44,939 nt of DNA from Actinomycetota bacterium (GCA_028695395.1 JAQVJB010000001.1:1-44939); one strand, 5' to 3'. Positions 1 to 44,939 are shown, counted from the stretch's first letter. Numbers and translations: made by a program. Notes: generated by a model not told the origin, from the letters alone.

Positions 1-158
1 TTCCATGGACTAATATATTAGCTTAAAAATACAATTAAATAAAGCTGGCTTTGCTTTGACTTTTAAAAACAATATTGCTATATATTAATTTTATTATTTT
101 TTTAGAAGTTGTTGAAATCACTTATCTAAAATTGTGGTTTCAGCCAGAGGATTTTATA

Positions 159-2036
159 TTGAAAAAAGATGTTTCAGTACTTACGGGGAATGAAGCAATT
201 GCCTTGGGGGCTCTTGAAGCCGGAGTCGGTTTTGCAAGCGCTTATCCAGGGACACCTTCCACGGAAATACTGGAAAATATTGCAAAGACAGGGGGGATTT
301 ACTGCCAGTGGTCGGTGAATGAAAAAGTTGCTTTGGAAGTTGCTTCAGGCGCCAGTCTTGCCGGCAATAGAGCTCTTGCGGCAATGAAGCATGTAGGCCT
401 TAATGTTGCTTCAGATCCTTTCATGACCCTTGCATACACCGGTGTCAATGGCGGTCTTGTCATAGTATCAGCAGATGATCCAGGAATGCATAGTTCCCAG
501 AATGAGCAGGACAACAGATATTATGCAAAAATGGCAAAAGTCCCTCTTCTGGAACCATCAGATAGCCAGGAATGCAAAGATTTTCTTATTAAAGCATTTG
601 AAATCAGTGAAGAATTTGACTTGCCGGTCCTGCTTAGAACCACAACAAGGATATCCCACTCCGGCTCACTTGTAGAAAAAGGAAAAATCAGGAAACACAA
701 GCCGGATAAAAAATATATAAAGGATCCCATGAAATATGTTATGATTCCTGCATTTGCCAGAACCAGGCATAAGATTCTTCTTGAAAAATTTGAAAGCCTT
801 AAAGAATTTTCAGAAAAAACCAGCATTAATAAAATCATATATGCTGAAGATAAAAGATTTTCAAAGATAGGAATAATTACCAGCGGAGTAAGCTACCAAT
901 ATGCGGCGGAGGCTTTAAATAAGTATCCTGTGCTGAAATTAGGAATGACAAACCCTCTTCCTTTTAATATGATAAAAAATTTTGCATGCGATAAATCTTT
1001 GATAATAGTTATTGAGGAGCTGGAACCATTCATAGAAGAACAGATAAAAGCATCAGGTATTTCCTGCATTATTATTGGAAAGTCTTTTTTTCCTGAATAT
1101 GGAGAACTCAATGGTGAAATAGTCAAAACTTTAAATGACTTTATATCAAGCGAAAAAATATTAGAAAATCTTTCCGCCTATACGTCAGAAGATATTGAAA
1201 AGAAAATAAAAGGTTTTAAAGAAAAAAAATCTAATTTAAATAAAGATAAAGAAAAAAATGAAATAAAATATTTTATTAAAAACAAAATTCCGCCAAGGCC
1301 TCCGGTTCTTTGTGCGGGATGCATGCACAGACCGGTTTTTCATATTTTAAAAAAACTGAAGGTCACTGTTATGGGAGATATAGGTTGTTATACTCTTTCA
1401 GCTTTGCCTCCGATTAGCAGTCTTGATACCTGTCTTTGCATGGGAGCAGGAGTCGGTCAGGCACTGGGAGCTGAAAAAGCAGATAGTTATTATAAGAATA
1501 AAGTAGTATCAGTTATAGGGGATTCCACTTTTTTCCATTCAGGGATAACATCGCTTATTGACAATGTCTTTAACAAAGGGACAGGACTTGTAATAATACT
1601 GGACAACAGAGTTACTGCCATGACCGGCCATCAGGCAAACCCAGGGATAGGCAAGACGCTTATGGGTGATAAAACGCATATGATCCTTCCGGAAAAGATA
1701 GCAGAAGCAGTAGGGGTGAAAAATATAAGAATAGTTGATCCATATGACATAAGCCTGCTTGATAAAACAATAAAGGAGGAATTAAAAAGAGAGGAATTAT
1801 CTGTTATTGTATGCAGACAGGAATGTGCGCTCATAAATAAGAAAAAAAGACTTAAAAAATTTTATATTGATGATTCAGCTTGCAAGCAGTGCGGACTATG
1901 CATGAAACTAGGATGTCCGGCAATTGAATTTAAAAACGATAAATATTTTATCAACCAGGCAATATGTACTGGCTGTGATGTCTGTTCCCAGATTTGCCCC
2001 TGGGATTCTATTAAAATAAATAATGAGAATAACTGA
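159..2036 (+). CDS. iorA: Indolepyruvate:ferredoxin oxidoreductase alpha subunit (IorA)
   Basis: Track ORF 75..2036. It has the IorA architecture: N-terminal LTGNEAIALGALEAGVGFASAYPGTPSTEI, TPP-binding region (GDIGCY ... GDSTFFHSG) and two C-terminal [4Fe-4S] ferredoxin motifs (CKQCGLCMKLGCP; CTGCDVCSQICP). iorB follows. Start moved to in-frame TTG 159 (AGAGGA at 146-151, 7-nt spacer). Residues from 75-158 look like non-coding read-through. Start is uncertain (132 or 159). Confidence 0.9.
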   Translation: MKKDVSVLTGNEAIALGALEAGVGFASAYPGTPSTEILENIAKTGGIYCQWSVNEKVALEVASGASLAGNRALAAMKHVGLNVASDPFMTLAYTGVNGGLVIVSADDPGMHSSQNEQDNRYYAKMAKVPLLEPSDSQECKDFLIKAFEISEEFDLPVLLRTTTRISHSGSLVEKGKIRKHKPDKKYIKDPMKYVMIPAFARTRHKILLEKFESLKEFSEKTSINKIIYAEDKRFSKIGIITSGVSYQYAAEALNKYPVLKLGMTNPLPFNMIKNFACDKSLIIVIEELEPFIEEQIKASGISCIIIGKSFFPEYGELNGEIVKTLNDFISSEKILENLSAYTSEDIEKKIKGFKEKKSNLNKDKEKNEIKYFIKNKIPPRPPVLCAGCMHRPVFHILKKLKVTVMGDIGCYTLSALPPISSLDTCLCMGAGVGQALGAEKADSYYKNKVVSVIGDSTFFHSGITSLIDNVFNKGTGLVIILDNRVTAMTGHQANPGIGKTLMGDKTHMILPEKIAEAVGVKNIRIVDPYDISLLDKTIKEELKREELSVIVCRQECALINKKKRLKKFYIDDSACKQCGLCMKLGCPAIEFKNDKYFINQAICTGCDVCSQICPWDSIKINNENN

Positions 2037-2661
2037 AAATAAAATAAATAAATATAAAGATAAATACGAAGCTCTTTTAAAAAAAGAGGAGACGATATCT
2101 GTTTTATTTGCAGGTGTTGGAGGGCAGGGAATACTTATGGCTACCGCCATAATGGCAAAGGCCTGCCTGTTTGAAGGTTTTGATGTAAAGGTTTCCGAAA
2201 TACACGGAATGGCACAAAGGGGAGGAAGTGTCGTAGGAAGCATAAGATTCGGCAAGAAGGTTTTTTCTCCTACTGTAGATTCTGCAGACTTCGTTGTTTC
2301 GCTTGAGGAAGTCGAACCATTAAGGTATATCGATATTTTTAAGGAAGATAGCATATTAATCTATAATACTTACAGAATTTATCCCTCAAGTGTTTATGGT
2401 GACGGGTATTCATATCCGGAAAATGTCAGACAGCTGCTTTTAAAATTTTCGGAGAATGTTTTTCCTATTGATGCATATAAAGTTGCAAAACAACACGGAA
2501 AAAGCAAGGCAATGAATACAGCTTTGCTGGGTTTTTTCTCAAATTTTCTTCCGATATCTGCCGATAGCTGGGAAGAGGCTATAAAGGATATTGTCTCACC
2601 GGCAGTTCTTGAAATTAATTTAAATACTTTTAAAGCAGGCAAAAGTATTATCTATCAATAA
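2023..2661 (+). CDS. iorB: Indolepyruvate:ferredoxin oxidoreductase beta subunit (IorB)
   Basis: LFAGVGGQGILMA and HGMAQRGGSV motifs of the PFOR-gamma-like IorB family. Overlaps the iorA stop by 14 nt, which suggests translational coupling. About 25 aa of Lys-rich N-terminal extension. Confidence 0.88.
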   Translation: MRITENKINKYKDKYEALLKKEETISVLFAGVGGQGILMATAIMAKACLFEGFDVKVSEIHGMAQRGGSVVGSIRFGKKVFSPTVDSADFVVSLEEVEPLRYIDIFKEDSILIYNTYRIYPSSVYGDGYSYPENVRQLLLKFSENVFPIDAYKVAKQHGKSKAMNTALLGFFSNFLPISADSWEEAIKDIVSPAVLEINLNTFKAGKSIIYQ

Positions 2662-2679
2662 TTTTTTAGGAGGTTTTAA

Positions 2680-3078
2680 ATGCCAATAAAACAATTAACT
2701 GTCTTTTTAGAGAACAAGCTTGGAAGACTGGCTGAGGTTACAAGGATTCTAAAAAGAGAAAATATTAATCTCCAGGGTTTTTCTACGACAGAGGCTAGAG
2801 ATTATGGTATTTTAAGGATAGTAGTATCTGATGTTGAAAAAGCAAGGGAGGCTTTAAAAAAAGCCGGTTTTACAACACATGTAGCTGATGCAATATGCAT
2901 AAGAGTAGAAGACCGTCCCGGCGAATTGCTGAATGTCCTTGATACTCTTTCGGATGCTAAAATAAACATAGACTATATTTATGTAATTGCAGGCACAAGA
3001 GTAATTCTTAGTGTCCCAGAGCTTGAAAGGGCTGAAAAGCTTCTGATTGAAAAGGGATTCTCTATTTGTGCGGATTAA
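2680..3078 (+). CDS. ACT-domain (amino-acid-binding) regulatory protein
   Basis: 132 aa made of two beta-alpha-beta-beta-alpha-beta-like halves (LTVFLENKLGRLAEVTRIL...; IRVEDRPGELLNVLDTLS...), typical of tandem small ACT proteins. AGGAGG RBS 7 nt upstream. Sits between iorB and paaK, as in many ior/paaK clusters. Confidence 0.8.
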   Translation: MPIKQLTVFLENKLGRLAEVTRILKRENINLQGFSTTEARDYGILRIVVSDVEKAREALKKAGFTTHVADAICIRVEDRPGELLNVLDTLSDAKINIDYIYVIAGTRVILSVPELERAEKLLIEKGFSICAD

Positions 3079-3147
3079 AACAATTTTAAAAAAAGCCTTA
3101 TATTTAAGAGGGAATAAACATTTAAATAAATTGGGTTAGGAATATAA

Positions 3148-4464
3148 ATGACATTAGGATTTTTAAATGAAAGTATTGAAACAGCAGATAAAAAAAGCAT
3201 TGAAAAAATGCAGACTGAAAGGCTGAAAAGTACTTTGATAAATGTCTATGAAAACGTATCATTTTATAAAAAAAGGTTGGATGACTGCGGCGTAGATCCA
3301 TATAATTTTAAAAATATTGACGAGCTTCAGAAAATACCTTTTACGACTAAGGAAGATTTGAGGCTGAATTATCCTTTTAATATGCTTGCACGTCCTTTTG
3401 GGGAAATTGTCAGGATACATTCATCTTCCGGGACTACAGGCAATCCTACGGTAGTGGCTTATACCGGAAGAGATATTGAAATTTGGGGTGAAGTAATAGC
3501 AAGACAGCTATTTTCCTTAAATTTGAGAAGAGGAGATATTTTTCAAAACAGTTATGGCTATGGTCTTTTTACCGGAGGTCTCGGCCTTCATTATGGAATC
3601 GAAAAACTTGGCGGTGTTGCCATACCTGTATCAGGCGGAAATACTGAAAGACAGATTAAAATAATGCAGGATTTCTTAACCGGAGTAATTTGCTGCACCC
3701 CTTCCTATGCATTGCATATTGCAGAAGTTGGAACAGAACTTGGAGTTGACTTTTCAAAGCTTGCCTTAAAAGCCGGTGTTTTAGGGGCGGAACCATGGAC
3801 AAACCAGATAAGAAGCGAAATAGAAAAAAGGCTTTCAATTAACGCATATGATATTTACGGACTTAGCGAAGTAATAGGCCCCGGAGTTTCCTGCGAGTGT
3901 TCTTTTAAAAAAGGGCTTCATGTTGCAGAAGATAATTTTATTGTTGAAACTATTGACCCTAAAACCGGAAAAAATGTGCCTGAAGCAAAAACAGGGGAGC
4001 TGGTTTTTACTACGATTACAAAGGAAGGGATGCCTGTAATAAGATACCGGACAAAGGATCTCTCAAATCTAATATATGAAAAATGTGAGTGCGGCAGGAC
4101 GCATGTAAGGATGAAAAAACCTATAGGAAGATCAGATGACATGCTTATAATAAGAGGCGTAAATGTATTCCCTTCTCAAATTGAAGAAGTCCTGATGAAT
4201 GTAAAAGAGATTGAGCCGCATTATCTTATTGTTGTTCAAAAAAAGAATTTTCTTGATTTTATAGAAGTATGGGTAGAAGTCCCTGAAAATATTTTTTCAG
4301 AAAAAATGAATACTCTTGAAATTTTCGAAGCATCCATTGAACATAAACTTTATTCAGCAATAGGGATAAGCATTGATGTAAAACTGAAAGAGCCCAAGAC
4401 TATAAAAAGAAGCGAAGGTAAAGCAAAAAGGGTTGTTGATATGAGAAGAGGGGAAAAACCTTAA
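3148..4464 (+). CDS. paaK: Phenylacetate--CoA ligase family (PaaK-type aryl-acetate adenylating enzyme)
   Basis: N-terminal LKSTLINVYENVSFYKKRL..., AMP-binding motif HSSSGTTGNPTV, YGLSE, and a C-terminal GRSDDMLIIRGVNVFPSQIE domain, all characteristic of PaaK. Confidence 0.88.
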   Translation: MTLGFLNESIETADKKSIEKMQTERLKSTLINVYENVSFYKKRLDDCGVDPYNFKNIDELQKIPFTTKEDLRLNYPFNMLARPFGEIVRIHSSSGTTGNPTVVAYTGRDIEIWGEVIARQLFSLNLRRGDIFQNSYGYGLFTGGLGLHYGIEKLGGVAIPVSGGNTERQIKIMQDFLTGVICCTPSYALHIAEVGTELGVDFSKLALKAGVLGAEPWTNQIRSEIEKRLSINAYDIYGLSEVIGPGVSCECSFKKGLHVAEDNFIVETIDPKTGKNVPEAKTGELVFTTITKEGMPVIRYRTKDLSNLIYEKCECGRTHVRMKKPIGRSDDMLIIRGVNVFPSQIEEVLMNVKEIEPHYLIVVQKKNFLDFIEVWVEVPENIFSEKMNTLEIFEASIEHKLYSAIGISIDVKLKEPKTIKRSEGKAKRVVDMRRGEKP

Positions 4465-4536
4465 AAGCAGTAAAAGTCATAAGAAAATAGAAAGCTAAAT
4501 AAGTAATTTAAAATAAAAGGATATTAAGATAATAAT

Positions 4537-5430
4537 TTGAAGAATCAAAATCTAATAATTTCTGAAGTTAATAAAATAATTTCTAAAGAAATAAAATTTC
4601 TTAATAGCTATTATAATTACGATTTGAAAAGATTTTGCTGCCCTGATTTATTTTATAGCCCGGCTTTTCTTGCTTTTTTTAATATTGAAGAGATACAGGA
4701 TTTCAAGATAGGCGAAAGCCATAAAGTAAATAATCATATTCATGAAAAAGAAAATATAGTACTATTTGATACTTATAAAATAATTAATCTTGTTGCCGGC
4801 ATAGAACTTCTTGTGATTGGATTAAAGATACATGCATCACAGGAAAGTATATTCAGAAAGACTTTCAGCAAATCGGAAGAGCCGGAAAAAATAATTGATA
4901 AAAATTATACTATAGAGCTTCTTTTTGGTGACATTTTTTATTCAAGAGCTATCTCTTACCTGATTAACTTTGACGATTTTATAATTTTTGACAACATATT
5001 AAGATCGATATTGTCAACTCATCAATCAAGGATAATTATTCATCAGAGAATAAAAGATATGTTTAATGACAGTAAAAATATTAAATGGTTTTTCAATGAA
5101 GGCTTTTCTCAGGTAAAAATGTTAAATGCATTATTGAAAGAAATATTATTTACGGGGTTAGGCGTATCAAATTTCGATGTTTCAGGGGAAAAAACAAAAG
5201 ATTTTCTTCTTATTATTGATAAGATAATTTTATTAAAGACATATGATGACTTGATTGATTATATCGGGCATTCATTACCGGGAACCTATATAAAAGATAA
5301 CTATAGTCCTGTAAATTACTTTAAAAAAGAAGCAATAGTCACGAAGAAAGTTTTGGAATTAAAAATAAATAAATTAAAACCTGAATGGATTAAAAAAAAT
5401 TTTTTGAAATTATTTTTTAAGTTTGCTTAA
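4537..5430 (+). CDS. Hypothetical protein; degenerate polyprenyl-synthase-like paralog lacking the first Asp-rich motif
   Basis: TTG start. By-eye alignment to the canonical synthase at 7287..8270: SPAFLAF ~ RPALFLI; AGIELLVIGLKIHASQES ~ AGIEILHTASLIHDDIID; LLFGDIFYSRAISYL ~ YAGDYLFTYAFYLL; KTYDDLIDY ~ QINDDLIDI. The second DDxxD is kept. The first is replaced by ASQES and the GGKRxRP basic motif is missing. The functional call is inference. Confidence 0.55.
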   Translation: MKNQNLIISEVNKIISKEIKFLNSYYNYDLKRFCCPDLFYSPAFLAFFNIEEIQDFKIGESHKVNNHIHEKENIVLFDTYKIINLVAGIELLVIGLKIHASQESIFRKTFSKSEEPEKIIDKNYTIELLFGDIFYSRAISYLINFDDFIIFDNILRSILSTHQSRIIIHQRIKDMFNDSKNIKWFFNEGFSQVKMLNALLKEILFTGLGVSNFDVSGEKTKDFLLIIDKIILLKTYDDLIDYIGHSLPGTYIKDNYSPVNYFKKEAIVTKKVLELKINKLKPEWIKKNFLKLFFKFA

Positions 5431-5527
5431 AAATTTATTATTAATTTTTTTGATATAACCGTTGATTTTTTATGCGATATACTGGAAAAATGAAAAAATC
5501 AATTAGTGGATTTATTGGTGAATCATA

Positions 5528-7252
5528 GTGATAAAAGCAGATCTTACATTATTGCATGCTCCAAGCGTATATGACTTCAGGGAAAAAAGTATTTTCTATG
5601 GTCCGATGAGCGACCTTGTTCCTTCATCACCGATATTTGAAATGTATCCCATAGGATTTCTTACATTGTCAAATTATCTTGAAAAGAGGGGGATCAGGGT
5701 AAGAATAATAAATCTTGCTTATCTTATGATGGATGACAAAGATTTTGATGCAGAAAGATTAATAAGCAAGATAAAGACAAAAGCTTTCGGGATAGATTTA
5801 CACTGGCTTCCGCACTGCCAGGGTTCAAACGAAATAGCAAAGATAATAAAGAAATACCATCCGGATGTCCCGGTTATTTTTGGGGGTTTTTCGTCGTCAT
5901 ATTTTTATAAAGAACTTATTGGTTTTAAGCATGTTGATTTTGTAGTGCGGGGGGACTCAGCTGAAGAACCTTTATATAGGCTGATGAGTGCAATTAAGAA
6001 TAACGATGATTATCTCCCCTTTATAAGGAAGATACCTAATCTTGTCTGGAAAGAGAAAGACGAGATACATGAAAATCCGATAAGCTGCATATCAAAGGAT
6101 CTTGGTGAAATTGATTTTGATTACAGAGTAATGTTTAAACAGGTTTTAAGATATAAAAGCCTTAAATCTATCATCCCTTTCAGCGACTGGCTGAATTATC
6201 CGGTTACGACAATCCCTATTATCAGGGGCTGCAATAAGAATTGTTCAGGCTGCGGCGGTTCAAAAAATGCCTTTGAACTTTTTGGCAAAAGAATCAAGCC
6301 TGCATTCCGGGACCCTGCAAAGCTTGTAGATGAAATCCTGATAACCCAGAGATATATTGATGCGCCCGTATTCATACTTGGAGATATGACTCAGGGTGGG
6401 AGAAGCTATCTTGAAGAATTTTTTATAAATACAAAAAGATTAAATAAAGATATCCAGATATTTTTTGAATTTTTTGAGCCTCCGGATGAATGGTTTTATG
6501 ACAAAATCGCAGATAATTTTAATAATTTTTGTTTTGAGATATCTCCGGATTCACATGATGAAAATATCAGGAAAAAGATGGGTAAAAATTTCAGCAATAA
6601 CCAGCTGATATCAAGCATTAAATATGCTCTTGAAAAAGGCGCCGGCAGATACGATCTTTATTTTATGACAGGATTGCCGACCCAGACTAAGGAATCAATA
6701 ATGCAGACCGTTGATTTCTGTGAAGAACTTTACGAAACGCTAGGCTGGGATAAAAGGTTTATGCCATTTGTTTCACCCATGGCTCCGTTTATAGACCCTG
6801 GAAGCAGGGCATTTGAAAATCCTGATGAATTTGGCTATGTGATAACAAGAAAGACTCTGTCAGAGCATATAGAAGCGATTACAAGACCTTCCTGGAAATA
6901 TATTCTTAATTATGAGAGCAAATTTTTATCAAGAGATGATATGGTGGAAGCTACTTATGACTGCGCCATAGGATTGAATGCTCTCAAGGGCAGAGCAGGA
7001 AGCATAAGCAAAAAATCAATGAAGGAAAATGAAGAAAGGATTATGTCCGCCAAACGCATTATGTCTGAAATAGACAAAATTGTAGCAGGCGATAAGGACT
7101 GGATGCACAGCAAGGATTTTGAAAATCTGAAAGATAAAGCAATGAAGTACAGCCTTTCAACAGTGTGCGACAAAAAAGAATTGGAATTTCCCTTAACGAA
7201 AAAAAATTTCAAATGGTTTTCGATAATAAAGACTGTTCTTTTTAACAGGTAG
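5528..7252 (+). CDS. Cobalamin-binding-domain (class B type) radical SAM protein
   Basis: GTG start with GGTGA RBS. N-terminal Rossmann-like B12-binding-type domain (YPIGFLTLSNYLEKRGIRVRIINL ... VIFGGFSSSYF ... VDFVVRGDSAEEPL), then the radical SAM cluster motif RGCNKNCSGCGGS (CX3CX2C). 574 aa. Confidence 0.85.
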   Translation: MIKADLTLLHAPSVYDFREKSIFYGPMSDLVPSSPIFEMYPIGFLTLSNYLEKRGIRVRIINLAYLMMDDKDFDAERLISKIKTKAFGIDLHWLPHCQGSNEIAKIIKKYHPDVPVIFGGFSSSYFYKELIGFKHVDFVVRGDSAEEPLYRLMSAIKNNDDYLPFIRKIPNLVWKEKDEIHENPISCISKDLGEIDFDYRVMFKQVLRYKSLKSIIPFSDWLNYPVTTIPIIRGCNKNCSGCGGSKNAFELFGKRIKPAFRDPAKLVDEILITQRYIDAPVFILGDMTQGGRSYLEEFFINTKRLNKDIQIFFEFFEPPDEWFYDKIADNFNNFCFEISPDSHDENIRKKMGKNFSNNQLISSIKYALEKGAGRYDLYFMTGLPTQTKESIMQTVDFCEELYETLGWDKRFMPFVSPMAPFIDPGSRAFENPDEFGYVITRKTLSEHIEAITRPSWKYILNYESKFLSRDDMVEATYDCAIGLNALKGRAGSISKKSMKENEERIMSAKRIMSEIDKIVAGDKDWMHSKDFENLKDKAMKYSLSTVCDKKELEFPLTKKNFKWFSIIKTVLFNR

Positions 7253-7286
7253 CAGCAAAATAAATCAGACAAATTAATTATTTATT

Positions 7287-8270
7287 ATGTTTAAGAATTT
7301 TAAAAAAACTCAGTTCTTAAAAAAAGATTTGGTCATTCTTGACGAATATATCAAATCTATTGTCAAAGATATGAGTGATATGCTAAGCGAAGTACTCGCA
7401 AGCCCTCTTTTGACTGGGGGAAAAAGGATAAGGCCGGCATTATTTTTAATCTGCGCTAAAAATGATAAATATGATATTGGCTATCTTTTACCTGCGGCAG
7501 CAGGGATTGAAATACTTCATACAGCTTCACTCATTCATGACGATATAATCGATAATTCTTTTTTAAGAAGGGGGAATAAGACCATTCATAATATATATGA
7601 TAAGGATACTGCAAGATATGCCGGGGATTATCTTTTTACCTATGCTTTCTACCTGCTGAACAGCTATTCTAATCATTTAATACATAAAGAGATGTCCAAT
7701 ACTTCACAAAGTCTTGTAATGGGGGAGTTTGACCAATTAAAGACTAAAAGTTTCCTGGAGCAGTCCGAAAAAGTTTATCTTGAAAAAATCAATGAAAAGA
7801 CTTCTTCCTTATTCAAGCTGAGCTGTGTTCTTGGCGGTATTTTATCTGGCTCAGAAGAAAAAGACATTGAGAATATGAGGAAGTTCGGAGGTTTTCTCGG
7901 CATGGCTTTCCAGATAAATGATGACCTGATAGATATAAATATAAACAAACCGGCTGATAAAGTAGGCAAACCAATAGGAAACGATGTAAGACAGGGCAAC
8001 ATAACGCTGCCTATCATATATGCATTAAGGGATAACAAAATCAATTCCGAAATAAAAAAACTACTAAAAAAGAAAGATTTTTCTGAAAATGATGCGGACA
8101 GGATATTAAAATTAATCAACGAATCTGAAGTTATTGAAATAGTAAGAAAAAAAGTATTTTATTATTTAATAGAAGCAAAGAGGATTGCCTCTGAAATAAA
8201 GGGCAGCGTAAGGCGAAACGGCCTGGTCGAAGTATGTGACTATCTTACGGGAACAATAGAAAGAAACTGA
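7287..8270 (+). CDS. trans-Polyprenyl diphosphate synthase (IspB/HepT/GGPPS family; chain length unknown)
   Basis: All canonical regions are present: GGKRIRP, first Asp-rich motif LIHDDIIDNS, GDYLF, KTSSLF, second Asp-rich motif FQINDDLIDI, and GKPIGNDVRQGNITLP. Confidence 0.9.
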   Translation: MFKNFKKTQFLKKDLVILDEYIKSIVKDMSDMLSEVLASPLLTGGKRIRPALFLICAKNDKYDIGYLLPAAAGIEILHTASLIHDDIIDNSFLRRGNKTIHNIYDKDTARYAGDYLFTYAFYLLNSYSNHLIHKEMSNTSQSLVMGEFDQLKTKSFLEQSEKVYLEKINEKTSSLFKLSCVLGGILSGSEEKDIENMRKFGGFLGMAFQINDDLIDININKPADKVGKPIGNDVRQGNITLPIIYALRDNKINSEIKKLLKKKDFSENDADRILKLINESEVIEIVRKKVFYYLIEAKRIASEIKGSVRRNGLVEVCDYLTGTIERN

Positions 8271-8296
8271 AAAAACTTATTATCAAAAGAGATTAA

Positions 8297-9262
8297 ATGA
8301 ATTTTTATTTTAAAACTTTTATTGATGTACTGAGTGTTACCATACCTATTTTTGTTGTAGTGGCGATAGGATATATTTTCAGGAAAACAGGTATAATTTC
8401 TGAAAAGGCAGTACCTGGCTTAAATAAGATAGCGTACTATCTTGGCCTGACGACTCTTATCTTCACAAGCATAGTAAAATATGATTTGAAAGAGATTTTT
8501 AATATCGGCATGGTTAAAACTCTTTATACTACTTTTGCAATTTTTATTGTCATTGTTTTTATCTCAGTTTATTTTCTTAAGGTTAAACGGAAGACAAAGG
8601 GAGCAATAGCTATATCCAGCTTCAGATGCAATATGGCATTCGTCGGGATACCGATTATCATATCTGCGTTCGGAGATATAGCCGGGGCAAAAAGCAGTAT
8701 AATCATCGGATTTATGACTCCTGTGAATATTATATTTTCAATAATATTTTTAAGGATTCTTGGAGGACAGGATAATGAAAGGAAAAAATACGGGAAACTT
8801 TTTCTAAGCTTTTTGAAAGATCCTTTAGTTATTGCAGCAGTTGCGGGTATGCTTATTTCTTATTTCAGCATTCCTCTGCCTAAGGCATTTCTTGATATTT
8901 TAAATATTCTTGCAGGACTTGCGATTCCTCTTGCTCTTATAACAATAGGCGCCTCCTTTAAGATTTCCCATATAAAACTTAATTTTAAATTTTTGATATT
9001 AGTTTCTTTACTTAAACTGATAATAGAACCCTTTATCGCATTTTTAGTAGGCAGATACATATATGCAATAAATTCTATAGACATAATCATAACTGTAATC
9101 TTATTTGGAATGCCTCTTGCTGTTGCGGCATATATTATGGGCAGAGAATATGATTCCGATTCTGATTTTATTTCATCGGCATTGATTTTTTCGACAATAA
9201 CTTCAGCACTGACAATAACTTTATGGCTTTTCTTTTTAAAGATATTTTTCAGAGTTGCTTAG
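8297..9262 (+). CDS. AEC (auxin efflux carrier) family permease
   Basis: About 10 predicted TM helices in two homologous halves. The N-terminus (LSVTIPIFVVVAIGYIFRKTGIISEKAVPGLNKI) and C-terminal half (PLVIAAVAGMLISYF...LALITIGASF) match the membrane-transport/AEC family pattern. Confidence 0.78.
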   Translation: MNFYFKTFIDVLSVTIPIFVVVAIGYIFRKTGIISEKAVPGLNKIAYYLGLTTLIFTSIVKYDLKEIFNIGMVKTLYTTFAIFIVIVFISVYFLKVKRKTKGAIAISSFRCNMAFVGIPIIISAFGDIAGAKSSIIIGFMTPVNIIFSIIFLRILGGQDNERKKYGKLFLSFLKDPLVIAAVAGMLISYFSIPLPKAFLDILNILAGLAIPLALITIGASFKISHIKLNFKFLILVSLLKLIIEPFIAFLVGRYIYAINSIDIIITVILFGMPLAVAAYIMGREYDSDSDFISSALIFSTITSALTITLWLFFLKIFFRVA

Positions 9263-9279
9263 AGGAACATGCATTAATA

Positions 9280-11622
9280 TCAATACAGCATATTATAAAT
9301 ATAATAGCTTTCCATTACCTTCTTAATATAATTTTTTGTTTCATCATAAGTAATGCTTTCTATAAATTCATCTATATCCAGGCTTCCGTAGCTGTTTATC
9401 CATCTCTGCATTGCTCCGGGCCCACCGTTATAAGCTCCAAGAGCGTAATATTTGTTATTTCCGAAATTTTTTAACTGCTGTGAAATATAATAAGTTCCCA
9501 TCATTATGCTTTTTTCAGGATCGTGCAGCATACTATTATCAAAATTACTTATGCCCAGCTGACTGGCAATATTTTTTCCTGTCGCCGGCATTATCTGCAT
9601 AAGTCCCTGCGCTCCTGCATGTGAGCCTGCATCAGCTTTAAAGCGGGATTCTTCCCTTATTATTGCAAGAATAAAATTTTCATCTATCCCGTATGTATTA
9701 GCATACTTTTTAATATAATCTTTATAAGCAAAAGGATAAAAAAGATAATAGTAGTAATCTTTCTCTCTGCCTGTAAGCCCTGAAGACAATTTTTTATAAT
9801 TTCTTTGAACCAGAAGTATGGAGTTTTCGTAATCCTTGCTCTTTAGGTACATTGTTGATATTTCCAGGATTTTTGAAAGATTTGCATCTATTTCTTCACC
9901 TGAAGCTTCTACCTCTGAAGCGGCACTATCAAAAAATTCAATAAATAATAATTCTTTTGCTTTGTTTATATGAGTCGCTTCTTCTTTTGAAAGGACTATC
10001 TGCGGCTCAAGGTACCCATATATTTCAGGGATTACTTCTGATATTTCAGGATTTTCCGGATCAAGCTCTTTGTTTATTGCGGGAAAATCAACGTTTATCC
10101 CAAGATTCTTCAGTGCGTTTGCTGACTCGAAACCATAATATGAAAAGGAATTTACTGAAAATACACTCTTGTATCCTTCAATGGCTTCCTGCTTCCTTCC
10201 AAGTTTCTCAAGACTTTTGGTTTTCCAGAAAAGGCTTTTTTCTTCAAGGGACGTGCCTTTAAAATGCTTAGACATGGCATCGAAAGTATAAAGCGAGCTA
10301 TCGTACTCCTGAAGCCTGTACTGTATCCATCCAAGTTCCCAGTATGCATCTGATATTCTGTCACCTGAAGGATACTCGTCTATCATTCTCTGGTAATAAA
10401 ATGCGGCATTTTGAAGGTCGCCGGCTATATAGTGTATCCTTCCCGCCCTATAAAGGGAGTCATCTGCAAAATTGCTGGAAGGAAAAATTTCAATAAGTTT
10501 TTTATATATATTTATAGCTCCGTCATAATCATCCAGATTGGTCAGGCATCTTCCGAGATAATAGAGGCTATCGTCTGCCAGGTCTTTAACAGGATATTTA
10601 TCGTAGTTTTCCTGCAGGTAGTCTTTTGCTTTTTTATAATCATTCATGTTATAGAAACTCATACCTGTCCTGAAAAGGGTTTTGGAATAAATGTCCGGAT
10701 ATGATTTTTCCCAACTGCTGTTTTGAAGAATCTTATTAAAGGATTCAAGGGCAAGGTCGTAATAATAAATTTTAAAAAGCTTTTCCCCTCTTGAATACAA
10801 TTCTGCAACAGTAGGTTCAAACTGCGGAAGCCCTTCAATATTTGCAAGGCGGTTTAGATTATCAAATGAATAAATCGCATATTCTGTTTCCGGATACTCA
10901 AGAAATATTTTTTTGAATACTGAATATGCTTCTTCAAGCTTTTTATTTTTTTCCATGCATACTCCCTGCTGGAAAAAGCCATAAGGGGTTAAAGAGGAAT
11001 CAGGATATTCTTTTATATAAGCATTATATTCCTCCTCTGCAGCAACAAAATCTTCATCAAGGTAATATGAATCAGCCAGCTCAATAAGTGATTTCTCCCT
11101 GAATATGCTATCTTTGTAATTATTGATAATGAACTGATAATTTAACACGCTTAAATCATATTTTTCCTGGAGAAGCATGCTTTTTGCAATATAATACCTT
11201 ATATGGTCTTCAAGGATTAAATATTTTGATTTTATCTTCTCAAGATAGTACTGTGCTTTTATATATTCTTTTGCTTCAAATGCTTCCACTCCCAGGATGA
11301 AATAATGTCTTTGCGTTTCAATATCATTAATATCTCCGCTATCTTCAGGTTCATTGCTATTGAATATGATTGTAGTAGTTGTGGTATCTGCATTTATTAA
11401 TGTTGTCTGGGTGGTGCTGGCACTATCTGAATTGCTGGAAAGATTATCATTATTGATGCTGCTATCATTTTGCGGACTATCAGGAATTACCTGCGATTCT
11501 TCCTGGGAAGCGCTTAATTTATTTATTGTGCTGCATCCGGGTAATACCATCGATGAAATGGCAAAAATAAGTAAGAATAAAATAATTGAAATCTTTAATA
11601 TGACATATTTTTTTAAGTACAT
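9280..11622 (-). CDS. slt: Soluble lytic murein transglycosylase (Slt-like) with long TPR/superhelical N-terminal region
   Basis: C-terminal SLT domain with the catalytic Glu context AIIREESRFKADAGSHAGAQGLMQIMPATG and YNGGPG. Upstream are many TPR-like repeats. N-terminal signal peptide with a lipobox-like VLPGCS. The track ORF starts at TTG 11637. ATG 11622 (MYLKKYV...) gives a cleaner signal peptide. Confidence 0.85.
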   Translation of the reverse strand: MYLKKYVILKISIILFLLIFAISSMVLPGCSTINKLSASQEESQVIPDSPQNDSSINNDNLSSNSDSASTTQTTLINADTTTTTIIFNSNEPEDSGDINDIETQRHYFILGVEAFEAKEYIKAQYYLEKIKSKYLILEDHIRYYIAKSMLLQEKYDLSVLNYQFIINNYKDSIFREKSLIELADSYYLDEDFVAAEEEYNAYIKEYPDSSLTPYGFFQQGVCMEKNKKLEEAYSVFKKIFLEYPETEYAIYSFDNLNRLANIEGLPQFEPTVAELYSRGEKLFKIYYYDLALESFNKILQNSSWEKSYPDIYSKTLFRTGMSFYNMNDYKKAKDYLQENYDKYPVKDLADDSLYYLGRCLTNLDDYDGAINIYKKLIEIFPSSNFADDSLYRAGRIHYIAGDLQNAAFYYQRMIDEYPSGDRISDAYWELGWIQYRLQEYDSSLYTFDAMSKHFKGTSLEEKSLFWKTKSLEKLGRKQEAIEGYKSVFSVNSFSYYGFESANALKNLGINVDFPAINKELDPENPEISEVIPEIYGYLEPQIVLSKEEATHINKAKELLFIEFFDSAASEVEASGEEIDANLSKILEISTMYLKSKDYENSILLVQRNYKKLSSGLTGREKDYYYYLFYPFAYKDYIKKYANTYGIDENFILAIIREESRFKADAGSHAGAQGLMQIMPATGKNIASQLGISNFDNSMLHDPEKSIMMGTYYISQQLKNFGNNKYYALGAYNGGPGAMQRWINSYGSLDIDEFIESITYDETKNYIKKVMESYYIYNMLY

Positions 11623-11833
11623 AATCCAACTAAACAAATTTTATTTTTATAATTATAAGTCAGCTCCCGGTCATACCTGTGGAAGATAATATTTAATATT
11701 GTAAAGTATTAAATAGACATAATCAAACCAGTACTGAAGACAATATTGAAAAAGAAAAAATTACATATTAAAATTTAATATTAATTATTTTGCATTAATA
11801 CAAAATTTATTTTTTTTGATTTATAATATAGCC

Positions 11834-12631
11834 ATGGGATTCTGGAAAAAAACAAAAAAAATCGGGCTTGCCCTTAGCGGTGGCGGCGCAAGAGGGTTTG
11901 CCCATATCGGAGTGCTTGAAGTTCTTGAGCAGGAAGGCATAAGTATATCTGCTGTCTCCGGGACAAGCATGGGTTCAGTTGTCGGCTCACTTTATGCCTC
12001 CGGGATATCTGTAAAAGAAATACTTGAATTTATGGATTCCAATGACTGGAAAAGGTTTCTTATAAGTGCCAATTTTACGATTCCGAATCTTCCGGCAATA
12101 AATTCAAGGAAAGTAAACAGGGTTCTTTCAAGACTTCTTGGAGAAAAGACTTTTCAGGAATGCCGTATGCCTTTCTGTGCAGTAGCGGCTGATATCGTTA
12201 AAAAAGAAAAGGTTTTTCTCAAAGAAGGCAGCCTGATTGAAGCTGTGAGGGCTTCCATAGCGATACCTGGGATATTCGAGCCTCTGGTAAGAGATGGACA
12301 GATACTTATAGACGGAGGAGTCGTTGAACCAGTTCCCATAGATGCAGTAAGGACGATGGATGTAGATTTTGTCATCGCTGTAGCTCTGGAAAATCTTGAA
12401 AGAAAAGTAGTCCCTACGCCTAAAACATCCATATTTCATATCCTGGATGTTTCACTTGCCCTGATGGAAAAGGAAATTTATGATAAATATTTTCCAGGTG
12501 CCAATGTAATCATAAAACCTCACACCGGTGATTTTGGAGTTTTTGACTTTGGCAAGGCAGATGAAATAATAAATGCCGGCAGGATTGCAGCTAGGGATAA
12601 GATAGATGAGATTAAAAAAAAGATTTACTGA
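11834..12631 (+). CDS. Patatin-like phospholipase
   Basis: GLALSGGGARGFAHIGVL oxyanion motif, GTSMGS nucleophile elbow (GxSxG) and a DGG catalytic Asp motif (ILIDGGVVEPVP). The track ORF begins at TTG 11816. ATG 11834 (MGFWKK...) is preferred. Confidence 0.85.
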   Translation: MGFWKKTKKIGLALSGGGARGFAHIGVLEVLEQEGISISAVSGTSMGSVVGSLYASGISVKEILEFMDSNDWKRFLISANFTIPNLPAINSRKVNRVLSRLLGEKTFQECRMPFCAVAADIVKKEKVFLKEGSLIEAVRASIAIPGIFEPLVRDGQILIDGGVVEPVPIDAVRTMDVDFVIAVALENLERKVVPTPKTSIFHILDVSLALMEKEIYDKYFPGANVIIKPHTGDFGVFDFGKADEIINAGRIAARDKIDEIKKKIY

Positions 12632-12664
12632 TGTTTTTAAATATTCTTGATATGCGACTATTTT

Positions 12665-13537
12665 TTATTCAAAATCAAGAGAAAAGTCAATTGCTTTTGC
12701 AGAATTAGTCAGGGCACCTACTGATACGATATCTATTCCTGTTTTACAGATTTCTTCCAGAGTCTTGAGGCTGATACCTCCGGAAGCCTCGATGATGCAT
12801 GTATTTCCAAGTATTTCCCTTATTTTTTTTACTGCATCTCTTAAATGTTTGCAATCCATATTGTCAAGCATAATAATGTCAGCCTTGCTTTTTATTGCCT
12901 GTTCCAGATCATCATCAGTCTTTACTTCTACTTCTATTTTTAAAGTATGAGGGACTTCAGAACGTATTTTTTCAATTGCTTTTGATACCCCTCCGCTGGC
13001 TATGATGTGATTATCTTTTATCATGACTCCATCAAAAAGACCGAACCTGTGATTAAAGCCACCGCCGCATCTGACAGCATATTTTTCCAGCAGCCTTAGA
13101 TTGGGAAGAGTTTTTCTTGTTTCTGAAACCTTCACACCATAATCTGAAGCAATATCGGTAAATTTCCTGGTCAATGTTGCTATTCCTGAGAGATGGGAAA
13201 TAAAGTTTAAGGCAATTCTTTCAGACTTTAAAACAGATATCGTTTTTCCATGAAAAGTACATATCTTTTCCTTATTCTTTATTTTTTCACCATCCTGCCT
13301 TAGTATTTTAAGGCTGGCTGAAGAATCAATTGTTTTAAAAATATATTCAGCAATCCCAATTCCGCAGAGTGTGGCTCCGTCTTTTTCTTTGCATATTATG
13401 AAACCATCGGAAATATTATTTTTATTGAAAATATATTTTGATGTTATATCACCATATGCGCCAAGGTCTTCAGCTATTGCGCTTTTAACAATATTTTCAT
13501 AATCTTCTTTATATATATCAGCAATATTATTTTTCAT
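12665..13537 (-). CDS. nadC: Nicotinate-nucleotide pyrophosphorylase (quinolinate phosphoribosyltransferase)
   Basis: Family motifs ETRKTLPNLRLLEKYAVRCGGGFNHRFGLFDGVMIKDNH and IEASGGI. Last gene of the nadA-nadB-nadC string. Confidence 0.92.
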   Translation of the reverse strand: MKNNIADIYKEDYENIVKSAIAEDLGAYGDITSKYIFNKNNISDGFIICKEKDGATLCGIGIAEYIFKTIDSSASLKILRQDGEKIKNKEKICTFHGKTISVLKSERIALNFISHLSGIATLTRKFTDIASDYGVKVSETRKTLPNLRLLEKYAVRCGGGFNHRFGLFDGVMIKDNHIIASGGVSKAIEKIRSEVPHTLKIEVEVKTDDDLEQAIKSKADIIMLDNMDCKHLRDAVKKIREILGNTCIIEASGGISLKTLEEICKTGIDIVSVGALTNSAKAIDFSLDFE

Positions 13538-13545
13538 TTTTACCT

Positions 13546-15297
13546 TCAGTTCACCGGCTCAAAGTAAATATCATTATTTTTCTGGATTATATGCTTTTTC
13601 CAGTTTTTATCATCAGTATCCGGAAAATCACATCTTTGATGTGTCCCCCTGCTTTCCTCTCTTAAAAGTGCAGGAATCAGAATAAGTCTTGCGACAAAAA
13701 ACATATTTAAAAGTTCATTTACTTCTATGCTGGCATTATTATAAAGTGATTGGTTTTCAAGATTTTCATCTACAAAAGCAAGGACTTTCTCCAGCCTTTC
13801 TTTTTCCCTCAATATGCCGACCCTGTTAGTCATGAAATATCGTAATTTTGCCCGGATTTTGCTTATTTCCTCTTTTTTTACTGTTTCACCATAGAATTTT
13901 ATTTCTTTTTTACGCTTTTTTTCTTTATTGCCTGATTCGTAGTAATTTTTTGCTTCTTTGAGTTCTTCTGAAGCAATTATCTCTTTAATGACTTTTTTAA
14001 AATCTTCAATTTCAGCACGGCTTTTTATATCTTTCTTCGATGATTGTTTGCTTTTGATATTATCCAGTATCTTATTATATATTCTTGTTCCAAAGACAAG
14101 GCCTTCCATCAGAGAATTGCTGGCCAGACGGTTTGCCCCGTGAGCTCCTGTTGCGGCTGTTTCCCCGCAGGCGAACATGCCCTTGATATTAGTTTCTCCG
14201 TCTAGCGTAGTCTTTATACCGCCATTTAGATAATGTGCTGCAGGCGATACTTTTATAAGGTCTTTTTTTAAATCAAGACCGTTTTCTTTTAATTTTTTTA
14301 CTATATTCGGAAATCTTATATTAAGCAGATGCTTGTCGATGTGTGTGGCATCAAGCAGAACATAATCCTTTTTGCTTTCCTTCATTACCAGTGTCATTTC
14401 TTTTACCACTATGTCTCTTGGTGCAAGCTCTGCCAAAGGGTGCTTTCCGACCATAAAGCGTTTGCCGCTTATATCCCTTAAAAAAGCACCTTCACCTCTC
14501 AGGGCTTCAGTGATAAGAAAAAGTTCATTATCATTTGTTTTGAATACTGTTGGATGAAACTGTATGAATTCAATATCCTTTATTTCTGCCCCTGCCCTGT
14601 AACTCATTGCTATGCCGTCTCCCGTGCTTACTGCAGGATTTGTAGTTAACTCATAAAGCTGGCCTATGCCGCCAGTTGAAATAACAATATTTGCACATGG
14701 ATGTATTTCAATTTTCCCAGTACTGGTATCAAGAACTACTACCCCGCATACGGAGTCATTGGCAACCAGGATATCAAGAACAAAGTTTTCGGGGTAAAAT
14801 TCAATATTATTAATTTTTTTTGAATAGATTATTAATTTTTTTTCAATTTCCTCGCCCGTGGCATCTCCTCCAGCATGAAGAACCCTGGGACTTGAATGTC
14901 CGCCTTCAAGAGTCAGCCCAATTTCTCCATTAGCTATATCAAAAGTGACACCATCTTCAATGAGGTCTTCAATCATCTGGGGAGCGCTCTTCACAAGTGT
15001 CTCTACAGCTTTGCTGTCGCACAATCCCTGTCCAGAGGTTATAGTGTCCTCATAATGTTTTTTCCAATTATCAGGACCTTTTATTGCAGCCGCAATTCCT
15101 CCCTGTGCATACCAGGTATTTGATTCGGATAGCGAGCTCTTTGTAAATATCTTTAATTTTATATGATTTGAAAGCCTAATTGCAGTAGATAAACCTGCAA
15201 TTCCGCTGCCGATTATAATGCAGTCTGAAAAATCGTGTATCCTTTCAAAATATGAAGGATCTATCAGAAAGCGAGGGAATGTTTTTTTTATTTCCAC
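13546..15297 (-). CDS. nadB: L-aspartate oxidase
   Basis: FAD-binding IIIGSGIAGLS, YAQGGIAA, HPTV and GANRLASNSLMEGLVFG motifs, and the C-terminal ESRGTHQRCDFP. Contains a Lys/Glu-rich insertion of about 50 aa between the FAD domain and the C-terminal helical domain. Confidence 0.92.
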   Translation of the reverse strand: MEIKKTFPRFLIDPSYFERIHDFSDCIIIGSGIAGLSTAIRLSNHIKLKIFTKSSLSESNTWYAQGGIAAAIKGPDNWKKHYEDTITSGQGLCDSKAVETLVKSAPQMIEDLIEDGVTFDIANGEIGLTLEGGHSSPRVLHAGGDATGEEIEKKLIIYSKKINNIEFYPENFVLDILVANDSVCGVVVLDTSTGKIEIHPCANIVISTGGIGQLYELTTNPAVSTGDGIAMSYRAGAEIKDIEFIQFHPTVFKTNDNELFLITEALRGEGAFLRDISGKRFMVGKHPLAELAPRDIVVKEMTLVMKESKKDYVLLDATHIDKHLLNIRFPNIVKKLKENGLDLKKDLIKVSPAAHYLNGGIKTTLDGETNIKGMFACGETAATGAHGANRLASNSLMEGLVFGTRIYNKILDNIKSKQSSKKDIKSRAEIEDFKKVIKEIIASEELKEAKNYYESGNKEKKRKKEIKFYGETVKKEEISKIRAKLRYFMTNRVGILREKERLEKVLAFVDENLENQSLYNNASIEVNELLNMFFVARLILIPALLREESRGTHQRCDFPDTDDKNWKKHIIQKNNDIYFEPVN

Positions 15298-15301
15298 TTT
15301 T

Positions 15302-16219
15302 TTATCCTGTAAACTCAGTCATTTTTTCAAGAGAAGTCCTGGCTTTTTCGATTATTTCATCAGACAGGTTTATTTCATATATATTATCTTCCAGGGACCA
15401 CATTATTTTTTCCAGATTTATAAGTTTCATATTGGGGCAAATGGTATTTTTTTGGGCTGGATAGAATATTTTCTTAGGATTGAGTTTTTGCAATCTATGT
15501 ATAATTCCTATTTCAGTGCCAATAATAAATTCATTATTCGAAGATTCCTGGACATGTCTGAGCATTCCTCCGGTGCTTAAGACTTTATCCGCAATTTCGG
15601 TAACCTCTGGCGTACACTCAGGATGCACAAGTATTTCAGCGCCAAGGTGCTCCTTTTTAAGCTGTATCAGCATCTTTGCGTTTATCATTACATGAGTCGG
15701 GCAATATCCTCTCCAGAGAATCATTTTTCTTCCGGTCTGGCTCATCACATAAGTGCCTAAATATTTATCGGGAATAAAAATTATTTCTTTATCTTCAGGA
15801 ATCGAACTAACCACTTTGACTGCATTTGCACTGGTACAGCAGATATCAACAAGTGCCTTTACTTCTGCTGTTGAATTAACATAGCATACTATTACAGCAT
15901 CCGGATGTTCTTCCCTGAGTTTTTTAACATCTTTTGCATTAATCATATCTGCCATCGGACATCCGGCCCCGTTATCAGGCAGAAGGACTTTTTTGCCAGG
16001 ATTCAGTATTTTTGCTGTTTCCGCCATAAATTTTACACCGCAGAACACAATAGTGCTTTTTTTTACCTCTGAAGCCTTTATGCTTAACTCTAAAGAATCT
16101 CCGACAAAATCGGCTATATCCTGCACTTCGCCAATCTGGTAATTGTGAGCAAGTATTACTGCATCATTTTCTTTCCGAAGCTTGTTTATGTTTTCTATAA
16201 GTTCTATGCTTTTGTTCAT
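15302..16219 (-). CDS. nadA: Quinolinate synthase
   Basis: ILAHNYQ, VGDSLELS, FCGVKFMAETAKILNP, HPEC and three-domain NadA organisation with cluster-ligand cysteines. Confidence 0.93.
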   Translation of the reverse strand: MNKSIELIENINKLRKENDAVILAHNYQIGEVQDIADFVGDSLELSIKASEVKKSTIVFCGVKFMAETAKILNPGKKVLLPDNGAGCPMADMINAKDVKKLREEHPDAVIVCYVNSTAEVKALVDICCTSANAVKVVSSIPEDKEIIFIPDKYLGTYVMSQTGRKMILWRGYCPTHVMINAKMLIQLKKEHLGAEILVHPECTPEVTEIADKVLSTGGMLRHVQESSNNEFIIGTEIGIIHRLQKLNPKKIFYPAQKNTICPNMKLINLEKIMWSLEDNIYEINLSDEIIEKARTSLEKMTEFTG

Positions 16220-16578
16220 TTTGATTATTCCACAATAATATATTGAAAATTATTATTTTTAACTGCCTTACAGCCAGCCTTATGCCTAAGATGCGATTTA
16301 CAGAAAATCAGTACAAATAAAATAATGTGCTCTTATTTTAAAATATAAATTAAAAAAAATAAAACATAACTATAAAATGAGTTATTTAAATAAAAATAAC
16401 AAGACTTATATAATCAATATACTTGATATTTTAAAAATCTTCTTTTAATGTTATAAATCTATATTCTGGTTCATATTTTTAATAATTGTGATTGATTTAT
16501 TTTAAATATTAATCTTATATAGATTTTAATAAATATAAATTATCATATTTATTTAAAGTTGAATTTTAAGGGGAAATT

Positions 16579-18648
16579 TTGAAACTGATTATTAGCGAAA
16601 AAGAAATAGCGGCAAGAAGAATAGCACAGATTCTTTCAGACAATAATGCAAAAGAAGAAAAGGTATATAGCGTACCGGTTCATTCTTTTTCCTATAGAGG
16701 TACAGACTTCAAATCCATAGGCCTGAAGGGGCATATACTTCAGGTTGAGTTTCCCCCCGAGTACACGAACTGGATAAAAGTACCCCCGCAGGAACTTATT
16801 GATGCCAGCCTTGAGAAGAAGCCGATTGAAAAAAGAATAATCCAGGCTTTGAATAAAATTTCAGCAGATGCGGAAAGCATAATAATCGCAACTGACTTTG
16901 ACAGGGAAGGAGAATTAATAGGTTATGATGCCTATGACCTTCTAAGAAATAAATATGGAGAGATACCTGTTAAGAGGGCGAGATTTTCTGCGATAACGCA
17001 AAAAGATATAAATAATGCTTTTTCAAACTTGGAGAAGCTTGATTTAAACCTTGCTTTTGCAGGAATGGCCAGGCAGGATATAGATCTGATATGGGGGGCT
17101 GTCCTTACCAGGTTTATTTCACTTTCATCATTCCAGCTGCGGGAAAAATTTCTTTCAGTGGGAAGGGTGCAGACACCTACCCTTGCAATTCTGGTTGAAA
17201 GAGAACTGGAGATAAAAAATTTTATTTCTGTACCTTACTGGCAGATAAAAACAGTACTCAAGAACCGTAATGGAGAAAAATTTGATTCTTTTTATTACAA
17301 AAAGAAGATACTGGATGAAAATGAAGCGCAGAAGATATTTGAGAAAATCAAAGATAAAGGCACTGTTTCATCTATAAAAGAAGTTAACAGAGCCATAAAG
17401 CCGCCGACGCCTCTAAACACTACGGCGCTTATAGTTGCAGCAAGCTCTATAGGGTTTTCTGCACAAAAAACAATAAATATAGCAGAAAATCTTTATATAA
17501 ACGGTTTTATTAGCTATCCAAGGACAGATAATACCGTGTATCCTTCATCAATTGATTTAAAGGAAACTGTTTTAAATCTGAAAAGTAATAATGATTTCAG
17601 CAATATGATAGAGGCTGTTATCTCCCAAAAAAATTTAAAGCCGACCAGGGGTGCAAGGAAAACCACCGATCATCCGCCGATTTACCCCGTATCAGCAGCA
17701 AATAAAAATGAATTAAGAGATGATGAGTGGAAGCTATATGAGCTTATAGCCAGAAGATTTGCCTGCACTCTTTTGCCTGAAGCATCGGTAAAGAATATGG
17801 CAGTAAATATTGATATAAACGGTTTGAAATTTATTGCAAACGGTTCGACAATGCTTAGTGAAGGATGGACAAAGTTTTATCCTTATTACAAACATATTGA
17901 AATTTCCTTGCCGGATATTAAACAAGATGAAGAGCTTGAGGTATTCAAAAAAGAAATAAATGCTAAAAAAACAAAACCACCGGCAAGATATACCCAGGGA
18001 AGGCTTGTAGAGAAAATGGAAGAAGCAAATCTGGGAACAAAGGCAACAAGGCATTCTATCATACAGAATCTTATAAGCAGGGGATATGTAAAAGGTAATC
18101 CTCTTGAAGCTACAAACAAAGCAATTGCAGTGATAAGTGCTTTGAAGGATTATGCATCAAGGATTACAACTCCGGAAATGACATCTGAACTTGAAACAGA
18201 TATGGATGCTATAGCCAAAGGTGAATTTAAAAAGGCAGAAGTCGTTGATATATCAAGAAATAGGCTAAGAGAAATAATGAAAATCCTTATTGACAAGAAA
18301 AAGGAAATAGGAAAAGCAATAAAGGATGGAATAAAGGATGACGAAATAGTAGGCAAGTGCCAGTCCCCGGACTGTGACGGCAATCTTATAATAAGGGTAT
18401 CAAATAAAACAAGGAAAAAATTCATAGGCTGTTCGAATTACCCTAAATGTACCCAGTCTTTTTCAATGCCGCAGAACGGTCTTGTGCTGACCACTGATTC
18501 TGTTTGCAAGACCTGCAGCTTTCCTATAATAAGGATAATAAGAAAAGGAAGAAAACCCTGGGATTTATGTATAAATCCGGAGTGCCCGTCAAAAAATGAA
18601 AATTATAAAAATAACAAAAATAAAAAGTCAGATAAAAAAACTGATTAA
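16579..18648 (+). CDS. topA: Type IA DNA topoisomerase (Topo III / archaeal-TopA-like) with two C-terminal zinc ribbons
   Basis: TTG start with AAGGGGA RBS. TOPRIM motifs LIISEKEIAARRIA and IIIATDFDREGE. Active-site tyrosine context GFISYPRTDN. C-terminal C4 motifs CQSPDCDGN...CSNYPKC and CKTCSF...CINPECP. Confidence 0.9.
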   Translation: MKLIISEKEIAARRIAQILSDNNAKEEKVYSVPVHSFSYRGTDFKSIGLKGHILQVEFPPEYTNWIKVPPQELIDASLEKKPIEKRIIQALNKISADAESIIIATDFDREGELIGYDAYDLLRNKYGEIPVKRARFSAITQKDINNAFSNLEKLDLNLAFAGMARQDIDLIWGAVLTRFISLSSFQLREKFLSVGRVQTPTLAILVERELEIKNFISVPYWQIKTVLKNRNGEKFDSFYYKKKILDENEAQKIFEKIKDKGTVSSIKEVNRAIKPPTPLNTTALIVAASSIGFSAQKTINIAENLYINGFISYPRTDNTVYPSSIDLKETVLNLKSNNDFSNMIEAVISQKNLKPTRGARKTTDHPPIYPVSAANKNELRDDEWKLYELIARRFACTLLPEASVKNMAVNIDINGLKFIANGSTMLSEGWTKFYPYYKHIEISLPDIKQDEELEVFKKEINAKKTKPPARYTQGRLVEKMEEANLGTKATRHSIIQNLISRGYVKGNPLEATNKAIAVISALKDYASRITTPEMTSELETDMDAIAKGEFKKAEVVDISRNRLREIMKILIDKKKEIGKAIKDGIKDDEIVGKCQSPDCDGNLIIRVSNKTRKKFIGCSNYPKCTQSFSMPQNGLVLTTDSVCKTCSFPIIRIIRKGRKPWDLCINPECPSKNENYKNNKNKKSDKKTD

Positions 18649-19456
18649 AACAGCAAGTTTTAATCTACCCCAGGATATTATCGAATCTATTATGCAGGCT
18701 TGTTCTGCTGAAAAAAATATTACTGCCAGAAAAATACTTAAACTCATTTTAAAGAATTCAGAAACTGCTGCAAAAAAGAAGATACCGCTATGCCAGGACT
18801 GTGGAAGTGTTTATATAGATATCCTTATTGGAGACAATGTCTGTATAGAAAATTTTTCACTTTTGCAGGATTTGGCAGACCAGGCAGTTTCAGAAGCATA
18901 CGCTGAGAATTATTTGCGCAAATCTATTGTCTCCGACCCTCTTTTCAGAAGAGCAAATACAAATGAAAATACGCCGGCTTATTTAAGCGTATTGCCTGTT
19001 TGCGGTTTGCAAGGTCTTGAGATAAATATATCCCTGAAAGGGGGCGGAAGTGAAAATTGTACATTCCTTTATACCCTAAATCCTTCAGACGGGAAAGATT
19101 TAATAATCAATCATGTTGTCGAAGCAGTAAGAAAAAATGTAACAAAAGCGTGCCCTCCAGTAATTATAGGGATAGGTATTGGAGCAACATCCTCTAAAGT
19201 AAGTGAACTTGCGAGGAAAGCTGCTTTTAGGAATCTTAAATTACGAAATAGCGACGAAAAGTATAAAGCTCTGGAAAATATTATTCTTGAGAAGGTAAAT
19301 AAAACCGGTATAGGTCCTTCAGGCCTGGGTGGAATTACTACTGCCCTTGCTGTAAATATAGAATACATGCCTTGCCATATGGCTACATTACCGGTAGCTG
19401 TATCATTTGCATGTCACTCTCTCCGAAGGGCAAGTTCAAAAATATTGTTTCCCTGA
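18596..19456 (+). CDS. Fe-S type hydro-lyase (class I fumarate hydratase / tartrate dehydratase) alpha subunit
   Basis: PLCQDCGSVYIDI (CQDTG-like cluster motif), SLKGGGSEN, IIGIGIGATS and a C-terminal PVAVSFACHSLRRA, as expected for the about 280-aa alpha subunit. The start overlaps the topA 3-prime end by 53 nt. Confidence 0.85.
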   Translation: MKIIKITKIKSQIKKLIKTASFNLPQDIIESIMQACSAEKNITARKILKLILKNSETAAKKKIPLCQDCGSVYIDILIGDNVCIENFSLLQDLADQAVSEAYAENYLRKSIVSDPLFRRANTNENTPAYLSVLPVCGLQGLEINISLKGGGSENCTFLYTLNPSDGKDLIINHVVEAVRKNVTKACPPVIIGIGIGATSSKVSELARKAAFRNLKLRNSDEKYKALENIILEKVNKTGIGPSGLGGITTALAVNIEYMPCHMATLPVAVSFACHSLRRASSKILFP

Positions 19457-19959
19457 AGGTCGTAAGCTACAAAAAGAGGGAAATCTTTGATTTCAATTTC
19501 AAAAAGAGCTTCAGGTCCAAGGTCATGATATGCAATCTCTTTTATCTCTTTTATCTTAGAAGCCAGAATAGCAGAAATGCCGCCTGGGGCAATAAAATAA
19601 ATGCATTTATATCTTTTAAGCAACTCTCTTGCATATCTGCTTCTGTCACCCTTTCCTATGATTCCCTTTAGCCCTTTTTTTAACAGGGGCTCGGTCAAAT
19701 TGTCCATTCTTGCACTTGTAGTAGGGCCTACAGCTCCGCTTTTTCTTCCTGGTGGAACAGGAGAAGGACCTACATAAAAAATCACTGAGCCGTTTAGTTC
19801 AAATGGAAGATTTTCATTATTTTCTATGCTCTTGATGATTTTTTTATGAGCAGCATCTCTTGCACCATATATAATGCCGCTTAAAAGAATCTCATCTCCA
19901 GCTTTTAGAGAGAGGATATTTTTTTCCGTTAAGGGTGTTTTAAGTTTAAACTGGGTCAT
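19414..19959 (-). CDS. Fe-S type hydro-lyase (class I fumarate hydratase / tartrate dehydratase) beta subunit
   Basis: LSGIIYGARDAAHKKI, GPTTSARMD and IGKGDRS motifs of the beta subunit. 181 aa. Convergent with the alpha-subunit gene and overlapping it by 43 nt. Confidence 0.85.
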   Translation of the reverse strand: MTQFKLKTPLTEKNILSLKAGDEILLSGIIYGARDAAHKKIIKSIENNENLPFELNGSVIFYVGPSPVPPGRKSGAVGPTTSARMDNLTEPLLKKGLKGIIGKGDRSRYARELLKRYKCIYFIAPGGISAILASKIKEIKEIAYHDLGPEALFEIEIKDFPLFVAYDLQGNNIFELALRRE

Positions 19960-20001
19960 TATTATCTGCCAATACTTATTTCCTAAAATGATTTTTAAAA
20001 A

Positions 20002-20841
20002 TCAAAACTTATCCTGCTTATTCTTTTTAAAATAATTATCATAGCTGTATAGAGGTTTGGACCTGCGGTTTTCATTTTTTTTTCTAGTTGCATTCAGCAC
20101 TATGGCAACTATCAGGAATAGTATAAATAATAATACTATCCCCAGCAATACCAGCAGGAAGTATGAGAGTAATTTCTTTTTTTCCCCCTCGACGCTGATA
20201 AATCGCTGTTCCCCATATTTAATATCCCAAACTGCTATCCTATTATCACCTGTAAAATCAGAATTGCTCTTTAAGACATTGAAAGGAAATTTTATCTGGT
20301 ATGTGATTTTCAGAATTTCTCTATCAGTTTTAATAATACTGTCCAGGCGGTATAAATCTGAATTTACCCCCCCTGACTTGAGTACTGATTCATCGATTTT
20401 CATATCCACAAAATCTTCAAAAGAATATTTTGTGGAAAAGAATGATTCCTCTTTTTCTATCTTGGCATAAAATCTGTTAGGAGGATTCTCTGAAAAGTTA
20501 TCTATTGATACATGGGATAAAAAATTAATGTCTTCAAAATCAATTGTTGAGGTAAAATGGGTATAACCATCGCTTTCAGAGGTAGTTATTTCCCCTTCAG
20601 GAAGCGAATCGAAGATTTTATCAAAAAGAGGCTTGTCTTTACCAAGAGCAACTTCACCTTTTTTGATATATTCTGTTTTAACAGCAATATCTACTATTCT
20701 CTTGCCTGAAAAATCACTATTGACTTCGGTATAGATATCAAGAATTGTTTTATCGCAGGAAACAAGTAAAAGCATAATGAAGACAAGCAATAAGACCAAT
20801 AGGAGAAATTTAAATTTTAGTGAACCTGGCTTTATCATCAT
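20002..20841 (-). CDS. Hypothetical membrane-anchored protein (lipoprotein-type signal plus C-terminal TM helix)
   Basis: N-terminal hydrophobic segment ending in the lipobox-like LLVSC, a soluble middle domain of about 190 aa with no motif I recognise, a C-terminal TM helix (LLSYFLLVLLGIVLLFILFLIVAIVL) and a basic tail. Confidence 0.6.
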   Translation of the reverse strand: MMIKPGSLKFKFLLLVLLLVFIMLLLVSCDKTILDIYTEVNSDFSGKRIVDIAVKTEYIKKGEVALGKDKPLFDKIFDSLPEGEITTSESDGYTHFTSTIDFEDINFLSHVSIDNFSENPPNRFYAKIEKEESFFSTKYSFEDFVDMKIDESVLKSGGVNSDLYRLDSIIKTDREILKITYQIKFPFNVLKSNSDFTGDNRIAVWDIKYGEQRFISVEGEKKKLLSYFLLVLLGIVLLFILFLIVAIVLNATRKKNENRRSKPLYSYDNYFKKNKQDKF

Positions 20842-21053
20842 ACAAAGAGATTATCTAATTTTTTAAATTATAGTTTAAAAAATGAAATATAAAAATCAAT
20901 ATACCAGAATATGTTAAATTTATTAATTTTTTATATCTTTTTTAATAAAAAAAAGAAAAAAATAAATTAAAATTAAAATGATATAATAAAAATTTAAGTT
21001 AATAGAAATAAAAATACCAGAAAAGATTTTTTAAAAAAGCTAGCATATTAATT

Positions 21054-21776
21054 ATGGAATCAGAAAAAAAGGTTAATAAAAAAGGACTTCTTATAGCAAT
21101 TGAAGGTGTAGATTCAAGCGGGAAAGCTACTCAGACTAAAATATTGTATGAAAATATGAAAAAAGAAGGCAAAAAAGTTATGATGGTAGAATTCCCTGAC
21201 TATAAAAGCGATTCATCTGCTCTTATAAAAATGTACCTTAAGGGGGATTTTGGAAAAAATCCCAAAGAAGTTAACCCGTATGCTGCATCTATCTTTTTTG
21301 CATCAGACAGATTTGCTTCATTCAATACTACATGGAAAAAATTCTATGAAGGGGGAGGGGTAATTGTTTGTGACAGATATGTCACCTCTAATATGATTTA
21401 TCAGGCAGCCAAATTCAAAGATGGCAGGGAAAGAGAGGATTACCTTGACTGGCTTACGGATCTGGAGTTTGGCAAGTTAAAACTTCCTGTTCCAGATATT
21501 GTGGTTTTTTTGGATATTCCTCCCAGTTATTGTTCGCATCTTATAAAAAACAGGATGAACAAGATTACAGGCGAAAAAGAAAAAGATATTCATGAAAAAA
21601 ATGAAGGATATATGAAAAGAACTTATGAGGCAGCTTTACTTGTTGCCCGAAGATATAAATGGAAGATTTTAAACTGTATTGAGAATGGCCAGATGATGTC
21701 TATTGAAAAAATCAGCAGCCTTATAAAAAGACTTGCAGATGAAGCTTTAGCAAAAACTGATTTTCAGAACAAATAA
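21054..21776 (+). CDS. tmk: Thymidylate kinase
   Basis: P-loop LIAIEGVDSSGKATQ and a DRY-type motif (CDRYVTSNMIYQ). Conserved position upstream of holB. Confidence 0.9.
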   Translation: MESEKKVNKKGLLIAIEGVDSSGKATQTKILYENMKKEGKKVMMVEFPDYKSDSSALIKMYLKGDFGKNPKEVNPYAASIFFASDRFASFNTTWKKFYEGGGVIVCDRYVTSNMIYQAAKFKDGREREDYLDWLTDLEFGKLKLPVPDIVVFLDIPPSYCSHLIKNRMNKITGEKEKDIHEKNEGYMKRTYEAALLVARRYKWKILNCIENGQMMSIEKISSLIKRLADEALAKTDFQNK

Positions 21777-21791
21777 AGAAAGTGAAACATT

Positions 21792-22856
21792 TTGGAAATA
21801 AAGGATATTGAATTCCTTGATAATCATAATAGGGAGAATATTTTAAATATAAAACTTCTGAACCATAGCTTGGAAAAGAAAAATATTGCGCATGCTTTTC
21901 TTTTCAGCGGCACTAATTCGGACGGACTTTTAAATATAGCTCTTTTACTTTCTTGCGGCATTTTCTGCAATGATGGCGGATGTTTGAGATGCAAGGTTTG
22001 TAAGAACGTTTTAAATCTAAAGCACGCAGACTTGTTTTTACTAAAACCCTCAGGAGCATCTTTGAGCGCAGAAGAATTCAGAAAAGATTTTGAACAGAAA
22101 ATAAATAAGAAAGCTACAAACAGCCTGCACAGGATTACAATAATTCAGGAATGCGAAACCATGACCGCAGGGATAGCAGACCGGTTCCTGAAGATACTTG
22201 AAGATCCTCCTGGCGAAGATTTGATTTTTATTTTACTATCCGAAAATCTTGGTGCAATAAGAAAAACAATCAAATCCAGATGCCAGGTACTTAACTGGCA
22301 TTTTAATTCTGATTTTTCAAGCGAATACACTTTCAAGCTTGAAGAAGCTGCTTCTGGTACGGAAGTTCTTTTAATGAAGATAATCAGCAGAAAAGCGGAT
22401 ATAGAGGATGTTCTTGATTTCAGCTCAGGGATTGACGAAATGATAAATAAGCTTTCTGTAGAAATGAATGAAAGGCATAAAAAAGAAATAAGCTTCATAA
22501 AAAAAAGCGGAATGGATGAAGAATATATTTCGCGGCTGCTTAAAGATGCGGAAGAATCGCACAAGAGAGAGAAAAAGAAGTTTTCAAATTTAATAATTGC
22601 GCATGTTTTTGATATAATTTCTGCTTATGTTGAAGATATTATGGTGATAATGTCAGGTTTTGGAGATAAATTCCTTAACAGGAAAAATAATTATGAAGTA
22701 ATATATAAAAACTATTGCGACAATATGAAAGATAATAGAATATCAAGATTTAATGATATTCAGAGTAAGATTGCATTAAACAGGAAATCTTTGACAGAAA
22801 ATATAAATTATGAAATAGCACTTGACAGGATTCTTGCAGAACTTGTCTTTGCATAA
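21792..22856 (+). CDS. holB: DNA polymerase III delta-prime subunit
   Basis: Clamp-loader AAA+ fold with a degenerate P-loop (HAFLFSGTNSDG), Zn module CLRCKVCKNV, and SRC motif (TIKSRCQVL). tmk-holB-ricT synteny. TTG start. Confidence 0.8.
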   Translation: MEIKDIEFLDNHNRENILNIKLLNHSLEKKNIAHAFLFSGTNSDGLLNIALLLSCGIFCNDGGCLRCKVCKNVLNLKHADLFLLKPSGASLSAEEFRKDFEQKINKKATNSLHRITIIQECETMTAGIADRFLKILEDPPGEDLIFILLSENLGAIRKTIKSRCQVLNWHFNSDFSSEYTFKLEEAASGTEVLLMKIISRKADIEDVLDFSSGIDEMINKLSVEMNERHKKEISFIKKSGMDEEYISRLLKDAEESHKREKKKFSNLIIAHVFDIISAYVEDIMVIMSGFGDKFLNRKNNYEVIYKNYCDNMKDNRISRFNDIQSKIALNRKSLTENINYEIALDRILAELVFA

Positions 22857-22875
22857 ATATTAGAGAGGTGTTTTT

Positions 22876-23754
22876 ATGGCTTCTATAGTGGGAACCATAT
22901 TCAGGAGAAATGGTAATGTTTACTATCTTGATTGTTCGGACATAATTTTTACTGTGGGTGATAAAGTAATCTGCAGGCTTGAAGAAGTTATTGAGATAGG
23001 TGAAATAGTTAGTGTTTCAAACAGGATAAGCGAGGATATAATCCCCAGCGCTACAAAGAAGATAATCAGAAAGGCAACATATTACGATATGTCTGTAGAT
23101 GAACTCAACAAGGCGAAGGAAGCAGAAGGTTATAAAAAGTTTGAAGAACTTTCAAAAAAATATAATCTCCCAATGAAACTTGTAGATGTGCACATTATTT
23201 TCGATAAGAGCAAAATGATATTTTATTTTACTTCGGAAAAAAGGGTGGATTTTCGCGAGATGGTGAAAGAGCTTGCTTCTTATTTTAAAATGAGGATAGA
23301 GCTAAGGCAGATAGGCGTAAGGGATGAAGCGAAAATCGTAGGCGGTCTGGGGCCTTGCGGAATGAATCTTTGCTGTAAAAGTTTTTTAACTGATTTTGAA
23401 TCAATTTCAATCAAAATGGCAAAAGACCAGAATCTACCTTTAAATCCGCTTAAAATCTCAGGGATATGCGGTAGATTGATGTGCTGTCTTAAGTACGAAT
23501 ATGAAAGCTATAGGGATTTTGTCGATAATGCCCCTGAAAGAGGTATGCCGGTAAAATGCAGTTATGGAAAAGGGTTTATTTGCGGTTATGAACCCTTAAA
23601 ATCGAATGTAATAGTTGAATTTGAAAATGAAACCAGAGTAAGCATGCCGTTGGATGAGATAGAAATAGACACAGAAAGAAAAATGGAAATTCCTGAAACG
23701 GAAGAAAATCCAGACACTTTGCCGGATTCATTTGAAGATAGTTATCCTGAATAA
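22876..23754 (+). CDS. ricT: PSP1-domain protein (RicT/YaaT family)
   Basis: PSP1 C-terminal domain (MIFYFTSEKRVDFREMVKELASYFKMRIELRQIGVRDEAK) and Cys-rich LGPCGMNLCC...GICGRLMCCLKYE. AGAGAGGTG RBS. Confidence 0.85.
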   Translation: MASIVGTIFRRNGNVYYLDCSDIIFTVGDKVICRLEEVIEIGEIVSVSNRISEDIIPSATKKIIRKATYYDMSVDELNKAKEAEGYKKFEELSKKYNLPMKLVDVHIIFDKSKMIFYFTSEKRVDFREMVKELASYFKMRIELRQIGVRDEAKIVGGLGPCGMNLCCKSFLTDFESISIKMAKDQNLPLNPLKISGICGRLMCCLKYEYESYRDFVDNAPERGMPVKCSYGKGFICGYEPLKSNVIVEFENETRVSMPLDEIEIDTERKMEIPETEENPDTLPDSFEDSYPE

Positions 23755-23793
23755 AGCTTACAGGAAAAATTATAAATATTTTTAACTATATTT

Positions 23794-23869
23794 GCCGATG
23801 TAGCTCAACTGGCAGAGCAACTCATTCGTAATGAGTAGGTTACCGGTTCAATTCCGGTCATCGGCTCCA
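23794..23869 (+). tRNA. tRNA-Thr (anticodon CGU), CCA encoded
   Basis: Manual cloverleaf fold. Acceptor GCCGATG/CATCGGC is a perfect 7 bp. D arm GCTC-AACTGGCA-GAGC. Anticodon arm ACTCA-TTCGTAA-TGAGT places CGT at positions 34-36. Variable loop AGGTT. T arm ACCGG-TTCAATT-CCGGT. Discriminator T, then CCA. Confidence 0.93.
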
Positions 23870-23934
23870 TATATATTGTTATTTTATTATTTGTTTTTTA
23901 TTATTTAAATTATTTTATTTTGAAAGAGGTAATA

Positions 23935-25674
23935 TTGCTTCTGAACCATTTGAAGGAAAGATTCATTAAGGATATAACAATGCTATTCCCTGAGATAAAG
24001 AATCTGGGGGAAGATTCGTGTGAAAAAGTTCTCTCTTCCATAAGCCTTGAGGAACCGAAAAACCGTGAATTTGGAGATCTCACAACTAATGCTGCTATGG
24101 TACTTGCTTCTAAAGTCAGGAAGAAACCAGCAGATCTGGCAATTCTTATCAAAGATAAGATTCTTTATAAATATGAAGAAATTAAAGATGTAAGCGTGGC
24201 TGGCCCGGGATTTTTAAATATTAAATTAAAGGATTCATTTATTATTGAAAAAATACTCGATGTTTTCGAAAAACATGACAGTTATGGAAGCAATGATTTA
24301 GCAAAAGGGACGAAAATACAGATTGAATATGTAAGTTCCAACCCTACGGGCAATCTTCATATAGGACATGGTCGATGGGGGGTAATGGGAGATATACTTT
24401 CAAACATTTACTCATTAAATGGATTCGATGTCTGCAGAGAATATTATGTAAATGATTATGGCACTCAGGCAAAAATATTTTCCGAGTGTGTCAAGTCCGT
24501 TTATCTTGAGAAGTTCGATATGAAATATCCCTATCCCGAAGAAGGATATCCCAGGGATACAGTCTCAAATGTAGCAGATATCTTATTTGAAAAATTTGCT
24601 GATACTTTCATCAAAAACAAAAAAACTCTGGAATTTGATGACATTTCTTTTTCTAAAAATGCTATCGGGATAATGGTATCTTTTATATCTGATACTTTAA
24701 AGTCTATAGGGGTAGAGTTTGATGTATGGTTTTTCGAAAGCTCTCTTTACGGGGAAGGTTCATTTGAAAAGACTCTTGATTTTCTTAAAAAAAGAAAGCT
24801 CACATATGAAAAAGAAGAAGCTCTGTGGTTTAAATCAACTGCTTTTGGAGACGATAAAGACAGAGTAATAATCAGGAAAGATGGAAATCCGACTTATTTT
24901 GCTTCAGATATCATGTACCTTATGAATAAAAAAGAAAGAGCATTCGAGTATCTTCTCTATATACTTGGAGCAGATCATCACGGGTATATATCCAGGCTTA
25001 AGGCAATTGCAAGTTCTATAGGAATGGACAGCAAGAAAGTTTCTATTGTCATAGGACAGCTTGTTAGAATTGTAGAGGGAAGAGAAGTACAAAAAATGTC
25101 TAGAAGGAAAGGCAAAGGTTTTACGCTTGATGATCTTGTATCGGAGGTCGGCAAAGATGCAGTAAGATATTTCTTTTCAATGAATTCTTTTGATACGCAT
25201 CTTGATTTCGATATAAGCCTTGCAAAGAAAAAATCAAGTCAGAATCCGGTTTTTTATGTGCAATATGCTTTTGCAAGAGTCGGGAGCATAATCAGAAAAG
25301 CAGGCGAAAGCAGGCCTGGCAATATCGATGCAGATTTTATTTCCAGCATGGATGATTATGACTCACAAGCTTTCAAAGACTTTTTATTACGAATAGATAG
25401 AAATGATTTCAAGAATTCAAGTGAACGGAATCTTGCATGGACCATCCTGCTTTTACCTGATAATGTAAGAGATGCCTGCAAAAGCGATGCACCATATTTT
25501 ATAAACCAGTATCTTTACAGGCTTGCAAGTGAATTTCATTATTTTTATAAACATAATAAGATAATTAGCAAAGATAAAGTAAATATAAAAAGATTATTGC
25601 TTGCGCTTGCCGCAAGACTTGTTTTAAAGAAAGGCCTGGCAATCCTTGGAGTGTCAGCACCTGAAAGAATGTGA
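23935..25674 (+). CDS. argS: Arginine--tRNA ligase
   Basis: HIGH-type motif SSNPTGNLHIGHGR, KMSKS-equivalent QKMSRRKG, and a C-terminal DALR anticodon-binding domain ending in ...PERM. The track ORF starts at TTG 23920. In-frame TTG 23935 has AAGAGG 6 nt upstream. Confidence 0.92.
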   Translation: MLLNHLKERFIKDITMLFPEIKNLGEDSCEKVLSSISLEEPKNREFGDLTTNAAMVLASKVRKKPADLAILIKDKILYKYEEIKDVSVAGPGFLNIKLKDSFIIEKILDVFEKHDSYGSNDLAKGTKIQIEYVSSNPTGNLHIGHGRWGVMGDILSNIYSLNGFDVCREYYVNDYGTQAKIFSECVKSVYLEKFDMKYPYPEEGYPRDTVSNVADILFEKFADTFIKNKKTLEFDDISFSKNAIGIMVSFISDTLKSIGVEFDVWFFESSLYGEGSFEKTLDFLKKRKLTYEKEEALWFKSTAFGDDKDRVIIRKDGNPTYFASDIMYLMNKKERAFEYLLYILGADHHGYISRLKAIASSIGMDSKKVSIVIGQLVRIVEGREVQKMSRRKGKGFTLDDLVSEVGKDAVRYFFSMNSFDTHLDFDISLAKKKSSQNPVFYVQYAFARVGSIIRKAGESRPGNIDADFISSMDDYDSQAFKDFLLRIDRNDFKNSSERNLAWTILLLPDNVRDACKSDAPYFINQYLYRLASEFHYFYKHNKIISKDKVNIKRLLLALAARLVLKKGLAILGVSAPERM

Positions 25675-25703
25675 GAATTAAAGGTTTTCGGAAAGGAATT
25701 TAA

Positions 25704-27029
25704 ATGCTTTTACCACTTACAGTAAGAAAAAATAATTTAGATCATCTTGAAATAGGCGGTATTGATTTTAAGAAGCTTGCTGAAAAATATGACACTCCTC
25801 TTTACGTAGTGGATATCAAAACTGTTCAGAATCAATGCAGGGATTATATTAAAAATTTCATAAATGATATTTTTGATACCGAAATCATATATGCTTCCAA
25901 GGCTTTTAACTGTATTGCCATGTGCCAGCTTATAAATTCAGAGGGATTGTCCATAGATGTATCCACAGGGGGCGAATTATTTATTGCTTTAAAGAGCGGA
26001 TTTAAACCTTCAAAGATATATTTTCACGGAAATAATAAATCAGAGAAGGAAATAGAATTCGGAGTTGCTGAAAAAGTCGGTTGTTTTATTGTTGATAATT
26101 TTGAAGAAATAGATATTCTTGATAAAATTGCAGCCCAAAAAGGTGTCATACAAAAGATAATGATCAGGATAACTCCGGGCATACATGCTTCCACTCATGA
26201 ATATATCCAGACAGGCAAGGAAAAATCCAAATTCGGATTTAATGTCAATGGCGGTGTTGCCATGGAAGCTGTGAAAAAAATAATCACTAAAAAAAATCTA
26301 AAGCTTTCAGGAATTCATTCCCATATAGGTTCCCAGATATTTAATATCGAGCCATATGAAAAACTTGTTTCAGTGCAGTTAAATTTTATATCCCGGGTGC
26401 TTAAAGAGACAGGGCATCTTATGGATGAAATAAATATAGGTGGCGGTCTTGGAGTAAAGTATCTGAAGGACGACAATACGTCTTCAATCGCTGAATTTGC
26501 CGAGCTTGTAAAAAATTCTGTTTCAAAATATGCTTCAAAATATAATGTCAAAATAAAAAAACTAATGCTTGAACCAGGCAGGTCGATAATCGGCAATGCG
26601 GGTATTGCAATATATAGAATAGGAGTAAAAAAGCAAATCCCGGGCGTGCATAATTATATTTCAGTTGACGGGGGAATGAGTGATAATATAAGGCCTGTTC
26701 TTTACGGGGCAAAATACAGTTTGTTTGTTGCCAATAAAATGAGCATAATGGAAGAATCAGATGATAATCAGAAATGGGAAAAATATACTATTGTAGGCAA
26801 GCACTGCGAAAGCGGTGATATTCTTATAGAGGAAATATCTTTGCCTGATCTTGAGGTTGGAGACTATATTGTGCTCCCGACAACAGGAGCTTACTGTTTT
26901 TCAATGTCAAGCAATTATAATGGCCAGCCGCGTCCTGCAGTGATAGCGGTCAGCGATAAGAAGGAGCAGGTCTGGATTGTGCGTGAAAGTTATGAAGATT
27001 TAATTAAAAATCATAAGAAGTTGGTTTGA
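25704..27029 (+). CDS. lysA: Diaminopimelate decarboxylase
   Basis: PLP-lysine context YASKAF, TPLYVVD, HSHIGSQI, GGGLGV, EPGRSI and CESGD motifs of group IV decarboxylases (LysA). Confidence 0.92.
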   Translation: MLLPLTVRKNNLDHLEIGGIDFKKLAEKYDTPLYVVDIKTVQNQCRDYIKNFINDIFDTEIIYASKAFNCIAMCQLINSEGLSIDVSTGGELFIALKSGFKPSKIYFHGNNKSEKEIEFGVAEKVGCFIVDNFEEIDILDKIAAQKGVIQKIMIRITPGIHASTHEYIQTGKEKSKFGFNVNGGVAMEAVKKIITKKNLKLSGIHSHIGSQIFNIEPYEKLVSVQLNFISRVLKETGHLMDEINIGGGLGVKYLKDDNTSSIAEFAELVKNSVSKYASKYNVKIKKLMLEPGRSIIGNAGIAIYRIGVKKQIPGVHNYISVDGGMSDNIRPVLYGAKYSLFVANKMSIMEESDDNQKWEKYTIVGKHCESGDILIEEISLPDLEVGDYIVLPTTGAYCFSMSSNYNGQPRPAVIAVSDKKEQVWIVRESYEDLIKNHKKLV

Positions 27030-27030
27030 A

Positions 27031-28356
27031 ATGAAAAATTCAAATGAAAATATTGTAAATATTGGAATAATAGGCTTGGGATATATAGGGACAGGGGTTT
27101 TTAAATTAATTGAGAGCCAGAAAACCTATATTGCCCAGAAAACGGGGAAAATCCTTAAAATTGTAAAAGCAGCCGATAAAGAGATTAATAAAAGGTCAGT
27201 TCCTTTTATGGAATACTATGAAGGCAAAGTTGTTTTTACTGATAAAGTCGACGATGTGATAAATGATGAGGAAATAGATATAGTGGTCGAACTTGTAGGA
27301 GGCATTGAGCCTGCTTACGATTATGTATTAAGGTCATTAAATAAAGGGAAATATGTTGTGACTGCAAATAAAGACCTTATTGCAAATAAGGGTGAAAGTC
27401 TTTTTAAAGCAGCTGAGGAAAATAATGTGGATATATTATTTGAAGCCAGTGTTGGCGGAGGCATTCCCATTATAGGTCCCATGAAGACTTCTCTGGCAGC
27501 AAATAATATCAATAAAATTGTCGGCATCGTCAACGGTACGACTAATTATATTCTTACAAGAATGCAAAAAGACGAGCTAAGCTTTCATGAGGCTTTAAAG
27601 ATTGCACAGGATCTCGGATTTGCAGAAAAAGTAAATCCTGATGCTGATATTGAAGGAAACGACGCTGCATGCAAGCTTGCAATCCTTTCTTCAATAGCTT
27701 TTAATTCCAGGGTTACTTTTAAGGATGTTTATAAAGAAGGAATAAAAATGGTAACGCTTGACGATATTAAATTTGCTGATGATCTGGGATACACGATAAA
27801 GCTTCTGGCTATCGGGAGCAATGAAGGAAATTCTGTATGTGTAAGAGTTCACCCTGCACTTGTTCCAAAAGAACATATATTATCATCGATAAATTATGCT
27901 AATAATGCTGTTTACCTTTACGGTAATTTTGTCGGTGAAGTCATGAGCTACGGGCTGGGCGCAGGAGACAGGCCGACAGCAAGTTCAGTTGTAGGTGATA
28001 TAATACAAGTTGCAAAAAACCTTGACCGCCGCAGGAAAAGACCTGTATTCGGATGTACGTGTTTTATACAAAAAGAAATAAAGCCTATCGAAGAAATAAA
28101 TAATAAATTTTACGCTCTTATTGAAGTCAGGGATCAGCCTGGCGTTCTTGCAAAGATAGCCTCTGTGTTTGGCAAAAATAACGTATCTATCGAGTCGATG
28201 ATACAAAAACAGACAACAGAAAGCGGTTCTGCACAGATTGTATTTATAACCCACAGGGTGCTTAATAAGAATATGAATAAATCCATTAAGGAAATTAAAA
28301 AACTTGATGTTGTAAGCAAAGTGCTTAATATGATAAGGGTGGAAGATCTTGGCTGA
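27031..28356 (+). CDS. hom: Homoserine dehydrogenase with C-terminal ACT domain
   Basis: NAD-binding IGIIGLGYIGTG, catalytic-domain motifs (VTANKDL; EASVGGGIPII; GIVNGTTNYIL) and a C-terminal ACT (FYALIEVRDQPGVLAKIASVFGKNNVSIESM). Confidence 0.92.
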   Translation: MKNSNENIVNIGIIGLGYIGTGVFKLIESQKTYIAQKTGKILKIVKAADKEINKRSVPFMEYYEGKVVFTDKVDDVINDEEIDIVVELVGGIEPAYDYVLRSLNKGKYVVTANKDLIANKGESLFKAAEENNVDILFEASVGGGIPIIGPMKTSLAANNINKIVGIVNGTTNYILTRMQKDELSFHEALKIAQDLGFAEKVNPDADIEGNDAACKLAILSSIAFNSRVTFKDVYKEGIKMVTLDDIKFADDLGYTIKLLAIGSNEGNSVCVRVHPALVPKEHILSSINYANNAVYLYGNFVGEVMSYGLGAGDRPTASSVVGDIIQVAKNLDRRRKRPVFGCTCFIQKEIKPIEEINNKFYALIEVRDQPGVLAKIASVFGKNNVSIESMIQKQTTESGSAQIVFITHRVLNKNMNKSIKEIKKLDVVSKVLNMIRVEDLG

Positions 28357-28442
28357 TATTTAATTATCGCTTAAATAAGCTAAAAGGAATTATTTCGTTA
28401 AAAACCATCCAGAAAAATTTTTTATAGAAAAGGAAATATAAA

Positions 28443-29501
28443 ATGACAGTTAGATTTGAAGGGATAATCGAAAGATACCGCAATTTTCTTCCAGTTGATA
28501 AAAACACACCGGTGGTAAGTTTAAATGAAGGATTTACCCCTTTGATAAGATCACAATATTTTTCAGAAAAATATAATGCGGAAATATACTTCAAATTTGA
28601 AGGGCTAAATCCTACAGGTTCTTTTAAAGACCGGGGAATGACCATGGCCATAAGCAAGGCAAAAGAAGCCGGGTCAAAAGCTGTCATGTGCGCCTCAACC
28701 GGCAATACTTCAGCATCTGCTGCTGCTTACGCAAGAAGAGGCAGTATGAGGTGCATCGTGATTATCCCTGAAGGAAAAATAGCTCTGGGCAAGCTTGCAC
28801 AGGCAATGATTCACGGTGCAGAAGTGCTTGCAATCGAAGGGAATTTTGATGATGCTCTTGATGTCGTAAGATATATAACTTCTAATTTTGACATAGCCCT
28901 TGTCAACTCGATCAACCCTTATAGGATTGAAGGGCAGAAAACAGCAGCTTTCGAGATATGCGACTGGCTTGGCGATGCTCCTGATTTTGTTTTTATACCG
29001 GTAGGCAATGCGGGGAATATAACTTCTTACTGGAAAGGTTTTACAGAGTATAAAGAAAGGGGCCTATCAAAAAAACTTCCGTCTATGATAGGCTTTCAGG
29101 CTGAAGGTGCTGCTCCTATAGTCAGGAAACATATAATTGAGAAACCGGAGACAATTGCAACAGCCATACGCATAGGAAATCCTGCAAGGTGGAAAGAAGC
29201 CGAGGATGCTGCCTGCCAGTCCAATGGTTTTATAGACATGGTTTCCGACACACAGATACTTGATGCGTATAAGGCCCTGGCACTGAATGAAGGGATTTTT
29301 TGCGAGCCTGCATCAGCAGCCTGCGTGGCCGGGCTTATCCAGGTTGCAGAAAAAGACAAGAATTTCATTTCAGAAAAACGGATTGTGTGCATACTTACAG
29401 GGCATGGCTTAAAAGATCCGGATACAGCGGTATCAAGCTCTGATGAAATAATCAAGGTTAAAAAAGATTATAATCAAATACAGAAAATACTTTCATTATG
29501 A
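28443..29501 (+). CDS. thrC: Threonine synthase
   Basis: PLP-lysine motif [24 protein letters not shown] and GNAGN loops. Sits between hom and thrB. Confidence 0.93.
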
Positions 29502-30433
29502 ATGAAAATAAAATGATTGCCAAAGCCAGGACTTATGCAACGGCTGCGAACCTTGGACCTGGTTATGATTGTGCAGGGATGGCTCTTGGCCTTTATAATG
29601 AACATGAAGTCTATGAAAATCCGGAAAATAAAGATTGCGTATTTATAGAAGGCAATGATAAGCACAGAATTGCAACTGACGGCAATAATCTTATTTGTGC
29701 TGCAATAAGAAAAACATATGAGATAAAAACTGGTAAAAAATTTAAAGATTTAAAGAAGAATTTTAAAATAATCTGCCGCATAGGTGTGCCTGTTGAAAGA
29801 GGTCTTGGAAGCAGCTCGACCGCTGTTGTAGCCGGTCTTCTTATTGCTGATAAGGTTTTTGGTTTTAAATTATCACAGAAAGAGCTTTTAAATATAGGAC
29901 TTGAGATTGAACCGCATCCTGATAATCTTGCACCGTGCATCTCCGGTGGTCTTGTTATATGCTACAGGAACAGGAAAAATGAGGTAGATTTTAAAAAGAT
30001 TAAGACAAGCAACAGCTTTAAAATACTGCTGGTAATCCCTGATTATAAAGTCAATACCAATGAAGCCAGGAAACTGATTCCTGATTCTTTCCCAAAAGAA
30101 GACGTTATAGCCAATATTTCAAATTTTGCATTGCTGATAAATAGTTTTGTATCAGGTGATTTTAAAAATGCGGCAGATTTTATAAATGACAGATTGCATC
30201 AGCCGTACAGAAGGTCAGTATATCCTGTTTCAATGGCTATTGTGGAAGAACTTAATAATAAAATAGGTCTTCCGTCTGCAATAGGAGGTTCCGGTCCTAC
30301 GGTCTTTTCAATAATTCCGGATAATAAAGTTCAAGATGCTGCTGAGTATGTAGAAGAAACTCTGAAAGTAAAATATCCGGATTTTGATTATAAGTTTACT
30401 TCAATAAGTGATAAAGGCAGTTATTGTTATTGA
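29498..30433 (+). CDS. thrB: Homoserine kinase
   Basis: GHMP kinase motifs [11 protein letters not shown] and [20 protein letters not shown] start/stop overlap with thrC. Confidence 0.9.
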
Positions 30434-30476
30434 AAAGACTATTCTTAATTTAATAAAAAAAATCTAAACAATAAAA

Positions 30477-31445
30477 ATGGATTATATACTTGGAGTTGAC
30501 GGAGGCGGAACAAAAACCTTAGCTGCAGCAGCAGATACGAATGGAAAAATCCTTGCTGAATTACAATTCGGTTCTTCAAATTTTAAAAGTTCCGGCTTTG
30601 AAAGAGCAAAGTCAACCTATACAAAAGGCATTCTTTCCATAATCAGGAAACTAAAGAAGTCCTTTAGCGATCAAAATCCTTTTTTTAAAAGTGCCTGCAT
30701 AGGCCTGGCTGGATTAAATACTGCTTATGACCGCAAGATGTTTAATGAACTGATATTAAATGATGATTTAAAGCCGGTTATGGATACCGGCAGCGCCCTG
30801 CTTGTAAATGATACCGTGATAGGCCTTGCAGCCGGCTCAATGAAAGAAAACAGGGTAATCATTATTGCTGGAACAGGGTCTAATTGTTATGGGGAAAATG
30901 CAGAAGGAATGCATGCAAAAGCTAATGGATGGGACCACATATTAGGAGATGAGGGAAGCGGTTTTTCAATGGGGATACATACTTTAAGGGCAGTCATGAG
31001 GGCATATGACGGCAGAGGTCCCAAAACTTTGCTTACGAAGAATGTTTTTGATTATTTAAGATTAAAGGATATCGATGAGCTCAATATGTGGACATACGAC
31101 ACTGAATTTTCAAAAGATCGTTTTGCTTCACTATCTTTGGTTCTTTGCAATACTGCTGAAATGGGAGACAGGGTTGCAATTAAAATATTAAAGAAGGAAG
31201 CTTTGGAAGTAATCATTAATATTAAAACCGTTGTTAAAAAACTAAAACTTGAAAATGAGGATTTTGATCTTGTTTTTGTTGGCAATAATTTCAAGTGCAA
31301 AGAATATTTCACTGATATTATTATGGAAAAATTAAAAAAGGATTTTCCATTTATTAATTTTTTACCACTTACAAACAGGCCCGTTGAAGGTGCAGTCCGT
31401 CTGGCAGTCAAAAATATAAAACAAAGCGAAAGGTTTAAGAAATGA
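30477..31445 (+). CDS. BadF/BadG/BcrA/BcrD-family ATPase, N-acetylglucosamine-kinase-like
   Basis: ASKHA-fold phosphate motifs GVDGGGTKT, GTGSNCYG and GDEGSG. These resemble GlcNAc-kinase-type members more than [4Fe-4S] dehydratase activators. ATGA overlap with the downstream reductase. Confidence 0.72.
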   Translation: MDYILGVDGGGTKTLAAAADTNGKILAELQFGSSNFKSSGFERAKSTYTKGILSIIRKLKKSFSDQNPFFKSACIGLAGLNTAYDRKMFNELILNDDLKPVMDTGSALLVNDTVIGLAAGSMKENRVIIIAGTGSNCYGENAEGMHAKANGWDHILGDEGSGFSMGIHTLRAVMRAYDGRGPKTLLTKNVFDYLRLKDIDELNMWTYDTEFSKDRFASLSLVLCNTAEMGDRVAIKILKKEALEVIINIKTVVKKLKLENEDFDLVFVGNNFKCKEYFTDIIMEKLKKDFPFINFLPLTNRPVEGAVRLAVKNIKQSERFKK

Positions 31446-33349
31446 AATGGAAATTGCTTGAACCAGTAAAAATAGGAGATAAAGTTTCTAAAAACAGAAT
31501 AGTAATGGCTCCTATGGAAACAAGGATGAGTACTATTTATGGTGATATAACGCAGAATATGCTTGATTACTATTCTGAGAGAGCAAAAGGCGGAGCAGGA
31601 ATTATAATAGTTGAAAATACTTTTGTTGATAATAAAGCAAGCCGCTCATCGCTTAGTTCTTCCGGCCTTTACTCCGACCATCTAATTGCAGGAAAGAATC
31701 TCCTTGCGGAAGCTATCCAGCAGGAAAATGCGATTGCGATAATACAGCTAAGCCATGGGGGAAGGCAGGCAAGAGAAGGCTCTACATGTTATGATGCAGT
31801 TGCTCCTTCTTCAGTAATGTGCAGTGTTACGCAAAGAGTGCCGAAAGAGCTTACAATTAAAGAAATAATAGAAATAGAAGATGCCTTTGCCGATGCAGCT
31901 CTTAGAGCCAAGCTTGCAGGATTTGACGGTGTGGAAATACATGGTGCACACGGATACCTGATTTGTTCATTCCTATCGCCTCTTACAAATCTAAGGAAAG
32001 ATGATTATGGCGGAAATGCTGAAAACAGGGCAAGATTTGCAAAGAATGTAATAAGGAAAGTCAGGGAAAAGGCAGGAAGAGATTTTATAGTAGGGTACAG
32101 GATAAGCGGGTCGGAATATATACAGAAAGGCCTGGAGATAAGTGATACCTGTAATTTTGCGTTTGAGATCCAGAAAGATATAGATTATATACATGTTTCA
32201 GCAGGAATATATGAAAGCCCGTCATTTTCAAATATACCCTCTACCTATGTCCCTGCAGGACAATTGATTCCGCTTGCATATGAGATTAAAAAAAGAGTAG
32301 CCATACCTGTTATCACCGTAGGCGCTCTTAATCCGAAGCTTGCTGAACAAGCCTTAAGGGAAGAAAAGGCGGACCTTGCTGCTTTCGGAAGGGCATTGAT
32401 TGCAGATCCTCAATTTCCGCTTAAGCTAGCGCAAGGAAGGGAAGAAGATATAAGACCTTGCATAAGAGGGAATGAAGGATGTATTTCCAGATTCTATACC
32501 GGTTGCGAGATAAGATGTGAAGTTAATCCTGCATGCGGCAGAGAGGCAAAGTATGTTATCAAAAAAGTAAGCGACCCTAAGAAAATACTTATTGCAGGAG
32601 GCGGAGCAGCAGGTATGGAGGCAGCAAGAATAGCTGCACTAATGGGGCATAATGTCACTTTGATTGAAAAAGAAAATAAGCTGGGGGGACATCTGATTGA
32701 AAGCACGACTCAGGAATTCAAAAGCGATGAAGCTGATTTTCTTAAATGGCTTGTAAGACAGGTTCAGAAAAGCAGTGCAAAAATAATTTTTAATACCGCT
32801 ATAACAGCAGATTTTATCAAAAAAGAAAATCCGGATGCACTTATTATTGCCCTGGGATCGGAATATTTGCGGCCTAGTATTAAAGGCTCAGAGAAAACCC
32901 TGCTGGCAGATGCGATTCTTAAAAACACTGTTTCTGCAGGAAAAGATGTAGCTATTATAGGGGGAGGCCTTGTAGGGTCTGAAACTGCATTAACGCTTGC
33001 AATGGGCGGGCACGATGTCACCATAATCGAGCAGCTTGAAACTTTAGCGGTAAAGCACGAACCGGGTACGCGGGAAGCTTTAATAAACAGGCTAAAGCAG
33101 AATAAAGTAAAAATACTTACCGGTAATGAGGTTCTTGAGATTAAGGACAATAGCATAATAGTCAGGGATAAGCCGGGGAACATAAGCGAAATAAAGGCAG
33201 ATACAATAGTGTCGGCAACCGGCCTGGCAAGCAGGAAGATATCGGAACTTGAAAACATCGTAGCCAAGACCTATGTTATCGGAGATTGTGTAGAAGCAAG
33301 AAAAATATACCAGTGCATTCACGAAGCCTGGTCAATAAGAGACGTATAA
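31442..33349 (+). CDS. 2-Enoate reductase / 2,4-dienoyl-CoA reductase-like flavoprotein (OYE TIM barrel + [4Fe-4S] + FAD/NAD(P) domains)
   Basis: OYE-type N-terminus (NRIVMAPME, HGAHGYLICSFLSP, RISG). Cys cluster CIRGNEGCISRFYTGCEIRCEVNPACG. Two Rossmann motifs, IAGGGAAGMEAA and IIGGGLVGSE. Confidence 0.85.
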   Translation: MKWKLLEPVKIGDKVSKNRIVMAPMETRMSTIYGDITQNMLDYYSERAKGGAGIIIVENTFVDNKASRSSLSSSGLYSDHLIAGKNLLAEAIQQENAIAIIQLSHGGRQAREGSTCYDAVAPSSVMCSVTQRVPKELTIKEIIEIEDAFADAALRAKLAGFDGVEIHGAHGYLICSFLSPLTNLRKDDYGGNAENRARFAKNVIRKVREKAGRDFIVGYRISGSEYIQKGLEISDTCNFAFEIQKDIDYIHVSAGIYESPSFSNIPSTYVPAGQLIPLAYEIKKRVAIPVITVGALNPKLAEQALREEKADLAAFGRALIADPQFPLKLAQGREEDIRPCIRGNEGCISRFYTGCEIRCEVNPACGREAKYVIKKVSDPKKILIAGGGAAGMEAARIAALMGHNVTLIEKENKLGGHLIESTTQEFKSDEADFLKWLVRQVQKSSAKIIFNTAITADFIKKENPDALIIALGSEYLRPSIKGSEKTLLADAILKNTVSAGKDVAIIGGGLVGSETALTLAMGGHDVTIIEQLETLAVKHEPGTREALINRLKQNKVKILTGNEVLEIKDNSIIVRDKPGNISEIKADTIVSATGLASRKISELENIVAKTYVIGDCVEARKIYQCIHEAWSIRDV

Positions 33350-33504
33350 TCTGTCTCCGTTTAAAAGTGCCAAATTACACGCTCCCGTTTACAAAAGCAT
33401 AATATTGTGATAATATACTTTTCACTTGATTTCAAAAAAGAATCAGGTATATAGTCGCTCTTTTAAATATATTTAAAGTCGTTGAACAGGAATAGTAAGC
33501 ATTA

Positions 33505-33872
33505 AGCGGCAAAGAGAGAGTCACTGATGGTGTGAATGTGGCTGCGCAGCTGGTGTCTGAATGGGTCTGTGAGATGCCTGGCAGAACTCCGGAAATCTAC
33601 TTGGAGTGATTGAACAGGAAAGTAAACCAGGACGGCTTCCTCCGTTATCATAGGATAGGGTATGTGAGTACCTGAAAAGAGCACTGGCTTAATTGTTTTC
33701 ATTGATGCTTCTTTGGAAGCGATAGATTGTATAATCATTAAGCAGTGAAGTAGAGTGGCACCGCGGGAATCAAAACCTCTCGTCTCTACATTTTCTCTCT
33801 TTTTTCAGCTATTTTTTTCTTATATTTTAGTTGGAAAAAGCGGGATTATTGTAAGATGAAAGAGGTTTTTTT
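33505..33872 (+). promoter_or_regulatory. T-box leader, tryptophan-specific (specifier UGG)
   Basis: AGAGAG GA-motif at 33512-33520. Stem I helix AGUCAC (33519-24)/GUGAUU (33606-11). Specifier loop ends ...CUACU-UGG-A, with UGG at 33602-33604. F-box CCGUUA at 33642-47. Antiterminator at 33750-33789: A1 GUAGAG/CUCUAC, 7-nt bulge UGGCACC, A2 GCGGGA/UCUCGU. Competing arm AAACCUCU (33773-80)/AGAGGUUU (33861-68), followed by a U7 run that begins within that arm (33866-33872). Confidence 0.85.
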
Positions 33873-33985
33873 ATTTCCGGGTGCTTTTTCTTTGGCCGGA
33901 ATATAAATAAAATCCAGAAGAAAAATTTATTATTACCTGGGCATCTCTTTCAAAAATATTAAAAAAACTTATGAAAGGAAAAAAA

Positions 33986-35353
33986 ATGGAAGACAAGACA
34001 AAAAAATATATACTGCCTGAAAATGAAATACCTTCTAAATGGTACAATATCAATCCTGATCTGCCAAAACCTCTGGCTCCGCCATGCAATCCCCAGACTG
34101 GGAAACCTCTTACTCCGGAAGAATTGGAAGTAATATTTCCCAGAAGCATAATCGAGCAGGAAGTCAGTATGCAGAATTATATAGATATTCCTCCTGAATT
34201 AATCCAGATCTATAGGATGTGGAGACCTACGCCACTGGTAAGGGCAGAGAGACTTGAACAAATTATAGGCACGCCTGCGAAAATCTTCTTTAAGAATGAA
34301 TCAGTCAGCCCTGCCGGGAGCCATAAGCCCAATACTGCTGTTGCACAAGCTTTTTATAATAAGAAAGACGGCACAGGAAGACTTACAACAGAAACCGGAG
34401 CAGGCCAGTGGGGCTGCGCACTTAGTTTGGCAGGAGCACTTATAGGAATTCCAGTAACTGTTTATATGGTCAGGGTCAGCTATGACCAGAAACCATATAG
34501 AAAGATGATGATGCATGCATATGGAGGAAAAGTACATCCGTCACCATCAAAAATGACTGATGCGGGAAGGGCGATGCTTGCACAGGACCCTGATTGTCCG
34601 GGCAGCCTCGGGCTAGCTATAAGCGAAGCTGTAGAAGAAGCTGTAAAAAGCGGAGGTGAAGCTAAATACAGCCTTGGAAGCGTATTAAACCATGTTATTC
34701 TGCATCAGACGATAGTCGGCCTTGAAACCAAAAACCAGTTTGAAAAAATGGGCATAACACCAGACATCCTTATCGGATGCGTTGGCGGAGGAAGCAATTT
34801 TGGAGGCTTTGTATTCCCATTTATTCCCGATAAGATGAAAGGTAAAAATATAAGGATGATTGCTGTAGAGCCTACATCCTGCCCGACTCTTACTAAAGGG
34901 GAATTTAAATTTGATTATGGGGATACTGCAAAAATGGCTCCCATAGTCCAGATGTATACCCTGGGACATGACTTTATGCCTCCATCAATCCATGCTGGCG
35001 GACTAAGGTATCACGGCATGTCTCCACAGGTCAGCTTGCTTTATCACGAAGGCCTGATAGAAGCAGTAGCATACCCGCAAAATCCGTGTTTTGAGGCTGC
35101 TATGATGTTTGCAAAAGCAGAAGGTATAATACCGGCACCGGAGTCCAGCCATGCAATAAGATGTGCAATTGATGAAGCAGTAAAATGCAGGGAAACAGGA
35201 GAAAAAAAAGTAATTGCCTTTAATCTGAGCGGTCATGGACATTTTGATATGACAGCATATGAAAAATATATGGGAGGAAAGCTTACCGATTATGAATATC
35301 CTAAAGAAATGATAAGGCAATCACTTAAAAAACTTCCAAAGGTGGAAATTTAA
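33986..35353 (+). CDS. trpB: Tryptophan synthase beta chain, TrpB2 (TrpB-like) type
   Basis: TrpB2-specific N-terminal extension ([19 protein letters not shown]...), PLP-lysine context [40 protein letters not shown] and PAPESSHA. The track ORF starts at 33971. ATG 33986 has AAGGA 6 nt upstream. Confidence 0.92.
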
Positions 35354-35404
35354 AAATGCCTGGATTTATTTTTTCACATAAAAAATAAAATAATAAATTC
35401 TTTT

Positions 35405-35439
35405 AAATGGAGCAGCTTTAAGTCTGCTCCATTTTTTTA
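35405..35439 (+). terminator. Rho-independent terminator after trpB2
   Basis: Perfect 9-bp stem ATGGAGCAG (35407-15)/CTGCTCCAT (35424-32), 8-nt loop, then a T7 run. Confidence 0.8.
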
Positions 35440-35500
35440 TAGAATATCTTTTGGATTTATTGAAAATATCAAATAATATTTAATAGAATAAAGGGTAAAA

Positions 35501-36247
35501 ATGTTAAAAGACGCTTCTTTCATCTTTGCAATCATACTGGAAATAGGGGTACCTATATTAATAGCTTCTTTTATTGCAAAAAGATTTAAAGTTTCCTGGA
35601 AAATATTTTTTATAGGACTTGCTCTTTTTCTCGTTTCGCTTATAAGGATTCCTTTAAATAGCATTGTTCCAGAATTTTTAAGATTTAATTTCATGGGTGA
35701 GAAGTTAATAATTTTGTCCATATTATTTCCATCTTTTACGGCAGCACTTTTTGAAGAAGGTCTCAGGACCCTGGGGATAGGTTTGATTATAAAGCAAAAG
35801 AATTTTTACAAGGGCCTTATGTATGGAATAGGACATGGAGGCGGAGGGGAGTCAATGATTTTTGTCGGATTTTCCCTGCTCGCAAATTATATCGCATATA
35901 AATTATTCGGTTCCCTTCCCATGTTTGCTGCCCTAAAGGCAAATTTCGATTCCATAAACTGGTATATGCCTCTTATAGGAGCTGGAGAAAGAATGATGAC
36001 CATTGCGATACAGCTGGCATTTTCCGTACTTGTAATGGCAGCATTTCTAAAGAAAAAATATTATCTTATTATCATTGCTTTTATCATGCACATTGCAGTA
36101 GATTTTATTGCAGTCTATCTTGCTGTGAAAACTTCGACTTTATGGTCAGAACTTTCAGTACTTCTTTTTGCCATTATAGGTGTTTTAATAATTATATTCT
36201 TTTATCGTGATTATAAAAATAATGAAAAAACCGCAGTCCGGACTTAA
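35501..36247 (+). CDS. YhfC-family intramembrane metalloprotease-like membrane protein
   Basis: Seven or more TM helices. It has FEEGLRTLG and GIGHGGGGES motifs, as I recall them for the YhfC family. Confidence 0.7.
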   Translation: MLKDASFIFAIILEIGVPILIASFIAKRFKVSWKIFFIGLALFLVSLIRIPLNSIVPEFLRFNFMGEKLIILSILFPSFTAALFEEGLRTLGIGLIIKQKNFYKGLMYGIGHGGGGESMIFVGFSLLANYIAYKLFGSLPMFAALKANFDSINWYMPLIGAGERMMTIAIQLAFSVLVMAAFLKKKYYLIIIAFIMHIAVDFIAVYLAVKTSTLWSELSVLLFAIIGVLIIIFFYRDYKNNEKTAVRT

Positions 36248-36347
36248 GCAAAATAAGAATATTTTTTATTTCAAGGATAAGCAAGAAAAAATTAAATATT
36301 TAACGGACTGAAGAAGAAAGTCATACAGATAAAAAAATTTTTAAATA

Positions 36348-36383
36348 AAAAGGACAGCACTTTTAATAATGCTGTCCTTTTAT
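36348..36383. terminator. Bidirectional intrinsic terminator between yhfC-like gene and hcp
   Basis: 11-bp perfect stem AAAGGACAGCA/TGCTGTCCTTT with a 10-nt loop. T-rich tracts follow the stem on both strands. Confidence 0.8.
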
Positions 36384-36466
36384 ATTAAATATAATCAATA
36401 AGGAATTTTATATTATTATATTTCCATATATAATCCCGGCATACCCGGACATTATTACAGTTACCC

Positions 36467-38032
36467 TTATCCTAATATTTTTTTCAGGTCCTCTCCAGGC
36501 GTACTTATTGGAGAAATATTGAATTTTTCTACAAGGACTTTTAAAACATTGGAAGATATAAAAGCCGGCAGAGTTGGACCGAGATAAATATTTTTGATGC
36601 CAAGTGAAAGAAGTGTCAGTAATATGCATACTGCTTTCTGCTCATACCAAGACAGTACAAGTGTAAGCGGGAGCTCATTTACTCCGCAATCAAATGCATC
36701 TGCAAGAGCAAGAGCAACTTTTATTGCAGAATAAGCATCATTGCACTGACCCATATCCATTATTCTTGGAAGACCGCCTATTTCTCCGATATTCAAATCA
36801 TTAAATCTATATTTTCCGCAGGCAAGAGTAAGAATAATCGTATCTTTTGGAGTCATTTTTACAAAATCAGTATAATAATTTCTTCCAGGTTTTGCACCGT
36901 CGCAACCACCTACGAGAAAGAAGTGCTTGATTGCTCCTGCTTTTACAGCTTCAATTACTTTATCTGCAACTCCAAGAACAGTATTTCTTGCAAATCCCGT
37001 CATTAACTCAGAACCGCCATTTATTCCAGTAAAATGCATATCTTTATCCCATCCGCCAAGCTCGAGCGCTTTTTCGATTACAGGTGAAAAATCCTTAATA
37101 CCATTTTTGCTTTCAGGGATATGTTTCATTTCAGGATAACCTACAACAGATGTGGTAAAAACCCTGTCTGCATAACTTGTTCTTGGTGGCATAAGACAGT
37201 TTGTTGTAAACAATATTGGAGCAGGCATATCTGCAAATTCTTTTTGCTGATTCTGCCATGCAGTTCCGAAATTTCCTTTTAAATGAGGATATTTTTTCAA
37301 TTCAGGGTATGCTAGCGCAGGAAGCATCTCGCCATGAGTATATATATTTATCCCTTTACCTTCTGTCTGCTCAAGAAGCTGCTTTAAGTCCAGTAAATCA
37401 TGACCGGTTATGACAATAAACGGCCCTTTTTCAACATTTGTCGTTACTTTTGTCGGAACAGGATGCCCGTAAGCAGATGTGTTTGCTTCATCAAGAAGTT
37501 CCATGCATCTTAAGTTTATCTGGCCGAATTCCATAATAATATCAAGCCATTCTTCAATGCCATGGTTTTCACCCATAGCTTTTAGACCTTTATAGAACCA
37601 CTCAGTGATTTCATCATCTTTCTTGTCTAAAACATAAGCATGCCATGCATAAGCAGCCATACCTCTCATACCAAATAAAAGAGTTGAACGTAAAGAAACA
37701 ATATCGGTATCTCCTGACCATAAAAAATCTGCTGTTATTGTTGAATTGCCGCCAAGCTTCTTTATTTCATCAAGGACTTGTGAATTTAATTCCTCAATAC
37801 GGTCATAGTCAAAGTTAACATTTGTGATTGTTGCAAAAAGACCCTGCATAACAAGCTCATCAGCTTCTTTGCCAGGGCTTTTCCCTTCTGAAGCAATTGC
37901 CAGATTTATCATAGAAGCAGTAAGTTTATCCTGGTCATTTGCAACATCAGGTTTTTTACCGCAGACGCCAGACTTTACGCACCCTTTTCCTCCTGCTGTC
38001 TGCTCGCACTGAAAACAAAACATTTCATTCAT
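36467..38032 (-). CDS. hcp: Hybrid-cluster protein / hydroxylamine reductase
   Basis: N-terminal MFCFQCEQTAGGKGC...GVCGK cubane-cluster motif and conserved hybrid-cluster ligand regions (ITGHDL, TNCLMPP, GGCDG, MGQCNDAYS). GGAGGGAAT RBS. Confidence 0.93.
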   Translation of the reverse strand: MNEMFCFQCEQTAGGKGCVKSGVCGKKPDVANDQDKLTASMINLAIASEGKSPGKEADELVMQGLFATITNVNFDYDRIEELNSQVLDEIKKLGGNSTITADFLWSGDTDIVSLRSTLLFGMRGMAAYAWHAYVLDKKDDEITEWFYKGLKAMGENHGIEEWLDIIMEFGQINLRCMELLDEANTSAYGHPVPTKVTTNVEKGPFIVITGHDLLDLKQLLEQTEGKGINIYTHGEMLPALAYPELKKYPHLKGNFGTAWQNQQKEFADMPAPILFTTNCLMPPRTSYADRVFTTSVVGYPEMKHIPESKNGIKDFSPVIEKALELGGWDKDMHFTGINGGSELMTGFARNTVLGVADKVIEAVKAGAIKHFFLVGGCDGAKPGRNYYTDFVKMTPKDTIILTLACGKYRFNDLNIGEIGGLPRIMDMGQCNDAYSAIKVALALADAFDCGVNELPLTLVLSWYEQKAVCILLTLLSLGIKNIYLGPTLPAFISSNVLKVLVEKFNISPISTPGEDLKKILG

Positions 38033-38150
38033 ATTCCCTCCGATTCATTAAATAAAATTTTAAACTTTTATTATTAATAATTAAAAAATAATTGAAAGTA
38101 ATAAATTTATTTATTTTGCTTTTTTATAATATTTAATAACTATTTATTAA

Positions 38151-38912
38151 TCAAATGCTTTTTTTAGCATATACCTTAATGCTTAATGCATAATCTTCCA
38201 GGCTGTCAAAAGGGTATCTGGCTTCATCCATAATTTTTATATTGATAAAACCTGCTCTTTTTATGGAATTTAAATAATCATCTTTTAATATTGCGCCGGA
38301 TATGCAGCCGACATAGGCAGTACTGTCGTTTTTCACATAGTCCGGAAGCTCTTTTGTAAGAACTATATCCGAGACCATCAATCTGCCTCCGGGTTTTAAA
38401 ACCCTGAAAGCTTCCATAAAAACCCTGTCTTTATCTGTTGAAAGATTAATTACACAATTTGAGATAATCACATCTATTTTATTGTCAGGACAGGGAAGAT
38501 TTTCAATTTCTCCCAATCTGAATTCCACATTTGAAAAATTACCTTTTATTGCATTATCTCTTGCTTTTTCCAGCATTTCATAAGTCATGTCAACACCTAT
38601 GACTTTTCCGTCCAGCCCTACTTTTTGCGCAGCCAGGAAACAGTCAAACCCTGCGCCGCTTCCAAGGTCAAGAACAGTCTCACCTGTCTTAAGAGATGCA
38701 ATCGCGACAGGATTGCCGCAGCCAAGGCCAAGATTGGAACCCTCAGGTACTTTTTCAATATCTTCGTCCGAGTATCCCATTACAAGACTCATCTCTTTCT
38801 CCATTCCCGGCTGCCCGCAACAGTTACCAGTTGAAGATGAACAGCAGGAACTGCCTTTTGCTATTTTTGAGTAACCTTCCCTGACAATTTTTTTTATATC
38901 TTTTTCTTCCAT
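38151..38912 (-). CDS. arsM: Arsenite S-adenosylmethionine methyltransferase
   Basis: N-terminal VREGYSKIA + CC-rich segment, GLGCGNP, SAM-binding VLDLGSGAGFDCF, ISNCVINL and YVGCISGA. These are the conserved ArsM/AS3MT cysteines and methyltransferase motifs. Confidence 0.88.
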   Translation of the reverse strand: MEEKDIKKIVREGYSKIAKGSSCCSSSTGNCCGQPGMEKEMSLVMGYSDEDIEKVPEGSNLGLGCGNPVAIASLKTGETVLDLGSGAGFDCFLAAQKVGLDGKVIGVDMTYEMLEKARDNAIKGNFSNVEFRLGEIENLPCPDNKIDVIISNCVINLSTDKDRVFMEAFRVLKPGGRLMVSDIVLTKELPDYVKNDSTAYVGCISGAILKDDYLNSIKRAGFINIKIMDEARYPFDSLEDYALSIKVYAKKSI

Positions 38913-38924
38913 TTAAATCCTATC

Positions 38925-39269
38925 TTATTCTTTATTTAGTTTTTTGATTTCATTATATAATACTGCTCCTGTTACATCTCCGAAAAATACAATTTCACCA
39001 TTAATCAGTGTCAGCGGGAGCGGATATCCGATATCTATTGCTTTTTTAACATTGCCGTATTTTTCGAGGTCAGCTTTTTCTATATCAATAAAATTTAATT
39101 CAGTTAAATCTTTAACATCGCTGCCATTTATAAAATCCTCCAGTTCTTTGTAAAGTTCATCAGTTCTTATGGAAGCGCAGCCATAACCGCCACAGCTGCA
39201 ATTGCATCCGCCGCTACCGGCATTCTGCTCTGGAATCCCCAATATCTCAACTATTGTTTTTTTGTCCAT
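38925..39269 (-). CDS. Cys-rich thioredoxin-fold-like small protein (ArsD/YuzD-like; function unknown)
   Basis: 114 aa with AAGGAAGG RBS. N-terminal beta-strand, then cysteine cluster GSGGCNCSCGGYGCAS. The C-terminal YPLPLTLINGEIVFFG resembles the LPLLLLDGETVMAG strand-turn of ArsD and FYPLITMNDEYVADG of YuzD. 12 nt upstream of arsM. Confidence 0.6.
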   Translation of the reverse strand: MDKKTIVEILGIPEQNAGSGGCNCSCGGYGCASIRTDELYKELEDFINGSDVKDLTELNFIDIEKADLEKYGNVKKAIDIGYPLPLTLINGEIVFFGDVTGAVLYNEIKKLNKE

Positions 39270-39303
39270 AATTTAAAACCTTCCTTTTCAATAAAAATAT
39301 TTT

Positions 39304-39323
39304 ACATAGATATATTTCTATGT
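39304..39323. promoter_or_regulatory. Inverted repeat ACATAGA-N6-TCTATGT (candidate ArsR operator of the minus-strand ars arm)
   Basis: Perfect 7-bp arms, 35-54 nt upstream of the Cys-rich ORF start. Shares the ATAGA(TA) half-site with the repeat in front of the second arsR. Confidence 0.35.
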
Positions 39324-39525
39324 TTGAATATGTTAACTAATAAAAAAATAAATTGTCAAGCAATTTAATTTAAATTAACATATCGACTAACATAAATAAG
39401 TTTTAAAAATATATTTAAAAAAATTTTATCAATTGTTTGCTTTCATAACTTTTAAAGAGAAATTATGAATTTTAAAATATTTCATAAACGTCTAAAGAGA
39501 TTAATTATAGGGGTAAATATCTTAA

Positions 39526-39918
39526 GTGGATAAATTAAAGGAAATAGTAAAAATCAATAAAGCTTTATCTGATATCACAAGGCTAAGAATAATAGCGCTT
39601 CTATTTAAAAGAAAGAAACTATGCGTGTGCGAAATAAAAGAAGTCATCGGCCTCTCCCAGCCTGCTATTTCAAGCCATTTAAAAATACTTGAAAATCTTC
39701 GCCTTATAAAAGGTTTCAGGGAAGGTAAATGGATGAACTACAAAATACATGAAGAACTTGAAAAAGAAAAAAAGCAGCATATAAAGTTTATAATTTCTCT
39801 GCTTAAAAATAGTACCCAGATATCTGATGATGAAGAGAAAGCAAAGAGAGCAGACAGGTTTTGCCTTTGCAGGACTTCTGGAAAAAGTAAGACAGATATC
39901 CTTCAAAAAAAAATATAA
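39526..39918 (+). CDS. arsR: ArsR/SmtB-family As(III)-responsive repressor
   Basis: wHTH with the canonical As(III) site LCVCEI followed by LSQPAISSHLKIL (compare the R773 ArsR ELCVCDL...SQPKISRHL). GTG start. C-terminal extension carries an extra CLC pair. Confidence 0.85.
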   Translation: MDKLKEIVKINKALSDITRLRIIALLFKRKKLCVCEIKEVIGLSQPAISSHLKILENLRLIKGFREGKWMNYKIHEELEKEKKQHIKFIISLLKNSTQISDDEEKAKRADRFCLCRTSGKSKTDILQKKI

Positions 39919-40016
39919 TTTCGGATTAAAAATATAAATATAGCCATTATTAAAAAATAATTTTATTATTGGATTAATTTATAAATCTTTTAGAAAAATA
40001 TAACTGGAAGACTGAT

Positions 40017-40502
40017 ATGATTGAAAAAGTCATTGACTCAATGATTGTTTATTTTGAAAAAGACAGGAAAATGATAAATCATACTCTAAAGGTTTTTGCA
40101 TTTGCCCAGGCAATTGGAAAACTTGAAAGACTATCAGGAGAAAAGCAACTGACGCTTGAGCTTGCAGCTATTCTTCACGACATAGGCATTAAGATATCAC
40201 GTGAAAAATATAATACCTCAGAGCCGTGCTACCAGGAAAAAGAAGGTCCTGCAGTAGTTAAAAAAATGCTGGAACCTTTAGGATTTAAGGAAAATATAAT
40301 AAAGAGAGTGTCTTTTATAGTGGGCAATCATCATAGTTATGAAAAAATTGATGATATTGATTTCCAAATATTGGTTGAAGCTGATTTTCTTGTAAATCTG
40401 GATGAAGGTTTTGTACCGATGAGCGATTTTGACTATGCAAAACAAAATTATTTTAAAACAGAATCATCGATTAAGATACTTGATTCCATGTATAAAGAAT
40501 AA
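40017..40502 (+). CDS. HD-domain metal-dependent phosphohydrolase
   Basis: H...HD...H...D signature: NHTLKV, AAILHDIG, VGNHHSY and EADFL. 161 aa. Confidence 0.8.
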   Translation: MIEKVIDSMIVYFEKDRKMINHTLKVFAFAQAIGKLERLSGEKQLTLELAAILHDIGIKISREKYNTSEPCYQEKEGPAVVKKMLEPLGFKENIIKRVSFIVGNHHSYEKIDDIDFQILVEADFLVNLDEGFVPMSDFDYAKQNYFKTESSIKILDSMYKE

Positions 40503-40638
40503 TATAGATCCACGATAAGACTAATAAATTTAAATATTTATAATTAATTGGCTGCTATATAAGATTTTTGTAAAAAACTGAAAATCAAAACTAATCTGAC
40601 AGGCATATTGTTTTTTTAAAATAAATCCGGTTTCTTTA

Positions 40639-40668
40639 TTGACAGGAGTTATTAAATATAAATATAAT
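40639..40668 (+). promoter_or_regulatory. Sigma-70-like promoter for the arsR2-acr3 operon
   Basis: TTGACA (40639-44), 18-nt spacer, TATAAT (40663-68). Located 54 nt upstream of the ATG at 40722. Confidence 0.5.
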
Positions 40669-40676
40669 ATAGAAGA

Positions 40677-40705
40677 TTATCTATATCATAGATAAGTATC
40701 TATAT
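40677..40705. promoter_or_regulatory. Candidate ArsR operator: TTATCTAT-N3-ATAGATAA plus extra TATCTATAT half-site
   Basis: Perfect 8-bp inverted repeat (40677-84 / 40688-95) immediately downstream of the -10. TATCTATAT recurs as a direct repeat at 40678-86 and 40697-705. Confidence 0.5.
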
Positions 40706-40721
40706 TAATGAGGTGATTTTA

Positions 40722-40982
40722 ATGCAGGAGAAATATAAAGATTTAGTAAAAATGTTAAAAGGTCTTGCTGATGAGACAAGGTTGAAAATAATGAAAATGC
40801 TTTCATCAGGAGAGTTATGTGCATGTAAAATACTTGAGGAATTTGATATAACCCAGCCTACCCTTTCTTACCATATGAAAATACTTACTGATTGCGGACT
40901 GGTGAATGCTAGGAGAGAAGGGGCTTGGATGAAATATACCATAAACGATGAAAACCTTGAAAAATTAAAAGAAATTTTCTAA
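40722..40982 (+). CDS. arsR: ArsR/SmtB-family metalloregulator (short form)
   Basis: LADETRLKIMKML, a CAC metal site (GELCACKI) and TQPTLSYHMKIL recognition helix. GAGGTGA RBS 5 nt before ATG 40722. The GTG 40713 of the track ORF lies inside that RBS. Confidence 0.85.
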   Translation: MQEKYKDLVKMLKGLADETRLKIMKMLSSGELCACKILEEFDITQPTLSYHMKILTDCGLVNARREGAWMKYTINDENLEKLKEIF

Positions 40983-41047
40983 AAAAATCAGTCAGAAAGA
41001 TTTAAGAAAAACGGATAAAAATATTTTTATAAATGTGGAGGCATATT

Positions 41048-42064
41048 TTGAGTGCTTTAGTTTCGGTTTTTTCATGGCTTAATGATCAGTTTTTAAAAAT
41101 GGAGTGGCTTTACAGGCTTGTCCAGCTTCTTATTGAAAAAGTTTTTAAGCTGGATATGGCTTCACGCATCGGGGGAAGCCTGCATTTTTTTATATATGAT
41201 ACCATTAAGATTTTCATTCTCCTATCCATTCTTATTTTCGGAATTTCTATAATACAAAGCTTTTTTCCTCCCGAGAGATCCAGAAGAATACTTGGCAGAT
41301 TTAATGGTGTCGGGGCAAATACGATTGCAGCTCTTTTAGGAACCGTGACTCCTTTCTGTTCATGCTCTTCCATCCCGCTGTTCATCGGTTTTGTAGGCGC
41401 AGGTCTTCCTATAGGTGTTACCTTTTCCTTTCTGATATCTTCACCTCTTGTAGATCTTGCATCCGTACTCCTTCTTGCAAGTATTTTTAACTGGAAGATT
41501 GCAATTGCATACGTTATTGTGGGTGTAGTGCTCGCTGTAATCGGCGGAAGCATAATGAGCAAACTAAAGCTGGAAAGATATGTAGAGCCTTTTGTATTGA
41601 ATAATAAGCTGACAGATGCAGATACCCCCGAACTTACAAGAAAAGAACGCCTTCTTTTTGCAAAAAGCCAGGTTGCTTCGATAATAAAGAGGGTATGGCT
41701 CTATATATTGATAGGAGTAGGTATTGGTGCGCTTATACATAACTGGATACCTGAAAATATAATTGCTGCTGTCCTTGGAAAAGAAAATGTATTTTCTGTT
41801 TTTATAGCTACCGTTATAGGAGTTCCAATGTATGCAGACATATTCGGTACTCTTCCGGTTGCGGAAGCACTGGTAGGAAAAGGTGTCGGAATAGGTACAG
41901 TGCTTGCTTTTATGATGGCAGTTACGGCGCTTTCACTTCCTTCGATGATACTTCTTAAAAAGGTAGTAAAACTTAAACTGCTTGTTATTTTTGCTGTTAT
42001 CGTAGTAATAGGAATTATATTGATAGGCTATTTGTTTAATGCACTCGGATTTTTACTTTTGTAG
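41048..42064 (+). CDS. ArsP-like permease (predicted permease family with TPFCSCS motif)
   Basis: Two-halved polytopic membrane protein with the conserved intramembrane cysteine motif GTVTPFCSCSSIPLF. Commonly paired with the small redox-active disulfide protein in ars operons. GGAGG lies 6 nt before TTG 41048 (the track ORF starts at ATG 41033). Confidence 0.78.
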   Translation: MSALVSVFSWLNDQFLKMEWLYRLVQLLIEKVFKLDMASRIGGSLHFFIYDTIKIFILLSILIFGISIIQSFFPPERSRRILGRFNGVGANTIAALLGTVTPFCSCSSIPLFIGFVGAGLPIGVTFSFLISSPLVDLASVLLLASIFNWKIAIAYVIVGVVLAVIGGSIMSKLKLERYVEPFVLNNKLTDADTPELTRKERLLFAKSQVASIIKRVWLYILIGVGIGALIHNWIPENIIAAVLGKENVFSVFIATVIGVPMYADIFGTLPVAEALVGKGVGIGTVLAFMMAVTALSLPSMILLKKVVKLKLLVIFAVIVVIGIILIGYLFNALGFLLL

Positions 42065-42116
42065 ATTTATGAATATTGAAATAACTATATTGATGACAGT
42101 CAGGTAAGGTGCAAAT

Positions 42117-42722
42117 ATGATGAATGAAAATAATAGTAATAATAATGAAGAAAATAAAATACAGGAAAACATGAATCAAATAAGTAAGATGGTAAATGAT
42201 AAAAACAAAAGAAAAGCTCTTTTTATAAAGATATTTATCCCTGTGGTAATAGTCTTTATTATCGCAGGAATTTATTTTCTTAAAAATTACCCGGAAAAAC
42301 CTCCGGCTGAACCTATCCTTCCAGAGTATGCTCTTGATGCAACTTATGATTTCAACCTTGAAGAAATATTATCTCTCGGACTCCCGGTTATGATAGATTT
42401 CGGTGCGGATTCATGTCAGCCCTGCAGGCAGATGGCACCGGTTCTGGAAGAACTGAATGAAGAACTGCAGGGAAAGGCAGTTATAAAATTTGTAGATGTC
42501 TGGAAAAATCCGGATATTGCAGGCGGGATTCCTTTAAGGGTAATACCTACGCAATTCTTTTTTTATCCTGACGGCTCGCCCTATGTGCCTCCAGATGCGC
42601 AAAGCAGCAATCTGGTAATCTACCAGCATAAAGACACCGGGATGCACTTTTTTACAGCGCATGAAGGAGGCATGGACAAAAATTCTATTTTAACAATCCT
42701 TGAAGACATGGGAATGAAATGA
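42117..42722 (+). CDS. Membrane-anchored thioredoxin-domain protein (TlpA/ResA-like, CxxC = CQPC)
   Basis: Asn-rich cytoplasmic N-terminus and one TM helix (LFIKIFIPVVIVFIIAGIYFL). Then a Trx fold: VMIDFGADSCQPCRQMAPVLEEL ... VIPTQFFFYPDG (cis-Pro loop). Confidence 0.8.
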   Translation: MMNENNSNNNEENKIQENMNQISKMVNDKNKRKALFIKIFIPVVIVFIIAGIYFLKNYPEKPPAEPILPEYALDATYDFNLEEILSLGLPVMIDFGADSCQPCRQMAPVLEELNEELQGKAVIKFVDVWKNPDIAGGIPLRVIPTQFFFYPDGSPYVPPDAQSSNLVIYQHKDTGMHFFTAHEGGMDKNSILTILEDMGMK

Positions 42723-43411
42723 TTAATGACTGGCTTGAAACAATAAAAAATATTATTACTTCAAATTTATGGCTTGCTCCGGTTTTTGCATTTCTGGCGG
42801 GTATACTGACCTCTTTTACTCCGTGTTCGCTGTCAAGTGTTCCCCTTGTCATTGGATTTGTAGGAGGATATGCTGGAAATGATACGAAAAGAGCTTTCAG
42901 ATATTCTCTTGTATTCTGTCTCGGCATGACAATTACCTTTACAATATTAGGCGTCCTTGCATCTGTTTTCGGAAGGATTATGCAGAATGCAGGTTCCTGG
43001 TGGTACATAATCCTTGGAATACTGATGGTTTTAATGGCTTTGCAGATGTGGGGCATAATAAATGTGATTCCTGCCCAGACAGCAGTCAGCAAACAGAATA
43101 AAAAAGGTTATGCGGGGGCGGTTCTTGCAGGCATTCTTGGAGGGTTTTTTGCTTCTCCATGTGCGACACCGGTACTGGTTGTCCTTCTTGCAATGGTGGC
43201 TGAGAGAGGGAACATCATATTGGGAATAATTTTGCTGCTTTTATATTCTGCAGGTCATAGCGTCCTTCTCCTGGTAGCAGGGACTTCGATAGGTTTTGTA
43301 AAACAGATCTCATCATCGCATAAATTTGAGAGATATAGCAAAGTCTTCAATATAACAATGGGGATAATAATATTATTATTTGCTTTTTACTTATTTTATA
43401 CAGGATTTTAG
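42719..43411 (+). CDS. ccdA: CcdA/DsbD-family transmembrane thiol-disulfide electron transporter
   Basis: Six TM helices with the two conserved Cys-containing motifs FTPCSLSSVPLV and FASPCATPVL. ATGA overlap with the preceding thioredoxin gene. Confidence 0.85.
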   Translation: MINDWLETIKNIITSNLWLAPVFAFLAGILTSFTPCSLSSVPLVIGFVGGYAGNDTKRAFRYSLVFCLGMTITFTILGVLASVFGRIMQNAGSWWYIILGILMVLMALQMWGIINVIPAQTAVSKQNKKGYAGAVLAGILGGFFASPCATPVLVVLLAMVAERGNIILGIILLLLYSAGHSVLLLVAGTSIGFVKQISSSHKFERYSKVFNITMGIIILLFAFYLFYTGF

Positions 43412-43425
43412 AAAGGAGAACATGA

Positions 43426-43665
43426 ATGGAAATAAAAGTAATCGGTCCCGGATGCAAAAACTGTAAAAGTCTTCTAGAACTGGTAAGGCAGGCGGTTAAG
43501 GAGGCAGGTATTGAATCGGAAATCATCTACATCACTGATATGGCTGATATTATGAAAACAGGAATAATGCAGACACCCGGTCTGATGGTGAATGGTAAAA
43601 TCAAGACTGTAGGCAGAGTGCCGGGATTAAAAGAAATAAAACAATTTATATCTGAAGAAATATAA
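43426..43665 (+). CDS. Small thioredoxin-fold protein (redox-active disulfide protein 2 type)
   Basis: 79 aa: IKVIGPGCKNCKSL (CxxC), TPGLMVNGKIK, GRVP. AGGAG RBS. Confidence 0.85.
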   Translation: MEIKVIGPGCKNCKSLLELVRQAVKEAGIESEIIYITDMADIMKTGIMQTPGLMVNGKIKTVGRVPGLKEIKQFISEEI

Positions 43666-43707
43666 AATAATATTGTAAATTTGAGGAAAGCATAAAGAGA
43701 GGTTTTT

Positions 43708-44763
43708 GTGGCTAAGGAAAAAACAAGGGAGATTGGTTTTTTTGAAAAATATCTGACTTTATGGGTTATAATCTGCATGGCAGCAGGTATTCTTATTGGG
43801 AGATATCTTCCGTCAGTACCGGCTTTTCTGGGAAGATTTGAGTATGCGCAGGTTTCTATACCTATTGCTGTACTTATCTGGTTTATGATTTATCCGATGA
43901 TGATGAAGGTAGATTTTACCAGCATAAAAAATGTCGGAAAAAATCCGAAGGGACTTTTTATTACATGGGTGACGAACTGGCTTATAAAACCTTTTACAAT
44001 GTATGGAATAGCTTTTTTCTTCTTTTATATAGTTTTTAAGTCGATTATTCCTGCTGAGCTTGCAAAAGATTATCTTGCCGGGGCTGTCCTTCTCGGAGCA
44101 GCACCATGTACAGCCATGGTATTTGTCTGGAGTCATCTCACACGGGGCAATGCAGCATATACGGTAGTCCAGGTAGCAACAAATGATCTGATTATTCTTT
44201 TTGCTTTTACTCCGATAGTCGCTTTTCTGCTGGGTATAGGCGGATTAAGAGTTCCATGGGATACTCTTTTTCTTTCAGTAGTTTTGTTTGTTGTAATCCC
44301 TCTTGCAGGAGGTACTCTTACAAGAACGCTTATAATCAGAAGAAAAGGAAAAGAATATTTTGAAAACAGGTTTCTGCCGAAGTTTAATGACGTTACAATA
44401 ATAGGACTTCTTTTAACTCTTGTAATTATATTTTCCTTCCAGGGAACCACAATTCTTGAGAATCCTGTTCATATAATTCTGATAGCAGTTCCTTTGATAA
44501 TACAGACATTCATTATTTTCTTCATCGCATATCTGGCTTCAAGAGCTCTTAAACTTACACACGATATCGCTGCTCCTGCAGGAATGATCGGAGCGTCCAA
44601 TTTCTTTGAGCTGGCTGTTGCAGTGGCGATTTCCCTGTTTGGAGCAAGGTCACCCGTTGCGCTTGCAACGATAGTAGGTGTGCTGGTCGAGGTTCCTGTG
44701 ATGCTTATGCTTGTAAAAATTGCAAATAAAACGACCCATTGGTTTCCGACAAGAAATAAGTAA
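43708..44763 (+). CDS. acr3: Arsenite efflux permease, ACR3 family
   Basis: FFEKYLTLWVIICMAAGILIG N-terminus and the signature GAAPCTAMVFVW with the essential Cys. Ten TM helices. GTG start with AGAGAGG RBS. Confidence 0.92.
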   Translation: MAKEKTREIGFFEKYLTLWVIICMAAGILIGRYLPSVPAFLGRFEYAQVSIPIAVLIWFMIYPMMMKVDFTSIKNVGKNPKGLFITWVTNWLIKPFTMYGIAFFFFYIVFKSIIPAELAKDYLAGAVLLGAAPCTAMVFVWSHLTRGNAAYTVVQVATNDLIILFAFTPIVAFLLGIGGLRVPWDTLFLSVVLFVVIPLAGGTLTRTLIIRRKGKEYFENRFLPKFNDVTIIGLLLTLVIIFSFQGTTILENPVHIILIAVPLIIQTFIIFFIAYLASRALKLTHDIAAPAGMIGASNFFELAVAVAISLFGARSPVALATIVGVLVEVPVMLMLVKIANKTTHWFPTRNK

Positions 44764-44831
44764 AAACAGTTAATCGCAGTAGATTGTATTAAGTTTCAAG
44801 AGTAGGAATAATTGATTTAAATCTTGGATTT

Positions 44832-44939
44832 TTAATATCTATGCAAAGACAGGTTTTCAACAATTTCATGGAAATATTTTCCTGATTCCTTAAGAGTCCT
44901 CTTTAGCTGAGGATCATTAAAATCAATACTGACAAGCCC
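44832..44939 (-). CDS. 3-prime fragment of an unidentified ORF running off the window
   Basis: My own translation of the minus strand from the window edge gives GLVSIDFNDPQLKRTLKESGKYFHEIVENLSLHRY, then a stop (TAA; complement of 44832-44834). There is no recognisable motif, so it may not be a real gene. Confidence 0.25.
   Translation of the reverse strand, partial: GLVSIDFNDPQLKRTLKESGKYFHEIVENLSLHRY

Follow-up and report, generated by a model that had tools for sequence, protein, structure and literature searches.

A cobalamin-type radical SAM gene between a predicted degenerate and an intact prenyl diphosphate synthase gene: a possible variant of the menaquinone side-chain operon in an uncultured actinobacterium

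The window, by which we mean the whole 44,939-nt stretch of DNA that was analysed, comes from an uncultured anaerobic actinobacterium and carries four closely spaced genes on its plus strand. The first, ORF1 (4537..5430), encodes a protein of 297 aa from a TTG start and is followed by a gene for a B12-type radical SAM protein (5528..7252, 574 aa, GTG start), a hepT-like prenyl diphosphate synthase gene (7287..8270, 327 aa) and a gene for a permease of the AEC/Mem_trans family (8297..9262, 321 aa). The gaps are 97 nt between ORF1 and the radical SAM gene, 34 nt between the latter and the hepT-like gene and 26 nt between the hepT-like gene and the permease gene, and no terminator-like site is found in any of these gaps or before ORF1. 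The ORF positions, gaps and motifs given in an earlier, sequence-only reading of this DNA are all borne out. Upstream of ORF1, also on the plus strand, iorA, iorB, ACT and paaK-like genes (75..4464) were recognised from Pfam/NCBIfam domain matches, the paaK-like gene lying 72 nt from ORF1.

The order small subunit, radical SAM, hepT, AEC permease is kept in ~30 Humimicrobiia-like genomes, and because an identical order recurs in so many related genomes the clustering of the cassette is not chance; the trio singled out by the sequence-only reading is thus conserved well beyond the window. Synteny with iorA, iorB, ACT and paaK is likewise kept within the Humimicrobiia-like loci and is missing from one further locus (L083) and from all loci outside the Humimicrobiia, and whilst these upstream genes may be co-transcribed with the cassette, they are probably syntenic only and lie outside the module. 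The permease (98.7 bits to PF03547) belongs to the unit as a fourth component specific to this lineage: its gene directly follows hepT in 24 of the 26 Humimicrobiia-like loci whose sequence continues beyond hepT, the stop and start codons of the two genes often overlap (by 4-13 nt), and in L083 it is still linked to the radical SAM gene and hepT, though paaK and ORF1 are absent. The suggestion that the permease gene may belong with the trio is therefore supported in the Humimicrobiia-like lineage.

Judged by its sequence, the product of 7287-8270 is an intact, catalytic HepT-like trans-prenyl diphosphate synthase of the medium- or long-chain type. The match to PF00348 reaches 206.7 bits (cut-off 27), and the protein has the GGKRIRP motif at residue 44 and both aspartate-rich motifs, DDIID at 85 and DDLID at 212, which together identify a complete trans-prenyl diphosphate synthase, as had been claimed for it. 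Its best NCBIfam models are those of heteromeric large subunits, HepT (TIGR02748, 243.3 bits) and the hexaprenyl-PP synthase large subunit (198 bits), in both cases below the equivalog cut-off; as the TIGR02748 score lies under the cut-off of 456.55 we call the protein HepT-like and leave its chain length unassigned. Small residues (A, S) stand at -5 and -4 before its first DDxxD (HTASLIHDDIID), and under the chain-length rules this is a trait of long-chain synthases.

ORF1 is far harder to place, with no Pfam or NCBIfam match at E<=0.1. Component I of heptaprenyl diphosphate synthase, HepS, was rejected as an identity for it since its model, PF07307, is included in this negative result. Only 29 relatives were found among 5.8 billion proteins, all annotated as hypothetical. 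ORF1 has neither GGKRxRP nor the first DDxxD; at residue 131 it has GDIFYSRA, the counterpart of the GDxLxxxA region of the synthases, and at residue 237 a DDLID that is present in the window copy and not conserved across the family. In an alignment of 23 family sequences LLFGD(I/V)FYSRA is invariant and there is no conserved DDxxD. An AF2 model of ORF1 (pLDDT 83, pTM 0.85) was compared with the PDB using Foldseek and the top 50 matches were all trans-prenyl diphosphate synthases (TMq 0.5-0.6), including S. aureus HepPPS (5h9d), M. luteus HexB (3aqb_D), a B. subtilis chain (9kp1_B) and chains of OsGRP.

The sequence link between ORF1 and HepT is transitive, the direct profile score being weak (E 0.039). 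Five loci with the order small paralog, radical SAM, (MenG), hepT (L030, L048, L079, L084 and L086) provide the intermediate: hhalign joins ORF1 to their small paralogs with a probability of 84% (E 7e-6), and profile alignment joins these paralogs to HepT with probabilities of 95-99.8% (E 3e-22). Clearer paralogs of this kind, 'D-less' in that they lack the aspartate-rich motifs, occupy the position of ORF1 in five loci outside the Humimicrobiia. The predicted fold, the profile homology and the loss of the aspartate-rich motifs support ORF1 as a catalytically degenerate, D-less paralog of a HepT-type synthase, so that a relationship first proposed by eye now has structural and profile backing. 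ORF1 has a GC content of 25.7% and evolves far faster than the neighbouring genes, and it is retained as an intact ORF in 26 of the 28 loci that have upstream sequence. It is presumably a small or regulatory subunit, and its relatives, so far annotated as hypothetical, would constitute a hitherto unrecognised sequence family whose members are inactive partner subunits of prenyl synthases.

The radical SAM protein encoded at 5528-7252 belongs to TIGR04190 (B12_SAM_Ta0216), scoring 632.3 bits against an equivalog cut-off of 500 with residues 5-542 aligned to model positions 1-533 of 554. An N-terminal B12-binding Rossmann domain (PF02310, residues 37-145) precedes the radical SAM core (PF04055, residues 229-398) in which the CX3CX2C motif is CNKNCSGC at residue 235, and the protein accordingly has the class B architecture that the sequence-only reading had recognised. 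Only four cysteines, C235, C239, C242 and C547, are invariant in the family, which argues for a single cluster and no SPASM domain. The DxHxxG motif is not present in the sequence, and structurally characterised class-B radical SAM enzymes are likewise without it. The AF2 model (pLDDT 88) finds its best Foldseek matches in TsrM (E 7e-16), TokK, MgmA and CysS, then OxsB (7e-16 to 3e-12), with AprD4 also among the structural matches; no sequence relatives were found in the PDB, profile search included. TIGR04190 comprises ~355 clusters at 50% identity. Over a range of 45-83% identity all its members have more than 100 invariant residues in common and this argues for one conserved activity, yet the family is catalogued without an assigned function and we found no publication on it.

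A number of characterised identities were tried for this protein and rejected. It scores far below the cut-offs for BchE (49 bits vs 481), BzaD (58.7 vs 450), PhpK (39.8 vs 600), HpnR (34.8 vs 650) and HpnJ (22.1 vs 578), and so stands outside the characterised clades, BchE included, as the sequence-only reading requires. It is not of the Tes/GDGT-MAS or bacterial Mss type, having no SPASM-type extra-cluster cysteines and no PDB sequence match, and the top 50 structural matches of the model do not include GDGT-MAS. Nor is it a class C protein of the MenK/MqnK type, given its B12 domain and scores of 11.8 bits for HemW and 14.8 bits for ChuW/HutW.

It is the neighbours of the radical SAM gene in other lineages that suggest a pathway. 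In 29 high-GC actinobacterial loci a MenG/UbiE gene, whose product passes TIGR01934 (MenG_MenH_UbiE) at 243-250 bits against a cut-off of 158, lies within a few nucleotides after the radical SAM gene and is itself followed by a gene for an MtaD/aminofutalosine-deaminase-like amidohydrolase. Four natural fusions of the radical SAM protein to MenG were found (P0188, P0192, P0261 and P0277) with a mutual identity of only 38-57%, the first of them on contigs from two samples. Among the five loci with a small paralog, L084 has the small paralog, a radical SAM::MenG fusion and hepT, L079 has the small paralog and then radical SAM, MenG and hepT genes, and in L030 a gene for a MenJ-like reductase adjoins the cassette; elsewhere (L087) a MenA-like UbiA prenyltransferase gene lies directly upstream of the radical SAM gene. 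Quinone-ring genes (men, mqn, ubiE, ubiA) are found neither in the 45-kb window nor in a homologous locus of 21 kb (L081). Neighbourhoods that are uninformative as to quinones make up 19 of 80 genome loci (Thermodesulfobacteriota, Chloroflexota, KSB1 and an archaeon), to which can be added L088 and the deeper 35-37% clades L090 and L091; the neighbours at uninformative or deeper-clade loci include SelA, Rho, pseudouridine synthase and ribosomal genes.

The closest known system is hepS-menH(menG)-hepT (gerCA-CB-CC) of Bacillus subtilis, which encodes a heteromeric heptaprenyl diphosphate synthase and demethylmenaquinone methyltransferase. The order of a non-catalytic small subunit, a methyl-transfer-type enzyme and a catalytic HepT-like large subunit is the same in both, so the view that no described bacterial system combines all three elements does not stand: the architecture has a precedent in Bacillus, with the radical SAM gene here in the methyltransferase slot. 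The two nevertheless differ in that the middle gene of the window encodes a 574-aa cobalamin-type radical SAM protein and not a SAM-dependent MenG, the small subunit is a full-length D-less HepT paralog and not a PF07307 HepS, and a permease is appended. In strict hepS-menG-hepT operons MenG/UbiE lies between or beside the synthase subunits; as the window is without UbiE and its relatives have MenG adjacent or fused, the cassette would be a variant of this operon and not a strict member.

A synthase-fold paralog without aspartate-rich motifs, beside or together with a catalytic quinone side-chain subunit, is also known from S. pombe Dlp1/human PDSS2, the plant GPPS small subunit, the rice GGPPS-recruiting protein (PDB 5xn6) and M. 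luteus HexA, although none has a detectable direct sequence relationship to ORF1, whose pairing is predicted. The inactive paralog proposed by the sequence-only reading is therefore retained, whilst the plant GPPS small subunit gives way as its best analogue to HepS/HexA or Dlp1/PDSS2. For the radical SAM protein the domain order and single CX3CX2C cluster are those of TsrM, TokK, CysS, MgmA and HpnP/HpnR, the first four being also its best structural matches, but sequence identity is only 12-18% and TIGR04190 is a family of its own. TsrM methylates an aromatic sp2 carbon, the type of position offered by a naphthoquinone ring.

Because relatives of the radical SAM protein adjoin or are fused to MenG, and adjoin HepT or a MenA-like prenyltransferase, we read the cassette as a lineage-specific variant of the hepS-menG-hepT menaquinone side-chain operon with the radical SAM protein acting late on the quinone, a reading to which we would give an even chance. 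The same linkages make menaquinone or an immediate precursor the likely substrate, and by extension from these relatives menaquinone would be the substrate in the organism of the window itself. The product of 7287-8270 would be the subunit that carries out catalysis in a trans-prenyl diphosphate synthase of medium or long chain length, and ORF1, lacking family-conserved aspartate-rich motifs, would most likely pair with it as a non-catalytic partner, a heteromer that we infer by analogy with the systems above and from the conserved adjacency of the two genes. The radical SAM protein, probably a new quinone-modifying enzyme on the strength of its gene neighbours, would be a class B, single-cluster enzyme of the last stage of menaquinone assembly, acting on a prenylated naphthoquinone or naphthoquinol. 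Its structural matches make cobalamin-mediated C-methylation the most plausible reaction, giving a methylmenaquinone-type quinone with a methyl group on top of the C-2 methylation by MenG.

The proposed role, extra C-methylation of menaquinone in anaerobes to give a lower-potential quinone, resembles that of MenK/MqnK/MenK2, but the protein differs from these in having a B12-binding Rossmann domain besides its core and only 12-15 bits to HemN-family models. Some observations count against this reading. They include the lack of quinone-ring genes in the window and in L081, the loci and deeper clades with uninformative neighbours, and the weak direct profile score of ORF1 to HepT. The class-B radical SAM enzymes OxsB, BchE, GrsA/B and ThnL carry out non-methylation chemistry. 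The experimentally known ring C-methylases of menaquinone (MenK, MqnK, MenK2) are, according to the literature cited in PMC8065906, all class-C HemN-like radical SAM proteins and not class B.

Among other explanations, the radical SAM protein may methylate, cyclise or couple through C-C bonds the polyprenyl product itself or an isoprenoid lipid, other than a quinone, that is made from it, with the AEC protein handling the product, which is close to what the sequence-only reading had in mind. The only conserved partners in the lineage of the window are indeed the prenyl synthase pair and a membrane permease, with no quinone gene nearby, and isoprenoid chains are the substrate of most radical SAM enzymes that modify lipids, several of these enzymes being of the B12 type (HpnP/R, GrsA/B, Gmm) (PMC13459092). 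We nevertheless think it unlikely, as the orthologue (one equivalog model, more than 100 invariant residues) is elsewhere fused or translationally coupled to MenG and adjoins a MenA-like prenyltransferase, scores for the HpnR, HpnJ and ladderane-lipid radical SAM models are 22-35 bits against cut-offs of 360-650, and the protein has neither the auxiliary-cluster cysteines of Tes/Mss nor PDB similarity to GDGT-MAS. The target is thus likely to be menaquinone or its immediate precursor, and free polyprenyl lipids of the hopanoid or tetraether type are improbable substrates.

Somewhat less probable still is that the enzyme belongs to the menaquinone pathway without being a methylase, and instead carries out a radical rearrangement, cyclises or saturates the side chain, or stands in for a late futalosine step, for example by decarboxylating prenylated 6-carboxy-naphthoquinol. 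This would rest on the identical genomic linkage to late menaquinone genes; B12 radical SAM non-methylases exist, with OxsB and AprD4 among the structural matches, and the MenG domain within the fusion polypeptides already provides a methylation. The closest structural matches (TsrM, TokK, MgmA, CysS) are, however, all methylases, we know of no menaquinone variant in these taxa that needs a radical rearrangement, cyclisation, saturation or alternative decarboxylation step, and decarboxylation of the UbiD/UbiX type works under anoxia and needs no replacement. That the radical SAM protein is an unrelated housekeeping enzyme and syntenic passenger, and ORF1 a decaying functionless duplicate, would agree with the 19 of 80 uninformative loci, the deeper clades and the AT-rich, fast-evolving ORF1, but seems improbable when separate lineages place the radical SAM gene next to three different genes of late menaquinone synthesis and four divergent MenG fusions exist, and when 26 of the 28 loci with upstream sequence keep ORF1 intact, its 11-residue motif invariant, and clearer D-less paralogs stand in the same position in five loci outside the Humimicrobiia.

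Anaerobic respiratory chains take their redox potential from menaquinone and its methylated forms, and to our knowledge menaquinone is over-methylated only by radical SAM proteins of class C. It is tentatively proposed, at rather less than even odds, that TIGR04190 is a previously unrecognised class B menaquinone enzyme, placing an extra methyl group or another radical modification on a prenylated naphthoquinone, and that the new D-less HepT paralog family, encoded in the same operon, provides partners of the side-chain synthase. If true, anaerobic Actinomycetota, Chloroflexota, Thermodesulfobacteriota and Thermoplasmata-type archaea would have in TIGR04190 a second route to low-potential quinones resembling methylmenaquinone, one that arose independently in evolution. 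The function of TIGR04190 could bring to light a quinone species or a biosynthetic step not yet described, in subsurface lineages that are abundant but uncultured, and the D-less partner family, annotated as hypothetical, matters for the genome-based prediction of quinone tail synthesis.

Eight genes, all on the forward strand, span 75-9262 of the window: iorA (75-2036), iorB (2023-2661), a gene for an ACT-domain protein (2680-3078) and one for a PaaK-like ligase (3148-4464), these four assigned by domain and family models, are followed by ORF1 (4537-5430, locus tag PHU65_00025), a gene for a radical SAM protein (5528-7252), a polyprenyl synthase gene (7287-8270) and one for an AEC/Mem_trans permease (8297-9262). 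The last four gaps in this run, from the paaK-like gene through to AEC, are 72, 97, 34 and 26 nt and none contains a terminator-like hairpin. A check of motifs and ORFs found every sequence feature listed in the sequence-only reading; its observations are thus confirmed, and its interpretation, a modified polyprenyl product involving a degenerate synthase paralog and a B12 radical SAM enzyme, is supported in part.

The window has a low G+C content (~30-40% in 2-kb windows), and the nearest named relative of its organism is Candidatus Humimicrobium oleiphilum UBA1414. No riboswitch or other RNA lies near the cassette, the Rfam matches in the window being a T-box leader (33473-33790, +; 96 bits against a gathering score of 93) upstream of a PLP-dependent (PALP) enzyme of 460 aa (33971-35353), and a tRNA at 23794-23866. 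The halves of a class I fumarate hydratase are encoded on opposite strands, alpha (Fumerase) at 18596-19456 (+) and beta (Fumerase_C) at 19414-19959 (-), with 3' ends that overlap by 43 nt; the genes for the two-subunit enzyme are normally co-directional neighbours. Two ORFs of 441 aa each lie back to back at 25704-27029 and 27031-28356 (+), the first an Orn/DAP/Arg decarboxylase and the second without annotation.

The third gene of the cassette, 7287-8270, encodes an intact trans-prenyl diphosphate synthase (PF00348, 206.7 bits) in which GGKRIRP, DDIID and DDLID are all present. Two large subunits of heteromeric enzymes lead its NCBIfam matches, HepT with 243 bits and that of hexaprenyl synthase with 198 bits. 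Models for octaprenyl and FPP/GGPP synthases rank below these two, and every model falls under its equivalog cut-off. Under the chain-length rules small residues ahead of the first Asp-rich motif lead to a medium- or long-chain product, and since such residues occupy this position here (HTASLIHDD) the sequence indicates a medium- or long-chain product for this enzyme.

ORF1 matches no Pfam or NCBIfam model, and its 29 relatives among 5.8 billion proteins are all labelled hypothetical. Invariant in the family is LLFGD(I/V)FYSRA, which corresponds to the GDxLxxxA region of the synthases. No DDxxD is conserved in its alignment, and the DDLID that the window copy carries at residue 237 is not a conserved one. 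A confident AlphaFold2 model built from a 23-sequence alignment (pLDDT 83, pTM 0.85) was compared with the PDB using Foldseek, and the best 50 matches are all trans-prenyl diphosphate synthases (TMq 0.5-0.6), among them the heptaprenyl synthases of S. aureus and B. subtilis, HexB of M. luteus and the inactive recruiting protein of rice. Direct profile comparison of ORF1 with HepT gives a sensible alignment register at an E-value of 0.039, too weak to stand alone as proof, and intermediate paralogs are needed. These are found in five loci outside Humimicrobiia (L030, L048, L079, L084 and L086), where a 190-280-aa protein encoded upstream of the radical SAM gene matches HepT with a probability of 95-99.8% and both Asp-rich motifs have been lost from it; a comparison of these small paralogs with the ORF1 family gives a probability of 84% and an E-value of 7e-6. 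Through these intermediates the relationship between ORF1 and HepT is solid, and the earlier view of ORF1 as a degenerate prenyl-synthase paralog is upheld both by the predicted fold and by this transitive chain of profiles. ORF1 is not a classical HepS, as there is no match to PF07307. Its G+C content is 25.7%, against 32-37% in neighbouring genes, and across related genomes its rate of divergence is about double that of the radical SAM gene and hepT (for example 26% identity where these have 63% and 53%), which fits a non-catalytic partner. By analogy and from conserved adjacency, we infer that ORF1 and the HepT-like synthase may form a heteromer.

At 632 bits the radical SAM protein clears the cut-off of 500 for TIGR04190 ("B12_SAM_Ta0216") and counts as a full member. 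This family's namesake is Thermoplasma, for which thermoplasmaquinone is a published quinone. With the models of all characterised B12 radical SAM families the protein reaches 20-60 bits, where the cut-offs lie at 360-650. Membership of BchE, HpnR, HpnJ, PhpK or BzaD is ruled out by these scores, so that placement in the BchE clade, which the sequence-only reading had named as counting against it, does not hold. The protein has a single CX3CX2C, and with C547 as the only further invariant cysteine it bears no signature of SPASM or auxiliary clusters. No sequence relative was found in the PDB; the best structural matches to its model (pLDDT 88) are the class-B cobalamin methylases TsrM, TokK, MgmA and CysS, with OxsB and AprD4 ranking after them. 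Mss homologs have been reported in Humimicrobiia in a preprint, but identity of 5528-7252 with Tes/GDGT-MAS/Mss, the tetraether or membrane-spanning-lipid synthases, is ruled out by the lack of auxiliary-cluster cysteines, the lack of a PDB sequence match and a fold that is class-B rather than SPASM. An exhaustive search puts TIGR04190 at ~355 clusters at 50% identity (E<=1e-30), and literature searches on TIGR04190/Ta0216, on class-B radical SAM enzymes with menaquinone and on Humimicrobiia with menaquinone found no relevant paper. Two long members, P0262 (814 aa, with a C-terminal TatC domain) and P0274 (1060 aa, with a PGA_cap domain), are putative fusions or read-through gene calls.

Using one genome per species, radical SAM relatives were found in 539 genomes, and the 80 loci examined divide into four groups. 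In 31 Humimicrobiia-like loci, with radical SAM proteins of 57-83% identity, the gene order of the window recurs: paaK comes first, then the small subunit, the radical SAM gene, hepT and AEC. Of the 28 with upstream sequence, 26 have the small subunit; in 24 of the 26 that reach beyond hepT the next gene is AEC, often with an overlap of 4-13 nt. Humimicrobiia MAGs with the cassette include GCA_040766485.1, UBA1414 (DBPS01) and the PHU65 MAG. One 708-kb contig, L083, has radical SAM, hepT and AEC without paaK or ORF1, making these three the stable core and bearing out the suggested link of the permease to the cassette. A frameshift near 9956-9966 interrupts the L083 radical SAM gene (9658-11404) and may be a sequencing error or mark a pseudogene; hepT and AEC are intact downstream, and no ORF1 lies upstream.

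A second group comprises 29 loci from high-GC actinobacterial/"Coriobacteriia" MAGs (radical SAM 45-50% identical), in which multihaem cytochromes c precede the radical SAM gene, a protein passing TIGR01934 (MenG_MenH_UbiE) follows within a few nt, and then an amidohydrolase of the MtaD, 5'-deoxyadenosine-deaminase or aminofutalosine-deaminase type. The cytochromes, large c-type proteins with Paired_CXXCH and MtrC/MtrF-like hints, are conserved immediately upstream of the radical SAM and MenG pair in L060, L086 and most of this group, and in L086 the downstream genes encode a NiFe hydrogenase that includes a cytochrome b subunit, which suggests a respiratory gene island. The five loci with small paralogs join both patterns (small paralog, radical SAM, sometimes MenG, hepT, sometimes the amidohydrolase), and L030 additionally has a MenJ-like reductase. 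In L087 a MenA-like prenyltransferase is encoded directly upstream of the radical SAM gene. In a last group of 19, drawn from Thermodesulfobacteriota, Chloroflexota, KSB1 and one archaeon, no partner recurs, and neighbourhoods of deeper TIGR04190 clades (35-37% identity) carry no context signal. The enoyl-CoA hydratase beside the radical SAM in Syntrophaceae loci was rejected as MenB, its best models being PaaG- or crotonase-type. In the actinobacterial MAG locus L031 a second B12 radical SAM gene, 21% identical, lies divergently beside the TIGR04190 gene (1733-3208, -).

Four proteins, P0188 (839 aa), P0192 (858 aa), P0261 (826 aa) and P0277 (893 aa), combine complete TIGR04190 and complete MenG/UbiE modules in a single chain. 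Full-length identity between any two of them is just 38-57%, and P0188 occurs in two samples, followed by hepT and the amidohydrolase; assembly artefact is an unlikely explanation. Such fusions are a classic Rosetta-stone signal, suggesting that both activities belong to one pathway.

The late steps of menaquinone synthesis are side-chain synthesis by HepT, prenylation by MenA and final C-methylation by MenG, and the three kinds of neighbour of TIGR04190 enzymes, HepT, MenA-like and MenG, are exactly these. As they cover these steps, the cassette can be read as a variant of the hepS-menG-hepT architecture in which a HepT paralog lacking Asp-rich motifs would take the position of HepS and the TIGR04190 enzyme that of the methyltransferase. 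As the broader explanation, we give an even chance to the cassette being a lineage variant of the menaquinone side-chain operon in which TIGR04190 acts; the menaquinone link is shown in the relatives, and would carry over to the window's own lineage by extension from them. For the reaction itself, the simplest proposal, given the class-B fold and nearest structural relatives, is that the naphthoquinone undergoes a cobalamin-mediated C-methylation. This is a tentative proposal that we would not yet favour over all others together, and the product would be a methylmenaquinone-type quinone. TsrM, the top structural match, methylates an aromatic carbon.

The radical SAM enzyme may instead perform other chemistry on menaquinone or its tail, which the same neighbours would accommodate. 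The product may also be a modified non-quinone polyprenyl, as first suggested, with AEC as its possible handler: this membrane protein is tightly coupled to the cassette, and no men, mqn, ubiE or ubiA genes are present in the 45-kb window or the homologous 21-kb locus L081. The menaquinone neighbours and fusions of the relatives point the other way, and this explanation would regain weight if Humimicrobiia lack a naphthoquinone pathway. The cluster directly upstream on the same strand without a terminator, iorA-iorB-ACT-paaK-like (75-4464), is one of aromatic 2-oxoacid/arylacetate metabolism, and its synteny with the cassette is kept across Humimicrobiia-like loci, many with two paaK copies, and absent in L083 and other lineages. 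A functional tie to it, or a role for AEC as an arylacetate exporter, is set aside because the synteny is confined to Humimicrobiia and AEC stays with radical SAM and hepT in L083, which has no paaK.

What is new with the menaquinone reading is an operon variant that holds a catalogued family, TIGR04190, for which a specific and testable role now emerges from the comparative evidence. If the activity inferred for it is true, it would be a real surprise for specialists in both quinones and radical SAM enzymes.
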